Origin: a virus
Lineage: Duplodnaviria; Caudoviricetes
DNA length: 64,000 nt
Reading direction: 5' to 3' (one strand)
IMG/VR virus record: IMGVR_UViG_3300028888_000052
In this document: in pieces, positions 1-64,000 of the stretch
Layout of the letters: each line of letters opens with the position of its first letter
How positions within the stretch are numbered: the first letter of the stretch is position 1
Notes under the pieces: generated by a model
Databases searched by the model: none
What the model was told of the DNA's origin: nothing
Seen by the model: only the letters and a program-made list of their open reading frames with translations
Translations under genes and position numbers: made by a program

Positions 1-248
1 ATTCTCTTGAATCTTGTGAATTTAGTTTGTTCCATAATTATTAGTTTATTTTTAGTTTATCGCCTTACATTTATAATCTGTCACATTATAAAGCTCGACT
101 TAGCCAAAACTTCACTTAACATTCTGTTAGCAAAGGTCACTCATTTGACTCTTGAAAATCTAGTTGCTAAATGCAAAACACTTTTTGCATATATATAATA
201 ATAAATTTTATTTTTATTTAAATAGTAATATATGAAGAGGAGTTCAAA

Positions 249-713
249 ATGGATAAGAGATATTCAAATAATATTAAAAATATGAAGCCTAGGAGGGATT
301 CAAAATACCACCAAGGTTATGTCCCACAACAATTTTGCAAAAAATTATTTGGATCTACTAAAAATGAACCTATAATTTATCGTTCTGGATTAGAATATCA
401 ATTTATTCAATTTTGTGAGAATAACCCTAAAATCAAGAAATGGGCAAGTGAGCCATTACCAATAGAATATTTCTCAAGATTAGATAATAAATTGTGTAAT
501 TATTATCCTGATTATGTATTAGAGACTGAAGATGGGTCTCATATTATTGTTGAGATAAAACCATATAACCAAACTGTCAAACCTAAAGATAGTGATTCAA
601 GATGGTTAAAAGAACAATGGGTGAAAAATACAGATAAATGGAAATATGCTAATGAATTTGCCCATAAACATAATGCTAAATTCATTATAATTACTGAAAA
701 ATTTTTTAAATAA
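249..713 (+). CDS. Head completion nuclease, T4 gp4-like (TnsA-N/PD-(D/E)xK family)
   Basis: Motifs YHQG, IIYRSGLEYQF..CENNP.IKKWASE, YYPDY, IVEIKP..QT, N..KW..A..F, FIIITE match the T4 gp4 family. Confidence 0.85.
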   Translation: MDKRYSNNIKNMKPRRDSKYHQGYVPQQFCKKLFGSTKNEPIIYRSGLEYQFIQFCENNPKIKKWASEPLPIEYFSRLDNKLCNYYPDYVLETEDGSHIIVEIKPYNQTVKPKDSDSRWLKEQWVKNTDKWKYANEFAHKHNAKFIIITEKFFK

Positions 714-720
714 ATATATT

Positions 721-1404
721 ATGAAAGTAGATATATCAATTTTAATTATTTTATTGAATGATACTGAATTGAATATTTACAAAAATAAAATATTCATTAA
801 TTATTTTTGTAATTATTTAAAAGCAAATAGTATATTTGAAAATTGTGTATTTATATATAGTGGTGAAGAAAATGAAGCTTTGTTAAATGATTTAAAAATA
901 GAAAATAAATATCATGTTTATAATATAGATAAAATATCTCATACAACAGAATATCAAGCTGTTGGTGAATATTTAGAAGAAACTAAAAATAAATGTGATT
1001 GGTTTATTAATTTAGATTTAAGTAATTATAATCCAAATACAATCTATTTATCAATATTAAACATAAATGACCATTATGATTTTATTTTCTTTAAGCATGA
1101 AATAATAGATTTATCTAAATATGAATTAAATTCTGATAATAAGAGAAAATATGAATTCTTATATGAAGATAAAAATAAAATGACTATCAATACTTCTTTA
1201 TTTATTACTAAATCTTCATTTTTCAAAGAATGTTATTATAAAGCAAAAAATGATCCTTTTTTATTCAGTGCCTATTTTTGGAAAGGGAAATATAAAGTAT
1301 TAGAAGATAATGGGTCATTTAGTATTCATCTTGCTAATAAACAACAAGTTGATAACTTCTTTCAATTTTTAGTGCAAATACAAAATCAACAATATAATTT
1401 ATGA
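721..1404 (+). CDS. Hypothetical protein, possibly a degenerate cytidylyltransferase/GT-A fold
   Basis: 227-aa ORF; weak resemblance in motif order to NeuA/KdsB (KNKIFINY, DWFINL, NTSLFITK, FSIHL). Confidence 0.3.
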   Translation: MKVDISILIILLNDTELNIYKNKIFINYFCNYLKANSIFENCVFIYSGEENEALLNDLKIENKYHVYNIDKISHTTEYQAVGEYLEETKNKCDWFINLDLSNYNPNTIYLSILNINDHYDFIFFKHEIIDLSKYELNSDNKRKYEFLYEDKNKMTINTSLFITKSSFFKECYYKAKNDPFLFSAYFWKGKYKVLEDNGSFSIHLANKQQVDNFFQFLVQIQNQQYNL

Positions 1405-1739
1405 AATCAATACAAGAAATAGTTAATGAAGGAAAATCTGGTTCGTTAAAGAAACTTGATATGTTAACAATTATGGTTGCGTATCAAATGTGGAAAGAAT
1501 ATAAGTTGTATGATGAATTCTTTGGAAAATTAGATGAAGAAGAACTTCAAGACTATGATGATCTAAATAAAAGATTAGAACAACTTGATAATGATAATTC
1601 AAGAGTACGTTGGTCTTTACTTAAAGAATATTTTGAAATAATAAATAAGACAGCAGATTATGTATTAAGTTGTCCCGATGATGAATTTTCAAAATCGGAT
1701 AAACGAATTTGGAAAGAGATTAAACAATATGTATCTTAA
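1401..1739 (+). CDS. Putative internal head protein with capsid-targeting tag (MKSIQEIVNE)
   Basis: N-terminal 10-mer resembles T4 IP tag MKTYQEFIAE. Confidence 0.6.
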   Translation: MKSIQEIVNEGKSGSLKKLDMLTIMVAYQMWKEYKLYDEFFGKLDEEELQDYDDLNKRLEQLDNDNSRVRWSLLKEYFEIINKTADYVLSCPDDEFSKSDKRIWKEIKQYVS

Positions 1740-1779
1740 TGAATTTTTAGAATTCATAAATATATGTATCTTAAATAAT

Positions 1780-2268
1780 ATGAAAGGCGAGAAAACAATT
1801 TCAATTATAACTCCTGAAGTAGTACAGGAAGGTCCAATGAAAGCTTCAAAAAATATTAAATCAGTATTTTTAGCTGGTACAATAGATAATGGGGATTCAT
1901 TAAATTGGCAAGATAAAGTAATTATTGAATTGATTAACTTAGGCAAATCTTGTAAAATATATAATCCACGTAGAGAACATTGGAATCCTAATCCATCAAA
2001 AGAAGAAATGGAAGCACAAATAAAATGGGAACAAGAAAGTCTTGATAAAGCTAATATTGTTGCAATGGTTTTATTAGATGATTCAAAATCACCAATTAGT
2101 CTTCTTGAAATGGGACTTTATGCTAAATCAGGTAAATTAGTAGTATTTTGTACTCCTAATTTCTATAGATGGGATAATGTAAGATTAACTTGTGAAAAAT
2201 ATAATATAGAGTTAGTTCAAGATATTAATCCATTAGTAATTGCTAATAAAATCATATCAAAACTATAA
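1780..2268 (+). CDS. Nucleoside 2-deoxyribosyltransferase-like protein
   Basis: VFLAGTI..G...NWQ, IYNPRR, QIKWE, SKSPISLLEMGL; start moved to ATG 1780 to avoid overlap with the upstream ORF. Confidence 0.85.
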   Translation: MKGEKTISIITPEVVQEGPMKASKNIKSVFLAGTIDNGDSLNWQDKVIIELINLGKSCKIYNPRREHWNPNPSKEEMEAQIKWEQESLDKANIVAMVLLDDSKSPISLLEMGLYAKSGKLVVFCTPNFYRWDNVRLTCEKYNIELVQDINPLVIANKIISKL

Positions 2269-2978
2269 TGAAAACTTTAAAAGATACTTTATTTGAAACT
2301 TGTCAATTTTCTCAAATAGGAATTGATGAATCTATGGCTGAACCTAAATCTATATGGGCCGGTAAAGCTGAAGCTAAAATTATTCAAGATAAATTACGAA
2401 ATTTCTTGAAAGGTCAAAAAACTAAAGTTAGTTTGACCAATAAATTAGAATTAGGTAAATTTTTCAAAGCTTTTGTAGCTACTTTAACTTTTGGTAATAC
2501 AGTTAAAAATTTACAAGTTCTTAAAGAATATGGTATGGCTTCAGAACAAGGATTTGCGTCAGTAGTTCTTGGTAATAAAAAAGAATTTGAAGAAAAGAAA
2601 TGGGATACTTCATGTATTAAAAACTTTGATTTATCTGAAATGGAGAAAGAACACCAAAAATGGCAAAAATCAGATGATTATGTAAAAGGTACAGAAGTTG
2701 AAGATGCATCAGATCAAGGGGATTTAGATGATAGAATTCTTATTGTTTATGATAGATGGAATCCTGAAACTGCAGAAGAATTTGATATCGTTGGAAAACG
2801 AGGTAAATCAACAGAACATCATGTTAATATGTGCCGTGTTGAATTTGGTAAAGATTGTGATGTAAAATATTATGATTGTTATCCAATTTTAGCTAAAAAT
2901 TATTTTGGACATCTCGAAGAAATAAAGAAACGTGCTGAACTTGGTATAATGGATATGGCTGCTTATCAACAAATTTAA
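2268..2978 (+). CDS. Putative internal head protein (tag MKTLKDTLFE)
   Basis: Shared N-terminal tag; translationally coupled (TAATG). Confidence 0.55.
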   Translation: MKTLKDTLFETCQFSQIGIDESMAEPKSIWAGKAEAKIIQDKLRNFLKGQKTKVSLTNKLELGKFFKAFVATLTFGNTVKNLQVLKEYGMASEQGFASVVLGNKKEFEEKKWDTSCIKNFDLSEMEKEHQKWQKSDDYVKGTEVEDASDQGDLDDRILIVYDRWNPETAEEFDIVGKRGKSTEHHVNMCRVEFGKDCDVKYYDCYPILAKNYFGHLEEIKKRAELGIMDMAAYQQI

Positions 2979-2988
2979 TATATATAAT

Positions 2989-3804
2989 ATGAAAAATCTA
3001 GAAGCTTATATGAAAAACCTCTATATCTCATTAGAAGGTATAGATGAAGAACTTAAAGATAAGATTAAAAATCTTGAAGGATATGAAATAAATGAATGTT
3101 GTGGTTGTGGATGTTGTTGTGAAGACCCATGCCCATGTGAACCTGAATGTAATAAAACTTGTGCAACTGGTTTATCTGGAAGTACAATAACACCACCAAT
3201 TAATCAATTTGGTAGATTTAATTCAGAACAAGAAATAATTAGTTTATTAGATACAGCACCAAAAGTACTTGATCTTGTTGATATACATAGTCAATTTGCA
3301 AGATTCTTACATGTTGAAGATGTCAATAAAGGATATGTTGAACCTCTTTATTTTGGTAACAAAGAAAATGCTTTGATGGGCACTGGTGATTTAGGAGTAG
3401 TTCGTCAAAATGGTGATATGCCAGCACAAGAAGCTAATCCTGAATCTATTGAACAACTTTATGATGTTGCTACTTACCAAAATAAGAAAATATATAAAGC
3501 TGTTAATGATATTGTAAGTACATTTGAATTGAAATGTCCTGTTGTTGAAACAAAAATAAATGGTGAAGTCCAAGTTTATGCTATTAAACATACAGGTTCA
3601 AATGGTAAAGAAGGTAACATTAAAACATCATTAGAAGAAATAGCTAAAGTTCTTGGTAAATTAGAATCTAGAGCTGATGTTAAATGGGCACAAGTATTAG
3701 ATGTTTCTATTGATAATATTGACGACCTTTATGCATTTGTAATTACTTTTACATTCAATATTGATAAAGTAAGAGAACAAATAAAAGCAAATGAAATTAA
3801 ATAA
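2989..3804 (+). CDS. Putative virion/internal protein with Cys-rich segment
   Basis: Tag-like MKNLYISLE; Cys cluster CCGCGCCCEDPCPCEPECNKTC. Confidence 0.5.
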   Translation: MKNLEAYMKNLYISLEGIDEELKDKIKNLEGYEINECCGCGCCCEDPCPCEPECNKTCATGLSGSTITPPINQFGRFNSEQEIISLLDTAPKVLDLVDIHSQFARFLHVEDVNKGYVEPLYFGNKENALMGTGDLGVVRQNGDMPAQEANPESIEQLYDVATYQNKKIYKAVNDIVSTFELKCPVVETKINGEVQVYAIKHTGSNGKEGNIKTSLEEIAKVLGKLESRADVKWAQVLDVSIDNIDDLYAFVITFTFNIDKVREQIKANEIK

Positions 3805-3830
3805 TATATAAAAATTACTATATTATAAAT

Positions 3831-4154
3831 ATGAAAAGCATTTTAAGTAAAATTAATGAAGGTAAATATTGCCGACTTTTTTCTGAAATCCAAAATGAAG
3901 TAGATAATAAAAAAGGTGAATATCATTCATATGATTTTTCAGATGGTCAGAAAAAATATAAGAAAGGATTCTTGACATTTAATGAACAAGATGGATTCTT
4001 TGGTATTGTTGGATTTAATAATGCTAAAGAGTTTGCTGAAATGATGAATGCTGATGAAGATGCATATAAACAATATGATAATATAAAAGTTGGTGGTTGC
4101 ATTGATTGGGGTGAGCAAAATGGAACTACTTCACAAATATTAAGAATTTGGTAA
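3831..4154 (+). CDS. Putative internal head protein (tag MKSILSKINE)
   Basis: Shared N-terminal tag. Confidence 0.6.
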   Translation: MKSILSKINEGKYCRLFSEIQNEVDNKKGEYHSYDFSDGQKKYKKGFLTFNEQDGFFGIVGFNNAKEFAEMMNADEDAYKQYDNIKVGGCIDWGEQNGTTSQILRIW

Positions 4155-4157
4155 TAT

Positions 4158-4592
4158 ATGAAAAATTTAAAAGAAAAAATATTTGAATCGTCATTTTCGT
4201 TTTCAGAGACTGAATTTGATAAATCTATAAAAGCTCCTGAAAAGAAAAAGGTTCAGAATGCTATATATAAACAATTAGAGAAGACAAATACAACAGGTCA
4301 TTATTATCATGATGAATCTTGGGAAGGCGTCAAATTAGTCAGAAAAGATATTGAAGATGCATTCAAGACTATAAAGAATCCTGAGCACGAATATGAAGTA
4401 TCTATCGCTCCTGATGAAGGTGGATATCGCACATCAAAAGATGGTATGTCTCAATGGAAACAATATAAAGTTGAGATATTTGTTAAAGGAACTGAGCAAC
4501 CATTTATGGGAGGTACTTTGAACTGTCATGCTGCAGGTACGGTTGATGACCCATTTGATACATATGATATGAGTTGTTGCATAGGTTATTAA
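4158..4592 (+). CDS. Putative internal head protein (tag MKNLKEKIFE)
   Basis: Shared N-terminal tag. Confidence 0.6.
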   Translation: MKNLKEKIFESSFSFSETEFDKSIKAPEKKKVQNAIYKQLEKTNTTGHYYHDESWEGVKLVRKDIEDAFKTIKNPEHEYEVSIAPDEGGYRTSKDGMSQWKQYKVEIFVKGTEQPFMGGTLNCHAAGTVDDPFDTYDMSCCIGY

Positions 4593-4610
4593 AATTATAT
4601 AAATAAAGTA

Positions 4611-5387
4611 ATGAAAACTTTAAAAGATCAAATAGTTGAATCTTCATTGATTGAAGAATGTTTAAAAGCTATTAATGAAGGAAAAGACCCTATTAAGCTT
4701 CCATATACATTTGATATTTATAATGAAGGTCCTAAAAACAAAGACTATAAAATAACTAAGTCAAATATTTATAAGATTTTCTTTAGTATAGGTAAATCAG
4801 AAGAATTCAATAAAGAAGATGGTACAAAAGTAGTTAAGTTTGCTGAAAGTCATTCACAAATGATTAGACTTCCTTTACCAGCTGATAGAATTACTTATAA
4901 AGAAGTACCTAACAAAGAAAATACTAAGAATTGGACTGTAGTTCCTGAAATCCGTGAATATACTTGGGCTGGTGCTTGGTATTCTGATAAATTTGTAGAA
5001 TATAACTATAATAAATATAATAATGACTGGAATGAGTGGTTTAAAATGATTAAACCATTTATGAAAGGAAAATTATCGGTTACATTATCAGAAACAGGTG
5101 AAAAGGATCATATTGATTGGAAAATATTAGGTATTACTGTTAATAATGAACAATTCAATAAAGAGCGTGAAGAAAAAATAAAAGAATTGAAAGATCCTAA
5201 ACATCTCGAAGAATGGGCACAAGAAGCGGATGCTAAAGAAAAAGCCGAAATCAAGAAACGTGAAGAAGAGGAAGCAAAAAAGAAGAAAGCTGCCGAAGAA
5301 TGGAAAAAATGGTGGGATTCTTTATCAGATGATGAAAAACTTTCTTGGTCTATGGGATATGGTCAAGGTAAATATCAAGGAGATTAA
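4611..5387 (+). CDS. Putative internal head protein (tag MKTLKDQIVE)
   Basis: Shared tag plus a second INE-GK site; charged coiled-coil C-terminus. Confidence 0.6.
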   Translation: MKTLKDQIVESSLIEECLKAINEGKDPIKLPYTFDIYNEGPKNKDYKITKSNIYKIFFSIGKSEEFNKEDGTKVVKFAESHSQMIRLPLPADRITYKEVPNKENTKNWTVVPEIREYTWAGAWYSDKFVEYNYNKYNNDWNEWFKMIKPFMKGKLSVTLSETGEKDHIDWKILGITVNNEQFNKEREEKIKELKDPKHLEEWAQEADAKEKAEIKKREEEEAKKKKAAEEWKKWWDSLSDDEKLSWSMGYGQGKYQGD

Positions 5388-5404
5388 ATATATAATTATT
5401 TATT

Positions 5405-5656
5405 ATGAAAAATATAAAAGAAGTAATTAATGAAACTCTTGAAGGAAATTATGATTATGAAAAAGACTTAAAAACTCCTGAAGGAAAATTAGGAACTGCC
5501 AGAAATAATATTGAACATGAATTAGGTGGTCAAAGATTTTTATTTGAAATATGGGAATGGGTTGATAAAAATGGAAGTAAAGAACTCCAAAAAGAACTTA
5601 TTCAATGTATTAAAGATATTGCAAAAGCAGAAAAAATTAAAATACCTAAAATATGA
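5405..5656 (+). CDS. Putative internal head protein (tag MKNIKEVINE)
   Basis: Shared N-terminal tag. Confidence 0.6.
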   Translation: MKNIKEVINETLEGNYDYEKDLKTPEGKLGTARNNIEHELGGQRFLFEIWEWVDKNGSKELQKELIQCIKDIAKAEKIKIPKI

Positions 5657-6123
5657 AAGATATAACATCTTTTATAAATGAGAATAAAGAAATAAAACAC
5701 TATGTTGATGGTATATTAGTCAACAAAGATACTGATGAAATCCTATTACTTCAAAGGGCTGGTTATATCAAGCCCTTTGGAGGTAAATGGGGGTTTGTAG
5801 GTGGGTCAATTGATAAAAATGATAAATCATCAAAAGATGCTTTAATTAGAGAAATTAAAGAAGAGACGGGAATAAAACTATCTTTTAATGAAGAACGTTC
5901 TATGAAGCCTTTTGGAAAACAAGAGCATATGGGAGGTTCAAATGACGAAGAAGTAGTTTCAGATACTGAATATTTTATCATTGAAATGGAAACTAAACCA
6001 GAAGTTAAATTATCAAGAGAGCATTCAAGATATAAATGGTTTGATGAGGAATCTATTAAAGAAAAACAAGGTAAATGTGTTCCTGATGTTTTCCATTATA
6101 TACAAAAATATTATGATAAATAA
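5653..6123 (+). CDS. Nudix hydrolase with capsid-targeting-like tag (MKDITSFINE)
   Basis: Nudix box GG.....D.SSKDALIREIKEETGI; ILLLQR; LSREHSRYKW. Confidence 0.9.
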   Translation: MKDITSFINENKEIKHYVDGILVNKDTDEILLLQRAGYIKPFGGKWGFVGGSIDKNDKSSKDALIREIKEETGIKLSFNEERSMKPFGKQEHMGGSNDEEVVSDTEYFIIEMETKPEVKLSREHSRYKWFDEESIKEKQGKCVPDVFHYIQKYYDK

Positions 6124-6788
6124 TGCCTTTAATTCATAAACCAGAACAAACAACATTAGGACATGTATTTACTCTTAAAGATTTAGATAGAAAGATATAC
6201 TCAGAAGATGAGATAAAATATTTTAAAATATTAAATGCTATTAATGAACATCCTTTAGCAAAAAGACCTACATCTATTCGTTCAAAATTAGCATATAAAG
6301 AATTATTGTCTCTTACAAAACCAACTAAAAAATATCTTCTTCCAGGACAAATAGTATTATTCCATTATTCAGAACCTAAGTTTAAAGAAGAATTAGCATA
6401 TTATGATGCTTCACCATTAACATTATTTTGTGGCATTACAAGAACAGATGATGGTAATATTCGTGAAGTAGGTGTTAATCTTCATTATTATCCACCTTTT
6501 ACTCGTACAAGAATTATTACAGAAATATATCAACATTTCAAACCTTATTTTGATAAAAACTTTAATGAAGTATCAGGTAAACCTAACACTTGGATTTCAT
6601 ATAAAGCTATAAAGCATCTTACAAAAGCTAATCAAAAATTAGGATTTGGAATTAAGATGTATATTCCTGTATTACGTGGGGCATCTTATGTATTACCAAC
6701 TAGATTAGTTCCAACAGCTTGTTTTACTGAAGGTCACTTCTCTAAAGCAACATTACAACAAATATTCCATTTCTGGAGACAATTCTAG
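6123..6788 (+). CDS. DNA end protector protein, T4 gp2-like
   Basis: PGQIVLFHY..PKFKEEL.YYD.SPL...GVNLHYYPP..R, typical of the gp2 family. Confidence 0.75.
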   Translation: MPLIHKPEQTTLGHVFTLKDLDRKIYSEDEIKYFKILNAINEHPLAKRPTSIRSKLAYKELLSLTKPTKKYLLPGQIVLFHYSEPKFKEELAYYDASPLTLFCGITRTDDGNIREVGVNLHYYPPFTRTRIITEIYQHFKPYFDKNFNEVSGKPNTWISYKAIKHLTKANQKLGFGIKMYIPVLRGASYVLPTRLVPTACFTEGHFSKATLQQIFHFWRQF

Positions 6789-6830
6789 TAAAAGAATTAT
6801 TTTTATATATAAATTGAAATAAATAAAGAT

Positions 6831-7847
6831 ATGAGAAATTTTACACAATTATTTGAATCAGCTAAGACAACTGATAAACAACCAGGAAATGATTTGCAAA
6901 ATACTGGTGTAACTAACCATTATACACCAATAGAAAATGTATTAACAAATATTAAAAATCTTTTCTGTAGTAGATTAGGAGTAGTTGCTTCAATTGGTGA
7001 AGATAATGTTTCAATTAAATTACAAAGTACAAAATTTGTAGATGAACAATCAATTAATGCTGTATTATATGAACAATTAGATAGATTTACTAATTTGGCA
7101 AATTATATAATGCAACAAGGTTTAGATAAGATGACTAAAATAAATCTTGGTATGTATTATGTTGTATATTTTTCACCAAGTGATGTAAAAACTGCTAAAG
7201 ACCCTCAAACTATGGAGCCAAATGCTATTTTAGTTCCTAAAGAAGTTAAAGAATCTATATTAGATGAATTTGAATTCACCACAATAATTAAAGAAGATGA
7301 TGCAGAAGAAGAAATAAAGGATGTTACTTTAGAAAAAGTTCTTGAACTTGTTGATTCAAAAGATAAAGTTAAAGCCGCTAAACAATTAGAATTATTAGTT
7401 GCTCAAGAAATTGAATTACCAAGAGAATTTTATTTTGCCGGCATTAAATTCAAGAATGGTGAAGAAGCTATAGCACTTCGTTGGAAATATACTAAGAAGC
7501 TTCCAACCGGACAATCAACTGAATCTGTACGTTCTATTATGCACATATTTGGTAAAGGAGATAAAGCTATTTGGGTACAAGATTTTGATAAAGAATCTAT
7601 TGTTCAATTACCAGAAGAAGTTAAGAAACTTATTGAATCAATACTTGATATGTTAGAAGCAGACAAGACTGATGATCCAGCTATCTTCAAACTTACAGGT
7701 GAACGTAAAGAACGTGAAGATAATAAGGATAAAAATGAGGAAGATAAAGATAAAGACTCCAAAGATGAAGATTCAAAAGATAAAAACTCAAACAACGATG
7801 ATGATGAGGATGATGATTCAAGAGGAGACAATTCAGATGATGTATAA
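6831..7847 (+). CDS. Putative head/core protein (tag MRNFTQLFE) with acidic low-complexity tail
   Basis: Tag-like N-terminus, internal V/I-x-E sites, D/E/K-rich C-terminus. Confidence 0.5.
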   Translation: MRNFTQLFESAKTTDKQPGNDLQNTGVTNHYTPIENVLTNIKNLFCSRLGVVASIGEDNVSIKLQSTKFVDEQSINAVLYEQLDRFTNLANYIMQQGLDKMTKINLGMYYVVYFSPSDVKTAKDPQTMEPNAILVPKEVKESILDEFEFTTIIKEDDAEEEIKDVTLEKVLELVDSKDKVKAAKQLELLVAQEIELPREFYFAGIKFKNGEEAIALRWKYTKKLPTGQSTESVRSIMHIFGKGDKAIWVQDFDKESIVQLPEEVKKLIESILDMLEADKTDDPAIFKLTGERKEREDNKDKNEEDKDKDSKDEDSKDKNSNNDDDEDDDSRGDNSDDV

Positions 7848-7852
7848 ATAAT

Positions 7853-8212
7853 ATGAAAAATATAAAAGATTATATCATTGAAGGTAGAACAATTGATACT
7901 GTTAAAATAAAGACTAAGAAAGGTAAAGAATTAGAACCAGTATGGTATGCTTATGATGAAGAATCATTAGATAATTTATTGAAAAAAGTAAAGTATACAA
8001 GTCAATATTGGATAGATAAAGGTATTTATCTTTCAACATTAAAGAATAAATCTTCTTGGGAAGTTGATACGGATGAAGAATATAAATTCCATATTTATCA
8101 ACCAGGAGCAGATTTCTTCTATTGTGATGATAATGGAGAATCATATACAAGACAAGAGATTTTAGATTTGTTTAATAAAGAAGAAACAATGATAGTTGTA
8201 TTAAATAAATAA
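7853..8212 (+). CDS. Putative internal head protein (tag MKNIKDYIIE)
   Basis: Shared N-terminal tag. Confidence 0.6.
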   Translation: MKNIKDYIIEGRTIDTVKIKTKKGKELEPVWYAYDEESLDNLLKKVKYTSQYWIDKGIYLSTLKNKSSWEVDTDEEYKFHIYQPGADFFYCDDNGESYTRQEILDLFNKEETMIVVLNK

Positions 8213-8224
8213 ATTAAATATATA

Positions 8225-8431
8225 ATGAGAAGTTTAACACAAATTATTCAAGAAGCTGCTGAAGGTAGAGAAACATTTGAAGTAGTTTTACCTGATGGAT
8301 TAATGGATAGTTTTTATTATTCTGAAGAAGAAGCACAAAAACGAATTGATGAATTAGTAAAAGCAAATTCTGATGAACATTTCAAACCTACTATCAAAAA
8401 AGGAAACGATAAAGATTATGTTAAAAAATAA
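8225..8431 (+). CDS. Putative internal head protein (tag MRSLTQIIQE)
   Basis: Shared N-terminal tag. Confidence 0.6.
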   Translation: MRSLTQIIQEAAEGRETFEVVLPDGLMDSFYYSEEEAQKRIDELVKANSDEHFKPTIKKGNDKDYVKK

Positions 8432-8432
8432 A

Positions 8433-8466
8433 AATTAGAGCTGTTAATTCAGCTCTAATTCTTTTT
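8433..8466. terminator. Bidirectional intrinsic terminator
   Basis: aattagagctg-ttaatt-cagctctaatt between convergent genes. Confidence 0.8.
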
Positions 8467-9427
8467 TAAAATATTCTATTGTTTTTAATAATCCTTCTTT
8501 TAATTGAATTTTCGGTTTATAACCAAACATACAAAATGCTTTAGCAATATCAGCTTTACGTTGAATAGGATCATCTTTAGGTAATTCTTTATAGATGATT
8601 TTTGATTTATTAGGAATTAATTCTAATACTAATTGAGCTAATTCATTTATAGTAAACTCATTTGGATTACCAATATTTACAGGTCCCATTTCATTATCAA
8701 TTTCCATAAAATCAATTATTCCTTCTATTAAATCATCTATATATTGAAATGACCTTGTTTGATGACCATCACCATAAATAGTTATATCTTTATTTTGTAA
8801 AGCTTGACATATAAAATTTGAAATAACTCTTCCATCATTAGGATCCATGTAAGGACCATAAGTATTGAATATTCTTATAATTTTTGTTTGGACTCCTAAT
8901 TTATTCCATTCATATAAAATAGTTTCGGCAATACGTTTTCCTTCATCATAACATGATCTCGGCCCTAATATATTAACATTACCATTATAATGTTCATTTT
9001 GTGGGTGATGTAATAAATCTGGATTACCGTATACTTCTGATGTTGAAGCATGTAATATTTTACATTGATATCTTTGAGCCACTTTACAAATATTATCTAC
9101 AGCTAATGATACTTTAATTGTGTGTAAAGGATTTTGCATATATTTAGGTGGAGATGCCGGACAAGCTAGATTATAAATTTCATCAACCTTATTATCTAAC
9201 ATTTCGTCTACTAATTCATATATTGTCTTTTCAAAAAAAGATTGGTTTGTAATATCAACAATATAAAAATGATAATTTGGTAATTTTATAAAATTATATA
9301 TATTAGTATTTCTACCAGTTGAAAAATCATCTATACATAATATTTTACAATTACCAATTTCTAATAGTTTCTTAGTTAAGTTTGTACCTATAAACCCCGC
9401 GCCACCAAATATTATTATTGATTTCAT
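8444..9427 (-). CDS. UDP-glucuronate decarboxylase (UDP-xylose synthase), extended SDR
   Basis: GGAGFIG, IYNLACPASPPKY, ASTSEVYG, GPRSCYDEGKR, RIFNTYGP, DGRVISNFI, GDGHQTRSFQY. Confidence 0.95.
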   Translation of the reverse strand: MKSIIIFGGAGFIGTNLTKKLLEIGNCKILCIDDFSTGRNTNIYNFIKLPNYHFYIVDITNQSFFEKTIYELVDEMLDNKVDEIYNLACPASPPKYMQNPLHTIKVSLAVDNICKVAQRYQCKILHASTSEVYGNPDLLHHPQNEHYNGNVNILGPRSCYDEGKRIAETILYEWNKLGVQTKIIRIFNTYGPYMDPNDGRVISNFICQALQNKDITIYGDGHQTRSFQYIDDLIEGIIDFMEIDNEMGPVNIGNPNEFTINELAQLVLELIPNKSKIIYKELPKDDPIQRKADIAKAFCMFGYKPKIQLKEGLLKTIEYFKKELELN

Positions 9428-9633
9428 TTAATTAAAATATGTTAAATACTATTTTAATAAAAATAATTTATTATTGGTAAATTTTCTGCATATATACCAA
9501 TATTTAGTGTTTAACTTAGAAGAATTACTTATATAAAATATAATAATGCAGATTTGGTTATAGTTTATATAAGATTAGTTCACGAATAACAGTAGTTGTT
9601 CATTTTAAATATACCTAATTTAAACATATAAAA

Positions 9634-10065
9634 ATGAAGAATTTTGATTATTTAACAAAAGAGTTGATTGATACTCTTAGTTTTACTACTATGAATCAGG
9701 ATCGTGAAGCATATTCTGATGTAAATATTAATGGTCGTAATTATGCAATGTTTGGAACTTTGCAAGCTATTACTTTTGTTGGTTTAGTATATGAAGATGC
9801 ATTTGGTAATAAAATAATGCATGTTGGTATTTCAAAACAACACCCAAATGACTCTAAATGTAATAAGCAAATAGCTTATGAAAAAGCCACATTAAAGGCT
9901 ATGGATAACCCAGACATGGTATTTAATACCGTACCAGATAATGTTACAATGTTTAATTTCCGCCACATGATGATGGCTTATTATGATGCTATGGAAGTAC
10001 AATTTATTCGTACTAAGAAGGAAATTGAACTTATGGGAGATGATCCTAAAAAATATAATCGTTAA
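9634..10065 (+). CDS. Hypothetical protein
   Basis: 143-aa ORF with phage-like codon usage. Confidence 0.7.
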   Translation: MKNFDYLTKELIDTLSFTTMNQDREAYSDVNINGRNYAMFGTLQAITFVGLVYEDAFGNKIMHVGISKQHPNDSKCNKQIAYEKATLKAMDNPDMVFNTVPDNVTMFNFRHMMMAYYDAMEVQFIRTKKEIELMGDDPKKYNR

Positions 10066-10071
10066 AAAATA

Positions 10072-10659
10072 ATGGATGAAAATTTAATACATAAATTCGG
10101 TTATGCCGAAATGTATGAATGGGCTAATCCAGAAATGCCTTATGTAGGTAGATTTGTACAATTTAATGGTACTGACAAAATTGAATTATGTAATGATCCA
10201 TATCAAGTTATAGGAGTTACTACAGTTAATAGAGTAGCTCTTTCTGATAACCCAGATGAATGGCCTCATAAATTTATGGGTAATGAGTTTGGAGATACAT
10301 ATGTTCAAAATAAACATGTTGCTAGGGCTGAAAAATTTAAAGATGAACAAGATAATTTTGAGTTTATAAGAACTTTTGAATCATTTGAAAGTAATCCATT
10401 ATTAAGCGAAAATTATAATCAATCTTTAAGTCCTTATGTATCAAGACTTTATAGACAAGAATGGCAACCAGTAACTATTTTAGGAAAATGTATTGTTGAA
10501 GATGATGGAACATTACAACCGGGTATGTATTGTACAGTATATGATGGAGAAGACCAATCCAAGTTTGGTATAGCTATTAAAGCACATAGAGATAGTCAAA
10601 TAAAATATTATGTCATCTCTCGTTATTCTGAAAAAACATGTTTAATCTTATTTAAATGA
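10072..10659 (+). CDS. Peptidase G2 / intramolecular chaperone (IMC)-like domain protein, stand-alone
   Basis: YAEMYEW..GRFV, IGVTT, W..K...NEFG, YVSRLYRQEWQPVTILGK..V.DDGTL.PG.YC. Confidence 0.7.
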   Translation: MDENLIHKFGYAEMYEWANPEMPYVGRFVQFNGTDKIELCNDPYQVIGVTTVNRVALSDNPDEWPHKFMGNEFGDTYVQNKHVARAEKFKDEQDNFEFIRTFESFESNPLLSENYNQSLSPYVSRLYRQEWQPVTILGKCIVEDDGTLQPGMYCTVYDGEDQSKFGIAIKAHRDSQIKYYVISRYSEKTCLILFK

Positions 10660-11615
10660 AACATAAGTTAAGTATAATTACAACATATTATAATGCTCAA
10701 GACTACATTATAGATAGTATTAGTAGCGTTAATAATCAACAATTTGACCCGGAATTTGTTGAAGTAGAATATGTGTTGGTAAATGACCATACACCAGATC
10801 ATACTGAAGATATAATTAGAGATTATCTTTATCATCAATCTAATCCAAATATCAATTTTAATATGGTAACTACTCCACAAAATTTAGGTTGTGGTGGTGC
10901 AAGAAAATTTGGTATTGATAATGCTTCAGGTGATTATTTGATGTTCTTAGATGCGGATGATTTTTATATTAATGATGATTTTATAAATAGAGCTATTCAT
11001 GATATTGTAGAAAATGATTGTGATTTAGTCGAATATGGATTATTGATGAATTATAAAAATCGTGGTCCTCGAGAAATGAAAGTTTCTGAAAAAATTGTAG
11101 CTGAAAATGACGGAGAAAATTTTGAAGTAATGCTTTTTAAAGAAAACAAGATTAAATTCTTTGTTTGGACTAAGATATTGAAAAAGTCATTATCACAAAC
11201 ATATCCTTATTCAACTAAAAGAACATATGAAGATGTAGAAACTATTCCAGTTTGGTTATCACATGCCAAGAAAATAGTTATTATGCCTTCTATGGAAATT
11301 AATTATAGAGCTACGGAAAATTCTATCATTCGTAATAATATTCTAACAACTAGATTAGATACTATTGGAACTATGATAGAACATTTTGAAAGATTTAAGG
11401 ATAATAGAAATATCTTAAAAGCCATTTATATTAGAGCTTCATTAGATCTTAAAGCTGTTTTATTAAATGGCCATACAAGTGAAGATCCTGGATTTAATCA
11501 AATGTCTAAATATAATACTTATATGTTAAGTTATATTTATCCTGAAAAATATAAAGACTATACATATAATATTGATGTAGAGGAACAAATCCAAAAACAA
11601 TTGATAGAGGAGTAA
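10656..11615 (+). CDS. Glycosyltransferase family 2
   Basis: LSIITTYYN, LVNDHTPD, NLGCGGARKFGI..ASGDYLMFLDADD, YED. Confidence 0.9.
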   Translation: MKHKLSIITTYYNAQDYIIDSISSVNNQQFDPEFVEVEYVLVNDHTPDHTEDIIRDYLYHQSNPNINFNMVTTPQNLGCGGARKFGIDNASGDYLMFLDADDFYINDDFINRAIHDIVENDCDLVEYGLLMNYKNRGPREMKVSEKIVAENDGENFEVMLFKENKIKFFVWTKILKKSLSQTYPYSTKRTYEDVETIPVWLSHAKKIVIMPSMEINYRATENSIIRNNILTTRLDTIGTMIEHFERFKDNRNILKAIYIRASLDLKAVLLNGHTSEDPGFNQMSKYNTYMLSYIYPEKYKDYTYNIDVEEQIQKQLIEE

Positions 11616-11634
11616 TTAAATTACTCCTTTATTT
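11608..11634 (+). terminator. Intrinsic terminator
   Basis: aggagtaat-taa-attactcct followed by T-rich tract. Confidence 0.7.
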
Positions 11635-11672
11635 GTCTATTTTAGAATATAAATATATGTTAATAAATATTA

Positions 11673-12446
11673 ATGAAGTGTTATAATGCATTTGGCATAA
11701 AGCCTACAAACTCATTTACATCAGCAGGTTCTGATTATTATATTCCAAATTTAACAACACCAACTCAAATACAAAGAGCTTATAAAGCATTTGAAAAATC
11801 TTATAACAAAACTGGTGAAGAAATTAATAGATTAATAAAGAAATTCGAAGCAGTTATTGATGATCAACATCATGCTAATTTACAACATCAAATTCCAAAC
11901 TTGATTCATTTGTATTTGGCATTATATGATCCAAATCTTGAGGAAATAAAGCAACAATCAACTATTCTTGCAATTCATGCATTCATAGATGAATTTGTTA
12001 TTTATGATGAAGAGCAAGATAAGGTTGGTCTTAAGATGTTACTTAATGATACTTTATTTATAAATTCAGGTATTAAAGTTGCATTAGATACAGTTTTATC
12101 AGATAAAAATGACCAAGATGTAGTATCTTTTTTAAGAAAACTTGGTATTGGAGTAGCTGGTTTATATGTTAATAAGTCAGGTAAAGGTAATGCAGGATGG
12201 GATGTTCGTGCATGTCTTGTAGACGAAGATTATGCAGGATTTGTACATCTTTCACAGGCATATACAAAAGAACTTATTGATGAAGGACAAAATATTGTTT
12301 ATTGTGGAGATAAGTTAACACAAATGATGCTTATTCCTGTTTTCCATGATGAATATGTTGATACCGATGAGGATAATTATAATAAAATAATGGCGAATTC
12401 AAAACGAGGAGATAAGGGTTTTGGAAGTCAGGATATTAAACATTAA
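11673..12446 (+). CDS. dut: Trimeric dUTPase with large insertion
   Basis: Motif 1 SAGSDY, motif 2 NKSG, motif 3 LVDEDYAG, motif 4 GDKLTQM, motif 5 RGDKGFGS. Confidence 0.8.
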   Translation: MKCYNAFGIKPTNSFTSAGSDYYIPNLTTPTQIQRAYKAFEKSYNKTGEEINRLIKKFEAVIDDQHHANLQHQIPNLIHLYLALYDPNLEEIKQQSTILAIHAFIDEFVIYDEEQDKVGLKMLLNDTLFINSGIKVALDTVLSDKNDQDVVSFLRKLGIGVAGLYVNKSGKGNAGWDVRACLVDEDYAGFVHLSQAYTKELIDEGQNIVYCGDKLTQMMLIPVFHDEYVDTDEDNYNKIMANSKRGDKGFGSQDIKH

Positions 12447-12448
12447 TT

Positions 12449-12778
12449 ATGGCCAAAAAGAAAATTTATATATCTTTACCAATTGCATTTCAAGAAGATA
12501 CCGTTTATAAACGTAATGAATGTGCAAAGACGTATTTAGAGATGAAATATCCAAAATATGATTATGTTTCTCCAATAGATGCTAATCATATTGATGATGA
12601 AGCTTTAGGTAATCATTTGGCTATTGAACGTACAGCATATTACATGGGTAAAGATATTGAACAAGTTATTTTATGTGACGCTATACTTATGTGTCCTGGA
12701 TGGGAAAATTCAAAGGGATGTAAAGTAGAAAAGTTTACAGCAGAAACTTATGGAAAAGAAGTTTTATATCTTAAATAA
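12449..12778 (+). CDS. DUF4406-like (nucleoside deoxyribosyltransferase fold) protein
   Basis: KIYISLPI, YMGKDI..VILCDAILMCPGWENSKGCKVE...A..YGK. Confidence 0.8.
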   Translation: MAKKKIYISLPIAFQEDTVYKRNECAKTYLEMKYPKYDYVSPIDANHIDDEALGNHLAIERTAYYMGKDIEQVILCDAILMCPGWENSKGCKVEKFTAETYGKEVLYLK

Positions 12779-12806
12779 AAAGGAAGTAGCTTAAGCTACT
12801 TCCTTT
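12779..12806. terminator. Bidirectional intrinsic terminator
   Basis: aaaggaagtagc-ttaa-gctacttccttt between convergent genes. Confidence 0.85.
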
Positions 12807-12808
12807 AT

Positions 12809-13210
12809 TTATTTTCCTACATAAATCATTTCATCAGTAGTTGAATTATCATGTAAAATCTTATCTGTTGCACTAAGTATAAAACCATATTCATCACTTG
12901 AATCAATAAGAACTTTAGCTTTCTTTATTTCATCTTCATAACTATTATACTTGTCATCATCAACAATAGCATAATTCTTGATAATTCTCTTGTTATAATC
13001 ACCATTAATAAGATCATGTTCACCAGCCCTAGTCATGATAATATCAACATCTGTATAATTATGGTCTTTCATCCATTTCTCTATAGCTTCAAAAAAACCA
13101 TCCATATCATTTTCTTGATAATAATTAGGGTCATTAAAATGTAACTTACAAATTTTCTTAAGACCAGTTAATTTTGAACCTTCGAATATAAAATTAGTAA
13201 TGTCTTTCAT
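12809..13210 (-). CDS. Putative internal head protein (tag MKDITNFIFE)
   Basis: Shared N-terminal tag. Confidence 0.6.
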   Translation of the reverse strand: MKDITNFIFEGSKLTGLKKICKLHFNDPNYYQENDMDGFFEAIEKWMKDHNYTDVDIIMTRAGEHDLINGDYNKRIIKNYAIVDDDKYNSYEDEIKKAKVLIDSSDEYGFILSATDKILHDNSTTDEMIYVGK

Positions 13211-13226
13211 TGTTTTTATTTATTAT

Positions 13227-14864
13227 TTATTTATCTATTTCGTTATCTGCTATAATATAATCATCCAATGAGATGCTTTCGAGAACTATATCACGTTTCT
13301 TAGCTTCATCTTCAATTTTTTTCATTTCAGCTTCATAACCAAGTTCTTTACAAACTTTATAGTTCATCTTAAGTTTTGCATCAGAACAATTAGAAAGATT
13401 TTGTTTACGAGTACCTTCATGCCATGCTTTCATTTTATCATAAGCAGCTGCATTAGCACCTTTACTCATTTTTGTATCTTTACCACGTTCTTTCTTTTCT
13501 TTTGGTTCTGGGTTTTCAAGTGGTTTTTCAATTGGTTCTGCATCAGGTTCCATGTCACCTTCAACATATGTTTGTACTAATGAAAGAGAATATGTAAACA
13601 GATTTTTCTTTTCATATCCTTCATAGTTGAAATCCATGTCTTTGACTAATTTTTCAAAATTTTTCTTTGCTTCTTCTTTAGCTTGTCCTTTTGTCTTTGA
13701 ATGATTTCCCCAATAACCAGCTGAATCATCATAGATTTTTTCCCAATGATTTTTTACATATTCACTTTGTTTTCTTGCATTTGCTTTATGCCAAGCTTCA
13801 GAAACTTTCTTAAATAATTCAATCATTTTTTCAGATGCTTTATCCTTATAAATTGAAATTGCATCATCAAGTTGCATATCAATATTACCATCAAGAACTT
13901 TTCTATCACCTGTATGTATGATAACAAATTGTTTTTTCTTTGTATCTATAGCTAATGCCCTATATCCATAATCTTTCTTTCCACGCATATACTGTTTATC
14001 ATAAACAAATGCGCCAGATAATCCAGAAAGTGATTTCAAATCTTTAGTCTTGAATACTTCTTGTAATTTATTAAAAAGAACTGGTTCAAGAACGCTCATT
14101 ATTAAAGATCTAAATTCCTTATATCCATTAGAAACAGCATCATTTAATTTCTGGTATTCAGGATTGTTCTTAGTTTCTTCATCCCAAGATTTTAAGTTAT
14201 TTTGCTTAAGCCATGCAGAACGTTTGTCTTCAAGTTCTTTAATTGATGCATTAGTAAGATTCCAATAGCGAACTGTAAATTTGCCATCAATTATATCCCA
14301 TGACAAATGATCAGGTACAGCAACATAACGGGCATCAAACTCATCTTTCTTATTTTGTATCTTTTCAGCCTTTTGGTCATCATAAGCTTTAGCATCCTTA
14401 TCTCCTTTTTCCGCTAATTCTTTGAACTTACCATCTTTGTCATCATATTTACTCCAATATTTAGCAATATAATCTTCAAGATAATAACCTGCTTTGATAT
14501 CAGCAATACAACCAGTATTACTTCCATTAGACATAATAGCTATCCAACCATGAACATGGAAGTCATCTTTACCATTAGCTTTCTTAATAGTTACATAATA
14601 ATCATGTGAGCCACCAGCAATAGCACCAGCATCACCAGCTCTGTCAGAAGTAATAACATCATATACATGACCTTGCTTGTCTTTTATATAGCCATTACCT
14701 GAACCATCAAAATATGAGAACTCATCATCATATCCAGGATCTTTAGTGTCAAACATATCACCACCCCTGAAATGAACAGTCTCTTTACGTTCAGTTCTTT
14801 TATACTTTTTAAGATCAGATGGCTTACCCGATGCTTCAAATATTTTTAATAAAATATCTTTCAT
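13227..14864 (-). CDS. Putative internal head protein, 545 aa (tag MKDILLKIFE)
   Basis: Shared N-terminal tag; Lys-rich; additional VLE-S site near C-terminus. Confidence 0.6.
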   Translation of the reverse strand: MKDILLKIFEASGKPSDLKKYKRTERKETVHFRGGDMFDTKDPGYDDEFSYFDGSGNGYIKDKQGHVYDVITSDRAGDAGAIAGGSHDYYVTIKKANGKDDFHVHGWIAIMSNGSNTGCIADIKAGYYLEDYIAKYWSKYDDKDGKFKELAEKGDKDAKAYDDQKAEKIQNKKDEFDARYVAVPDHLSWDIIDGKFTVRYWNLTNASIKELEDKRSAWLKQNNLKSWDEETKNNPEYQKLNDAVSNGYKEFRSLIMSVLEPVLFNKLQEVFKTKDLKSLSGLSGAFVYDKQYMRGKKDYGYRALAIDTKKKQFVIIHTGDRKVLDGNIDMQLDDAISIYKDKASEKMIELFKKVSEAWHKANARKQSEYVKNHWEKIYDDSAGYWGNHSKTKGQAKEEAKKNFEKLVKDMDFNYEGYEKKNLFTYSLSLVQTYVEGDMEPDAEPIEKPLENPEPKEKKERGKDTKMSKGANAAAYDKMKAWHEGTRKQNLSNCSDAKLKMNYKVCKELGYEAEMKKIEDEAKKRDIVLESISLDDYIIADNEIDK

Positions 14865-14941
14865 AAATTTATAAATTATATATTATCATTTAATAAAAAT
14901 AATTAATTATGATAATTATATATAGAAATTTAATATTAAAA

Positions 14942-15013
14942 TTTATATATTATTTGAATTTTTTATTTTCTTTACTATATTATATTTGTAATTAAAATCA
15001 TAAATATATGAAA
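14942..15013 (+). repeat. 72-bp direct repeat copy 1 (early promoter + translation start)
   Basis: Identical to 15418-15489 except one base. Confidence 0.9.
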
Positions 15014-15417
15014 CATCATTCACCAGCTAGTTATGTTAATAATCATTTTGACCATTATATTAAATGGGCAATATTGAAAATAGCACAGGATAAGAATTTA
15101 ATTAATAATCCAATAAATGTTGATGATTATGTTAAATTTAATAAAGCTTCATTAGAGGACATACAGAAAATGTTTCCTGATATTTACAATGATATTGTTG
15201 AAAATGATAAACCAGTATTTACATTGAAACAAATGATTCGTACTTTTGAGGAAGGTTTTCAGTTAAGTGGATATATGTGTAGAACAAATCAAATGAATCG
15301 ATATGTATTCATGGATGAAGAAGACTATAAAGATTCAAAATACGAAAAAGATTGGGAAAATAAATATAATGACTGTGTAGACAAAGATACAGTAAACAAA
15401 TATAATTGGTTGTAATT

Positions 15418-15489
15418 TTTATATATTATTTGAATTTTTTATTTTCTTTACTATATTATATTTGTAATTAAAATAATAAATATATGAAA
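15418..15489 (+). repeat. 72-bp direct repeat copy 2 (early promoter + translation start)
   Basis: Identical to 14942-15013 except one base. Confidence 0.9.
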
Positions 15490-16375
15490 AGACCATTCAA
15501 TACTTACACAAACCGAAAAGGACAAACACTTCCAAAATCAGCTACTATTCAAACTAGTCCTGAAATTTTGACATGGCTCAAGGAGAATTTTCATTTTGCT
15601 TGGGCTAATGCAGGAAAGCTTATTGATGAGACTAAACCATATATTCTAATAGGTATAAGTGCTTCACATCAAGGATATGTATATATTTACATTTCCACTT
15701 GTGATGAACACGAAATTTCTATGTATGACCCAAATATGGTGAAAGACTTTACCGATGAGGAAGCATTCAAGAAGTATCTCAATTGGGCCCGTAAATTTCC
15801 AAAGAATCTTGTATATAAAGAATATCAAAAGTAAATAATATGAAAGGAAAAATAATAAGTACAGGAAAAATCATTAATGTAGTTAAGAATGAGGATCCTG
15901 ACGCACATTATTGGGTGAATTCAAAGACTGGTGAAAAATATTATAAAGCTGAGATTGAAATCATAAATAATAAGGAGCATTATAGGATTGTAGAAACAGG
16001 AGAAGGATTTAAAATTCAGAAAAGATTCCTTTGGGTATTTTGGTTGGATTGTGCTGAACCATCAATAGAATTTGACCATGACCTTTGTTATCTTTCTGAT
16101 GATTATTTTACATATTATAATACCTTTGAAGAAGCTATGATGGCTGTTGAAAGGTTAAAGAATATATTTGTTCATTATAAAGGTCATGAACTGATGTATG
16201 CTCTTTATAATAATATTATTTATTGGATTGATACAGATTCTTATAGAAATGGTTTTGATATAACATATTATGATAAATTCTCTACAAACATTGAAGATGT
16301 AAAAAAAGAAATTGATAATATGTATCAAGGAATAGAGGATGAAAAAGTCAAAAAGAAGATTAAAAATATATACTA

Positions 16376-16416
16376 TATTTGAATTTTTTATATTTGTTTC
16401 TATATTATATTTGTAA
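16376..16416 (+). promoter_or_regulatory. Repeated early promoter
   Basis: tatttgaa-N~16-ctatattatatttgtaa. Confidence 0.8.
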
Positions 16417-19400
16417 AACAAATAATAGATATGGAAAATAAGAAAATGACACTTGATGAAGAGATGAAGCTTTGGGAAGAACGGGCAAATGATGAGTTTG
16501 GTCAGATTCTTACTAAGATCAAGAAAGCTACTAAAGATTATCTATATTCATGGAATGAGATGGGAATCGAATATAATGAACTTTCTGAGCCTATCACTGC
16601 TTATGCTCTTGACGGAAATCGTTTTTATACAGCAACCCGAGTCAAAAACATTCTTTCAGAAATCGATCTCCTTGGCAATCATCGTAATATCAAAAAGTTA
16701 GTTGATGAACTTTTCAAACTTTGCTAATATAATCAAATAAAATATAAATTATGACTGGCAAAAATCTTATTACAAAGGCAACTGGTAACAAATTCTGGGC
16801 AGTAGATATGAAGATGAAAAATTCTCGTGGTAAGAAGACTGCATGGACTAAGGCTGAAGCAAAAAATGCTTCTCGTAAGATTCGTCATAATAATTCTTAT
16901 CTTAAGGAAGTTGCCTAATATGAAAAAGATTCGTAAGCAAATACTTCGAGATGCTTGTTGGTATTTTGTTGAGAAAGTTGACAAGAAGCCAGAGTTTTTC
17001 AATGATATTACAAATACACTTAATAATGCTGTTGAAATTGACGGAATTATTGAAGTAGACGAAAAGCTTATTAAAGATATTTGTGATTATTGCGAAAAGC
17101 AAGCAATTTGGGACAAGCTTAATAGATATGGAGATTTTTATTATAAACTCACAAGATATTTTTGGGTATGAAATTTGTTTTTACAGAAACTAAAGAAATA
17201 GAATTTGATATTGACTTTCAAAAAGTTTATGATTATGTAAAGAAAGACCTTGAAAGTGACCCAGATTATCACCCAACCCAATGGGATATTCATGTTAATT
17301 TTGGTGATAATATGGATTATTATCTTAAGAAAATTTATGATTATGTTATAGAAGATAATGAATCTAATATGCTTACCATGGATTATATTTTCAAGGAGTG
17401 GGGAAATTGGATTCAAACAAATAAAATAGATAAATAATGAGTCTACTTTGGAAGAAATATAGAATAACATTTGAATTGCCAACTAAAGACAATAAATGGT
17501 TTAGATATGCAACAGTTGAGTTTGAACAAAAACGAAATTGGTATTGGTTTGTATCTGAAAATATGGCACTTCATCGATGTGTATTAAATTGTATTAGAGA
17601 ATTTTTTAAAATTTGTGTTAACCTTAATTGGATTTACGAAGGCGAAGATCCCAATAGATTAATTGATGAAAAGAAGTTAGAATTGGTTAATAAGCATATT
17701 CGTACTAATTGGATTATGGATTGGCAACCAACAATCCCAGGAAAAATTAGAAATATTGAATTAACATATTTGATAAGATAATTATGAATGATGTAGCAAA
17801 ATATAAACTTGAGCTTATTTCAAAAGATAATGAATATACAAGATGCCGCATAGGTGGTCTTGATATGGTTTATCATAAATGTAGTTATAATAATGAACTA
17901 CAATCATTTGGTGGTATATGTGGATTAATTCGTTGTAAAGAATATCCTGGCTATTGTTTCTTATGTATGACTTACCATAAACATAAAAGCGGAGAATTTG
18001 ATATGCCTAATTATATTATTGATTTTTCTCCACTTTATAATAGTGAAGGTCAAATGATTCTTATTGAATATTCACATGATGATATATGTACTTCAATTGA
18101 TAGAGGTTATAAAGACTATATGACAAATAAGTGGGTTGATTGTCAACTTACATTTTGGAATAATGGATGTTTTGATGAATGGATAAATAAATAATATGGC
18201 AGCAATAGATAAAACTTATACAGATAAAAATGGACTTATTGAGGTAATTGATTGGTGCCTCAAAGTAGGAAAATGCAAACTTGAGAATGGATATACATTT
18301 CGTCCATTAAATTTCATTTATGGGTATAATGAGCTTGATGATAATTATCGTCCTGTTCATGAGCAAGATACATATGTAGTTTGGAACACACCGGTTTGGT
18401 TTGATCGTTGGCTTTGGCTAAATTGCCCGGTTCAACTAATCAAAGATAGAATTTTAGATCAATATGGTGAAGATGGTGTAAAAGAGTTTGAGGACTTTGT
18501 TTATGCTGATCCAAATAATGACATTAGGCTTGGTAGGCAACATTATACTTTCTTGAAAGAGCCAAAATGGAAGGCATGGAAATGGTTTGCTAATAATGCT
18601 CGTAGAGATTGGAGGTGGCCAGGAAATTGCAAGCAAGCTACTCTTGAAATGTCAGTTACTCTTCCTGGTGATAAGAAAGATTGGTTTAAAAATGAATTAA
18701 AATATTGTTCTGTAGTAGATAGATGGTACCCAGATTTTGGTTACATGCCAGTTGATCATAACCAGGGATATGTATGGCAAATCTATCATAAAAATATTCC
18801 TTCAAAAAAGACTATTATAAGAGAGTTGCGTAAATGGTATTTTCCAACTGGAACTATTGTTAAGATTAAAGGAATTAGATTAAAAATTGATTGGGAGATT
18901 TTGGTAAAATGAATATAGCTTGTCAAATAAAATTTTTAGATACTTCAACAGCTTCTTTTAGAATTGTTGATCAGTATGATTATACTGGTGATGTAGGAAA
19001 ATTTCCTATACCGAGAAAAGATGAACATGTAAATCTTTTAGATAAAAATAAACGTGCATGTATTGATTATGTTGTACAAGATATTAAATATACTTATAAG
19101 CATGATGTAGGTTTATTTTCTAATAATGTCATTGTAGACATATCAATTCATGTAAGACGCGTATACTAATGATATTTGAAGGTAAAGATAAACAACAAGT
19201 AGATGTACTTAGAAAATATATTGAATCATTAGGAGGTTCGTTAATAAGGGAATGTACAGGTGGTTCAATATATTATTCTTTAGGGCATATTGAATGTCTT
19301 AGAATTTCTGACCATATTGGGTTAAAATTTGATGCATTTAAGATTGATATAATATTAAAAGATAATAAATTTGTTTGTATCTATAATAGAGATTTTCTTA

Positions 19401-20106
19401 CATTTGATAAGATAGCTGAAGTTAAGCAATGGATTTATGATATGAAATTTGCATTGAATTTATTTTATATGCATATTGAAAATTCATATGATAATGAAAT
19501 GTCTAATCTTAGAAAAGCATTAAATAGAAAGCAAAATGATATTGAGCATCTTGAAAAAATCAATAAAGATTTGACAAGGCAATTAAAAGAATCTTCAGAT
19601 CAAATCGCTAAACGTGATAGACAACTTGAAGATAAGACTAATAAACTAATTAGAGCTTCAGAATATCATAATAAGTGTCAAGAATTAGAATCACAATTAA
19701 AGAAACAACAAGAACAATTAAAAGAATTATATATTTGGAAAAGTCATTTTAATGATGGATGGGTTTAATTTACAAGATAGGATATTTAGAGGATATTTAT
19801 TAGATGAATGGGGAACTAATAAAATTGATGGTGCATACCAATTAGGATGTCACCCTTGTGATTTATGTGAATTAACAGAAGAATGTGATAGACTTGCAGA
19901 TGATTTAAATAATATTGAATATTGTATGTGTCTATCTAAAGGTATTATAAAAGATACAGAATTTAAGAAAAATCATCCTAATGCATTCTTTAAGTATTAT
20001 AAAAAATAAATTTATGAAATTTTTATAACAAAAATAACTATTTTTTAAAGGTGATGGAATAATCCATTACTCTAAATATATTTTTAACATTTAAATTTAA
20101 CAAAAA

Positions 20107-21249
20107 ATGAAAAAGTTTATTTTGACATTGTTCATCGCTTTGGCGATGGTATTTACAGCTAATGCTCAGATAGCTACTGAGAATTCAAAGGTTTTGGACA
20201 ATACTTATGTAGGTGTTGAGGCAGGTGTTTCTACTCCTCTCAATTTCAATTCTGTATTTCCAGTAAATCCTATTGTAGGTATTAAGCTCGGTAAAGAGTT
20301 GACACCAGTATTTGGTTTTGAAGTAGAAGGTCTTGTTACTTCAGGCGATAATTTCTATCGTTATGGATATAATTCTTCTATACTCCCTTGGGATGAAGGT
20401 GCATTTAATGTTCATAAGGATGGTTCAATGAATACATTTGTTAAGGCTACAAATGTTGGCTTGAATGGTGTAATTAATTGGTCAAATCTTTTATTTGGAT
20501 ATCAAGGAACACCTCATTTCTTTGAAGTAAAGACTAATACCGGTTTGGGATGGTTGCATTATTTTGGTGATTTTACTACTAATAAAGTAGGTGGTTATAA
20601 ACCTGGTGGCCAACGTAATGTATTGACTGCTAAGACCGCTATTGATTTTGCATTTAATCTTGGTAATACTAAGGCTCATACCATAACTGTATCTCCTGGT
20701 ATTTATTGGGGATTGAATGATGAAAGCAACATTAAGTTCAATAAGAACTATGCTCAATTTGGTATTATGGTAGGTTATGCTTATCATTTCAAGACTTCTA
20801 ATGGTACTCGTCATTTCAAAACTTATGATGTAGGTGCTATGGTTGGTGAAATTGATCGTTTGAATCAAGAACTTGCTAAGAAGCCTACTGAAGTTATTAA
20901 GTACGTAGAAGTTCCTGCTAAGAATGTAGAGCAACCTGTTACAAATGCAGTTCAACACGCTACAGGTTTTGGAGTAAATGAAACAGTTTACTTTGGTTAC
21001 GATAGCGCTGAACTTGATGCCCGTGCTAAGGAAACACTTGATAAGCTTGGTGAAAATGGCATTTATGTAGTTAAAGCTTATGCTTCAAGTGAAGGTTCAA
21101 CAGAATATAACAAAGCTCTTTCACAACGTCGTGCTGATGCTGTAAAAGCATACCTTGAGGAACGTGGTTGTAGAGTTGAATCTGCTACTGGTTATGGAGT
21201 ACTTTTTGGTACAACTACTGGTCGTGTAGCTGTTGTTACAAACAAGTAA
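20107..21249 (+). CDS. OmpA-family outer membrane protein (Bacteroidales type)
   Basis: Signal peptide (..ANA-Q), beta-barrel region (GKELTPVFGFEVEG), C-terminal OmpA domain (VYFGYDSAEL, YASSEGSTEYNKALSQRRADAVKAYL). Confidence 0.9.
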   Translation: MKKFILTLFIALAMVFTANAQIATENSKVLDNTYVGVEAGVSTPLNFNSVFPVNPIVGIKLGKELTPVFGFEVEGLVTSGDNFYRYGYNSSILPWDEGAFNVHKDGSMNTFVKATNVGLNGVINWSNLLFGYQGTPHFFEVKTNTGLGWLHYFGDFTTNKVGGYKPGGQRNVLTAKTAIDFAFNLGNTKAHTITVSPGIYWGLNDESNIKFNKNYAQFGIMVGYAYHFKTSNGTRHFKTYDVGAMVGEIDRLNQELAKKPTEVIKYVEVPAKNVEQPVTNAVQHATGFGVNETVYFGYDSAELDARAKETLDKLGENGIYVVKAYASSEGSTEYNKALSQRRADAVKAYLEERGCRVESATGYGVLFGTTTGRVAVVTNK

Positions 21250-21277
21250 GTTAATTATTATTTATTTTATTTATATT

Positions 21278-21305
21278 AAGGAGCAACGAAAGTTGCTCCT
21301 TTTTT
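21278..21305 (+). terminator. Intrinsic terminator
   Basis: aaggagcaac-gaaa-gttgctcctt + T-tract. Confidence 0.9.
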
Positions 21306-21374
21306 GTTATATATTATCTAAAATAAAGACTATTTATTTTATTTTTATATAAGAAATTAACATTTGTATGTTGA

Positions 21375-24300
21375 ATGGCTGATGATAAAATTTTAAGTAG
21401 TCTTACTAATATTGGAAAAGATGTTAAAGGTATACATGGTCAAGTAAAGAAATTCGGTCCAAAATTACCAAGTGGTAATTCTGAAGAAGATGAATTAATT
21501 GATGAAGCCCAATTAAATACTTTTACTGCTCTTGCCGGTTTATTAGGTGTATTGTTTGGTAAGAAAGTTACTAAATTAGGTGATGTTACACAAATCATAA
21601 ATAAAAGTACAACAAAGGATAATTTATTTGTTGTACTTAAAAACTTTGTAGATGCACAAATCAATCCTAAAGATTTATATCGTAAAGATTCTATACTTGA
21701 TAAATTTATTAAACAAAGTATAGGAGCTTGGACTACTGAATTTAAAAAATCAATTAAACCTTTATTACAAGATATTTACGGACAAGATTTTACTTATTTA
21801 AGTGATATTTTTGATACAATTGATAATTTAGACTTAGATGGAAAATTTCAAGAATTAGTTTCAGCTATTGAGGAATTACAAGATATAATCAAAAATAATA
21901 AACCACTTAAAGAAGAAAAATCTGAATTAGCATTAGGTTCAACAGATATTTTAGATAATTATGTAGGAGAAATTAAAGCACTTTTAACAGCTGTTAATGA
22001 AAGTGTTTTAAAAATTGATGGTAAATTACCAAAAGACCTTTCAGAATTAATTAAGCAAAAAGAAGAAGAAATAGCTAAAGGTAAAATAGATATTGAGTTA
22101 ATATCTAATACACAAGACTTAAATACATTGATAGAAACTATTAAGTCATTCTCTGAAAATTCTGAAAATATAGATGCTAATTTTGAAAATATTATTAAAT
22201 CAATTAATAGCTTAGTTAATCTTATAGATAATTTAAATTCTGAATTAGAAAAAATAGATGCTAATAAGATTGCTCGAAATATATCGAATATTATAGAAGT
22301 TTTAGGAAAAAGAGGTGATAATAAGGAAACTAATGGAAAGAATTTACATACATTAATTACTAATTTAATGGGAATTATACCAGATGCATCTGAATCTGCT
22401 ACTAAAAAACAAGATGTACAAGCTGCTATAGATTTGATTGGTACATTAACTAAGATTCAATCTATGAAAATTGGTGTTTCTGATATTTCAACAATTCTTG
22501 ATAGTTATATTAAAATAACTGAAAAGGGTGGACAAATGTCGAAGTTATTTGATAATATTAGAGAACTTGGTGATGTAGCTATTAATCCTGATACCGAAAA
22601 ATCATTGAAGGCAATAGAAAAATTATTTGATTTATTGCAAAAAGATTTATACATTAGTCCATTTAAAGCTATTAGAATAAAATTTGGTTTAATGAATTTT
22701 AGAGTTATTCTTTCTAAAGAATTTGTAAAGTTAACAAAATCTTTAGAAGGATTAGCTAAATTATCAGAAGAACAAAATAATTCTATCGTAATTATCAATA
22801 ATCTTATTGAAGCAATATCTAAAATAGGAGATTTAGGAATATTTAGACAAATTAAAATGATGTTAAATATTAAATTCTTAAAATCTTTCCTTATTAAAGA
22901 TATTAAAGATTTATTAGATGAAGTTAGAGATAGTTTATCGAATTCTGATGCAGATGCAATAGCTACTGTATTAGAAAATATTGATACAATATTTAATTCA
23001 TTAGTTAATATTGGTAATATTGATATTAAAGAATATGGAGAATTAAAACAAAGAATAAATTATTTGATGGGTATTCTTAAAGATGATTTACCTGAAATAA
23101 TTAAACAAATATCTTCATATAAAGTAGAATTAGAAAGTATAGAAAATATTTCTAAGTATTTAGATAATGTTAAGCATATGCTTGGTGCATTACCAGGTAT
23201 GTTCTTATTGTTAGGCTCTATTCTTAAGTTAGATTTATTGAATTCAAATGTTATACCACAATTGAATCAATCAACTATTCTTTTAAGTAATTTAAGAATG
23301 AGATCTGATATGGAAGCCCTTGAATTTTGGGATGTATTAAAATATGAATTATCAGAATTAGAAAATATAAACACCATTATTTCAGATAATAAAACATATA
23401 AGCAAACAATAAAGACTATTAAATCTGAAATGATACCAGAATTAGTGTCTATTGAAAATTTCTTAATGGAATTAAATAAACTTTTAGAAATTTCAATAGA
23501 TAAAGATTCTATTAAAAACCTTAATGAAGTCATAACTAAGTTTAATGAATTACCATTTGATAATTTACCACAAACTTCAGTTATGAATACAGTTGATGAA
23601 ATTGTATTAGTTATCAAGAAAATATTTGAAGATTTACCTAAAGAGAAAATCGATCAAAACTTATTATCTTCTGTAATAGAAGATTATACTCTCTTAATTA
23701 TGTCTTTTGATAAAGATACTGATTTAGGTAAAGCTATAACTAATATTGCAGTAATCAAGAAAAGTGATTTTGAGAATTTAAAGAATTTAGCTAAATATCT
23801 TAATGAATTAAATAAAATAGGAAAAATTCTTGTAGCTGTTGATAGTGCAGAAAAGATATTGACTGGTATTGAGACCTTAGTAAAAATGGTAATTAATATC
23901 AATGAAAAATTAAATAATGCTATAAAGAATGTTTCTATAGATCAAGACCAAATTAAAGAATTATCTAATGGTATTAAAGAATTAATGAAAGTAGTAGTAA
24001 TGAGTGCTGCTTTATTAATTATTGCTGGTATGGCTCTTATGGTTGTTCCAATTGCAAATATATTTATGTTTACTGTAACATTAACAATGTTTGTAGGAAC
24101 AATATTAGGAGTATTTGGTTATGCTTCTAAATATGCTAATCCAGCTATGGAAACTTTAGATGATTTAACTAAATTAGTTGTTGGTTCAGCATTAGTATTA
24201 ATATTTGGTGGCTTAGTTGCTAAACTTGGTATTTTAGGTGATGCATTTATATTTGCTATGGAATTAGCTGTATTTGTTGGTGCCATTACATTCTTGTTTG

Positions 24301-27300
24301 CCAAAGCATCAAGTCAAACACAAAAAGCTATTGAAGGTCTTGAAGATTTTACAATGTTAGTTGTAGCTTCAGGTTTAGTATTAATACTTGGTTCTGTTAT
24401 ATATCATTTCATCAAATGGGAAGATTTATTTGGTTTTACCATTGCTGTTGGTGCATTTATATTTGCTATGACATTTACTGTAGCAATGTTTGCTGATCAA
24501 CTTAAAGAATCATTAGAAGGTGTTAAAGATTTAGCAATACTTGTTGTTGCCACTGGTTTAACTATTGCTTTAGGTTCATTTATGTTTAAATGGGTTGATT
24601 GGGCATCAGCTTTCTTATTTGTAGGAGCTACATTATTATTTACTGTTGCTATAGTAACTATATTTGGACTTTTAGATTCTAAATTAGGTATATTAGATCC
24701 ATTTAGACAAGCTTTAGAAGGTGTTAAAGATTTAGCAATACTTGTTATAGCTGCTGGTTTAACTTTAGCTTTAGGTTCATTTGTATATAAATATGTTGAT
24801 ATCGCTTCTGCTTTCTTATTTACAGCTGTATTAGCAGGATTTATAATTGCGGTTATGATGCCATTTATTTTAGCTAAGTCTTCTGGTATGATTGGATTAG
24901 CTGAAAAGTCTGGTAAAGAATTCGGTATACTTTTATTATTCTCAACATTAGTTTTGATGATAGGTGGATTATTATTCACTTTATATCCTCAAATCATACC
25001 TGGTACTGCTTTATTTGCATTAGTATTGGGTGGATTTGTTTGGGGTGTATGTACTGCATTTAGTAAAGTAGATGCTGAAAAGATTTGGCCTAAAGCTGTT
25101 GCAATATTGTTAATAACTGTTATATCTGGTGCAGTATTATTGTATGCTGGTAAACTTATTGCTGATAACCCAAATATGGCTTGGGCTGTTCCATTATTTG
25201 CAGTTACTTTATTTGGTTATTTAATGGGTATGACACTTGTATTGAAAGTATTAAATAACATTAAAGGTGATTTAATTAAAGGTGTTATAGCTATTGGGTT
25301 ATTATGTGTAGTAACAATGTTAGCTGCTAAAGCTATTGAAATGGCTGCTGAAATGGTTCATAAATATTCATGGGCTGAAATTGGTGGAGGTATATTAGCT
25401 CTTATTACTGGTATAGGTCTTATTGGATTAGCTTATTGGGCATTTGGTTATGCCGCTTTCTTAGATGGTGGTTTAGGTTTAGGATTAGCTGCATTAGCAT
25501 TAACAGCAATTAGTGGTTTATCATTCTTGACAGTAAATGCTTTAATGTATGTTACAAAACACCAAAAAGATATCAAGGTAACAGAAGTTAAGAAATTTAG
25601 GAATGCTATTAAAGCAATGGGTGGTCTTGCAGAAGAATTAGTAGATCAATTTGGTAGTCTTAAGATGATATTTGTATTGCCAACCGTTAGTGCTTCTGTA
25701 ACAACACTTGGTTTTGCTTTATCTCAAATAGCTAAAGCAGTAGCTGATTATTCTTCTTTAGTAGTTCCTGAATATGAAGGAAAGAAAATAATTAGATATA
25801 GAAAACTTACTTCAAAAGACTTTAATCAAGCAGCTCGTAATGTAAAACAAATTATTACTGTTTTAGGTGGAGCTGTTATAGATACTTATGATAGAAAACC
25901 TGAAATATTTGAAACTAATTTCTTTGGTAGATCTAAGTTTGCCACTGTAACTAAGTCACTTAAGACTTTAGGTCCTATGCTTTCTACAATAGCAAAAGCT
26001 GTTAAGAATTATGCATCATTAACAATACCAGAATATAAAGGTGGTAAAGAAGTTGTAAGTTATAGAAAATTAGGAGATGAAGATTTTAAAGCAGCAGCAC
26101 GTAATGTTTCAGTAATTATCACAACATTAGGTGGAGCTGTTATAGATACTTATGACAAAAAACCAGAGATATTTGAAACTAATTTCTGGGGAACATCTAA
26201 GTTCTCTAAAGTAACTAAATCATTAAAGACTTTAGCACCACTTATTTCAAGTATTGCTAAATCAGTTCAAACTTATGCAAATCTCAAAGTAGCTGATTAT
26301 GGTGATGTAGTTGAATATGATAAGAATGGTAATCCAAAGATTAAAAAATATTTACCATTAACTGATCAAGATTTTGTATCGGCTGCTACTAATGTACAAA
26401 CAATTATCTCTACTTTAGGTGGCGCTATAATTGCTTGTTATGATGCTAAACCAGAAATGTATGATTCTGGTTTATTTAGAAAATCTAAATTTGCTAAAGT
26501 GGTAGATGCCAACATTACATTAGCTAAGCTTATTTCTCGTATTGGTAAAGCAGTTGCTGATATGAGTAATCTTAAAGTAGCTACTGATTGGTATACTGAA
26601 GGTGACAATATTGGTAAGCCAAAGAAATATGAACAATTAGATAATAAGCATTTTAAAAATGCATCAGATAATATTTTAACAATTATTACAACATTAGGTA
26701 AACCAATTGAAAAAATAGCCGGTGATCCTAAATTATTTGAACTTTATAATTCTACATCAGGATTTATAGGAATAGGTGGTAATAAATCTAAATTCATTAA
26801 AGTTATTGATGGTAATATTAAATTAGCTACACTTATATCAAGAATTGGTAAAGCTGTTGCAGATATGGCTAATTTAAAAGTAGCTACTGAGTGGTATACT
26901 GAAGGTGAACATATTGGTAAACCAAAGAAATATGAACAATTAGATAATAAGCATTTTTCTAAAGCATCACAAAATATTTTAACAGTTATTACAACATTGG
27001 GTAAACCAATTCAAAAGATTGCTGCTGATCAAAAACAAATGGAATTATTTGAAAGTTCATCAGGATTCTTAGGAATAGGTAAGAAAAAATCTAAGTTTGT
27101 AACAGTAATTGATGGTAATCTTAAATTAGCTGGATTAATTTCTAAAATTGGTTCTGCTATTAAAGATGTGTCTCAATTAAAATTAGTTACCGGTTATGAT
27201 AAAGAAGGTAAGCCAACTGGTTATAAAGTAATGGGACAAAAAGAATTTACTCAAGCCGCAGATAATATAAATAAGATTATCACCACTTTAAGTAATTCAA

Positions 27301-30300
27301 TTATCCAAACATACAAAAAGAACCCAAAACTTTTTGAAGATGGAGAAGATTCTGATTTTGCTAAAGCAAATACTGCTATTGGTTCTATGGGTCAAATGAT
27401 TAGCTCTATAGCTGGTGGTATTTCAGCTTATGCCCAATTAAGAATTCCTGATTGGACTGCTGGTACTAATTCAGATGGTACCCCAAAGAAATATTTAGAA
27501 TTAAATAACAAGACATTTAAAGCTGCTTCTGAATCAATTAGTGCTATTATATCTAATATAGGTAAAACAGTTATAGACGAATATAAGAAACATGATAAAT
27601 GGTTTGATGATGGTGAAGATTCTGATTTTGCTAAAGCTTGTACAGCTATAAGTTCAATGGGAACTATGCTTGGTTCTATATCTGAAGGTATTAAAGCATA
27701 TGCTGAATTACGTATACCTACAGAATATGATAAACAAGGTAATCCAATTAAATTTAGAGATTTGACCAATAAAGATTTTGAAAATGCTTCACAAAATATT
27801 GGTTATGTAGTTAGCACAATTGGTAAAGCGGTAATGGAAATGTATACTGGTAAAATAAATGGCGTTCAAGTTATAGATGCTAAATTAGCTAAAGAAATGT
27901 TTGATTATGATCCAGAAAAATCAACAGACTCTATATTTGCTAAAGTAGTTCAAGCATGTACTAATATTGGTGATATGATTGGTTCTATAGCTGAAGGTGT
28001 ACAAATGTATGCTGAAATGAAGATGCCTACCGGATTTGATAAAGAAGGTAAACCAATTGGATATACAAAATTAGATGAAACAACATTCACTAAAGCAGCT
28101 AATACAATTGGTAATATTATTAGTGTAATTGGTGGAGCAATTGACAAGACTTTCTATGAACATAGAAATTGGTTTGAATTACCACCATTAAAGAAGAAAG
28201 GTGGATTCTTAGGTCTTGGTACTGTTGAAGAGCCTAATCCATCTGACCCACCATTTACTAAAGCAGTTAAAGGTTTAAGTCTTATGGGTAATATGATTGG
28301 ATCAATTGCCCAAGGTGTACAAACATTTGCTGCCATGAAGATGCCTGTAGAATTTGCTCCTGATGGTACTCCTACAAAGTATATCCAAATGGATGATGCT
28401 ATGTATGAGAGAGCTGCTGTGGCAATTGGTAAAGTTGTAACTTCTTTAGGTTCATCTATTGATAGAGCATATTGGGATAATATGACTTTATTCAATAATC
28501 CTAATATAAACAAGATAATGTATGCATTTACCCAAATGGGTCAAATTATAAGCTCTATGTCAAGAGGTGTACAAGAATATGCTAAATTAAGTATACCAGA
28601 TGAGATAGACCCAGTAACAGGTAAAGGAAAGAATTATAGAAAGGTTGAAGATAGTGATTTTGTAACTGCCGGTGCACAAGTTGCTAAAGTACTTACTTGT
28701 ATTGGTCAAGCAATAGAAGATGTAGCTGAAGGTAAAACTTTCCAAAGATGGAATTCAAGCAAAACATTAGAGACAGTTACTAATATGTATGCAAAAATAG
28801 TTCCAACTATTAGTAATTTAGCTAATGTTATCAAGCAATTTGCTTCATTATCTATGCCTACTGGATTTGATAAAAATGGTAAAGCTTTAGGATTTGAAAA
28901 GATGAAAGATACTGATATTACTGCTGCTGGTGATGCAATTGGTAAAGTATTAACAGCTATTGGTCAAGGTATCGTAAATGCTATAGGTGATCACCCAGAA
29001 TTATTTGGACAAAATGGTTTGGAAGCAATATTTAATAAAAAATCAGTTGATGAATTACCAGTAATGGTAGCAGCTAAAGCTATTAGTACAATGGCTACAC
29101 CTATTGTACAAATTGCTGGTGTGTTAAAATCATATTCTGGTTCACAATTCTTTGATCCATCAGATAAAGAACATAAAAATCCACTTACTTTAAGTCAAGA
29201 TCAAATTAATAAAGCAAAAGATAATATGTCTGCTGTAATTAGTTCATTAGGTGAAGTAATGTGGCAAGAATTAACTCAAAGTTCACATAAAGATATTTAT
29301 ACAAAGCAATCTAATATTGAATCCGCTAAAGGTGTAATGGATTTAACTATAAGTATTGTTTCTGAAATAATTAGTGGATTTATGCCTATATTTACTCAAT
29401 TAGGTCAACAAATTACATTAGGCAAGAAACAAACAACTGTATTGAATGCATTTACTGATATGGTAGGTGATAAGCCAGAAATTCAAGATAATTTAATCAA
29501 AGTTATCAATGTAGTTGGTTCATTAGGTCAAGCTATTGCTGCCAAGAAGATTAAAGATATTGCTGGACAAGATGAGCAATATAAAACAGCTTTAGATACA
29601 ACAACTAATATCCTTACAGATGCTTATGTAATGGCTTCTATAGCTGAAAAACTTAAAGTTAATGATAAAGATATTTTAACAATTTTCCAAGAAGCCGGAT
29701 ATTCAAAATATTGTAATGGTATTACTCATATAGTTGATGTATTTGGTTCAATAGCTTTCTATATCAAAAACAATAGAATTAAAGATGTAGAAGACTATGA
29801 TGAAAGATATAAATATTTAAAAGATGTAGTAGTTAATATATCTAAATATGCAAGAGTTATTTCGGTTTGGTCTGATGCTAAAATAAATGGAGTTTTATTA
29901 TCTTCTTATTTCTCAGAAAAGGATAATAATGGTGAATATTATGTAAAGATTAAATTAGAGAACATAATAAACACTATGAAAGCATTAAGCTATTTAATTA
30001 AAGAAAATGATATAAAGAATGTTGAAGGTAAAGAGAAAAATTATCAAAGATTATCTGTAGTTGTATTAAGTATTATTTCAACTATGGCTAAGATGACTTC
30101 TAGCCTCAATACTAATTTATCAAATATTGAAAAGTTTATTGCTTATTTCCCTGAATATAATGATATTGATACAAAAGATCCAAATATTATCAAGAAATTC
30201 ATAAAGATTATAGATAATATTTCTGATGTATTGACAAATAGTTTTAATGATGATTTATTAGAATCTATTACTAATTCACATTCAATATTAACTGATGTTA

Positions 30301-31355
30301 ATGATATGTTTGATGATGAATATGTCATGATTAAAACATTAGTTGATAATGTAATTGAATTGGAAGAACTTATAAAAAGTGTAAATACTGAAACATTTGA
30401 TACTAAATTATCAGCAATTATAGAATCATTTAATAGTGCAATCACCAAACTTTCAACCATTAGTAATTCAAAATCTAATGTAACTGATGGTGGTGGATTC
30501 TTTGCTGATTTAGGAGATAAATTATTAGGAAAAGGTGTTACAATCACTGATGACATTAATTTATTCTGTGATGTAATAGAAAGAATAATTGAATTATCTA
30601 AACAAGCAGCAGAAGCTAAAGAAGATGGTTATGAATATATTGGTGATGGTATTGATTATATCAATGAAGCAGTAAATAATATTCAAGACCAACAAACATT
30701 CGAACAACATCAAAAGATTATGGACAAGTATGTTAATACTGTCAATAAGATTGATGTGATGAAAGCTAACAAACTTATAAATCTTGTTAATGCTATGAAT
30801 GTTTTAGCTTCACGTATGGGTAACTTGGATAATCTTACAGCCGCTATTTCAGATGGTTTAACACTTGTATTAGATAAATTAGTAAGAGAATTGACTACAG
30901 CTAAAGAAACAATCGAAAAAGCAGAGAAGTTGCAAAAATCTAGATATGATTTAATTAAGTCACAAGTTAATGATGTTAAGACTATTATGTCACAAACTCT
31001 TACTATAGAAATATCTAAAGTTGAAGATAATCAATCATTAAATGATAATTCAACTTCAGTCACAACTACTAATGATCAATCTAATACAAACAACAATAAT
31101 AATAATGGAGGTGGTAACCCAGTAAGTAATCAAGATAATACAACAAATCAAGCTGGCCCAGATAACATAAATTCAAATGGAGGTCCTACAAAGAGAACTA
31201 AGAGCCAACCAGATATAGCTACAGCTAATGCTCAACGTAGACAAACAACAAACCAAGGTATGTCATTCGAACAACTTGAAGCATTACTTGAAAACAAGAT
31301 TCCAAATAGATTTAAATTAGACCCAAGAACTAATGTTATTACTCCAATAGGATAA
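21375..31355 (+). CDS. Giant 3326-aa tape-measure-like / membrane-inserting virion protein
   Basis: Helical composition, multi-TM hydrophobic block (about aa 870-1400), about a dozen ~95-100-aa repeats, near a tail-tube-like gene. Confidence 0.6.
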   Translation: MADDKILSSLTNIGKDVKGIHGQVKKFGPKLPSGNSEEDELIDEAQLNTFTALAGLLGVLFGKKVTKLGDVTQIINKSTTKDNLFVVLKNFVDAQINPKDLYRKDSILDKFIKQSIGAWTTEFKKSIKPLLQDIYGQDFTYLSDIFDTIDNLDLDGKFQELVSAIEELQDIIKNNKPLKEEKSELALGSTDILDNYVGEIKALLTAVNESVLKIDGKLPKDLSELIKQKEEEIAKGKIDIELISNTQDLNTLIETIKSFSENSENIDANFENIIKSINSLVNLIDNLNSELEKIDANKIARNISNIIEVLGKRGDNKETNGKNLHTLITNLMGIIPDASESATKKQDVQAAIDLIGTLTKIQSMKIGVSDISTILDSYIKITEKGGQMSKLFDNIRELGDVAINPDTEKSLKAIEKLFDLLQKDLYISPFKAIRIKFGLMNFRVILSKEFVKLTKSLEGLAKLSEEQNNSIVIINNLIEAISKIGDLGIFRQIKMMLNIKFLKSFLIKDIKDLLDEVRDSLSNSDADAIATVLENIDTIFNSLVNIGNIDIKEYGELKQRINYLMGILKDDLPEIIKQISSYKVELESIENISKYLDNVKHMLGALPGMFLLLGSILKLDLLNSNVIPQLNQSTILLSNLRMRSDMEALEFWDVLKYELSELENINTIISDNKTYKQTIKTIKSEMIPELVSIENFLMELNKLLEISIDKDSIKNLNEVITKFNELPFDNLPQTSVMNTVDEIVLVIKKIFEDLPKEKIDQNLLSSVIEDYTLLIMSFDKDTDLGKAITNIAVIKKSDFENLKNLAKYLNELNKIGKILVAVDSAEKILTGIETLVKMVININEKLNNAIKNVSIDQDQIKELSNGIKELMKVVVMSAALLIIAGMALMVVPIANIFMFTVTLTMFVGTILGVFGYASKYANPAMETLDDLTKLVVGSALVLIFGGLVAKLGILGDAFIFAMELAVFVGAITFLFAKASSQTQKAIEGLEDFTMLVVASGLVLILGSVIYHFIKWEDLFGFTIAVGAFIFAMTFTVAMFADQLKESLEGVKDLAILVVATGLTIALGSFMFKWVDWASAFLFVGATLLFTVAIVTIFGLLDSKLGILDPFRQALEGVKDLAILVIAAGLTLALGSFVYKYVDIASAFLFTAVLAGFIIAVMMPFILAKSSGMIGLAEKSGKEFGILLLFSTLVLMIGGLLFTLYPQIIPGTALFALVLGGFVWGVCTAFSKVDAEKIWPKAVAILLITVISGAVLLYAGKLIADNPNMAWAVPLFAVTLFGYLMGMTLVLKVLNNIKGDLIKGVIAIGLLCVVTMLAAKAIEMAAEMVHKYSWAEIGGGILALITGIGLIGLAYWAFGYAAFLDGGLGLGLAALALTAISGLSFLTVNALMYVTKHQKDIKVTEVKKFRNAIKAMGGLAEELVDQFGSLKMIFVLPTVSASVTTLGFALSQIAKAVADYSSLVVPEYEGKKIIRYRKLTSKDFNQAARNVKQIITVLGGAVIDTYDRKPEIFETNFFGRSKFATVTKSLKTLGPMLSTIAKAVKNYASLTIPEYKGGKEVVSYRKLGDEDFKAAARNVSVIITTLGGAVIDTYDKKPEIFETNFWGTSKFSKVTKSLKTLAPLISSIAKSVQTYANLKVADYGDVVEYDKNGNPKIKKYLPLTDQDFVSAATNVQTIISTLGGAIIACYDAKPEMYDSGLFRKSKFAKVVDANITLAKLISRIGKAVADMSNLKVATDWYTEGDNIGKPKKYEQLDNKHFKNASDNILTIITTLGKPIEKIAGDPKLFELYNSTSGFIGIGGNKSKFIKVIDGNIKLATLISRIGKAVADMANLKVATEWYTEGEHIGKPKKYEQLDNKHFSKASQNILTVITTLGKPIQKIAADQKQMELFESSSGFLGIGKKKSKFVTVIDGNLKLAGLISKIGSAIKDVSQLKLVTGYDKEGKPTGYKVMGQKEFTQAADNINKIITTLSNSIIQTYKKNPKLFEDGEDSDFAKANTAIGSMGQMISSIAGGISAYAQLRIPDWTAGTNSDGTPKKYLELNNKTFKAASESISAIISNIGKTVIDEYKKHDKWFDDGEDSDFAKACTAISSMGTMLGSISEGIKAYAELRIPTEYDKQGNPIKFRDLTNKDFENASQNIGYVVSTIGKAVMEMYTGKINGVQVIDAKLAKEMFDYDPEKSTDSIFAKVVQACTNIGDMIGSIAEGVQMYAEMKMPTGFDKEGKPIGYTKLDETTFTKAANTIGNIISVIGGAIDKTFYEHRNWFELPPLKKKGGFLGLGTVEEPNPSDPPFTKAVKGLSLMGNMIGSIAQGVQTFAAMKMPVEFAPDGTPTKYIQMDDAMYERAAVAIGKVVTSLGSSIDRAYWDNMTLFNNPNINKIMYAFTQMGQIISSMSRGVQEYAKLSIPDEIDPVTGKGKNYRKVEDSDFVTAGAQVAKVLTCIGQAIEDVAEGKTFQRWNSSKTLETVTNMYAKIVPTISNLANVIKQFASLSMPTGFDKNGKALGFEKMKDTDITAAGDAIGKVLTAIGQGIVNAIGDHPELFGQNGLEAIFNKKSVDELPVMVAAKAISTMATPIVQIAGVLKSYSGSQFFDPSDKEHKNPLTLSQDQINKAKDNMSAVISSLGEVMWQELTQSSHKDIYTKQSNIESAKGVMDLTISIVSEIISGFMPIFTQLGQQITLGKKQTTVLNAFTDMVGDKPEIQDNLIKVINVVGSLGQAIAAKKIKDIAGQDEQYKTALDTTTNILTDAYVMASIAEKLKVNDKDILTIFQEAGYSKYCNGITHIVDVFGSIAFYIKNNRIKDVEDYDERYKYLKDVVVNISKYARVISVWSDAKINGVLLSSYFSEKDNNGEYYVKIKLENIINTMKALSYLIKENDIKNVEGKEKNYQRLSVVVLSIISTMAKMTSSLNTNLSNIEKFIAYFPEYNDIDTKDPNIIKKFIKIIDNISDVLTNSFNDDLLESITNSHSILTDVNDMFDDEYVMIKTLVDNVIELEELIKSVNTETFDTKLSAIIESFNSAITKLSTISNSKSNVTDGGGFFADLGDKLLGKGVTITDDINLFCDVIERIIELSKQAAEAKEDGYEYIGDGIDYINEAVNNIQDQQTFEQHQKIMDKYVNTVNKIDVMKANKLINLVNAMNVLASRMGNLDNLTAAISDGLTLVLDKLVRELTTAKETIEKAEKLQKSRYDLIKSQVNDVKTIMSQTLTIEISKVEDNQSLNDNSTSVTTTNDQSNTNNNNNNGGGNPVSNQDNTTNQAGPDNINSNGGPTKRTKSQPDIATANAQRRQTTNQGMSFEQLEALLENKIPNRFKLDPRTNVITPIG

Positions 31356-31373
31356 AATAATTAAATATAATAT

Positions 31374-31553
31374 ATGAAGGCGTATAATTTGTATTATAAA
31401 TCAAGAAAAATCAATAGAGTGCCAATGGATATTGATACATTAAAAATGGTATTACAAGAAAAATTCATTTATAAGCAAACATCAATTCCTGGACAAGTTG
31501 AAAAAATTCCTACAAATGAAATTGTTGCAAAACAATGTACTCTTTTAATATAA
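31374..31553 (+). CDS. Small hypothetical protein (59 aa, not in ORF track)
   Basis: ATG..TAA ORF filling the gap, MKAYNLYYKSRKINRVP... Confidence 0.55.
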   Translation: MKAYNLYYKSRKINRVPMDIDTLKMVLQEKFIYKQTSIPGQVEKIPTNEIVAKQCTLLI

Positions 31554-31571
31554 AAAAATCTATGAAATAAA

Positions 31572-32234
31572 ATGTTTACATTAAAAGGAAGACAAGATGG
31601 TTTTAGATTAATATTACCTAAAGAATTTATTGTACCAGAAATTGAAGAGAAATATACTAAGATAATTAGAAGCAAATTATCTTTCTATAATACTCCTATT
31701 GATTTTATAAATGAAACTATCAAAAGTGTAGAAGTATTAGGTTTTAATAATGCAACTTTTCAAGGTAATCAAGTTAGTACTGGTGAACCTATGATTAATC
31801 CAGAAAGAAAAGATCAAAATGCATTTAGTTTCCCTGAATCTGAATATCATTATAGATCAGCTTCTTCTCCTATTGCTTTAATTGATAGAACTATCAATAT
31901 CAAATTTAGACATACTTTAGGATATTTGAATTATTTCTTATTGTTTGAGAATTTCTGGTATCAATATACAAGAGATAGAAAATCACAATTTTTCAATAAC
32001 TACAATTTTGAAATAGATATTTTTAATGAGAAAGGTGTTATATATTCAAAAATTGTATTAGTGAATCCTGTTATAAATTCTATGGATATGCTTTCATTAG
32101 ACTTTACACAACCTATAGCGCAATCTCAAGAATTTCAAATAGAATTCAAATATCAAAACTTCGATTTCCAATTTATTGAAATTAAAGATAATAAAAAGAG
32201 TATTGTTGATGTTGAAAATATTGCACCATATTGA
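31572..32234 (+). CDS. Tail tube / tail completion protein (T4 gp19/gp3-like fold)
   Basis: IKSVEVLG, INIKFR....NY, IDIFNEKG...KIVLVNP.INSMD.LSLD......F.IEFKY..F pattern. Confidence 0.6.
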   Translation: MFTLKGRQDGFRLILPKEFIVPEIEEKYTKIIRSKLSFYNTPIDFINETIKSVEVLGFNNATFQGNQVSTGEPMINPERKDQNAFSFPESEYHYRSASSPIALIDRTINIKFRHTLGYLNYFLLFENFWYQYTRDRKSQFFNNYNFEIDIFNEKGVIYSKIVLVNPVINSMDMLSLDFTQPIAQSQEFQIEFKYQNFDFQFIEIKDNKKSIVDVENIAPY

Positions 32235-32258
32235 TTTTAACACTCTTTAATACATAGG

Positions 32259-32333
32259 AAGCCCACAGGTTAATTTTATATAATTAGAAGATAAATTATT
32301 TATCAATGTTAAAATAAGTTAACCTGTGGGCTT
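32259..32333. repeat. 15-bp perfect inverted repeat with 45-bp AT-rich spacer
   Basis: aagcccacaggttaa (32259-32273) / ttaacctgtgggctt (32319-32333). Confidence 0.85.
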
Positions 32334-32426
32334 TATAGTGTTTATTAAAATTTTATGAAATATTTGTTTTACATTTATCTATTTTAAAAAGTCAAAGTGT
32401 TTATAAATTTAATAAAAAGTTAAAAC

Positions 32427-33761
32427 ATGTTAATAGAGAAAATTGGTTATTCATACAATGATGTGACAATCATTCCATCAGAAATTTCGGACGTATCATC
32501 ACGTTCAGAATGTAATCCATTTATTAAGGATAATTTTTTACCAATTTTTACTGCACCAATGGCAAGTGTAGTTAATTGTGAAAATTATGAAAAATTTTTA
32601 GATAATGGAATTACACCAATTATACCAAGAAATATTAGTTTAGAAGATCGTAAAAAATTAATGAATGATCAACAATGGGTAGCATTATCATTAAGTGAAT
32701 TTGATGATTTATTCATTGAAAATTATTCGGATAGAATTGGTGATTTTAGAACACATTATTTTATATGTGTAGATATTGCAAATGGACATATGAAGTCATT
32801 ATATGAAAAATGCGCTAAAGCAAAAAAATTAGCAAAAGATAATAATTATAAATTAACTATAATGACCGGTAATATTGCAAATGCTAAAACATATGAATGG
32901 GTTTGTGATTTGAATTATAAATCACAAATTAAAATTATTGATTATATAAGGGTTGGTATAGGTGGAGGTTCAGGATGTATAACTACTTCAAATGTGTCAA
33001 TTCATTATCCACAAGCAAGTCTTATTGATGAATGCTATAAAGGATATATAGAAAAAAGACGTGTATCAAGATTAAGAGACAATTTGGATGAACCAAAAGG
33101 TGAATTATTGTTCCCGAAAATTGTTGCTGATGGTGGCATACGTAATTATGATCATGTTATCAAGGCATTAGCATTAGGTGCAGATTATGTAATGATTGGT
33201 AGTTTATTTGCACAATGCATTGAATCCGCAGGTGAAAAGACAACAAAATCATTAAGTCAAAAATTACCATTAAGATTTCCAATTGAAAGATATAAAGATT
33301 TCAGTGTTGATGAAAATGGATATGTTAAAGGATATTATACTGATTACTTTATAAATGAGAATATAAAGCCATGGAAATGGAAATTGATGGATGCTGAAGA
33401 TAATATAAAAAATGGCAAATATACAAAAGATAGTTCTGAATATAAATTAATTAATCTTGAATTTGAAAATAGATTAAATGAATTGAAAGGGCAGAAAATG
33501 ATTGGTCAAATAGATGTTAAGTTCTTTGGTATGGCTTCAGCTGATGGCCAAAAATCTATCAATGGTTCTAAAACAAAAACTGCTGAAGGAATTACTAAAT
33601 ACTTACCTGTTAAATATACTCTTAAAAGTTGGGTAGAAAATATGATAAGTTATTTACGTTCAGCTATGTCATATACAAATTGTTTTACTCTTCAAGAATT
33701 TATTGGTAAACCATATTTGATAGTAAATAGTATTTCAGAAATTCAAGCTGTTAATAAATAA
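32427..33761 (+). CDS. IMP dehydrogenase / GMP reductase family protein
   Basis: YNDVTIIP, PIFTAPM, VDIANGH, GNIA, RVGIGGGSGCIT, IVADGGIR, KALALGADYVMIGSLF, FFGMAS, AEG, LRSAMSY. Confidence 0.92.
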   Translation: MLIEKIGYSYNDVTIIPSEISDVSSRSECNPFIKDNFLPIFTAPMASVVNCENYEKFLDNGITPIIPRNISLEDRKKLMNDQQWVALSLSEFDDLFIENYSDRIGDFRTHYFICVDIANGHMKSLYEKCAKAKKLAKDNNYKLTIMTGNIANAKTYEWVCDLNYKSQIKIIDYIRVGIGGGSGCITTSNVSIHYPQASLIDECYKGYIEKRRVSRLRDNLDEPKGELLFPKIVADGGIRNYDHVIKALALGADYVMIGSLFAQCIESAGEKTTKSLSQKLPLRFPIERYKDFSVDENGYVKGYYTDYFINENIKPWKWKLMDAEDNIKNGKYTKDSSEYKLINLEFENRLNELKGQKMIGQIDVKFFGMASADGQKSINGSKTKTAEGITKYLPVKYTLKSWVENMISYLRSAMSYTNCFTLQEFIGKPYLIVNSISEIQAVNK

Positions 33762-33786
33762 AGAGAACTAAATTTAGTTCTCTTTT
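33761..33786 (+). terminator. Intrinsic terminator
   Basis: aagagaactaa-at-ttagttctctt hairpin. Confidence 0.75.
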
Positions 33787-33803
33787 AAATATTTTCTTTA
33801 TTT

Positions 33804-33843
33804 TTTGAATATTATATAAAAAGTTCTATATTATATATGTAAA
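33804..33843 (+). promoter_or_regulatory. Repeated early promoter
   Basis: tttgaa-N16-ctatattatatatgtaa. Confidence 0.75.
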
Positions 33844-35692
33844 ACGAAATAAATAATAGAAATATGAGTTGGCATTTAATTACAATGATTGTTCTTTCAA
33901 TTCTCTATCTTAGTTGGAAGATTTATATATATTCAAGAAGTATTGAATTTAGTTATTGGTTAAAACCTGGTGAAACTTATAAGGAACATACAAAATATGA
34001 ATGGTTTTGGATTAATTTTCGCCGTCGTCGTAAAGAATTTAAAATTATTATAAAGAAATATTTTGAGTGGTATGGCTTCAAGCATGTATATCCAATTATC
34101 ATTGCTTGGCTTATCTATGGTGGAATTTTTATTTGGTAAATTATGTCACGTACTTATCGTAAATATGTAAAGTGTGGAGTTTGTACTGGGTCTAATACTG
34201 AGTACTACCGCGATATGAATCGCAAGTGTCGTTCTAAGAATCGTCATACTCTTCGTAATATGATTGCCAATTATGATGTTGAAGTAGTTTCTGACATTAT
34301 TCCTCTTGGTGAAGTACCTATACATGATTCTTGGGATGAACCAACTGATGGCACATTTATTGTTTCAAGGAGAAACAAGAAGGATTACATGTATGAGTTC
34401 GATGGTTCTCCAACAACTAATAATCATTATGGAACTGGTGAAAACTATTGGAATCATAGATTTGGTAAGTATCTTAAGCCTAAGAATCGTAAACATTACA
34501 GAACTGTTTAATTATGACAGATAAGTATAAAGATATAGTTGAACGTTATTCATGGGATAATCGACCTACTTATGTTAAAGCATCCTATGCATTTGACGAT
34601 ACAATGTATGTATTGGATAGGTTAACTACTGGTAGCCTTGCCCATAATCTACCAAATGTAAAAACTAAGTTAGAACGTTTAATGGCTGCTTATTTGGAAG
34701 AATCTGAAAATTTAAGAATAGCAAATAGAGAAATACGAAAACTTAAAAAAGAATTGAATAAATGATTAAGAATGAATATGGTTACTTTATAAATGAAGGT
34801 GGATGTGAAGCTGGAGCTATAGCACATGTAAGAGTGTTTGCAATGACGACATGTAGTAATAAAGCAAAATATAAAATTACACTTGATAATGGTAAATCTA
34901 TTAATGTATGTGGCACACATCTTCGTCAGTATTATAAAACCGATTGGGATGATAAACCAATTAAAGGTGTCTATATTAAACAAGTAACTAAAGTTGAAGA
35001 AATTAAAACAAATAAAGTAATATATGAAAAGCGATAGAGAACTTTTAATAATGCTTATTGAAGCTATAGATTATTCTTTTTGGAATCCAACAGATAGAAA
35101 ATATAACATGGAACTTACATGGCCTGTAATTGATAAGGTAAATTATATTAAAGGTATTTTATCAAAAACTAATTAATATGAATCTGATACAACTTAAAAT
35201 TTTGGATTATGATGGAAGTATAATTAGTGAGTATTTCTTCCATACAGAAAAACCACGTGATTATTTCTGCACTCTAGATTATACTTTGAATAAGACTTTT
35301 CTTGAATGGCTTAAGACAAATAAGCCTACTCTATATAAAGAGATAGGAAATCATGAGATCGATTTCTTCTATTATCATGAAGATTCTTTAGAAACAATTT
35401 AATATATAAAGGAACTATGAATTATTATGGATGGGGTTGGCCTGAAACATTGGCCAGTTGTTTGATAACTTTGATATTTTGTATTTTATTTGGTGCTTTT
35501 GGTGGCCTGATATTTATGGCCCTTTGGAATTGGCTTGCACCTATATTTTGGACACAGGCTCCACAATTGACATTTCTACAAGCATGGGGAGTTATTATTC
35601 TACTTTCATGGATTGGAAGTTTCTTTAGGTCCAAATCTAAGTGACCGTTAATTATTATTTGTTTTATTTATTCCCATAGAATTTTCATATAT

Positions 35693-35733
35693 TATTTGAA
35701 TTTTTTATGGGAATTTCTATATTTATATTGTAA
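35693..35733 (+). promoter_or_regulatory. Repeated early promoter
   Basis: tatttgaa-N16-ctatatttatattgtaa. Confidence 0.8.
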
Positions 35734-36875
35734 AAACAAATAATATTTAATTATGAAGAAGTTAATTATAAATTTTCTACCAGAGTGGAAGATCGAAAAT
35801 GCAATTAAGAATTGGAAATTCTACCTCATTAATGTTGGTGGTTATATTTGTCGTGACAATAATAATCTTATCATTACTTGGGAGAATGATAATAAACCAT
35901 CGGTAGTACATCATATTATTGATGTTTGTGATGATCTTCTTGCTGATGAATGGGTAGTTGAACCTTTTCTTTATGATGAGATTCGCAATCTTCATAATGA
36001 TATGACTATTATCTATGATTATACAACTAATTATCTAGAAGTTAAGTAATATGAAATTAGAAGAAGCAATAGGAATAATTAATAGTATGGTTGAGATTGC
36101 AGAAGGAAGTAATAGTTGTGATCTGCAACTCGATGAAGATGAGATAAATGCTCTTAAGACTGTTCGAAATTATATATATCGACAGAATAAGATGTATGAT
36201 AAATTAAGTAAAGAAGACATCGAAGAGGAGAGAAATCAAAAAGGGTTTTATTATTGTGGTAAAGAGGTAAGTTGGAATGAAATTCCATTAAATGTTCGAA
36301 AGCATGATTATCCTTACTATTTTGATAAGAATGGAAATGATTGTTACCCAGAAGTTGTGAATTGAATATGACATACGAAGAACATATTGGGCATTTTAAA
36401 AATTGGTATATTAACCATAAAGATTATTCTAAGTGGCAAAAATTGTTAGATATCTATAAATTGGATAATGAAGATATTGTTTCAATTTATGCAAAGGAAA
36501 CAAATATAATTGCCACTGATAGAGTTGATTATTGGACAGAAGAATTTGTAGCTGAAAATATCTTAAATTAATATGATTTACGCAAAGTGTATTAAAGAGA
36601 CATATACGTGGGAAGGTGATAATGAGCAACACAAGTTTTCTAAAATTGTTGAAGGTCATACCTATGGATTTAATAAAATTGAAAATACATATTGGATAGA
36701 TCCAGAAGCTTGTTCTACAGAGGATTTCATGGATAGAGATGGATTTATCAATGCTGTAGCTCGTGGATTAGATAAGAAATATTTTGATGAAATGTTTAAA
36801 ATTATTTCATAATTTTTTGAATAATGTTAATTTTTGATAAATTGACATAATTTATTAAATAATATATAAAAAATA

Positions 36876-36893
36876 CTATATTTATATTGTAAA
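36876..36893 (+). promoter_or_regulatory. Early promoter, downstream element
   Basis: ctatatttatattgtaaa; upstream element degenerate. Confidence 0.6.
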
Positions 36894-37944
36894 TAAAATT
36901 CAAACATTATGAAATATCAAGAATTCAAACCCTTTTGGTACCTCGAAGAACATCAAATGGATCATTCAATGACCTATGAAGATGAAAGAAAATATACTAA
37001 AAGAATTCTTTGGTTCTTCTTTATTTTCACAATTGTATCTATCCTTTTAGTTGAATTTGTAAAATATCTATAATTATTATGAATATGGAAAAGACATTCG
37101 GTGATATTATGGTTGGTGATACTTTATATTGTTCTGATTTGGCTTGCTTAGGTCATTTCATGGAAACTCGTATAGTAAGTATGGAGCTTGACGAAAATGC
37201 TCTTAGAGACATGGATCATCGAGTACCTGATGTGGTCATTACAACACAGGATTTCCAGATCACCATAAATAAGCTTCATTTGACACACTTTAAGAATAAA
37301 GTAATAGTCAATGAAAATGGACTTTATATTAGCCCATCACCAAAGTATTTAGCAGAGGCCTTGATTAAGGAAGTCAATTCCAAAATTGAGTTTTGGCAGA
37401 AGAGAGGAGAAAGAATTATTGAAGCATACGAAAGTATTTAATTATGGAAAAGGTTTTTGAAATACCAAAGATAACAAACACCACACTTCAGTATTTTGTC
37501 GATGGTGAATATATTGATAATGTCGATGTCAATGAGGTGAACAAAATTCGAGAAAATGTCTTGATGCATATTGTTGAGACTAAAGATGCATCTATATTGG
37601 ATAGATTCTTTTTTATTGGTCACAAAGATTCCAATGATAAAATTGGAGAAGAAATAGTAATAACTATGGATAGTTTTGGAAATCTTTCTGATTGCCCTTG
37701 GGAAATGACCCATGTACGTAGAAGTATGTATCATCTTATGCAAATTGGTAGAGAGCATTCCGAACTTTTATATAGCTTTGAAAAAAGTTAAACATTATAA
37801 TAAAATTATGGAAATAAAAGAAGCAATCATAAAAATGGAAAAGTATTTAGATGGAATACTTGAATATCCTAACCCATATCATGATCCAGATACAGATGCA
37901 TTAGAAACATTAATAGAATTTGCAAAATCAAAACTTTAAATAAT

Positions 37945-39261
37945 ATGATAGAATTAGTTGGAAAGTACACTACTGCAAAGATATTTGCAGAAACAATTGA
38001 AGAAGGCGTATACGGACAGGTATATGATATAATCAATTGTCCTGCATTTAAGGGACAAAAGGTTGTGTGTATGCCTGACGTACATGTAGGAGCATCAGGT
38101 CCTTGTGGATTGGTTGCTACTATTGGTGATTATATTTGTCCAGAACATATTGGAGTTGATATTGGTTGCTCAGTATCAATGATGATATTGGATAAGAAGG
38201 TTCCTGAGGACAAGTATGCTGAGTTCGAAAGACGTATAAAGAACAAGGTTCCTTTTGGATTCAACCTTAATGGAAAGACTGTTATAGACTATAAGGAATT
38301 TTATAAGTTCTTAACTCAAGGCTTTAATAAGTATCGTAACTTTTGGCCTGAGATGCTTATGGATCTTCCTGACCATGTAGATGAAAAATGGGTATCTGCT
38401 CAACTTAAGCGTCTTAATATGGATGAAGGAGTTTTCTATAAGTCACTTGGGACCGTAGGTGGTGGAAATCACTTCATCGAGTATGATGAGCAGCAAGATG
38501 GTGAATTAGCTGGCGTTACTCTCCACTTTGGTTCTCGTAACTTTGGTGTCAAGGTTTGCAAGTATTGGATGGGTAAGACTACTCAGGCTATGCCTAAGGA
38601 TGAGATGAAAGCTGCTATGGAAAATTTCAAGAAGCAGTATAAAGCAACTCATTCAAATATGAAAGAATTCCAGTCTGCTAAGGATGAGTTTATTACTAAG
38701 CTTAAAGAGAATCATATTAATGGTTATCTTAATGGCACATATATGCAGGGTTATTTGATGGATATGTGTTTTGCACAGCTTTATGCGCAGTACAACCACA
38801 TGACTGTACAGAAGACTATTAAGGAATTGCTTATTAAGTATGGTATTAAGGAAGTAAGAACAATTACATCTACTCATAATTTTGTGGACCTCCATGACCA
38901 TACTTTAAGAAAGTCAGCAATTCGATCTTATGTAGGTGAGGAAATGCTTGTTCCTTTCAATATGAGAGATGGAGTTGCAATTTGTGAAGGACTTTCAAAT
39001 CCTGAGTGGCTTAATGCTTGTGCCCATGGAGCCGGTCGAAAGATGTCACGTTCTAAGGCAAAGCAGAATATATCGATGAAAGAGTTTGAAGACTCAATGA
39101 AAAATGTATATTCTACTACAGTTTGTAAGGGAACACTTGATGAGTCACCTATGGCTTACAAGGACACTACCGAGATTAAGGACTTGATTACTGAAACATG
39201 TAAGATTAAGTTTATGATGATTCCTAAAATCAATATTAAGGCGGCAGATGGTGGAGATTAA
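37945..39261 (+). CDS. rtcB: RtcB-family RNA-splicing/repair ligase
   Basis: MPDVHVG, IGVDIGC, SLGTVGGGNHFIE, LHFGSRNFG, HNFVD, RKSA, PFNMRDG, HGAGRKMSRSKAK, DESPMAYK. Confidence 0.95.
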   Translation: MIELVGKYTTAKIFAETIEEGVYGQVYDIINCPAFKGQKVVCMPDVHVGASGPCGLVATIGDYICPEHIGVDIGCSVSMMILDKKVPEDKYAEFERRIKNKVPFGFNLNGKTVIDYKEFYKFLTQGFNKYRNFWPEMLMDLPDHVDEKWVSAQLKRLNMDEGVFYKSLGTVGGGNHFIEYDEQQDGELAGVTLHFGSRNFGVKVCKYWMGKTTQAMPKDEMKAAMENFKKQYKATHSNMKEFQSAKDEFITKLKENHINGYLNGTYMQGYLMDMCFAQLYAQYNHMTVQKTIKELLIKYGIKEVRTITSTHNFVDLHDHTLRKSAIRSYVGEEMLVPFNMRDGVAICEGLSNPEWLNACAHGAGRKMSRSKAKQNISMKEFEDSMKNVYSTTVCKGTLDESPMAYKDTTEIKDLITETCKIKFMMIPKINIKAADGGD

Positions 39262-39277
39262 TTTCTCCACCATTTTT
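39249..39277 (+). terminator. Intrinsic terminator overlapping rtcB stop
   Basis: atggtggaga-ttaatt-tctccaccat + tttt. Confidence 0.8.
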
Positions 39278-39281
39278 ATAT

Positions 39282-39322
39282 TATTTGAATTTTTTAAATA
39301 TTATACTATATTTATATTGTAA
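39282..39322 (+). promoter_or_regulatory. Repeated early promoter
   Basis: tatttgaa-N16-ctatatttatattgtaa. Confidence 0.8.
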
Positions 39323-39350
39323 TTAAATAAAATTTAATTTAGTAATAAAT

Positions 39351-39722
39351 ATGAAAACAATTACAGAAATTATTACAGAGTCTTCTAATATAACAAGCAA
39401 TATCAATTGGATTGATTGGAATGAGGACAATCTAAATAATGTCTTTAAAGAGGTAATTGATGAGATTCTTGAAAATAAAGAACTTCGATATAAAGTAAAT
39501 ATTCTTGTAATTGCTAAGGAGAAGAAGTCAAAAGAAAATTGTGATAAGTTCAAAGGTAATTACAAATTGATGCCTACCGAGGTTGAGATTTATTGGAACA
39601 CAAATACTAATTCTGGTATGCCTGAGCCGAAAATTTCATTTTGGTCAAAGAATATCGCAAATAATACGATTACTAAGTTTGTTCCAATGGAGATGGCTCT
39701 ACCTAAAGAATTTCAGAAGTAA
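39351..39722 (+). CDS. Hypothetical protein with capsid-targeting-like tag (MKTITEIITE)
   Basis: Shared N-terminal tag; sits in a promoter-gene-terminator cassette. Confidence 0.6.
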   Translation: MKTITEIITESSNITSNINWIDWNEDNLNNVFKEVIDEILENKELRYKVNILVIAKEKKSKENCDKFKGNYKLMPTEVEIYWNTNTNSGMPEPKISFWSKNIANNTITKFVPMEMALPKEFQK

Positions 39723-39723
39723 T

Positions 39724-39766
39724 AATATTAAATCTACAGATGGTGGGAATTGATTTCTCCACTATC
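39724..39766 (+). repeat. Diverged duplicate of rtcB 3' end and terminator
   Basis: Reads NIKSTDGGN-stop versus rtcB NIKAADGGD-stop, followed by the same tttctccac hairpin arm. Confidence 0.8.
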
Positions 39767-39781
39767 TTTAATTAATAAAAT

Positions 39782-41431
39782 ATGAAAAAGAAATTTTGGT
39801 TAGCTAATAGTGATGGTATAGAAGCTTTTATATTAGATACAGATGGTGATTACTTTAAAGATTATGGGGATGCTTACCATGAAACTATTGAAGAAGCTAA
39901 AGAAGTATTTGAACGAATCATAAACAAAAAAATTGAAAAGATTGATAATGAAATCATTTCATTAAAATTTTCTAAAGCAAAGTTAATTGATAAAATTAAA
40001 AACCCAACAATTATAGACGATGTGTAATTATCCTTGTAAGAAATATCAAGAATGGAGAGATGTTGTTACATCTGAAGGATTAGAAGAAAGTCCACCACCA
40101 TGTATTTTTTGTATGAATAACTATTTTGAAGATCTATGAATAATATTTTATTAAGTATCATAATTATTGCATGGCTATATATTGTGGTCATGTGGATAGA
40201 TAGTATTTGGCCAATTGTTAAACGTAAAGTTGTTGAAACTCATTATACAACACGATTATTCAAAGATGTTGATATGGTGCATTATGAATATTACAAGAAA
40301 TATCCATTTTGCAAGTGGAAACTATATGAAGTTCAAACACCAGAAGAATTTGAATATGAATGTCGTAGGTTTAGAGAACTTTGTCATGGTGATTGGAAAT
40401 CCTATATGAATTTTGAAGTTGATAAAACTGTTTATATTATAGATTAGTTATGAAAGACTATATTAAAGATAGAAGAGTATTTATATCAATTGGTGATATT
40501 TCTTTTAGTCCTAATTTAAGGAAAAGAAATTATAATGATTTGTTTCATATAGCTACTTGGGAAGAACCACAAAATGGTGAAATCATCATTGTAGAATATG
40601 AAAATCATTTTAAAGAAATAGTTAGGATGAATTCTAATGTTGATTTAGATGAGATAATTGGTTGGTGCTATTTAGATGATGTGTTATGAAACATGTTTGG
40701 TGTATAGATGATGATTTATTTACTCTTAAAGAAGGGTATGTTTTCGATGATTATAAAGATTATGAAGATGACTTTGTATATACTGATGAATCACAAAAAT
40801 ATCTTGTAGGTACATATAAAGTAGAAAATATCTTTGATAATAAAGAAACTGCTCTTAATATGTATAAGGGTATAATAGAAATTGAAAGAGTAAAAGTTCA
40901 TGATAAGATAGAACAACTTAAGAAATATGATGAGAAACTTTTTGAAAAACTTTTAATTATTGGATAAATATGGAAGATTTTAGAAATTTATTGACGATTA
41001 AGCCACAAAAGCCTACTAAGAAAAAGAATATATTAAAAATATGGATGAATTGGGATTCTAATGATGGAGATTATATTGAACGAACAGATGAAATGAATCC
41101 TAAAGTTCTTTTTGGAAATAAAAAACTAATATATTGTCTTGCTTATATTACATTACGTTATAATTTTAAAGGTCATGATTGGAATGATGCTGTATTTCAA
41201 CATCATATTACAGATAATTGTGATATTGATGATTTAATGGATGTATTATCAGAAAATGACTTTATGGTTTATTCTGATTGGGGTGCTTGTCATAGTTGTG
41301 AAGATTTAGAAATTACTTATTATGATAAAGATGGAGTGCCATTCGATATAACATTTGATGATATTCATAAGAGATGGATGAAAATGTCTTATGAAGAAAT
41401 ATGTCAAGAAATTAATGACATTGAATGGTAA
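39782..41431 (+). other. Block of small hypothetical ORFs
   Basis: Co-directional short ORFs. Confidence 0.7.
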
Positions 41432-41450
41432 AAATTTATTATGATTAATC

Positions 41451-41858
41451 ATGGAAATTGAATGCAAGATATTAGGAGAACTTGATCACCAAAATGCAAA
41501 TGGCCGAGTTTATCCTAAAAATGAAATGGAAAAAGCCATAAAGAATTATTTAAGTTCTGGCTGGTGTTATGGTGAATTGAATCCTGATTATGGAGATCTT
41601 TCCCATCCAATTACATTATCAAATATATCACACAAAATTAAAGATATAAATATTGTTGGTGAAGAAGTAATTGGTAAAATTGAACTTTTAGATACTCCAC
41701 AAGGAAAAATAGCTAAAGATATTATTAAAGCTGGATCAGATTTAAAATTTGCACCAAGAATTGTAGCACAAGTTGAACCAATTAAAAAAGGTCCAGGAAA
41801 ATATACAAGAGGAACTAAATTAAAAGATATACAAATAATGAGTATTGATATTGTATGA
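41451..41858 (+). CDS. Prohead protease (T4 gp21 / peptidase S77)-like protein, short and apparently inactive
   Basis: D.QNANGRVYP, YGELNP, LSNISHKI, GEEVIGKIELLDTPQGKIAK; expected GELxHP His and GVSSRG Ser are absent. Confidence 0.8.
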   Translation: MEIECKILGELDHQNANGRVYPKNEMEKAIKNYLSSGWCYGELNPDYGDLSHPITLSNISHKIKDINIVGEEVIGKIELLDTPQGKIAKDIIKAGSDLKFAPRIVAQVEPIKKGPGKYTRGTKLKDIQIMSIDIV

Positions 41859-42233
41859 AAGAGTATTTTATAGATGATTATGAGGATATCAATATAATTA
41901 AATATATAGAAAATGATATTGAACAATTGATAGAAAAATATCTGAAACTATATGGATATCAAGATAAAGAAATAGCAAGAGTTATTTCTAATTATTGCTA
42001 TAAACAATATAGTGTTTAATATGTATAAATCTAGAAAAAAGAAAGAACAACTTCGAAAGTGTATTAAAGAAAGTTTAGCTTGGCACCAAGGATTCACTAA
42101 GGCATCACAGATAAAATATTTGTATGATGATTATGATTATTGGTGTGCTAGGCAAGCCCATAAAATATTACATCCTAATACACCAGATGAATTTTATTTA
42201 TGTAAAGAAAATTGTAAAAAGAAAATTTAACTA

Positions 42234-42274
42234 TATTTGAATTTTTGCAAATAATTTCTATATTATATTTGTAA
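42234..42274 (+). promoter_or_regulatory. Repeated early promoter
   Basis: tatttgaa-N16-ctatattatatttgtaa. Confidence 0.8.
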
Positions 42275-42288
42275 AAATTAAATATAAT

Positions 42289-43616
42289 ATGCTTAAGTAC
42301 ACTACAAAGGACACAGAAAAAATGGTTGATGTTTTTGCTTTTCTTGCAGAGAAGCAAAATAACCAAGAAGAAATCGGAAACAAGATTAAGCAACTTCTCG
42401 ATTATCCTGTACCCGTTCTTCAGGAGTTTTTGAAATGTATGGAGGTTCTTAGTGATAAGGATCAGAATTATCTCAAAGAGAATTATATGGGAGTAGTTGC
42501 TTATGTTACAATGCGATTAAATTTATTTGATTATAATAAATAAGTATAAATTAAAATTTTATTTGAATTTTTTTAATAATATTCTATATTTATATTGTAA
42601 TTAAATAAATTAAAATTATGCCAGTAATTTATCCAAAAGCAATTCGTAGAAAGTTTAGTTCTTTGAATCTCGAAAAGGTTAAGGAAAGTCTTCTCAATAA
42701 TGGATATGAATTCGTACGAGATGGCGGTTTTCGTCCTGAGGATGAGCCTTTCAAGTTTTCTAATTATCTTTTTTATTTGCATCCTAAGACTAAGGTAGCT
42801 ATACGAGTTGGATATAATTATCCTTTGATTGGAAATAAGAATGTTATTTTTGAGATTTGTTATGCTAAGACAAATGATAAATGTTGGAATGATGTTACTC
42901 CTGACTTTTCTAGAAATTGTTGGAGAGAGGTAAGTGATTGGTATGAAAAGGATGAGAATGGTAAATCGGTAAAAAAGAACTAATATGAATGAAAATATTA
43001 CAGGACGTAAAGATTGGTTTTTTGAACCAAATCCGGTAATGGGTGATAGTGGTACTCCTGTTAATGTTATATTGGAAGAGGAAGGACGTCGACTTATTGA
43101 AGTTGTATTACCATTTAATAGTTATCCAACATATTATATTCAGAAGACTTATGTTAATCCTGTTACTGGTAGAGGTCATTGGATAGATGTTCATTATGAT
43201 CGTTCAAAGAATAAAATGATAAGAAGATTTAGAGGTTTATGAGAGATAGAAATTTTCGTCGTAAGCAAGAAGCTAAGCATTTTAAGAAGAGAGTAGAAAC
43301 TTCTGTAGCACTCGGTAGATATACTAAAATTACAAATGATGGTGGAGTAATTATTACTGTTCCTATTTCTACTTATAAATCTCAACAACCTTGGATATGT
43401 CAATCTGATATAAAAAATGTTGATAAGAATAAGTATAAGCGTTGGAAGTTTGCATTAAAAAATGATTCAATGCCATCAGAGATTTCTTCTTGGTCAAAGA
43501 GATATTGTAGACGTATTAGACGTCATTTTCAAAAATTGGTAGATTATAAGCTCCCTGATAAAATGTGGATGGTTAGAGGAGATGTATTGAATTATGAAGA
43601 TAGGGTCAGTCAATAA
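42289..43616 (+). other. Four hypothetical early ORFs
   Basis: Co-directional ORFs 42289, 42618, 42985, 43239. Confidence 0.7.
42560..42600 (+). promoter_or_regulatory. Repeated early promoter
   Basis: tatttgaa-N16-ctatatttatattgtaa. Confidence 0.8.
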
Positions 43617-43621
43617 AAATT

Positions 43622-43960
43622 ATGACATTTGCAACAAGAGAAGAGTTTAAAAAACAAGTATTTGCAAAAACAAATGGGAAATGCTGTGTTCCTGGATGTA
43701 CTTGTGATGCCGTAGATGCCCATCATATTTTAGATAGACATTTATGGTATCATGGAGGTTATATACTTTCTAATGGAGCGGCATTATGTGAAAAACATCA
43801 TCTTGATGCTGAAAAGGGCGTAATTACTCCTAAACAATGTATTGAATATATGCACATATCTCCTAAGGATATTCAGAAGCCTGATGAGATTAAAAGCTTA
43901 TCTTTTGGTGAATATTATGAATTGCTTATGGATGGCAAAATAAATAAATGGGGTGAATGA
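43622..43960 (+). CDS. HNH endonuclease (type usually linked to RNA ligase)
   Basis: REEFKKQVFAKTNGKCCVPGC...DAHHILDRHLW..GGY.LSNGAALCEKHHLDAE. Confidence 0.85.
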   Translation: MTFATREEFKKQVFAKTNGKCCVPGCTCDAVDAHHILDRHLWYHGGYILSNGAALCEKHHLDAEKGVITPKQCIEYMHISPKDIQKPDEIKSLSFGEYYELLMDGKINKWGE

Positions 43961-44730
43961 AACGTAAAGATTATGAAAATTATAAATGGTACCCAGTTAC
44001 TGATGAAACATATTGGGTAGAAGAATATTGTGATGAATTTCCTAATTGCAAGACGATAGTTAGAGATACCACTGGAGTAAAATATGATATGCCTGTACAA
44101 ATTTTAACAGAAAACCATTGTTATCTTGGGTGGGGTACCATGGCTAAATCTCCAGAATATTATTCATTTATGATAGTTGAAGTATGAAAAGGGTTGTCCA
44201 ATATATTGCAAAGGATCCATATTATTCGGATATTACACAAACTTATATTGGTTATGATTCTTGGGAAATAGATAATATTCAATATGAAACTGAAGAAGCA
44301 ATGAAAGGAGATTACCCATCTATATATAATGTATATGATGTGAAAGTTATTTATTCTGATGAAGATATATAAATTATGAAGAAAGATTTATCAATTCAAA
44401 CTAAATATTATGAATGGCAATGGAATACCAATGATAAACCTAAAGAAATAATTCTTGATAAGGAAAATTGGTATTTAGTTCAAATAGATGCATCTATTAG
44501 GTATATTTTTCATAAGTATAATTTGACAATTCCTAAATATGCTTTGGTTAAGACAATTAATGATAAACATATTATAGAAATTGCCAGACCTAATATCTTT
44601 AATATTAAAGACTTCATCACACTTGAAAATGCTCTTATAGATGTTAATAATGAACTTAAACAAGCACTTATTGCTAATGAAGTAGAAGATAAATTGCAAT
44701 TTAAAGTAATATAAAAATAACAAATAAATT

Positions 44731-45066
44731 ATGAGTACACGTTGTCATACAATTGTAACTAAGAATGGCCAGGAAGCTTTTATCTACAGGCATTGTGATG
44801 GTTATCCTTCAGGAGCAGGAGAAGACTTAAAAGCCTTTATTAATGAAAATAAAGATAATCTTGAAAATTGGTCAGTAAATGATTTTGGGGCTGAACTCCA
44901 AAATTATGAATGTGGATATGAATTTGAAAATTATGGAGTTCATGGTGATGAAGATTATGTTTATTTTGTAGATTTGGATAATAAAGTACTTGAATGCTAT
45001 AAATCAAAAGATGATGCATCATCTTATAAGTCAGATATGGAATTCAAATATAAAGAAAACTTTTAG
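44731..45066 (+). CDS. Conserved phage hypothetical protein
   Basis: MSTRC...IYRHCDGYP.GAG.DL...HGDEDYVY, a motif common in phages. Confidence 0.65.
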   Translation: MSTRCHTIVTKNGQEAFIYRHCDGYPSGAGEDLKAFINENKDNLENWSVNDFGAELQNYECGYEFENYGVHGDEDYVYFVDLDNKVLECYKSKDDASSYKSDMEFKYKENF

Positions 45067-45071
45067 AATAT

Positions 45072-45112
45072 TATTTGAATTTTAACAAAAAGTGTCTATA
45101 TTATAAATGTAA
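45072..45112 (+). promoter_or_regulatory. Repeated early promoter (implies the next ORF starts at ATG 45129)
   Basis: tatttgaa-N16-ctatattataaatgtaa. Confidence 0.75.
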
Positions 45113-45128
45113 AACAAAACATTATAAT

Positions 45129-45458
45129 ATGGACACTTTCGTTTTATTATTTGTAATTTTTATAGTTACTTTTACAATTGGTTTTGGAGTTTATGAGTAC
45201 ATAGATACCAAACGTGAAAATGAAAGACGTAGAAAAGAACAAGAAGAGTATGAAAGAAAAATGAAAGATCCTGAATATCGTAAGAAAAAACTTCAGGAAT
45301 TTCTTGATGGAATAGATCATTTTAATAAACATTATTCTCCGGGTATGGATTTGAGTGGTCCTTCTCATTATACACCTTCTCATTCTTATCATGATGATTT
45401 TTGGGATTCTTCTAATGTAATGAGTCCTTTATGTCCTTGGGGAATATATAATCAATAA
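45129..45458 (+). CDS. Membrane-anchored hypothetical protein
   Basis: N-terminal TM (FVLLFVIFIVTFTIGFGVY) followed by a charged helix. Confidence 0.65.
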   Translation: MDTFVLLFVIFIVTFTIGFGVYEYIDTKRENERRRKEQEEYERKMKDPEYRKKKLQEFLDGIDHFNKHYSPGMDLSGPSHYTPSHSYHDDFWDSSNVMSPLCPWGIYNQ

Positions 45459-46927
45459 TTAATTAAATTAGAATATGAAACAGACAATTATAACACCACT
45501 TAGTAAATTTCCAACAGAAGTAATTTTACATTTCTATCGTAAGAATAGACTTTGTCATACTAACTATAGAATGTATAAAGAAGTTTATAATTGGAAAACT
45601 AAAAAGACAGAATATTGGATTCCTTTTTATGGTCCTTTTGAAAAAGATGGTTATAAAGTGGATAGTATGATTATTGGTTATACAAAATCAACTGGAGAGG
45701 AATGCCATAAAAAGTTTACAACTGTTAAAAGTAAACAAGATTCTCATTGGGATTGGTGTGAAGATGATTTTTGGTGTGGTGATAAAGTAAACTTTAAATT
45801 TGAAGGATTTTATTGGGAAGGAAAAATCCAAGATCTTAAAGATGAGCTTGCAAAACGTGAGCATGTAGGTATCTTTAATAACAAAGATTATCGTAAATGG
45901 TTGATCAATTATAGAAAGAATAATAAAAATGGAAAGTTACGAAGAGTTTAAAAAGAGTTTCTTGGAAGTTATAAAAGTTCAAGGAGATAAAGAAGGTTGG
46001 AATTCAGTTTGTTGCCAAACCACTAGTATGGGAAAAAATTCTTATACTTGGGCAGAGGTCTGGGAAGGATTAGTAAATGAAACTGGACTTTTTGGTAATG
46101 TAATAAGAAATTATTATAAGTATGCAAGCGAAAAATCTAACGCCAAGGTATGAGATAATATTTCGCGGGGCTTCTTTCAAAAATCGTTGTATTGAAGTTT
46201 ATCTTCCTGAGTATAAGCATTCACAATTTATAGTGAAACATCCAGTAGGGTCAAAATATCTTTTTGGATTTACTTCAGATGAATTTTGGAGATCCCATCC
46301 TGATTTAGAAAAAGAAGTACGAGAAATATGTTTTGATATTGCATTTAAACATCTTAGTTTTGTTGTGGGATGGGATTTTAGAAAAGAATATAATGATTAT
46401 ACTTGGTGGAGTTATGCTGTTAAAGAATGGAAAGATGAAGGTTATATAACTGTAACTGATGAACAATTTAATATTGCTTTAAAATCTTTCTATAATAAAT
46501 ATATAAGAGAAAAGGGAAAAAGAGTTTATACTTATATAGAAGAAAATGACTAAGATAATGTTTATAACTGTGTGCATATTATTTTGTATTAGTGTAATAT
46601 GCACTATATTTGATCCATCATGGATTAATTTTTCAAATAATCTTATTTGTTTGGCTTGTTGTTATTGGTGTTGGATTAGTTACCAGAATATTAAGAATAC
46701 AAATCAAGAAATAAAAAATTTAGAAACGTGTCTACAGAAAAAATGAGTAAGGATGAATTGATAGAATTATCTTTAGGATTTTTTGAATGTTTTATAAATA
46801 GATTTCAATATATAGAAAAGCATTTGCATTCTAATAATATTGATTTAATGGAACATGATTTAAATAATCTTAAAGGTGAAGCAATTCGTTCTTATGATTT
46901 TATAAAATATTATAAAGATAAAGTAAT

Positions 46928-47635
46928 ATGAAATATCCACGAACATATCATTTACCTTATTCTCCTGGAGCTACTAAAGATGATAAGAAGCTTCAGGATG
47001 GATGGTTTGAAAATTATAGAGGAAAAGAAATTGTCATAACAGAAAAACTTGATGGTGAAAATATTCACATGACCGATAGAGATTGTTATGCCCGTTCTGA
47101 TGGAGCACCAACTCGTTCACCTTGGTCAAGAAATATTTGGGACCCACAATATGGTCTTTATTGGAAAATCCAGAAATATATAGGTCCTAATGAAACTATA
47201 TTTGGTGAGAATCTTTTTGGAGAACATTCTATAATCTATGAACGATTAACTAAATATTTTCATTTGTTTGCCGTAAATGATGGTTTTAATTGGTATTCTT
47301 GGGATAGTGTAAAGATGTTTGCCACTATTATGGGTATACCACATGTACCAGAATTATGGAGAGGTGTAGTTGCTGATGAGGATAGTTTGAAAACTTTAGT
47401 AAATTATTATACTAAAGAACCTTCATTATATGGTAATACAAGAGAAGGTGTTGTTGTTAGAGTTACTGGGTTCTTTCCATTAGAAGATTTTTCTAAGAAT
47501 GTTTGTAAGTGGGTTAGACCTAATCATGTACAAACTGATGAACATTGGACCAAAAACTGGAAAGTAGCAAAAATATATAATGACCCTTATGATAATAAGA
47601 TAATGCATGATGGTCAACATTTTGAAATATATTAA
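46928..47635 (+). CDS. ATP-dependent RNA ligase family protein (Rnl2-like)
   Basis: KYPRTYHLPYSPG...DDK, TEKLDGEN (KxDG), GENL...HSI.Y, REGVVVR, KWVRPNHVQTDEHW. Confidence 0.9.
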   Translation: MKYPRTYHLPYSPGATKDDKKLQDGWFENYRGKEIVITEKLDGENIHMTDRDCYARSDGAPTRSPWSRNIWDPQYGLYWKIQKYIGPNETIFGENLFGEHSIIYERLTKYFHLFAVNDGFNWYSWDSVKMFATIMGIPHVPELWRGVVADEDSLKTLVNYYTKEPSLYGNTREGVVVRVTGFFPLEDFSKNVCKWVRPNHVQTDEHWTKNWKVAKIYNDPYDNKIMHDGQHFEIY

Positions 47636-48062
47636 ATTAAATATGGAAAATGTATTAGATACAATAAAAGATTTAGGAATGTTAAATCACCCAGCACCAA
47701 ATTGGGAAGGTACAGTTGATTCTACAGATGATTGTTTTATATGGTTAGCTGTAGATTCAAATGGTAATGAAAGAATGACAACTTGTGAAAAAGGATTCCA
47801 AAGATTTTCTCCAAAGCTTTATCATAGTAAATATTCAATAGATCCAGAAATAAGAAAAGCATCTTGGATAGAACAAAAGAAAATATGTTCTTATAATGAT
47901 ACTCAAATGAGAGATGACCATTGGGTAGAAATACCTAATGAAGGAGATATTGGCAAATTTGGTGCACCTCCAACATGGGCATATTTGCCAAAAGGATCTA
48001 TTAAGAAACTTATTGGGAGAGAATTAACTTGGGATGATGAACCAGTAAAATATAAAGGATAA
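47607..48062 (+). CDS. Conserved Bacteroidales-phage hypothetical protein
   Basis: WLAVDSNG.E ... LPKGSIKKLIGRELTWDDEPV motif. Confidence 0.6.
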   Translation: MMVNILKYIKLNMENVLDTIKDLGMLNHPAPNWEGTVDSTDDCFIWLAVDSNGNERMTTCEKGFQRFSPKLYHSKYSIDPEIRKASWIEQKKICSYNDTQMRDDHWVEIPNEGDIGKFGAPPTWAYLPKGSIKKLIGRELTWDDEPVKYKG

Positions 48063-49399
48063 TTATGGAAGCATTTACAGATAATTTTACAAGTTGCTTT
48101 TGGTATTTGTTTATGCCAATTTGTCTTCTAATGATGTGTTATCTTTGGTATGATATGTTTGGTTCTGATAAACGAAAGCCAAAATATCGATTAGATAAAG
48201 ATGGATATTTGCAATTTTATTATCGCAGATATTCATGTTGGTTTGATTTTCCATTATGGAATGATAATAATGATGAACGAAAAGTAGAAGTTCATGATAG
48301 AGTTAGAGATTTAGATTATACTATTTCTTATATTGGCCCAGGTAGAGCTAAAATAAAATATTTATTTGATAACAACGCACCAATAACAAGAGATTTTATA
48401 ACAGATCATTTTAGAAAAACATATCCAGAATTTAAGAATTCTGAACAACTTTTTCAACTACATAATTTATATGTAGATAAAGAAAATGCTATATTAAATA
48501 AAATAGTAAAGGACCATATATTTAAAGCTCATGAAAGTAACAGTTGATAATATTGCAAATATTGAATATATTTATGACTATTATAATGTAGAAAATGGAA
48601 ATGGAATTTTAAAATCTTTAATGGTTGATTTGAAAGAATTAAATGAAATGCTTGTCAAGAAGAATCAATCAAATAAACAAATTTATATTGATTATGAAAA
48701 TAAGCATACAGAATATTCTCCTGAACGTACTGACCCATGCCCAGATTATTATGGAATGTTTTCATTAAGATTTGAAAAGAATCCTTATGAAAAGATTGGA
48801 GATATAATGACATTAAATGAATTAGATGATGCCATTTGTCTTTTAAGTAATTTTATAGAATTTGGATAATAATGGAAAATAAGTTAATTATACATGATTT
48901 CTTAGGAAAACCTTTAATTGTATGCCCATACCAATTTGAAAAATGTGAATATCAATTTCCTTGTGGAGATGGCGCATTTTTAGGTTGTACTTGTGATGAA
49001 TGCTATGAATTTGAAAAGTGTATAAAGAAATGTTAGAAGGAGAAGATGAGTCAATAATTGATTTTGAATTTAGTAATTTTATATCTCATGTATTTGATAG
49101 TTGTGAATCAAATCGAGGAGATATTATGAAATATCTTTCAAAATTTTTATTAAAAGAAGCAGTATTTTATGAAGATGAAGCAAAAGATTATGATTCCTAA
49201 AGATGAAAATGGTATTTGGGATTTATCAAACATAAATATTAAAAAAATAAAATTTAGTATACCTTATAAATGACAATAGAACAAGCTAAAGAATTGATAT
49301 ATGATGTATGTCCACACGGGAATGATTGTAATTTTCCTTGCGAACATTGCCAGAGATTTAAAGAATTATTAAAATGTGATTATCCAGAAGAATTTAATT

Positions 49400-50131
49400 A
49401 TGAATAAAGAAGAAAGAAGACAAATTGCTGAAAAGCATTTTATTGCAATGAAAAATCCAATGATTGAAGCTTTGACCAAGAAGTCTCAACAAGATTCAAT
49501 CATATATGACGATATTATTACTTTTGATAATGATATAGAAATTATAGATTCTACTACAGAAAAAGCAATATTTGATTTATATGGTCAAATTCCTTGTGTA
49601 TTGAATTTCGCAAGTTTTACAAGGCCTGGTGGAGGCTTTATTAAAGGTTCTATAGCTCAAGAAGAAGCATTATGTCATGTAAGTAATCTTTATAATGTTC
49701 TTTTAGGATTTGTAGATGAATATAATGAGAATTATAATAAGCCATCCTTTAATAGTGGTCTTTATGATAATTGGGCTATTTATTCACCTAATGTTTATTT
49801 CAAAATTGATAAAGTGGATAAACGTGCTAATGTTATAACTTGTGCAGCACCTAATTATAATGTATATAAAGAAAAATCAGATAATGAAGCACTTTATGAT
49901 GAAGTTCTTAGATCTAGAATTAAATATATTTTAGATATTGCTTATGCAAATGATCAAAAGATATTAGTTCTTGGGGCTTTTGGTTGTGGAGTATTTGGCA
50001 ATGATCCTTATAAAGTTGCATTACATTTCAAGATGTTATTAAGAAACTATAAATTCAAAAAGGTAATATTTGCAATACCAAATTCTTCTAATGGTAATTA
50101 TGAAGCATTCAAAAAAATTTTTGAGAAATGA
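49400..50131 (+). CDS. Bacterial-type PARG macrodomain (TIGR02452/DUF2263-like)
   Basis: VLNFAS..RPGGGF.KGS.AQEEALC, IYSPNV, VITCAAPN, LVLGAFGCGVFGNDP. Confidence 0.9.
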   Translation: MNKEERRQIAEKHFIAMKNPMIEALTKKSQQDSIIYDDIITFDNDIEIIDSTTEKAIFDLYGQIPCVLNFASFTRPGGGFIKGSIAQEEALCHVSNLYNVLLGFVDEYNENYNKPSFNSGLYDNWAIYSPNVYFKIDKVDKRANVITCAAPNYNVYKEKSDNEALYDEVLRSRIKYILDIAYANDQKILVLGAFGCGVFGNDPYKVALHFKMLLRNYKFKKVIFAIPNSSNGNYEAFKKIFEK

Positions 50132-50790
50132 ATAAAGAAATATTAAATAAAATACAAGACGAACAAGATTATCCTGTAAAAATTACTTTTGAAGTAATTT
50201 GTGATTCAGATACAAGTATGCAGGAAGGAGAATCAATTAAAGAACGTATATTGGGTTATATTGATCAATGTTCTGATGCAATGGATGATTCAATGAGACA
50301 TTGGGGAGATCATAGTCATGATATTGAACCAATGAAAGTTGAATTATATGATGAGGACGAAAATTTAATTGATGTAACAAATGATGTACTTGGTGAAGAA
50401 AGAGATTTTACTATTGATGAATTGTGTGATAAATTGAATGAATTACTTAAAATAGTTAAAAAATATTCTATTAAGTTTGCAAATATAGATTATCCGGTAT
50501 TAATGGATAAACCCGATGATTTATTATCATTTAGAGTACAAACAACTTTAGGAAAATATTTACATACTGATGAACCAAGATATAGTGATCCAACATATTG
50601 GATATATCCAGAAGGTGTAGAAGAAAAAATTAAGGACGATAAAAAATATAAAGTTTATTATTCTACAAGAGATGCGGCAGATCCAGCTGATAGTACAACT
50701 TGGAATTATGTAAAATATATTAAAGAGGTTATGGATAAAAAACAAGATATATCTAATAAATTATTAAGTATCTTAAATTTATTAAAATAA
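50128..50790 (+). CDS. Hypothetical protein
   Basis: 220-aa acidic ORF. Confidence 0.7.
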   Translation: MNKEILNKIQDEQDYPVKITFEVICDSDTSMQEGESIKERILGYIDQCSDAMDDSMRHWGDHSHDIEPMKVELYDEDENLIDVTNDVLGEERDFTIDELCDKLNELLKIVKKYSIKFANIDYPVLMDKPDDLLSFRVQTTLGKYLHTDEPRYSDPTYWIYPEGVEEKIKDDKKYKVYYSTRDAADPADSTTWNYVKYIKEVMDKKQDISNKLLSILNLLK

Positions 50791-50806
50791 TTTAATAAAA
50801 TCGTTT

Positions 50807-51193
50807 ATGCAATCCTTATTAGAAAGTATAATGAGTATTAAAATTCCTCAAGTAAAAAGGAATGCTCTTCTTATAACTCTCCCAAGTTCTATTAAATGGG
50901 AAGATTATGAAAAAGAATTAAAAGCTGTGGAAGATGAATCCCAAGTAATGAATTTCAAAGTTCCATTCTTGCCAAAGAATATTCATCATCTTAAAAGAGT
51001 TTATTTAGTATATAAAGGAAATATTGTTGGGTGGCAAAAATTTGTTGGTACTTCGGATAAACCATTTAAATGTACAACAACTGATAAGAATTGGGAAGGT
51101 AAATTTATTCAAAGAACCGGACCATTTCATAAAATAGAACCAATTCCTTGTGTAGGATTTCAAGGATTTAGATATTATGGATATGAGGAGTAG
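50807..51193 (+). CDS. Hypothetical protein, possible PUA/ASCH-like fold
   Basis: RVYLVYKGNIVGW...PIPCVGFQGFRYY. Confidence 0.45.
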   Translation: MQSLLESIMSIKIPQVKRNALLITLPSSIKWEDYEKELKAVEDESQVMNFKVPFLPKNIHHLKRVYLVYKGNIVGWQKFVGTSDKPFKCTTTDKNWEGKFIQRTGPFHKIEPIPCVGFQGFRYYGYEE

Positions 51194-51306
51194 TTCATGT
51201 TTTATTGTAGGTGCTGAAACTGCAGAATATTTACAAAAATTAATGTATGAAGCAGAATTAGAAGCATATAAAAAATCTAAAAAAAGAAAAAAGCATAAAA
51301 AGAAAT

Positions 51307-51720
51307 ATGGAACTTAAATTTGAAATAAAAAATCATCCATATGATAGTGAGGTCTTAAAATTATTAGGAGATTGGAAAGTTCTTATGGGTGATAAAAAAG
51401 ATCAAAAAGAATTACCAAAACCAGAAAATGTAGAATTAAAAGAATGTGTTAAGAAATTTATATCATATTATCAACAAGGTATATTTAATTATCAAGAAGA
51501 AATACATCCTTATTTATGGTGGATATCAGAACACATTTGGGCATTTAGAGCTCATAACCTAAATAATTCTTTTGATGTTGTTTTTGTTGATACAAATAAT
51601 TGGAAAGCTACATATTTCTATAATTGTAAATTAGGCCATAATGATTCTATTGATTATAATAATGAATCACCACAAGAATTGAATCTTACACTTAAATATG
51701 ATTATTTCAAAGAATTATGA
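51307..51720 (+). CDS. Hypothetical protein with tail-tube-like C-terminus
   Basis: FYNC.....IDYNNESPQELNLTLKYDYF resembles gp19-family C-terminal strands. Confidence 0.4.
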   Translation: MELKFEIKNHPYDSEVLKLLGDWKVLMGDKKDQKELPKPENVELKECVKKFISYYQQGIFNYQEEIHPYLWWISEHIWAFRAHNLNNSFDVVFVDTNNWKATYFYNCKLGHNDSIDYNNESPQELNLTLKYDYFKEL

Positions 51721-54700
51721 AAATAAATACTAGTTGGTCACAAGATGATTGGAATAAAGCCTTAAAGAAAGTTTGGGAATTATCCAGGAATTTTGAAGAG
51801 ATATTGGAATTTGGATTAGAGCATGGTTTTATAACAAATGCTGATATTATTCATGCTTCTGATATTTATCACGACCCTAATAAAGAATATGATGAAGGAG
51901 AGATTGATGATTTCGTAAAATCTGTACCATTATCAGACCTTATGAGATCAATACAAGATGAATATGATCTTTATGATATTTTAGATGAATTACCAAAGAA
52001 TGAAATTTTGGATGAGTTCGATAAAGATGATTTATTAGATAAATTAGATGGATCTTGGGAATTAGATGCTCATGACAATGAAATTAAAGAACAAGTTTAT
52101 AAAGAATATGTGGATGAATGGGTTGAAGAAATGAAAGCCCGTAATAAAGAATATATAGAAAACTTATGGAATGCAAATGGTGATGATTTACATACATTAA
52201 TTTGTGATACTATAGGTTGTGGTTATTATGACCAAGAAGGATTAATGAAAGGATTGAAGAGATTAAAAAAGGAAAAGTTAAATAAAAATACATATGGTAT
52301 AAAATATGAGGAATAAAATATTTGTTATTATCTTTTCAATGTTTCTATTTTTATCTTGTAGTGGAAGAAATTCTATTATATCAAATATAGTAGGAGATCC
52401 TATAGATTCTACAATGATAGGTAAATATAAAACTACATATGTGGTTTATTATGGTTATGGAGAATCACAATCAGATGTTATATATTCAAATAAAGAAGTT
52501 TATACATGTTCATTTCAAGGAACAAACTTTTTATTAGAAAAGGATAATACAGAAGAAATTTTATCTACAACTGCACCAATTAGAATTGTTAAATCAGAAA
52601 TAGTTAAATAATATGGACAAGGAATTTATTCAAGAACGTATCGAAGCTTTGCAATCAGATAATAAGCTTTGTTTTAAACAAACTAATGAGATAATTGAAA
52701 TTGCTTATAGAGCTGCTATAGATGATATCTCCAGTGAAGTAGGTAATAAAACAGTGAAGAATTCTGATAGTCAATCAAAATTAAAAGCTGCATTATCTAA
52801 AGTTGAAGAATTAGAATTAGAATTGGAAAAGGCTAATCAATTAAACCAAGAACTAAAAACAAAAAGTGTTTCAAAGAAATTTGGTACTAAAACTAATCCA
52901 GAAACTAAATTTACAAATAAGACAATAGAAGAAAAATATTGGGTACTCACTGGTAAGTTAGATTCATTGAATAAAGTTTTTGATTGGATTTATTATGACA
53001 AGAAAGATTTAATGACTATTTATAGTGAACTGAAAAATCTAATTAGTCAATTAAACGATCAAAAGGAAAGTATAAGTATTAGTAGACGATGAAAGATTAT
53101 TATGAATGTGGTTATGGGTGGAATCCTTTAATACAAAAAGTAAAAAGAGTCATTCATAAATATAATTTAAAGCATAAAAATGATAAAGATTTTGAACCAC
53201 TTAGATTTTCCCAAGTGAAAGAGAAATGGGGTGCTTTAACTATATACACAAATTATTATGTACCAAGAGTTACAAAATATATAAGAAAAGTTGAATACGA
53301 ATCTTATAAAGTTTGTGAACAATGTGGTACTAGAAAAAATAATGTTCATTGTGAACGTACTCATGGTTGGTATATGACTTTATGTGATAAATGTAGGAAA
53401 GAAGAAATAGAAAGACATAATAAGAATATTTAAATGAAAATTTGGTTAAATGATTTAAAAAAAGACGATATATTTTATCATATTGTTTTAAGAAAAGTAT
53501 GGAAATGCAAACATTTAGGAGATGCTCATAATATGAATTATAGAATGCCTTCTATTAAATTTAAGTTTTTAGGAGGATGGCCTAAAGAATTAGAAGAAGT
53601 ATTAGGTAATGTGCATAGCGCTTTTGTTAATCAATATGTTTATGATAATGAAGAAGAAGCAAAAGAGGCTCTTATGGATAAATTAAAAAAAGAACTTCTT
53701 GATACTCAAATGAAAATAATCAACACAAAAGTTAGATTAAATGAACTAGAAGGACAAGAATTAGAAATTAAAAAATTATTAGAGAATGACCAACAAAACC
53801 TTAAAGAAAATATCTGAAAATCCTAATCTTATAGCATTTTGTAATAAAATTTTAGGATATAATACAATATTAGAAAATGAAACATCACGTAATATGTTTT
53901 TAGTATCTTTAATTAGTGCAGATACTTTAATTGATGAACATGCTTGTGATGATACAATTAATATATGTAATTTTATTTTATTTAACATGGATTTAATGAT
54001 GTTAGAAGAAGATGTGAAGAAAAGTGCCATAACTTATTTGAAAAAGGGAATTAGAATAGCTAAAAGAGATAAGAAACAATTTAATAGTAAATAATATGGA
54101 TAAATATTGGGTAAAAGATATTGAAAAACAATTTAGTTCTTATAATGCTGAAGAGTTAGATAAAATTATAGAAATAGCTAATAAACTTAAAAAGACAGCT
54201 AAGTCAAAACCAGAATTCTTAGATGTAATTCGTGAATATGTAAAAGATAAACCAGGAGTTACATTGATTTGTACTGGATATGTAGGTAAAGGTGCTTGGG
54301 AATCAGAAGGTGAATGTTTTTCTGAAAATTGGTACAATATTGATGAAAGAGAAATTGGTGGATTATTTGGTGAAAAGGGTAGAGAAGGTGACCCAGATCA
54401 TCTATTAAATAAATTCTCTACTAAAGAAGATTTTGTTAATGCTTGTGTTAATTCTATTTGGAATAGAAATGAAATAATGAAATTGACCAAAAACTCTTTG
54501 CACATGCCAGAATGGAAAGATAGTGATGCCGCTGATCTTTCTAATGGAGATTGTTCATATGAATTTATAGATATTAATACTAAAAAAATATATTGGATCA
54601 CTAATAATGCTTATGACTGATTATTATTCAAATGATACAGGTATAGTAGAATGGTCAGAATATCAATCTAAAACAGAAGCACCTGTTTTTTCTGAACCGA

Positions 54701-55411
54701 TATCTACTAATGGTCAAAAAATTATATTCGAAAGCACTATTTTATGAAAGATATAAATGCCGACACTCAATTTGACGAAAATGAATTAACAGATTATCCT
54801 TATTTAGGTATAGGTAGAAAACCAAGACCCGGAAAAATGATATCCGAAGAAGTATTAGAGAAAATAATAGGAGGATAATTTCTATATTAAATAAAATATT
54901 AAGTAATACATGTTAGTAAAAGAATTAATTGAAAAATTAAAAGAGCAAGATCAAGAAGCTCAAATAGTTTTTTGTGATAGAGCTGGGCTTATTAATGATT
55001 TAGTATTTGATAGAATATTTTCAGATGAATTTGAAGGTAGAAGAATTGTACCTTTATTTATAGGTCCAAGATATTTTGAAAAGGAGACACCAGAAATAGA
55101 AACTAAAGATGAAAATAGCGATACTAATTAATCCATTAAAATCATTACAAGCTAATATTATACTTGATCAAACGCCTTTCAAGTATGATATTAGCTCTAT
55201 ATCTGATAATAAACGATTTATCCCATCTGAAGATTTTTTTGGATTTTGTCAAGATTTGTTAGGAGATCAATTTGGTAAAAGAGAGAATTGCTATGTTGTG
55301 TGTCTTGATATAGATAATGAAGATTCACTTATAAATCCGATAAGTTTGGTGTTATCTAATTTTGTAGAAAACATAGATAAAGATTTTAAAGAAAATGAAA
55401 ATAACAGATGA
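51717..55411 (+). other. Block of hypothetical ORFs incl. a predicted lipoprotein (52306-52611, FLSC lipobox) and a QVKEKWG + CxxC protein (53089-53433)
   Basis: Co-directional ORFs; motifs read from the translations. Confidence 0.65.
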
Positions 55412-55979
55412 ATATGTCTTTTTTTATAAAGATTGGTTAAGTAATTATCAAAGAACCAGTTTTGTTGCTAATATAGATGATATTCTTGGTAAGACTGATG
55501 GTTTGATGAAAGAATTGTTTACATCAACTGAACAAGGATTTATGTTTATTAAAGCATTGTATTTTAATGATTTAAAAACTGCATCAAAAATCATTAAGAC
55601 AAATAATCCGGCCGAATGTCGTAAACTTGGCCGTCAAGTTAAAGGATATAATGATGAAGCTTGGGATAAAATTAGATATGACGTATTTTATTATCTTAAC
55701 CTTGAAAAATATAAGCAAGATAGACAATTACAATATCTTTTATTAGATAAGAAATTTGATCATAAAATTTTTGTTGAAGCTTCTCCAATAGATAGGATTT
55801 GGGGTGTAGGTTATGCAGAAGATGATGATAGAATTGAATATCGAGAATTTGATTGGGGTAGGAACTATCTTGGCAAAATCATAACTAATATTAGAAATAG
55901 AATATTACTAAATAAATTAGAGGATCCAAATTGGAATATTTACAATTATTGGGGTAAAGGAGATGAAAGCGATAGGTAA
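55395..55979 (+). CDS. NADAR family protein (YbiA-like)
   Basis: YVFFY..WLSNY, FTSTEQGFM..KA..F.D, P..CRKLGRQVKGY....W, VEASP.DRIWGVG, WGRNYLG. Confidence 0.93.
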   Translation: MKITDEYVFFYKDWLSNYQRTSFVANIDDILGKTDGLMKELFTSTEQGFMFIKALYFNDLKTASKIIKTNNPAECRKLGRQVKGYNDEAWDKIRYDVFYYLNLEKYKQDRQLQYLLLDKKFDHKIFVEASPIDRIWGVGYAEDDDRIEYREFDWGRNYLGKIITNIRNRILLNKLEDPNWNIYNYWGKGDESDR

Positions 55980-56031
55980 TCTTTTATTGATAATTATAAT
56001 AGCAATTTGTATAATTATATTTGCAAGTTAA

Positions 56032-56736
56032 ATGATAGAGTGGAATAAATATTTTGACCATATATACTGTATTCATTATAAACCTCATGTTGAAAGATTT
56101 GATGAATTAAATGAAGAATTAAAAAGGGTTAGAATATTAGATTCAGGTATATTTGAGTATTTCTATAGTGATGTAGATAAGACAAAATATAAAATACCAG
56201 CTAATAAAGTTACAATACATCACAAAAGATGTATTTTAGATGCTTTAAGTAATAAATATGATAGAATATTGATTTTAGAGAATGATATAAGATTCTTGAA
56301 AGATTTATCTATTATGAAAAAATATTTAGAGCAAATACCTAAAGATGCTGATATGGTATGGTTTGATTATATATATGGATATGAATTATCTGAAATTGAT
56401 AGATATAAAAAATTAGATAAAGATTCTCTATATATAAATGTTGGACATGAAAATAGAATATTTTCTGCCGCTTGTTATATGTGTTCTAATCAAATGCAAA
56501 GACATTTGCTTGAATGCTATTCAAGATATCAAACCACCCCGGATTATTTTACTTGGTACAATCCTTTTGCACCTGACCAATTTAGAGATAAATTATTAAA
56601 TAGGTACATTGTAAATAAGAATATTGCTATTCAAAAGGTATTTGATGATAATCTTAGAGCTACATTACATGGAGAAAATAATACATATAAAAGATATACA
56701 TATCAAGGTTTAAATTTGGAAGACTATAATATTTAG
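56032..56736 (+). CDS. Glycosyltransferase family 25-like
   Basis: FDHIYCIH....ER, H...I.DAL..KYDRILILENDI.F, D.DMV, SAACY. Confidence 0.75.
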   Translation: MIEWNKYFDHIYCIHYKPHVERFDELNEELKRVRILDSGIFEYFYSDVDKTKYKIPANKVTIHHKRCILDALSNKYDRILILENDIRFLKDLSIMKKYLEQIPKDADMVWFDYIYGYELSEIDRYKKLDKDSLYINVGHENRIFSAACYMCSNQMQRHLLECYSRYQTTPDYFTWYNPFAPDQFRDKLLNRYIVNKNIAIQKVFDDNLRATLHGENNTYKRYTYQGLNLEDYNI

Positions 56737-56783
56737 TCTTCCATTTATTTTTTAAATGATTTTAACATAAATTTTTTATATAA

Positions 56784-56825
56784 TATTTGAAAAAATAATT
56801 TTTGTTTCTATATTATATATGTAAA
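56784..56825 (+). promoter_or_regulatory. Repeated early promoter driving the micro-ORF string
   Basis: tatttgaa-N16-ctatattatatatgtaa, followed by an A-rich leader and ATG at 56845. Confidence 0.8.
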
Positions 56826-56844
56826 ACAAATAAAAATAAAAACA

Positions 56845-56889
56845 ATGAATAAAAGAAACAAACCCCCGCCCACCCAAATAGATTTATAG
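56845..56889 (+). CDS. Micro-ORF MNKRNKPPPTQIDL
   Basis: First ATG after the promoter, at a typical distance; CCC CCG CCC codons. Confidence 0.5.
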   Translation: MNKRNKPPPTQIDL

Positions 56890-56939
56890 ATAATGATAAT
56901 GAATTTGAATATATTAATGAATCTTAAATAATTTGAAAC

Positions 56940-56966
56940 ATGATAAAATCTAGAGATCGACCCTGA
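56940..56966 (+). CDS. Micro-ORF MIKSRDRP
   Basis: A-rich context; GC-rich codons; ends Pro-stop. Confidence 0.4.
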   Translation: MIKSRDRP

Positions 56967-57009
56967 TTAAGATATATATGATATAAATTGATGATAATTA
57001 TTAGAATAA

Positions 57010-57084
57010 ATGAAAAAAACTAACGAAGGAGATAGAAAATCCGGTGGAAAGTTTTCCAAATATTTGGTTTTAGATCCACCTTAA
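57010..57084 (+). CDS. Micro-ORF MKKTNEGDRKSGGKFSKYLVLDPP
   Basis: Ends Asp-Pro-Pro-stop. Confidence 0.45.
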   Translation: MKKTNEGDRKSGGKFSKYLVLDPP

Positions 57085-57098
57085 TAAAGTCCACAACT

Positions 57099-57122
57099 AT
57101 GGCACGAGCATCCCCCAAATAA
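57099..57122 (+). CDS. Micro-ORF MARASPK
   Basis: GC-rich island in AT-rich DNA; RASP motif. Confidence 0.4.
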   Translation: MARASPK

Positions 57123-57175
57123 AATAAAATATTTTTTAATTCTAAATTGTACTTAAACTATTTTATAAATATAAT

Positions 57176-57403
57176 AAGAGACGAGAATTATGTTGTGAAA
57201 CATACGTCTTTGTATCACCACATTAGACAATATATCCAAGAGTTATATAGATGGCGCTACTAAATACCGGACATTCTCGATTAGCGAAGGCGTTTGCCAT
57301 CAATAATCATTTATGAGATCTGCATGGAGATACGGTCGCAACCAAGTTTAGTTGAGGAATATTAATGGTGATTTTGATGAGGACTCATAAGAGTCCTCTT
57401 TTT
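57176..57403 (+). ncRNA. Putative structured non-coding RNA (~225 nt), family unknown
   Basis: No long ORF, elevated GC, upstream ctattttataaat element, several helices incl. a GNRA-capped stem, own terminator. Confidence 0.65.
57379..57403 (+). terminator. Intrinsic terminator
   Basis: gaggactc-ataa-gagtcctc-ttttt. Confidence 0.9.
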
Positions 57404-57459
57404 GTGTAATTATATCTCTATTTTTACTATTTTAAATTTAATCATTTGAATAATAGTGT

Positions 57460-59334
57460 ATGACATCAGACGTAATTATAAGTAGAGAAATTATTGAAAA
57501 TAACATAAAAGATTGGGTATTCGAAAAAATTAGTGAGAAATTTGAATTTAGACAACACCAATTAGAATGTATTGTTAATATTATTGATAATATCCTTTCT
57601 CATGGTAATCACAATTATGTGGTTGAGGCTCCTACCGGTTCTGGTAAATCTTTAATTAATATAATAGCTGCTGGAGTTTTGGCAGATTATTGGGATATTA
57701 CTTCATATATTCTTGTTTCAGATTTATTTTTATGGGAACAGTATTCTGATTTCTTAGTAAAGCATAAGAAAACAGGAATTGCTATGCTTAAAGGTAAGAT
57801 AGGTAATTATAAGTGTATGCTTAATGGTGAAGATATTACTTTAGCAGATTGTACACTTTCTGGTTTATCTTGGGCCTCTATGTATAATTTAAACACAATC
57901 AAAGAATATGGATATGATTGTGCTCATTCATGTCAATATGTTAAAGCACGTAAAAAAGCAGTTAAGTCTAAAGTTTGTTTAATGACATATCAGTTATTTA
58001 TACAAACATTCAAGATGATTAACCCAGATGATAATAATCCATACCAATTCAAATATCGTGATGTGATATTCTGTGATGAGTGTCATAATATTCCAAGTAT
58101 TGTAGAACAAAGAGTACATGCTCATATTAAAGAAAAAGATCTTAAAACTTTATTGGAAATTTATGATTATGTAAATAATAAAGAATTAGATTTATTTGAA
58201 AATCTTGAAGAGGATCAATCTAGTAAACCATTTATAAATATGACCCGTCAAGATGTTATAAATGAATTTAATGAATGTTGGAAAGTATTAAGTAATCCAG
58301 AATCACGAAAAGATGAAGATATGATATATCGAGAAAGATATGATGTATTGATTCAAAAATTCGTGCCAGTATGTGATGATATTAGAAATAAGATTACTTT
58401 AATGAAGAAATCTAAACAACACTTATCTAAAGAGGATTTGCATATGTTTAGTATTTCTAATTGGTTTTGGGATTATGCCCTTGAATTTGGTGAATATTGT
58501 GGACTTATTTCATTTTGTGGTAAAGAATATCAATTAAAAGAAATTGCTCCTGATAATAGAAAAGAAGAAGGTCCTGTTTGTACTTTTAGATGCCTTAAAG
58601 AAGATTATTTAGTGTATAAATATTTGTTAACAAAAGCTCAATGGAGAGTTATGTTATCTGCTACTATTGGTGGTCATGAGGCATTTGATGAGAATATGGG
58701 ATTTACTTATACAGAAGATCAAAAATCTTTAATGGAAGTTATACCTTCAACTTTTGATTTTACTGAGTCACCAGTTCATTTCTTGAATAAATTCAAAATG
58801 TCATTGAAAGAACGTGATATTTCATTTGGTCATCTCAAGACAGTTATATATTCTATTTGTAATACCAAATTTAAAAATCAAAGAGGAATGATACAAACAG
58901 GATCTTATGATATTGCAAAAAGATTATATGACCAAGCACCATTAGAAATAAAACAAAGAATGTTGGTTTATAATGGGTCAAGAGAAAAGAACACGATGAT
59001 TAAAATTCATCAAATGTCAGATAATACAATATTGGTTGGACCTACATTGAATGAAGGTATTGATTTACCAGGTGATGAATGTAGATTTATTATCATTATG
59101 AAAGTCCCATATCCAAGTCTTGGTGATAGATATGTAAAAGAGAAAATCAAGTTTTATCCCTTATGGTATAATTCAACAACATCTAATGAAATTATCCAAG
59201 GTATTGGTAGAGGAGTAAGATTTGATGGTGATTGGTGTGTCACATATATATTTGATGCTTGTTTCTGGAATTTATATTGTTCCACTAAAGAGCAATATTC
59301 ACAAGAACTCCAAGATAGAATTAACATAATTTAA
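57460..59334 (+). CDS. DinG/XPD-like SF2 helicase
   Basis: Q motif FRQHQ, EAPTGSGKS, KG..NY.C and Cys cluster, DECH, LSAT, EGIDLPGDECRFIII.KVPYP, QGIGRGVR...DW. Confidence 0.9.
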   Translation: MTSDVIISREIIENNIKDWVFEKISEKFEFRQHQLECIVNIIDNILSHGNHNYVVEAPTGSGKSLINIIAAGVLADYWDITSYILVSDLFLWEQYSDFLVKHKKTGIAMLKGKIGNYKCMLNGEDITLADCTLSGLSWASMYNLNTIKEYGYDCAHSCQYVKARKKAVKSKVCLMTYQLFIQTFKMINPDDNNPYQFKYRDVIFCDECHNIPSIVEQRVHAHIKEKDLKTLLEIYDYVNNKELDLFENLEEDQSSKPFINMTRQDVINEFNECWKVLSNPESRKDEDMIYRERYDVLIQKFVPVCDDIRNKITLMKKSKQHLSKEDLHMFSISNWFWDYALEFGEYCGLISFCGKEYQLKEIAPDNRKEEGPVCTFRCLKEDYLVYKYLLTKAQWRVMLSATIGGHEAFDENMGFTYTEDQKSLMEVIPSTFDFTESPVHFLNKFKMSLKERDISFGHLKTVIYSICNTKFKNQRGMIQTGSYDIAKRLYDQAPLEIKQRMLVYNGSREKNTMIKIHQMSDNTILVGPTLNEGIDLPGDECRFIIIMKVPYPSLGDRYVKEKIKFYPLWYNSTTSNEIIQGIGRGVRFDGDWCVTYIFDACFWNLYCSTKEQYSQELQDRINII

Positions 59335-59386
59335 TTAAACATATCAATTTTATATACTATATTAAATTTGTATAAATTAATTTAGT

Positions 59387-60226
59387 ATGGAAAGAACTGG
59401 TAAAATGTTGATTACTCTCAAGAATGGAGAGCAAAAATGGATGACTAAACGTGAATTTAATAATTATAAAAAACGTTTGACATCTCTTAAAAGTTTATAT
59501 GACCAATATGTTGATTATGGTTTTATAAATAATGCTCTATCTATTCAAGAAAAGGTACAAATGGTGGTAGATATGGGTGTTGAACTTATGGGCATTATAG
59601 GTACAACAGCTGATAAGATTACTATTACAGGATATAATTCAGTAAAGTCCCAAGTAAACAGAAATATTACCAAAGAAGATTTTGTCAATATCGTAAAGTT
59701 TGTTTGTACCCACGAAGATGGTGAAGGAGTAGATGATGCTAAATTAACATCTAAGATGCTTAAAGAAATTGATGAGAGTGTTTTTAAAATCAATTTCAAA
59801 CAGGTATTTTATAATCAATTTATAGAATTCAATGACTTTGCTGTAGTAGAAGATCCTAAAGATGTAATATTTCCAAAAATTAAATATTCTACCAATAACA
59901 AGAAATTCAAAGAGATAGTAAAGTCATGTGCTAAGGCTAGAAAATATCTTGATCAAAAACTTTGGCCGCAATATAAAGAATATGCTGCTTTGGCAGAATA
60001 TATTACAGAAGGTGATCTTACTTATGAAAGATACAAGAAATTAGTTGATTATAAGTATTATACCGGTGATGAAGATAAGCGTTTTCAAGGACAAGATAAG
60101 AGATGGGAAAAACTTGTTGAGAATTTCTTGAATGCATACAGGCTTTGTAAGAAATATGGATATAATTATTTTGAACAAGTTGAAAATGAAATTTATAACA
60201 ATCTAGCAGATGATAGTATTGTATAA
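59387..60226 (+). CDS. Hypothetical protein
   Basis: 279-aa ORF. Confidence 0.7.
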   Translation: MERTGKMLITLKNGEQKWMTKREFNNYKKRLTSLKSLYDQYVDYGFINNALSIQEKVQMVVDMGVELMGIIGTTADKITITGYNSVKSQVNRNITKEDFVNIVKFVCTHEDGEGVDDAKLTSKMLKEIDESVFKINFKQVFYNQFIEFNDFAVVEDPKDVIFPKIKYSTNNKKFKEIVKSCAKARKYLDQKLWPQYKEYAALAEYITEGDLTYERYKKLVDYKYYTGDEDKRFQGQDKRWEKLVENFLNAYRLCKKYGYNYFEQVENEIYNNLADDSIV

Positions 60227-60938
60227 TAATGATTGTATAGATATATTAAAGAATATGGTTGGCAGTAATGTAGTTGTTGACCATATTATTTGTGATCTTC
60301 CTTATTTTCAAATTGTCAAAGATGATTTTGATAATCAATGGGATAGTGTTGAAAGTTATGTAGGTTGGTTTAATAGTTTACTTCAATATCTTAAGCAAAT
60401 TATAAAACCAGGTGGTAATATTATTTTATTCTGTTCAAGGCAAAATATGTGGAGAATGTGTAGAATGCTTTATGAAAATGGTTTTGAAGAGAATAGAACA
60501 ATTATATGGGCTCGTAAAAGAGGGTTTAACAATACAAGAGGAAAAGCTTTAGCAAGTGGTTATGAACCGATTTTATTTTGGTCGAAAGGAAAATCATCAA
60601 CATTCAATTCTATTAAAATCAAATCTAATTTAGATAGACCAGAATATAAAACCGGTACTCTTAAAGATGGTATAACATTATCTGATGTTTGGAATGATAT
60701 ACCAGCTCTTCCTCATAATTCTAAAGAAAAGGTAGATCACCCAACACAAAAACCAATTAAACTTATGGAACGTATTGTAACTTTATTTACAAATGAAAGT
60801 GATACTGTTCTTGATTTTTGTATGGGATCAGGTAGTACAGGAGTAGCATGTTTAAATCTTAATCGAAATTTTATAGGAATAGAGAAAGATTTAAAATATT
60901 TCAATATAGCTAAATCAAGACTTAATTATGGATTTTAA
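60210..60938 (+). CDS. DNA methyltransferase, N6A/N4C beta class
   Basis: DLPY (motif IV) N-terminal; HPTQKP..LMER; VLDFCMGSGSTG (motif I). Confidence 0.93.
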   Translation: MIVLYNNDCIDILKNMVGSNVVVDHIICDLPYFQIVKDDFDNQWDSVESYVGWFNSLLQYLKQIIKPGGNIILFCSRQNMWRMCRMLYENGFEENRTIIWARKRGFNNTRGKALASGYEPILFWSKGKSSTFNSIKIKSNLDRPEYKTGTLKDGITLSDVWNDIPALPHNSKEKVDHPTQKPIKLMERIVTLFTNESDTVLDFCMGSGSTGVACLNLNRNFIGIEKDLKYFNIAKSRLNYGF

Positions 60939-61146
60939 TGAAATGAATGAAGATGAATATTTTTATAAAGATTTAGAAGAATATTTTCCGATAGATTTAT
61001 TAACACAAGAAGAAAGAGAACATGCTATTCAATTAAATAAAGAATGTGGATGGTCTCAATCAGTTAAATATATTAAAGAATGTCGTTCTGATTTTGGATT
61101 AAAAAGTTCTAAAATTTATTACGATTTGTATATAAAGGAAAAATAA
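60928..61146 (+). CDS. Small protein with ribosomal L7/L12 CTD-like motif
   Basis: QSVKYIKE...FGLKSSK.YYD resembles xAIKxxRexxGLKEAKxxVD. Confidence 0.4.
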   Translation: MDFNEMNEDEYFYKDLEEYFPIDLLTQEEREHAIQLNKECGWSQSVKYIKECRSDFGLKSSKIYYDLYIKEK

Positions 61147-61147
61147 T

Positions 61148-62173
61148 ATGGGATGGATTAAAAGACTATTTTGTAAACACGAATATGAATTTCTTCGCAA
61201 TATTTATGGTGATGAAATAAATTATTGTGGAGGATATCGTTCTATTTGGCGATGCAAAAAATGTGGAGCATTAGAATATAGAGAAAATTTACAGGTTTTT
61301 CCAATGATGCAAAAACTTGATAAATATTATGATGAATATTATAAAAATAAATATCAAAAATGGCAGAATTTAAGAAGAGATACATTAGATAAAATCACCG
61401 ATGAAATGATAAAAGCCGCTAAACGTGGGGAATGTTGGTATGATGCTATAATTGTTTGTGAAGAAGAATTTGATGATAAATACTATTTTGAAAAATGGCT
61501 AGAAGAAAATAAATTAAAAGTTGAAATTGAACTTTACGATCAAAAAGAAAAAACAGATAAGATTAATAAATATAAATTTCATATTCGTTGGAAATATCAT
61601 TATTAAATATGAAGATAGATCATAATTTACTTTGTTTGATTAATATTATCTTTTTAATATTATGGATGGTTGGTTTAATGGCTTATTATTGTACATTTAA
61701 ACCTGATGTATTAATTACAGATACTTATTTAAGGGAATTATTACTCGTTGGAACAATTCCTCCTATTATTTCCACTATTTACATGTTAATTGATAAAAAT
61801 AAATAATATGGGTAAATCAAAATTTCAAACAGTTTATGGGGTAAGAATTTTCCCTATTGAGTATTTAATAGATGAAGAACTAACTGAATCTGATTTGACT
61901 TGGCTTTTTGATAAAGGTTCTAAAAGTTTACTTTATTCAATCATCCTTGGTATGTTCAAAGTTATAGGAACAACTAAAAGAAATTATCAAATTATCAAGA
62001 TGATTCAATCTGATGATAAATGGTATGAGAAGTTTAATTGGTCTAAAGAGCAATTTGAAACGTATGAAGAAAAAGTAGCTTTGGCAATAAAAAATCTTTA
62101 CCAATATAGTTTAGAAGAATCTAGAATAATGGCTCAAAATATTATGTCTAACTATTCAATAACTGTAAAATGA
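61148..62173 (+). other. Three hypothetical ORFs (CxH/CxxC protein, membrane peptide, unknown)
   Basis: ORF track; RLFCKHEY...CKKCG motif in the first. Confidence 0.65.
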
Positions 62174-62979
62174 ATTTAACAAATATTCCTATTAAAGTTC
62201 AAGAATGTCTTGGGTATTATGTATATGGTTTGAAAGACCCAAGAACTAATGAATATTTTTATATTGGTAAAGGAAAAGGTAATAGAATATTACAACATCG
62301 TCAAGAAGCTTTAAATACTGATCATACAAATGATAAATGTGAAATCATAAGAGATATTATAAATAATGGATTGGAGCCCGAGCTTGTTATTTTACGTCAT
62401 AATATCAAGACAGAATCAGAAGCTTATGAGATGGAATCTCTTTGTATCAATCTGTATAATGATATTTGCAAATCAACTCAGCTATCTAATGCTGTAAGTG
62501 GTTGGCACCAAGATGATTTTGGAATACAATCATTGGAAGACATTATTTTAAAATATGATTGTCCTAATGTAGAATTTCCACCAAATGACCCTAACCAATA
62601 TGTTTGTTTGAATGCAAATCATTCATATGTGATTGCTTCTAAAAATCACAGAGATATTTATAGATATATAAAAGAATATTGGATATTGAATTTGAAGAAG
62701 GTTCAAACAATAGATTATGTATTAGTAATATATAAAGGCATAATTCGTAATGTATATAAACCCACATGTTGGTATGAAGCCGTCAAGCCATCTGATTATT
62801 ATAAGACGGCTTCTGGAAAAATGATACCAAAATTAGGGTTTGATGGTATTGAGGTAAAAGACTCACCTCTATTAAATACTAATATAGAGCATTTAGTAAC
62901 ATTCAACCAACGTGGTGCAGTATACTATAATTACGAAAAAGGAAAGAAAATTAAAAAATCAAAATTAAATATAATTTAG
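62170..62979 (+). CDS. LEM-3-like GIY-YIG nuclease
   Basis: LGYYVYGLKDPRTNEYFYIGKGKGNRILQH, EAYEME..I, LSNAVSG.H. Confidence 0.88.
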   Translation: MNLTNIPIKVQECLGYYVYGLKDPRTNEYFYIGKGKGNRILQHRQEALNTDHTNDKCEIIRDIINNGLEPELVILRHNIKTESEAYEMESLCINLYNDICKSTQLSNAVSGWHQDDFGIQSLEDIILKYDCPNVEFPPNDPNQYVCLNANHSYVIASKNHRDIYRYIKEYWILNLKKVQTIDYVLVIYKGIIRNVYKPTCWYEAVKPSDYYKTASGKMIPKLGFDGIEVKDSPLLNTNIEHLVTFNQRGAVYYNYEKGKKIKKSKLNII

Positions 62980-63031
62980 TCTATTCACATTTCTATATTA
63001 TATATAATTCACAAATATATAGTGTAGAAAT

Positions 63032-63670
63032 GTGAAATATTTTGTAGGTATTGATCCATCTATTAATAGTACTGGTATTTGTATTATGAAATATGATGGA
63101 GATGTTAAAGTTAGAGAAGATTTTATTATATTGAAGCCATATAATAAAGAAAAATCTGAAGACAAACAATTAACTAAGAAAGAAAAAATTGCAAATGAAG
63201 ATTTATCTATAAACTTTGAATATATGTTTTATGATCATGAGGATTATTTAAAGTATGAAGATAACTTATTTGCAGAATATTGGAAAACTTCTAATATGGT
63301 AAACTTAGTTACTAAGGTTAAAGAGATAGTAGCTGATTTTACAAAAGATAATAGAGAATCTTTAAATATATTGATAGAAGGTATTAGTTATGGATCTAAG
63401 AACAGAACTAAATCTATCTTTGATTTAGCAGGACTTAATTATATGGTTCGTAATTATTTTATCAATAGAGATTGGTGCAATTTTTGGATAGCAACTCCAA
63501 CTTCAATCAAGAAATTTGCAACTGGTAATGGTTTAGCTAAAAAGGAATTAATGTATAGCATATTTGAGAAGACTCACCCAGAATATATGATTATTCCTAA
63601 GATTGATGATATAGCTGATGCATGGCACATGGCATTATATGTTAAAAAAATTGAGGAGCAATATTCCTGA
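63032..63670 (+). CDS. RuvC-like Holliday junction resolvase
   Basis: GIDPSINSTG, ILIEGISYGS, PTSIKKFATGNG.AKKE.M, DDIADA. Confidence 0.85.
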   Translation: MKYFVGIDPSINSTGICIMKYDGDVKVREDFIILKPYNKEKSEDKQLTKKEKIANEDLSINFEYMFYDHEDYLKYEDNLFAEYWKTSNMVNLVTKVKEIVADFTKDNRESLNILIEGISYGSKNRTKSIFDLAGLNYMVRNYFINRDWCNFWIATPTSIKKFATGNGLAKKELMYSIFEKTHPEYMIIPKIDDIADAWHMALYVKKIEEQYS

Positions 63671-63722
63671 ATGCCCAAGGTTTAACAAATGTTAAAGGAA
63701 TATAAATTCTATTATAAAACAA

Positions 63723-63750
63723 AAAAGGAAGCACCTGTGTGCTTCCTTTT
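63723..63750. terminator. Bidirectional intrinsic terminator
   Basis: aaaaggaagcac-ctgt-gtgcttcctttt between convergent genes. Confidence 0.85.
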
Positions 63751-63770
63751 ACTTATTTGAATAATTAAAC

Positions 63771-63992
63771 TTATTTTGTATCTTGTTTTTCAAGAATTGC
63801 AAGATCTTTAGCTACTTTATTAAGAAGAGCAATTTTTACAGGATCATTCTTGTAAGCTTCAGCTAATTGAGCGATCTTCTTCTTACGAACATCATATTGA
63901 GCTTCTTTGTTAGCTTCAAGTTGTTCACGAATTTCTTTAGCTTCAGGTGTTTCCATTTTCTTGCAATCTTCGTTGATTCTTTCTTCAAACAT
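63771..63992 (-). CDS. Hypothetical protein (may extend beyond the window)
   Basis: Charged helical ORF ending at the terminator. Confidence 0.6.
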   Translation of the reverse strand: MFEERINEDCKKMETPEAKEIREQLEANKEAQYDVRKKKIAQLAEAYKNDPVKIALLNKVAKDLAILEKQDTK

Positions 63993-64000
63993 AGTATTAA

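Follow-up and report, generated by a model that had tools for sequence, protein, structure and literature searches.

A shared N-terminal tag, probably of the T4 capsid-targeting type, on otherwise unrelated phage proteins encoded near genes 4 and 2

Why should a series of phage genes with otherwise unrelated products begin with almost the same ten residues? We addressed this question in a 64-kb stretch of DNA (the window), which derives from an uncultured T4-type lineage of the rumen or sheep gut, probably with a host among the Bacteroidota. A strict pattern, M[KR][STND][ILF]x(2-3)[ILVF]xE, was run on all six reading frames of the 64 kb and returned 13 matches, all 13 at the first Met after a stop. 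They comprise 12 ten-mers and one nine-mer, with the consensus M-K/R-x-(I/L/F)-x3-(I/L/V)-x-E and then a small residue; the one directly after Glu is G in four ORFs, S in four, T in two, A in two and N in one. Given the position-specific N-terminal frequencies of the untagged ORFs of the window, only 0.12 matches are expected by chance in 111 ORFs (binomial P = 8e-23). At 76 distant T4-like gp4 loci, the tag occurs in 2 of 964 ORFs (Fisher P = 7e-12 versus the window). Tagged ORFs are also clustered, accounting for 12 of the 21 ORFs within 1401-14864 versus 1 of the 90 outside (P = 9e-10), in line with the scarcity outside the cluster described by a first-pass annotation of this DNA. All the tag N-termini listed there were found in place, and its estimate of about 14 tagged proteins is corrected to 13.

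A PWM scan, suggested as a check at first pass, separated tagged ORFs from the rest. When trained only on the tags of two relatives, G001 and G002, the PWM scored 11 window ORFs at 9-19 bits and the ORF at 13227 at 7.9 bits; the next best ORF reached -0.2 bits, and none of 414 internal Met sites exceeded 8 bits. When the same PWM was applied to T4 1-126 kb, gene 61.1, ipII and ipIII were the top 3 of 413 ORFs. The claim that the tagged proteins are otherwise unrelated also holds: their mature parts, 58 to 535 residues long, show no mutual similarity in the window by BLASTP (all E > 0.2) or phmmer (no matches).

The cluster lies near two untagged backbone genes on the plus strand, whose proposed identities were borne out by profile matches. 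The gp4-type head completion or head closure gene (249..713; phrog_218, E = 1.5e-34; PF08722, E = 7e-16) is 73-81% identical to the copies in G001 and G002, and the gp2-type DNA end protector (6123..6788; phrog_429, E = 1.7e-16) is 86-90% identical. T4 gp2 is itself a virion-borne, injected protein. Between them lie seven tagged ORFs, also on the plus strand, recognized by the tag pattern and the PWM (slashes mark the end of the tag). The putative cargo ORF at 1401..1739 (112 aa; MKSIQEIVNE/GKSG; 12.8 bits) has an orthologue at a different locus in G001, 78% identical and starting with MKTINEIINE/AKAG. The next, at 2268..2978 (236 aa; MKTLKDTLFE/T), has a possible second site, IDE/S, at residues 19-21, no homologue in G001 or G002 and no match in Pfam, PHROG, NCBIfam or Atlas. 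It is followed by ORFs at 3831..4154 (107 aa; MKSILSKINE/GKY), with a 57% homologue in strain L113 starting with MKDLVKKINE/GKD; at 4158..4592 (144 aa; MKNLKEKIFE/SS; 18 bits), whose G002 orthologue starts with MKTLKDKIFE/SY; and at 4611..5387 (258 aa; MKTLKDQIVE/SS), which has a possible second site, INE/G, at residues 21-23, is missing from G001 and G002, and has its slot occupied by other tagged ORFs in L113. The ORF at 5405..5656 (83 aa; MKNIKEVINE/T; 18.7 bits) has no homologue in G001 or G002, and the one at 5653..6123 (156 aa; MKDITSFINE/NKEIK) encodes a NUDIX hydrolase (PF00293, E = 6e-17, residues 20-138), the only tagged protein for which family and fold searches returned a match. 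The same interval hosts a conserved Cys-rich backbone ORF of 271 aa (2989..3804, plus strand), 58-77% identical to those of the relatives, with a longer MKNL...ISLE/G N-terminus. Its MKNLYISLE had been read as a nine-mer tag; we do not count this doubtful candidate as a canonical tag, as it has no I/L at P3, a negative PWM score and Asn in place of Glu in the G002 orthologue.

Downstream of gp2 on the plus strand are an ORF with the nine-mer MRNFTQLFE/SAKT and a strongly acidic C-terminal tail (6831..7847; 338 aa; tag pattern), and putative cargo ORFs at 7853..8212 (119 aa; MKNIKDYIIE/GRTID) and 8225..8431 (68 aa; MRSLTQIIQE/AAEG), the latter with a 91% homologue in L113 and missing from G001 and G002. 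Two further ones lie on the minus strand, at 12809..13210 (133 aa; MKDITNFIFE/GSK; 17.5 bits; missing from both G001 and G002) and 13227..14864 (545 aa; MKDILLKIFE/ASGKPSDL), a widely conserved orphan. The only isolated case is the ORF at 39351..39722 (plus strand; 123 aa; MKTITEIITE/SS; 18.7 bits), just downstream of RtcB, where G001 has a different tagged ORF of 275 aa (MKSLSQIIKE/S). Overall, for seven of the tagged ORFs of the window neither G001 nor G002 has a homologue, and in a strain with a 97% identical gp2 different tagged ORFs occupy the same slot. Related contigs of 160 kb carry 21-31 tagged ORFs each (10-13% of their ORFs). These comparisons support the exchange of tagged cassettes between strains, with modular placement near genes 4 and 2.

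The reading that we favor, with a probability of roughly 0.7, is that the tag is a T4-type capsid-targeting sequence (CTS) that also serves as a prohead-protease propeptide, and that the internal proteins bearing it form a greatly expanded repertoire. During head assembly, the tag would bind the scaffolding core and so bring the protein into the growing prohead; a gp21-type protease would then cut after the Glu of (I/L/V)-x-E, ahead of the small residue, and the mature protein would stay in the head with the DNA and enter the host at infection. The genes lie mainly in hyperplastic slots, as known from T-even phages, beside the gp4 and gp2 genes, where they are rapidly exchanged. All the sequence-level tests that we ran agree with the modular CTS or propeptide proposed at first pass. 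Together with its DNA, the phage would then probably deliver a set of proteins that is unusually large and changes fast. Many of these proteins may act right after entry, for instance against modification-dependent restriction; that they are candidate anti-defense effectors is argued by analogy from T4 Ip1-3, which inhibit GmrSD enzymes (PMC3012670, PMC12373910).

In T4, IPI, IPII, IPIII, Alt and gp24 carry a CTS cut by gp21 (Mullaney and Black 1996, via PMC9026906, PMC3012670), in which residues 4 and 7 target the protein and residues 8 and 10 direct processing (PMC9026906). That the CTS is the only common part of unrelated internal proteins, of which at least 10 are known, is a principle already published for T-even phages (PMC3012670, PMC12373910). 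We confirmed in NC_000866 that ipII and ipIII start with MKTYQEFIAE/A, in agreement with the first-pass annotation, and read MAKINELLRE/S for gp24. The likeness extends to an MK tag of about 10 residues with a hydrophobic residue at 4, I/L at 8, E at 10 and then a small residue, to otherwise unrelated mature proteins, and to genes at variable loci near genes 2 and 4 (T4 ipI lies about 2.2 kb from them) in a genome with T4-type virion genes. Judged from the alignments, the constrained tag positions include the mapped T4 determinants 4, 8 and 10. The two systems differ in that T4 has three such proteins and the window 13, in that position 4 is Tyr in T4 and I/L/F here, and in that position 7 is not always hydrophobic here (8 of the 12 window ten-mers). 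T4 IPII and IPIII are basic, whereas the mature cargo here is mildly acidic (pI 4.8-6.3); a NUDIX hydrolase and an orphan of 545 aa are among it. Here the host is probably a rumen Bacteroidota, and the protease, packaging and cleavage are predicted.

Long propeptides on ejection or inner-body proteins, cut after Glu by gp21-like proteases, are also found in phiKZ, 201phi2-1 and SPN3US (PMC5694885, PMC7411985). These phages resemble ours in that a short motif directs cleavage after Glu in many proteins of the head interior (as predicted here), in multiple cleavage sites in propeptides (candidate second sites here) and in a diverged prohead protease paralogue. They differ in propeptides mostly longer than 100 residues with no uniform decapeptide, while gp2, gp4, portal and TerL here are of T4 type, the last two identified in G001. 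Searches of the window, G001 and G002 turned up neither an active prohead protease nor a gene for the scaffold or the major capsid protein. The lineage does have a member of the gp21 fold family, a paralogue that is the only gp21 homologue found; it is inactive, having lost the catalytic Ser, and the copies in the window and G002 have lost the His too. A late-promoter signal was sought, and none sets the tagged genes apart. The lack of a detected active protease, the acidic cargo and the lack of a distinguishing late-promoter signal count against the CTS reading.

The tag could instead be a prohead-targeting and protease signal on proteins that mostly serve as scaffold or core, like gp67, gp68 and gp22, and are degraded and expelled rather than injected. 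The acidic cargo would suit such a role, as would the ORF at 6831, which adjoins gp2, has an acidic tail resembling that of T4 gp67 and possibly encodes a prohead-core-like protein. In G001, moreover, the ORF directly after the portal gene, where T4 has genes 67 and 68, starts with MQSLKDYILLFE/A. Most tagged ORFs are nevertheless dispensable and strain-specific, which ill suits assembly parts, and the intact NUDIX enzyme is among them. The tagged proteins show no enrichment of internal (I/L/V)-x-E sites, whereas many are known in T4 gp22. We consider this alternative unlikely.

We regard as quite unlikely a role of the tag outside the capsid, as a recognition site for a modifying enzyme, a localization or degradation signal, or an enhancer of translation initiation in a non-Shine-Dalgarno host. 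No Shine-Dalgarno sequence precedes the tagged ORFs, 11 of the 12 ten-mer tags have AAA as their second codon, and the failure to find an active protease also fits a role of this kind. However, what is constrained at the conserved positions is the class of amino acid, while the codons are mixed (positions 4 and 8), which makes an RNA-level signal unlikely; conservation of the tag acts at the protein level. Those positions include the T4 determinants 4, 8 and 10, the PWM of the relatives picks T4 ipII and ipIII, and the tag clusters with virion genes. No candidate partner enzyme was noticed in an unsystematic search.

The CTS reading also draws on the orthologues of individual cargo proteins. 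For the 545-aa protein we found 304 homologues; M1, K2, I8 and E10 never vary across 113 orthologues, which have I or L at position 4 and A at position 11, and entropy is 1.1-2.2 at positions 3, 5, 6 and 7 compared with 0.5 in the mature protein. Variable positions that outpace the body while four are frozen are the signature of a signal rather than a relic. Position 7 is one of the targeting residues of T4; its variation among these orthologues, and its being hydrophobic in only 8 of the 12 window ten-mers, count against the CTS reading. The tag pattern occurs in 114 of 120 NUDIX homologues, and an untagged variant (P0200) aligns to the tagged protein from query residue 11. Descent of all tagged genes from one ancestor, with the decapeptide as a relic, is thus highly improbable given this untagged relative, the tag-specific variation and the dissimilar mature parts, even though at least 13 true paralogues in G001 have a common MKNLQDIIQEKLQIGSK. 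In a large paralogue family of G001, Lys follows Glu (MKNLQDIIQE/KLQIGSK), which is atypical in not being a small residue and counts against the CTS reading.

Structure prediction, advised at first pass, gave the 545-aa protein a core with pLDDT of about 90 and an N-terminal stretch of 57 residues at about 30 (AF2), and a fold search with the model returned no match. Together with the start of the Pfam NUDIX domain at residue 20, this model places the tag outside the folded part of the cargo, where it would be accessible. Orthologue pairs of tagged ORFs are collinear directly after the tag Glu. The first-pass view of the ORF at 6831 as a nine-mer variant proved sound: its L-F-E/S corresponds to a ten-mer L-V-E in G002, and its orthologues retain the (L/F)-x-E/S or T boundary. 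The G001 homologue of the ORF at 7853 carries 11 extra residues, a second unit ending in LLE/G, ahead of the conserved GRTID.

The first-pass annotation had claimed that about 14 otherwise unrelated proteins of the window begin with the same short tag, M-K/R-(S/T/N/D)-(I/L)-x-x-x-(I/L/V)-x-E, usually with G/S/A/T next, and every N-terminus that it listed is present at its site. The strict form of the pattern, M[KR][STND][ILF]x(2-3)[ILVF]xE, has 13 matches when all six frames are translated, every one of them at the first Met after a stop codon. The N-terminal residue frequencies of untagged ORFs predict only 0.12 chance matches among 111 ORFs (P = 8e-23), and a relaxed pattern is found in 2 of the 964 ORFs around gp4 in 76 distant T4-like phages. 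To avoid circularity, we trained a PWM on the tags of two related IMG/VR contigs (G001 and G002) alone. When the window was scanned with it, 11 ORFs scored 9-19 bits and the ORF at 13227, which encodes a 545-aa cargo, scored 7.9; the best remaining ORF reached -0.2, and none of the 414 internal Met sites in the window scored above 8. The tag is clustered: 12 of the 21 ORFs in 1401-14864 carry it compared with 1 of the 90 outside (39351). In 12 of the 13 tags the Glu is followed by G, S, T or A. The nine-residue version at 6831 is genuine; its orthologues read L-F-E/S, I-V-E/S or, as a ten-mer, L-V-E (the slash marks the proposed cut). Thirteen ORFs are confirmed, and the additional case within 2989 fails, because it has no I/L at P3, scores negative with the PWM and has Asn for Glu in G002. 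The ORF concerned (2989-3804, plus strand) encodes a conserved 271-aa protein without a family match, in which a 16-residue N-terminus, MKNL...ISLE/G, is followed by a Cys-rich stretch (CCGCGCCCEDPCPCEPEC).

Judged by its codons, which are mixed (ATA, TTA and ATT at position 4, five different codons at position 8), the tag is constrained at the protein level. Among 113 orthologues of the 545-aa cargo, M1, K2, I8 and E10 never vary, position 4 is restricted to I or L and A occupies position 11; the entropy is 1.1-2.2 at positions 3, 5, 6 and 7 compared with 0.5 in the mature protein, which is the part after the tag Glu. As read from this alignment, the profile of constraint is that of a degenerate signal. 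According to a review of the suppressor analysis of T4 IPIII, residues 4 and 7 of the capsid-targeting sequence (CTS) serve targeting, and residues 8 and 10 serve processing (PMC9026906). In the window, all 12 ten-mers have I/L/V at position 8 and E at position 10, and the nine-mer has L-F-E; position 4 is always I or L, with F in 6831, while position 7 is hydrophobic in 8 of the 12 ten-mers and variable across orthologues. The rumen tag thus agrees with the T4 determinants at positions 4, 8 and 10, and only in part at position 7. The T4 sequences themselves read MKTYQEFIAE/A (ipII and ipIII) and MAKINELLRE/S (gp24), and when applied to T4 1-126 kb the PWM built on the rumen relatives gave its three highest scores among 413 ORFs to gene 61.1, ipII and ipIII. 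Gene 61.1 (NC_000866 19130-18966, minus strand; 54 aa, early region), which starts MKTFKEFIKE, outscored both internal protein genes.

The alignments also indicate that the tag Glu is a module boundary. Orthologue pairs diverge within the tag and become collinear straight after the Glu, and the G001 homologue of 7853 has an additional 11-residue unit ending LLE/G ahead of the conserved GRTID. The tag lies outside folded domains: residue 20 is the first of the domain in the tagged NUDIX protein (5653..6123), and in the AF2 model of the 545-aa protein the pLDDT is about 30 over residues 1-57. Of 120 NUDIX homologues, 114 fit the tag pattern, and another two share with T4 a Tyr at position 4. For an untagged NUDIX variant (two metagenome-derived proteins, P0200 and P0204), the alignment starts at query residue 11, with 67% identity. 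These 143-aa proteins, from short metagenome contigs, have a C-terminal 90 residues nearly identical to the phage NUDIX protein and a different MutT-like sequence as their N-terminal third, which suggests recombination. No real pairs of tagged and untagged homologues were found within the window, G001 and G002.

The window has a G+C content of about 28%, and no close DNA relative was found among GenBank phages. It encodes a gp4-type head-closure protein (249-713; phrog_218, E = 1.5e-34) and a gp2-type DNA end protector (6123-6788; phrog_429, E = 1.7e-16). By gp2, the closest cultured phages, with 25-34% identity, are Tenacibaculum and Chryseobacterium jumbo phages of the T4-like type. The Tenacibaculum phages pT24 and PTm1 have a few plausible tags each and are too distant to inform on the rumen clade. 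G001 (163 kb) and G002 (158 kb), with a CheckV completeness of 64% and 55%, respectively, are syntenic with the whole window; their gp2 is 86-90% identical, and they add a T4-type portal and TerL to the T4-type virion genes gp4 and gp2 of the window. All three share a backbone that includes gp4, the 2989 ORF, NUDIX, gp2, 6831, the epimerase and the glycosyltransferase, among others. DNA nearly identical to the window is present in sheep, goat and bovine gut metagenomes, and the phage is abundant in sheep rumen fluid. The host is probably a member of the Bacteroidota, because start codons lack a Shine-Dalgarno sequence and an OmpA-family ORF (20107-21249) has a Bacteroidota-type signal peptide.

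Many of the tagged genes turn over rapidly against this backbone. Seven tagged ORFs have no counterparts in G001/G002, and a strain contig whose gp2 is 97% identical (L113) has three different tagged ORFs in the slot of window 4611 and 5405. Tagged ORFs, in several clusters per contig, account for 31 of 233 ORFs in G001 and 21 of 206 in G002. T-even internal proteins are likewise diverse, have only the CTS in common and are encoded by hotspot genes, with at least 10 known across T-evens (PMC3012670, PMC12373910), so that the tagged genes of the rumen lineage behave like the published T-even ip loci. They also lie near gp4/gp2; in T4, about 2.2 kb separates ipI from genes 2 and 4. The tagged genes are tightly packed in the same orientation as gp4 and gp2. 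We found no promoter motif in the upstream regions that sets them apart: TATAAATA-like strings occur near some starts and likewise upstream of untagged genes, and enriched upstream k-mers correspond to the 3' ends of tandem paralogues. Three sheep metatranscriptome libraries contain near-identical contigs over tagged and untagged genes, which indicates presence only, as DNA carry-over is possible.

Taken at the level of sequence, these data are best explained, with a probability of about 0.7, by a T4-type CTS and prohead-protease propeptide carried by a strongly expanded, cassette-like set of head-internal proteins. The mechanism would be of a known kind; the novelty would lie in its scale, in the host lineage, in cargo that is acidic and enzymatic, and in leaders with two units. 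It is less likely that the tagged proteins are core proteins serving assembly only, a reading that would share the T4-type tag and that has to accommodate a NUDIX hydrolase (PF00293, E = 6e-17), the sole cargo with a recognizable family. An orthology of this protein with T4 NudE was rejected, as the two have only the Nudix box in common. The remaining cargo has no match in Pfam, PHROGs or NCBIfam, and the mature tagged proteins are mildly acidic (pI 4.8-6.3). Neither 2268 nor the 545-aa protein had a usable match in the ESM Atlas. In its AF2 model the latter has a confidently folded core; with this model, Foldseek against PDB gave E > 0.4 and VIA-align Z up to 6.3 over helical segments only, with no convincing solved structure; these searches indicate neither a new fold nor its absence. 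Also less likely is a signal unrelated to the capsid, given the agreement with T4 at positions 4, 8 and 10. A Sec, Tat or lipoprotein signal peptide was rejected, since such peptides have a hydrophobic core of about 10-20 residues behind a basic N-region, whereas the tag consists of 10 alternating polar, acidic and hydrophobic residues ending in Glu, and a true signal peptide is seen in the OmpA-family ORF. A relic of paralogy, which would explain a common N-terminus, is less likely too, as the cargo is otherwise unrelated, in line with the original description: the mature parts (58-535 residues) have BLASTP E > 0.2 among themselves, and phmmer found no relationship.

Under the preferred reading of a T4-type CTS on head-internal cargo, the analogy with T4 Ip1-3 makes a role against restriction plausible. 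Each of these three T4 internal proteins disarms a different GmrSD restriction enzyme (PMC12373910). Enzymes that handle sugars are encoded in the window as well. A broader and distinctly tentative proposal is that the lineage spends at least a tenth of its genes on tag-addressed, capsid-delivered proteins, which could supply dozens of pre-transcriptional effectors that are exchanged rapidly, a plug-in arsenal that includes NUDIX-type enzymes and is directed at the defences of Bacteroidota, for example at restriction of sugar-modified DNA. If so, the tag would be a sequence handle to new anti-defence protein families directly in metagenomes. If the tag works as in T4, a simple N-terminal motif picks out dozens of proteins per genome and, across hundreds of related rumen contigs, very many proteins delivered ahead of any gene expression. 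It would then provide a ready catalogue of candidate counter-defence and takeover factors in gut and rumen Bacteroidota, where phage defence is little explored, and would show the scaling limit of the CTS mechanism and its evolution through cassette exchange.

T4-type heads mature by gp21-type cleavage, and an active protease is therefore expected in the lineage. No active gp21-type (Peptidase_S77) protease able to cut the tag was found in the window, G001 or G002. Searches of G001 and G002 with PF03420 and PF07068 returned only a short gp21 paralogue; tblastn with T4 gp21, gp22, gp23, gp24, gp67 and gp68 and with PTm1/pT24 head proteins recovered portal and TerL and neither a capsid or scaffold gene nor an active protease, and the outcome was no different when 20 large ORFs of G001 were scanned against PHROGs. 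On contigs that are 55-64% complete, gp21, gp22 and gp23 are absent from G001 and G002, as they are from the window, and gp24 is absent from G001 and G002. Since G001 and G002 encode portal and TerL and no gp22, gp23 or gp24, part of the head module sits beyond the three sequences. A gp4 profile scan of IMG/VR and a scan of one metagenome returned no contigs of greater length; an orthologue (P0108) is encoded on a contig of 260 kb. The short gp21-family paralogue (135-143 aa) is found at 41451-41858 (plus strand, 135 aa) in the window, 58644-59075 (minus) in G001 and 60552-60986 (minus) in G002. The best alignment of the window copy is with the protease domain at the N-terminus of the protease-scaffold fusion of Tenacibaculum phage PTm1 (37% identity, E = 2e-13). 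GExxHP and (V/I)SSRG are intact in T4, PTm1 and pT24; the short paralogues read KFAPRI, KLNPRM or NFAPRM, with the catalytic Ser motif replaced in 3 of 3 copies and the His also lost in the window and G002 copies. On these residues, the ORF at 41451-41858 is an inactive gp21 paralogue. It is conserved and lies among small genes, far from the virion genes. A diverged protease paralogue has also been reported in SPN3US (PMC5694885).

Several leaders deviate from the simple tag. The G001 homologue of 7853 (85914-86303) has a duplicated-looking leader with units ending ILE/N and LLE/G; in 4611, IVE/S is followed by INE/G at residues 21-23, and in 2268, LFE/T is followed by IDE/S at residues 19-21. 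These doubled leaders recall the multiple cleavage sites reported for propeptides of other phages. Polyproteins are not proposed, because internal cleavage motifs are not enriched in the tagged proteins. Long propeptides of the phiKZ/SPN3US type, which mostly exceed 100 residues and carry S/A/G-x-E motifs, were rejected, as mature homology begins here at residue 11, or at 22 with a doubled unit, and the motif is I/L/V-x-E. At least 13 members of a G001 paralogue family share an 18-residue N-terminus, MKNLQDIIQEKLQIGSK(S/T), in which conserved residues extend the tag and Lys follows the Glu. Members in G001 (L004-L012) include those at 10621, 21232, 40041-41759 and 86305-95410; about four copies are present in G002, and none in the window.

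The two groups of tagged genes in the window are separated by a cluster of sugar and nucleotide enzymes (8444-12778), which includes an NAD-dependent epimerase/dehydratase (minus strand), a protein with a Peptidase_G2 intramolecular-chaperone domain, a GT2 glycosyltransferase, a weak dUTPase-like ORF and a DUF4406 protein. A nucleoside 2-deoxyribosyltransferase-like ORF lies at 1678-2268, and the phage also encodes an IMPDH/GMP-reductase-like protein (32427-33761) and an RtcB RNA ligase (37945-39261). A giant 3326-aa ORF (21375-31355, plus strand) has a G001 counterpart of 1694 aa and a G002 counterpart of 3727 aa, with identities of no more than 29-37% over partial length. In G001, a 150-aa ORF directly 3' of the portal gene (145984-146436, plus strand) starts with MQSLKDYILLFE/APSE, a 12-residue tag-like leader, and sits where T4 has its prohead-core genes, 67 and 68. 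Next come a gp5-like spike OB-domain protein and, after it, TerL, and for this reason the order of head and packaging genes in G001 differs from that of T4.

Follow-up and report, generated by a model that had tools for sequence, protein, structure and literature searches.

What does a phage keep in an interval in which no gene is called? The question is raised by a 724-nt gap between a glucosyltransferase-like gene and a Rad3/XPD-like DNA helicase gene in an AT-rich phage (28% G+C, ~137 kb) from rumen metagenomes, identical copies of which are present on JGI and ENA contigs. We analysed 64,000 nt of this genome (the window). A preliminary description of the gap proposed that a full early promoter is followed not by a normal gene but by a string of proline-motif micro-ORFs resembling ribosome-stalling peptides, which gene callers would miss. 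The gap is indeed without a called gene in every public copy of the phage, and all five proposed frames (starting at 56845, 56893, 56940, 57010 and 57099) are confirmed. The proposed string holds in part: the PPP, RDRP-stop and MARASP frames (types A, B and C; Table 1) are conserved, but neither the 24-codon frame nor MIMNLNILMNLK is a conserved gene.

Table 1. Features in and around the gap, with the arrays and accompanying elements of related phages; coordinates refer to the window unless a contig is named.
Feature	Position	Strand	Description
Glucosyltransferase-like gene	56032-56736		5' neighbour of the gap
Terminator-like hairpin	56717..56743	+	Closes the glucosyltransferase-like gene; 5' edge of the inserted cassette
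Early promoter	56786..56821	+	TTTGAA 56786-91, CTATATT 56808-14, TAnnTATG box 56814-21
Type A	56845..56889	+	MNKRNKPPPTQIDL-stop; pattern M..[K/R]PPP; relatives MENNKPPP-stop, MEVRPPP-stop
Spacer frame	56893..56931	+	MIMNLNILMNLK-stop; begins with ATGATAAT; not conserved as peptide
Type B	56940..56966	+	MIKSRDRP-stop (TGA); pattern M[I/L](K[S/A])RDRP-stop; relatives MLKARDRP-stop (TAA), MIRDRP-stop (two)
24-codon frame	57010-57084	+	Overlies the RNA hairpin; not a conserved gene
RNA hairpin	57043..57080	+	GGUGGA 57043-48 pairs with UCCACC 57075-80; within the 24-codon frame
AAGTCCA motif	57087..57093	+	5-6 nt (14 in one copy) 5' of type C starts
Type C	57099..57122	+	MARASPK-stop; relatives MARASP-stop (n=6), MARASPVI-stop (n=1)
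Structured RNA with intrinsic terminator	57176..57403	+	Terminator stem 57379-57398; separate module ending the transcript
Rad3/XPD-like DNA helicase gene	57460-59334		3' neighbour of the gap
Structured RNA in relatives	L014:2715-2945; L025:408-635		~225 nt
AAAATCCCAA..ACGTTACAAAA element	L019:2620-2690; L178:1355-1425; L110 near 7330-7400; L180:1845-1900	minus in L110	Absent from the window
L019			Helicase 74% identical to the window's; MENNKPPP-stop, MLKARDRP-stop, MARASPVI-stop, MARASP-stop
L178, L179			Helicase 87% identical to that of L019; MENNKPPP-stop, MLKARDRP-stop, MARASP-stop, MARASP-stop
L110 (157 kb)			Helicase 59% identical to the window's; MEVRPPP-stop; three ~95-nt units, MIRD-stop (decayed), MIRDRP-stop, MIRDRP-stop
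L029 (217-kb phage)			Unrelated locus beside tRNA genes; MTRPPP.., MARASP-stop
L180			Helicase 72% identical to that of L019; decayed type B copy

The promoter has the Bacteroidota-type -33/-7 geometry. It is one of ten copies of TTTGAA-N16-CTATATT on the + strand of the window, against 0.33 expected, which bears out its description as a full early promoter. The spacing between the two elements is exactly 16 nt in all ten. The other nine copies have their first ATG at +53 to +67, where it starts an ordinary gene of 84-135 amino acids, whereas at the copy at 56786 the ATG at +59 starts a 14-codon frame instead. This type A ATG thus has the position of the first-gene ATGs elsewhere, and the start contexts of the micro-ORFs fall between the 34th and 66th percentile of true starts.

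The conserved micro-ORFs have 6-14 codons and are rich in Arg and Pro; the canonical forms of A, B and C have 6-8. Their Arg/Pro codons had been described as uncommon in this genome, and counts over the window's long ORFs agree: among 14,306 codons, CCC is found 5 times (5/416, 1% of Pro), CCG 11 times (3% of Pro), CGA 27 times (6% of Arg) and TCC 15 times (2% of Ser). The three short frames alone hold four CCC codons, and the terminal Pro codon of the micro-ORFs is always CCY. The CCC, CCG, CGA and TCC codons are also rare in the genes of the relatives. Codon bias in the window is extreme, CGG being one of 425 Arg codons.

Within the window, 30 of 1,687 micro-ORFs end in Pro, which is not beyond chance; the PPP frame is unique. 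The case therefore rests on conservation in relatives. These were gathered with the helicase as handle, L019 by BLAST and L178 and L179 through helicase homologues, which makes the last three an unbiased set. Most phages related by helicase have no gap 5' of it and no array, and the family that does is small, comprising four or five lineages. In L019, L178 and L179 the units stand in one common order, A, B, C, C.

In type A the ATG lies in frame, 3-5 codons 5' of PPP; the first Pro codon varies between CCC, CCA and CCT, and the following CCG CCC is invariant. The window's copy has its stop after PPP replaced, so that five extra codons bring it to 14, compared with 7-8 in relatives. Type B copies differ by CGA/AGA, ATA/ATT and GCT/GCA, by the stop codon, which interchanges between TGA and TAA, and by an in-frame indel of exactly 6 nt, or two codons. 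MARASP shows no amino-acid change in eight copies, although synonymous variation is found in four of its five non-Met codons (CGA/AGA, GCA/GCT/GCC, TCC/TCG, CCC/CCT). The three peptides, otherwise unrelated, have in common a length of 6-8 residues, rare codons and a basic residue 1-3 positions before the terminal Pro. A direct Pro-stop is found in most copies of the relatives and, in the window, in type B only; the window's types A and C run on to PPPTQIDL-stop and SPK-stop, and one relative copy continues for 60 codons. Pro-stop is thus not obligatory, nor can it be the whole story.

The alignments allowed a coding test. Between L019 and L178, 7 of 101 micro-ORF columns differ and all seven differences are synonymous (P ~ 3e-5 to 5e-4 for randomly placed changes). 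Elsewhere in the gap, 90 of 533 columns differ, with 27 further gap columns, a divergence 2.5-fold that of the micro-ORFs. Over all unit comparisons the ATG frame shows nine synonymous and three conservative changes (K/R, I/L, S/A), against 0-3 synonymous and 5-10 non-synonymous changes in each of the other five frames. Paralogues within one phage (C1 and C2 of L178; the MIRDRP copies of L110) show synonymous differences only, within unrelated flanks. The L029 instance came from a pattern search restricted to synonymous change; it enters the counts as one event, and the result stands without it. Substitutions gathered at the synonymous sites of one frame, in-frame indels and maintained starts and stops are what a protein-coding micro-gene under purifying selection presents. 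The expectation that peptide rather than nucleotide sequence would be conserved in related phages is thus met by PPP, RDRP-stop and MARASP, and fails for the 24-codon and MIMNLNILMNLK frames.

Judged from these alignments, purifying selection maintains the type A, B and C peptides in several uncultured phages of the rumen, representing four lineages or more, and these micro-ORFs are probably both translated and selected. That the peptide sequence is kept by selection suggests translated minigenes acting on the ribosome. A junk or decaying spacer with ORFs that arose by chance, for which the commonness of Pro-ending frames in the window (30/1,687) and the lack of conservation in two of the five frames might be cited, is barely credible for A, B and C: synonymous-only conservation across phages with helicases only 59-74% identical, and a substitution rate 2.5-fold below that of the spacers, already contradict it.

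Could the same words be conserved without translation? The short C-rich segments CCGCCC, GATCGACCC and GCNTCCCC might be RNA or DNA recognition sites, such as protein or Rho sites, sRNA seeds or origin-like iterons beside the helicase gene. Some synonymous positions are in fact invariant (CCG CCC; GAT CGA CCC), which could point to a constraint on the nucleotides and not on the choice of codon; the non-coding AAGTCCA motif and a hairpin are conserved alongside, L110 carries three ~95-nt direct repeats in an AT-rich tract, and GATC lies inside type B. Untranslated sites, however, leave unexplained the in-frame ATG at variable distance, the stop kept through a TGA/TAA change, the 6-nt indel, and variation limited to the synonymous sites of one frame, and the minus-strand frame has no start and is broken by a 1-nt indel. 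We regard recognition sites as very unlikely. A minus-strand protein over type C was rejected for these last two features, its start not being conserved, and a DnaA-box or origin reading of AAGTCCACA was rejected because its CACA part is not conserved.

None of the patches themselves folds stably (MFE 0 to -4 kcal/mol, z >= 0), and the whole 578-nt transcript folds with z = -1.6, too little to convince. A stable fold with compensatory changes is found only at 57043-57080 and not in A, B or C. The stop context of the micro-ORFs, UAAU, is not weak. Stop-codon reassignment was considered and discarded: it would fuse only the first ORF and the spacer ORF before a TAA, and the neighbouring genes are normal in code 11.

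The two remaining frames had been counted as members of the array. At positions equivalent to the MIMNLNILMNLK frame, relatives read MIIIFINNLN-stop, MIFVNNLN-stop and MI-stop, so the peptide is not conserved and its membership falls. The 24-codon frame, proposed as a stalling peptide ending DPP-stop, loses its ATG in relatives (ACA in L178, ACG in L179); what is conserved there instead is the RNA hairpin, whose 6-bp stem carries two compensatory pairs between the window and L019/L178. The ATGATAAT word recurs ~41-47 nt 5' of type B units, at 56893-56900 and 56981-56988 in the window and in four copies in L110, one of which reads ATG ATA TAG, the two-codon form as in lambda barI.

The structured RNA downstream is 80-87% conserved in relatives, with an invariant core (..AAATACCGGACATTCTCG.. 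/ ..CTGCATGGAGATACGGTCGCAACCAAG..) and compensatory changes in the closing stem and terminator; a shortened form lies 3' of the arrays in L019, L178 and L110. In L014 as well as in the window, a word resembling a T4 late promoter, TATAAATA, stands just 5' of this RNA. No array is present in the two closest relatives, L014 and L025, whose helicases are 92% and 90% identical to the window's; of the gap they keep only the structured RNA, which follows the glucosyltransferase-like gene immediately in L014 and a 67-codon ORF in L025. Compared with these two, the promoter and micro-ORF block (~56744-57157) therefore represents an insertion or a deletion, and the array is not needed for the structured RNA. 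The content of the slot between the glucosyltransferase-like gene and this RNA differs between phages: nothing in L014 (2685-2700), the 67-codon ORF in L025 (150-400) and the cassette in the window (56744-57157), a pattern that, from these comparisons, is moron-like turnover. The array is a movable module whose units duplicate, decay and move; type B is present three times in L110, and type C twice in L019, L178, L179 and L029.

These comparisons bear on whether pausing ribosomes control, in cis, read-through, Rho access or the stability of the downstream RNA or helicase message, in the manner of TnaC, MgtL or the two-codon axe-txe minigene. In the window, L019, L178, L179 and L110, the array is indeed flanked by an early promoter or gene on one side and by the structured RNA and helicase on the other, its C-rich, G-poor and unstructured patches resemble Rho loading sites, and a natural minigene acting in cis is documented (PMC8708949). 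Yet L014 and L025 have the structured RNA and helicase without the array, and most helicase relatives lack the array altogether; type C also occurs at an unrelated locus, 5' of a lipoprotein gene in the 217-kb phage; the units are duplicated and shuffled; and there is no alternative terminator or antiterminator pairing 3' of the ORFs. We consider a cis leader quite unlikely, and the suggested control of the downstream non-coding RNA is unlikely as an obligatory role.

Further searches gave little more. Rfam yielded no family at the gathering threshold over the whole window, and a sensitive scan of the gap gave chance-level matches only; ARAGORN found no tRNA or tmRNA in the window. In viral contigs, the upstream gene used as handle recovered no relatives, an exact 25-mer of the structured RNA had no match, and the MARASP-stop pattern matched only L029 and three unrelated contexts. 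The 15-mer AGAGATCGACCCTRA was set aside there, its at least 111 matches being, apart from L110, chance occurrences inside GC-richer genes, and the type C pattern in bacterial genomes was likewise taken as chance (19 matches, all in GC-rich taxa and none in Bacteroidota). The cultured-phage collection returned AT-rich spacer noise only.

Several other features of the relatives were seen. In four lineages the arrays are accompanied by a further non-coding element that is conserved, AAAATCCCAA .. ATAGGATAAAGTTCG .. ACGTTACAAAA. On the minus strand of L029 (1870-2650) lies a tRNA array in which a palindromic word, ..ATCATCATGTCGTGAGACAT.., precedes each tRNA-like gene; ARAGORN calls only two, one of them a tRNA-Phe with anticodon AAA. 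L002 / L018 (74 kb) encodes a helicase protein 77% identical in DNA visibly much richer in G+C than the window, which would mean a large compositional shift inside one phage group.

How might frames of this size act? Their common traits (length, a basic residue with Pro, rare codons, Pro-stop), together with the known effects of minigenes and proline, make action during their own translation most likely; the micro-ORFs would work while translated and not as ordinary proteins, and ribosomes may stall on them, or EF-P or rescue factors may be sequestered, as the preliminary description suggested. Rare Arg, Ser and Pro codons, PPP and Pro-stop would slow decoding and peptide release, and a nascent chain of 6-8 residues would be too short for anchoring in the exit tunnel. 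Ribosomes would be held, or peptidyl-tRNA, carrying the tRNA-Pro that reads CCY at the end, would drop off. Two net effects are conceivable: components of host translation could be drained away early in infection, or a parked ribosome could shield or modulate the transcript. We see even chances that A, B and C are translated minigenes under selection that act through slow decoding or release; the block 56786-57122 would then be an early-transcribed cassette of three independently translated minigenes and one small RNA hairpin, and this whole explanation, slow decoding or release included, is for us just as evenly balanced.

A codon-selective host shut-off seems rather improbable. In it, early and abundant minigene translation would trap host tRNAs for CCC, CCG, TCC/TCG and CGA, chiefly the tRNA-Pro reading CCY, either in short peptidyl-tRNAs or on ribosomes that are slow to terminate; host messages would be starved, and AT-rich phage messages, using other codons, would still be translated. 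Codon rarity was measured in phage genes, and the same codons may not be rare in the host.

The released hexa- to octapeptides (fMARASP, fMIRDRP, fM..KPPP) could instead be the active molecules, for instance by binding or inhibiting a protein of the host or the phage, or the ribosome tunnel. Short active peptides are known, among them the heptapeptide precursor of microcin C and the 23S rRNA pentapeptides. That all six MARASP residues are invariant in eight copies while codons vary fits free peptides equally well, and amplification of units (three B in L110; two C in four relatives) fits product dosage. No partner gene accompanies the array, however: the neighbouring genes differ between phages, and Pfam and PHROG searches of the array-flanking genes gave no family and no partner clue. 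Persistent use of the rarest codons would be unexpected if the product alone mattered, and the Arg/Pro end common to three unrelated peptides points to one ribosomal step. Free peptides are an unlikely reading.

If translated, frames of 6-8 codons would be among the smallest genes known under selection, and invisible to gene finders. Toxic minigenes have so far been seen as a lambda oddity in Pth-deficient hosts; the micro-ORFs would be a natural, evolutionarily maintained counterpart of laboratory toxic minigenes and would indicate a phage route to tune or hijack translation via proline, rare codons and termination. A literature search found minigenes, arrest peptides and proline effects, and no phage array of conserved proline-ending micro-genes.

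Comparison with known systems places action during translation more closely. In the RAPP/RAGP-type arrest peptides SecM, ApdA and ApdP (PMC7897499, PMC10951233, PMC12992588), as in the micro-ORFs, an Arg stands two or three residues ahead of a Pro at the C terminus, and R-A-S-P of type C is one residue from RAGP or RAPP. The active cores are RAPP, RGPP, RAPG and RAGP, with RDPP and RSPP partly permissive, and arrest needs an adjacent N-terminal segment, the motif alone being insufficient (PMC12992588). RASP, RDRP and [K/R]PPP fall outside these cores, only 1-4 residues precede the core where the tunnel segment should be, and what follows is a structured RNA and a DNA helicase gene, or in L029 a lipoprotein gene, and not a Sec/YidC localisation gene; the suggested RAPP/RAGP-like membership is thus not sustained. 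Attenuators of the pheL/hisL/mgtL type are not matched either, no stable structure or terminator being found within or after A, B and C.

TnaC ends in ..RP-stop. Type B, ending R-D-R-P-stop, resembles TnaC and PepNL (PMC11890864) as a small ORF in which the nascent peptide hinders the release factor; those peptides (24 and 14 aa) part-fill the tunnel and regulate a defined downstream gene, whereas here peptides of 6-8 aa of several types stand in a row with no fixed target. Polyproline needs EF-P (PMC12856214), and C-terminal Pro impairs termination (Hayes, Bose and Sauer 2002, as cited in PMC12856214). The PPP of type A and the Pro-stop of most relatives' copies recall these effects, which are general properties of proline within normal proteins and not dedicated phage micro-genes.

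Drop-off is possible for nascent chains shorter than ~7 aa, and tRNA is sequestered by lambda bar minigenes (PMC8012679); sequestration of tRNA that depends on length is also described for rare codons close to the start and for minigenes of 3-8 codons (PMC2490762). The likeness to lambda bar and engineered rare-codon minigenes lies in ORFs of a few codons, rare codons before the stop and AT-rich surroundings. Type B has 8 codons, type C 7 and the relatives' copies 6-8, each with its own start and stop within the ~2-8 codons of such minigenes (type A has 14 in the window), and CGA CCC, CCG CCC and TCC/TCG CCY before the end are rare by phage codon use, though host rarity may differ. The outcome expected of a bar-type minigene is peptidyl-tRNA drop-off with sequestration of the tRNA of the last sense codon, stronger below ~8 codons. 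Lambda bar, a two-codon AUG AUA UAA, offers no peptide for selection to act on and becomes toxic only under Pth limitation. Here, by contrast, three distinct peptides of 6-8 residues, under purifying selection and ending in Pro, stand in arrays, in Bacteroidota-type phages without Shine-Dalgarno signals. On our best reading, the micro-ORFs would be akin to lambda bar minigenes or to very short arrest peptides.

Follow-up and report, generated by a model that had tools for sequence, protein, structure and literature searches.

The window analyzed here (the whole stretch of DNA, 64,000 nucleotides in length) is AT-rich phage DNA in which nearly all genes lie on the + strand, and its phage resembles the T4-type and jumbo phages. 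A gene-free gap of 723 bp (56737-57459) was found between a GT25-like gene on the 5' side, which encodes 234 aa and has homologues bearing PF01755, and a DinG/XPD-like helicase gene on the 3' side (57460-59334), with the domains Helicase_C_2, ResIII, and DEAD_2. The helicase showed 77-87% identity to proteins on IMG/VR contigs, for which CheckV put 75 kb at about a quarter of the genome, and its closest named relatives were those of the Prevotella Lak megaphages, with 40% identity. Furthermore, DNA of the window was present in sheep, goat, and bovine gut metagenomes (14 studies). A NADAR-domain gene (55395-55979) was kept just 5' of the GT25-like gene or the cassette region in several lineages, and it was also found in L012, L013, L018, and L048.

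The gap holds a structured RNA element of about 230 nt on the + strand (57171-57403). It was the sole GC peak of at least 42% within the gap, with a GC content of 40-44% at 57200-57350 compared with 28% over the 64-kb window, which was in agreement with the GC-elevated unit described in the first-pass annotation. The same annotation had called the stretch non-coding. No ORF of at least 40 aa spanned the gap under four codes (table 11, TAG=Q, TGA=W, and TAA=Q), and the indels between lineages were of 1, 2, and 4 nt and not multiples of three, so that no reading frame was conserved; a small protein gene was rejected on these grounds. Elsewhere in the window, a further GC peak (46%) was observed at 35483-35598, inside a region without an ORF of at least 90 aa (35038-35752). 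It gave no Rfam or tRNA match and may represent small genes or a second structured RNA. The features of the locus, in order, are as follows.

57158-57165, + strand: promoter-type 8-mer, -10-like, before the RNA; conserved at this place in L006, L007, L011, and L008
57177-57211, + strand: 5' hairpin (H1), present in the MFE folds of all full-length lineages but L008
57177-57183/57205-57211, + strand: outer stem of H1; sequence varies between lineages
Between the outer and inner stems, + strand: internal loop of H1, 5 nt
57189-57194/57199-57204, + strand: inner stem of H1; 100% paired, one compensatory pair; recurs in four lineages
57195-57198, + strand: GNRA tetraloop of H1, GUGA or GCGA; recurs in four lineages
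57214-57220/57366-57372, + strand: closing helix (Hc), kept in L007 and L011
57221-57258, + strand: variable peripheral segment between Hc and the core; length and sequence poorly conserved
57259-57264/57347-57352, + strand: helix Hb; 6 pairs, 98% of cells paired, 4 of 6 compensatory
57266-57269/57333-57336, + strand: helix Ha; 4 pairs, 94% paired, 2 changed on both sides; three to four different sets of pairs among the lineages
57270-57274, + strand: junction strand between Ha and the arm, 5 nt; invariant in all lineages but L008
57275-57278/57315-57318, + strand: outer helix of the arm; 100% paired, 2 compensatory pairs
57279-57291/57296-57308, + strand: inner helix of the arm; 79% paired, 4 compensatory pairs
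57292-57295, + strand: loop of the arm
57309-57314, + strand: 3' internal loop of the arm
57319-57321/57328-57330, + strand: small hairpin, 3 bp; sequence kept in all lineages but L008, no covariation, pairing putative
57322-57327, + strand: loop of the small hairpin, invariant 6 nt
57331-57332, + strand: 2-nt junction, invariant and unpaired
57337-57346, + strand: conserved bulge, invariant and unpaired in part
57379-57403, + strand: intrinsic terminator; hairpin 57379-57398 with an 8-bp GC-rich stem and a 4-nt loop, then a U run
57427-57434, + strand: second, identical 8-mer, 33 nt before the helicase start codon at 57460

Homologues of the element were gathered outward from the neighboring proteins and with one metagenome pattern scan. 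They came from six lineages of uncultured jumbo phages of ruminant guts, namely that of the window and those of L007/L011, L048/L049, L051/L052, L008, and L022. The copies were the following.

L005: identical to the copy in the window
L006: near-identical to the copy in the window
L007 and L011: about 88% identity to the copy in the window at full length, 98% in the core
L048 and L049: distant copies
L051 and L052: distant copies
L008: distant copy
L022: mini version of 52 nt (L022:1797-1848), with 33.6 bits and an E value of about 1e-6 in the core covariance model

The RNA is a cassette with a patchy distribution. In each of the six lineages, it had the same orientation as the helicase gene and ended 45-100 nt 5' of it; its upstream neighbor was the GT25-like gene, an ORF of 78 aa, or an ORF of 53 aa. 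Close relatives of the helicase gene were preceded by a mere spacer of 55-80 nt and no RNA in L050, L060, L061, and the contig of P0006, and a protein gene stood in place of the RNA in L001-L003. The core identity was 62-69% among the distant lineages, compared with about 70% for the DNA of their helicase genes. For the window and L007, the figures were 98% in the core, 86% in the helicase gene, and 77% in the GT gene.

No similar DNA was found in 50,697 GenBank phages, and the exact and degenerate pattern scans of IMG/VR gave nothing or chance matches in coding DNA. The pattern scan of JGI metagenomes returned one true match (L011) and one chance match (L010). Among 21 IMG/VR and 6 GTDB loci anchored on the helicase, only L022 had the RNA, and a model search over 15 whole IMG/VR records likewise found L022 only. 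The RNA family is thus nearly absent from IMG/VR, the L022 mini version being the sole find there. No second copy of the RNA was found within the window. In addition, most contigs with relatives of the GT25-like gene were too short to reach the RNA. Many such public contigs stopped about 95 nt beyond the gene, which indicated that assemblies break at the extremely AT-rich stretch 56740-56850 (9-14% GC), and the downstream RNA is therefore hidden in short-contig data. GTDB MAGs with the labels Firmicutes, Clostridia, or Erysipelotrichaceae included contigs with this phage helicase (L054, ONIZ01000001.1, 410 kb; and L055-L059), which are likely phage genomes binned as bacteria.

The five-helix structure of the core (100 positions) was tested on a plain MAFFT alignment (A9). 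Pairing was found in 88% of the cells, compared with 32-41% when the 3' partners were slid by 1-3 columns, and 10 of the 30 pairs were changed on both sides. The covariation score was 0.333 against 0.184, and none of 500 shuffles reached it, although with only five or six independent lineages relatedness inflates such statistics. When L022 was added, 12 of the 30 pairs were changed on both sides, in an alignment that is model-based and biased towards structure. Against shuffles, the fold of the single sequence showed a modest advantage (z = -2.1 on the + strand and -4.2 on the - strand); the case for structure is therefore comparative and not thermodynamic. From this comparison of sequences, the element is a conserved RNA gene, non-coding and folded, with covariation in six phage lineages. 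A novel phage ncRNA had been proposed from the window sequence, and the covariation across lineages bore this out.

In the core, the stacked helices Hb and Ha enclose an invariant unpaired junction, an optional long arm, and a small hairpin. The long arm (57275-57318) was cleanly missing from the L022 mini version, which kept Hb, Ha, the junction strands, and the small hairpin. A pairing suggested by Alifold (57269-57272/57319-57322) was dropped in favor of Ha, for which two-sided changes were seen in three lineages. Two long-range pairings of the first-pass annotation fell away. In L007 and L011, the helix 57250-57255/57296-57301 was broken at two positions; the local partner of 57296-57301 is instead 57286-57291, with which it forms the tip of the long arm. 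The pseudoknot 57182-57188/57273-57279 had no counterpart in L048, L051, L008, or L022, and 57275-57278 is taken by the covarying helix with 57315-57318. Inspection by eye for K-turn and tetraloop-receptor motifs gave nothing convincing.

Around the core, the comparison predicts a 5' hairpin capped by a GNRA loop and a closing helix. Taken together, H1 and the closing helix were 93% paired, with compensatory changes in 5 of 12 pairs. The 5' hairpin was recovered much as first drawn: the short stem agacg/cgtct was confirmed as part of the outer stem 57177-57183/57205-57211, and the inner stem with its GNRA loop (57189-57204) recurred across lineages with its compensatory pair. The closing helix fared less evenly. 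Hc taken alone was not above chance in the single-sequence test; L007 and L011 retained it, and in L048/L049, L051/L052, and L008 its topological place was taken by helices of 8-9 bp that differed in sequence, where 4 of 8 pairs were compensatory (alignment A8). It is plausible that 57214-57220/57366-57372 is the likeliest form of the closing helix in the lineage of the window, its exact partner being uncertain. In the peripheral segment that corresponds to 57221-57258, L007 and L011 had a small hairpin capped by GAAA. The strong terminator noted earlier was also upheld, with compensatory and wobble changes among L006, L007, and L011 of the window clade, and each lineage had its own strong hairpin and U run at this site.

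The CTATTTT element noted upstream at 57158 proved to be part of a recurring 8-mer. With A or T as its fifth base, the 8-mer had 23 copies on the + strand of the window, and 12 of them lay 20-60 nt before an ORF start (at distances of 28-48 nt) compared with 1.6 expected (P < 0.001). The 8-mer seems to be the -10 part of a three-part early promoter; the copy at 57158-57165 lacked the upstream TTG at the spacing of that promoter. Related motifs were found before the helicase gene in L048, L051, L008, and L022. Recombination between the two copies that bracket the RNA could lead to gain and loss of the cassette. This would be consistent with the promoter cassettes known from T4-type phages.

The + strand is favored for the RNA, mostly on account of the terminator and the loop: the U run was on the + strand in all lineages, and the loop remains GNRA on that strand (GUGA or GCGA). 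Furthermore, all neighboring genes lie on the + strand, as does the promoter-type 8-mer at 57158-57165. The wobble test was weakly discriminating, with 11 G-U cells against 7 A-C cells, and the core pairing was 88.3% on the + strand and 86.5% on the - strand, the z-score of the single-sequence fold being the better one on the - strand. Expression had weak support in that four metatranscriptome runs from three studies contained 35-54% of the words sampled across the whole gap, where it is to be noted that RNA libraries can carry DNA.

The element was compared with all 4,227 families of Rfam 15, which extend over tRNA, tmRNA, RNase P, SRP, 6S, group I and II introns, riboswitches, small ribozymes, Y RNA-like RNAs, and orphan motifs. 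No match was obtained over the whole 64-kb window at the gathering thresholds, and at E values up to 10 the region 56500-57900 gave chance matches of at most 22 bits, none of them on the + strand of the element. Similarly, L007, L008, L048, and L051 gave no match at E values up to 1. ARAGORN found no tRNA or tmRNA gene in the 64-kb window. The early impression that the RNA was not a tRNA, tmRNA, or RNase P was therefore supported, and its novelty stands with respect to Rfam. A group I intron was rejected as well, the element not lying within a gene and having no Rfam match. Type III antitoxin RNAs consist of tandem repeats with a unit of 34-36 nt. Because no internal or window-wide repeats of the element were found, an antitoxin RNA of this type was rejected, and a mimic of one, which had been among the early suggestions, is unlikely.

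Phage T4 encodes two stable RNAs of small size, rnaC (species 1) and rnaD (species 2), which are annotated in NC_000866 and to which no function has yet been assigned (PMC9697503). Like them, the RNA described here would be a discrete small RNA encoded by a large virulent phage of the myovirus type. On the T4 locus, however, the score of the core model did not exceed 11 bits, and rnaC and rnaD (L062:1909-2172) were not hit; a MAFFT alignment of these with the rumen-phage RNA was meaningless. In T4, both RNAs lie in a tRNA cluster and are cut from a tRNA precursor, whereas the rumen-phage RNA comes with a promoter element and a terminator of its own, and there is no tRNA gene in the 64-kb window. 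The orphan motifs raiA, ROOL, and GOLLD and the phage candidates from IMG/VR, of which 8,495 candidate structured RNAs were reported (PMC10690425), are likewise defined solely by covariation, have no assigned function, and are often associated with phages and often provided with their own terminator. The text of that paper had no mention of helicase, rumen, or jumbo phages. The rumen-phage family is much smaller than ROOL and GOLLD. The ssNA-helicase RNA motif of Rfam, which we take to be a helicase-associated motif of phage-like regions, is similar in that it is structured and precedes helicase genes in phages, but the scans of the 4,227 families, in which this motif is presumably included, gave no match. 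Accordingly, the RNA is a new and narrowly distributed family of a familiar kind, an orphan structured phage ncRNA with an unusually clean modular anatomy.

A discrete stable RNA is favored by the complete layout of promoter, RNA, and terminator, by the further promoter element ahead of the helicase gene, and by the absence of a conserved antiterminator. We therefore consider, with about even confidence, that a separate promoter-RNA-terminator cassette gives rise to a stable folded RNA of about 230 nt that binds a partner and acts in trans. What the analysis shows is the RNA family, with its fold and its setting of promoter and terminator; the discrete transcript and the binding partner are what we infer beyond that. 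The promoter-type element at 57158-57165 would drive the RNA and the intrinsic terminator at 57379-57403 would end it, so that it would be released as a discrete transcript. The covarying helices would then hold the invariant junction in shape, perhaps helped by docking of the GNRA loop, and the junction would bind a specific partner, which may be a small ligand or a protein of the phage or its host. During infection, the RNA would act in trans as a scaffold, decoy, or sensor RNA and not as part of an mRNA.

The fixed site just 5' of one gene in all six lineages speaks against a separate transcript in so far as it is equally what one would see if the RNA were the cis-acting leader of the helicase operon. 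Such a leader would be riboswitch-like or a protein-dependent attenuator, in which the core senses a ligand or protein and sets the passage through the terminator at 57379-57403. The same gene is always directly downstream and co-oriented while the upstream neighbor varies, the terminator lies 45-90 nt ahead of the start codon, and an invariant unpaired junction in covarying helices with an optional arm is typical of aptamers. Only 6 nt separate the L022 core from its terminator, and a promoter motif of its own is lacking; no recognizable promoter element was found between the conserved upstream block and the mini core, which may be part of a longer leader. The terminating riboswitches of the Gram-positive type share with the element the invariant unpaired junction, the variable arms, the terminator shortly before a gene, and the fixed site upstream of one gene. 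They differ from it in that here no antiterminator is conserved, a promoter-type element stands between the terminator and the gene, and no known class was matched, even at E = 10. The best antiterminator partners of either terminator arm had 4-9 bp (P = 0.09-1.0 against shuffles) and lay at non-homologous places in the six lineages, so the alternative pairing was neither conserved nor above chance. The intervening 8-mer is identical to that of the RNA itself, and the helicase gene need not rely on read-through; moreover, close relatives have the same helicase gene without such a leader. We regard a cis-acting leader as the main rival explanation, possible but less likely than not.

A small self-cleaving or otherwise catalytic RNA would have its active site in the minimal core of about 52 nt, with the arm and the outer helices as stabilizing additions. 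The compact core with its invariant unpaired bases persists as the 52-nt version in L022, the arm is modular, and the GNRA loop could serve tertiary docking. Small ribozymes in phage DNA have a patchy, cassette-like distribution, and that of the RNA is similar. On the other hand, no ribozyme family of Rfam 15 was matched, a transcript with its own promoter and terminator offers no obvious reason for cleavage, and the junction (5 nt, 0 nt, and 2 nt) presumably does not fit the cores of the hammerhead, twister, pistol, or hatchet. Catalysis thus appears improbable. Even less can be said for an element acting as DNA, that is, part of a replication origin or recombination cassette by the replication helicase gene, with hairpins in single-stranded DNA or a transcript that is merely a primer or R-loop. 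The gap adjoins the helicase gene and includes the stretch of 9-14% GC at 56740-56850, L022 has iteron-like tandem units of 86-92 bp, and the pairing is nearly strand-symmetric. However, an RNA gene is what covariation of several helices, invariant junction bases, a promoter element, a terminator, and a kept GNRA loop point to; the window itself has no repeats, and the AT-rich and micro-ORF part is missing in L007 and L011, which do have the RNA. We regard this explanation as very improbable. Chance hairpins in a decaying intergenic remnant, with no function, would explain why the single-sequence fold barely beats shuffles, and individual 7-bp helices are expected by chance. This is scarcely credible, being contradicted by the conservation and compensatory changes in six lineages and by a covariation score unmatched in the shuffles.

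A more speculative reading concerns the part of the RNA that does the work. The invariant core of about 52 nt (the helices Hb and Ha, the junction strands of 5 nt and 2 nt, and the small hairpin with its fixed loop of 6 nt) might be where a hitherto undescribed class of functional RNA has its active site, either a small ribozyme or an aptamer of jumbo phages that senses a ligand or protein, with the arm and the GNRA hairpin as tertiary stabilizers; or the RNA might be a decoy that disarms a host defense protein binding RNA. We consider this unlikely on balance.

The RNA adjoins a conserved array of micro-ORFs ending in proline, in a region gained and lost as a unit. Upstream of the RNA, a block at 57016-57126 was conserved in L006, L048, L049, L051, and L008 and was nearly invariant at 57086-57108. 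A hairpin in this block (57043-57048/57077-57082) had two compensatory pairs only. A frame of 24 codons from 57010 was broken in L006 by an A run one base longer, and this frame was hence not conserved. In L022, three tandem units of 86-92 bp were found 5' of the helicase gene (L022:1440-1700), each with a promoter-like stretch and a micro-ORF of 6 codons ending in Arg-Asp-Arg-Pro-stop, and micro-ORFs of the same type were present in the window at 56940-56966 and 57099-57122. The tandem units look like amplified minigene cassettes or iterons. A functional coupling of the RNA to the adjacent micro-ORFs had been suggested at the outset. It is not obligatory, as the micro-ORF block is missing in L007 and L011, where the RNA is present; in L022, however, the upstream block passes directly into the mini core. 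The RNA and the micro-ORF array may be a joint accessory module with a regulatory or anti-host role.

The jumbo phages of gut anaerobes are almost wholly uncultured. Here, one intergenic stretch has led to a small RNA family with a defined fold, a modular arm, a natural minimum of 52 nt, and invariant unpaired bases, and the RNA is defined well enough for synthesis and for direct tests of partner, ligand, and catalysis. Should the RNA prove to be no more than a helicase leader, it would nonetheless represent a new class of cis-regulatory element in phages.
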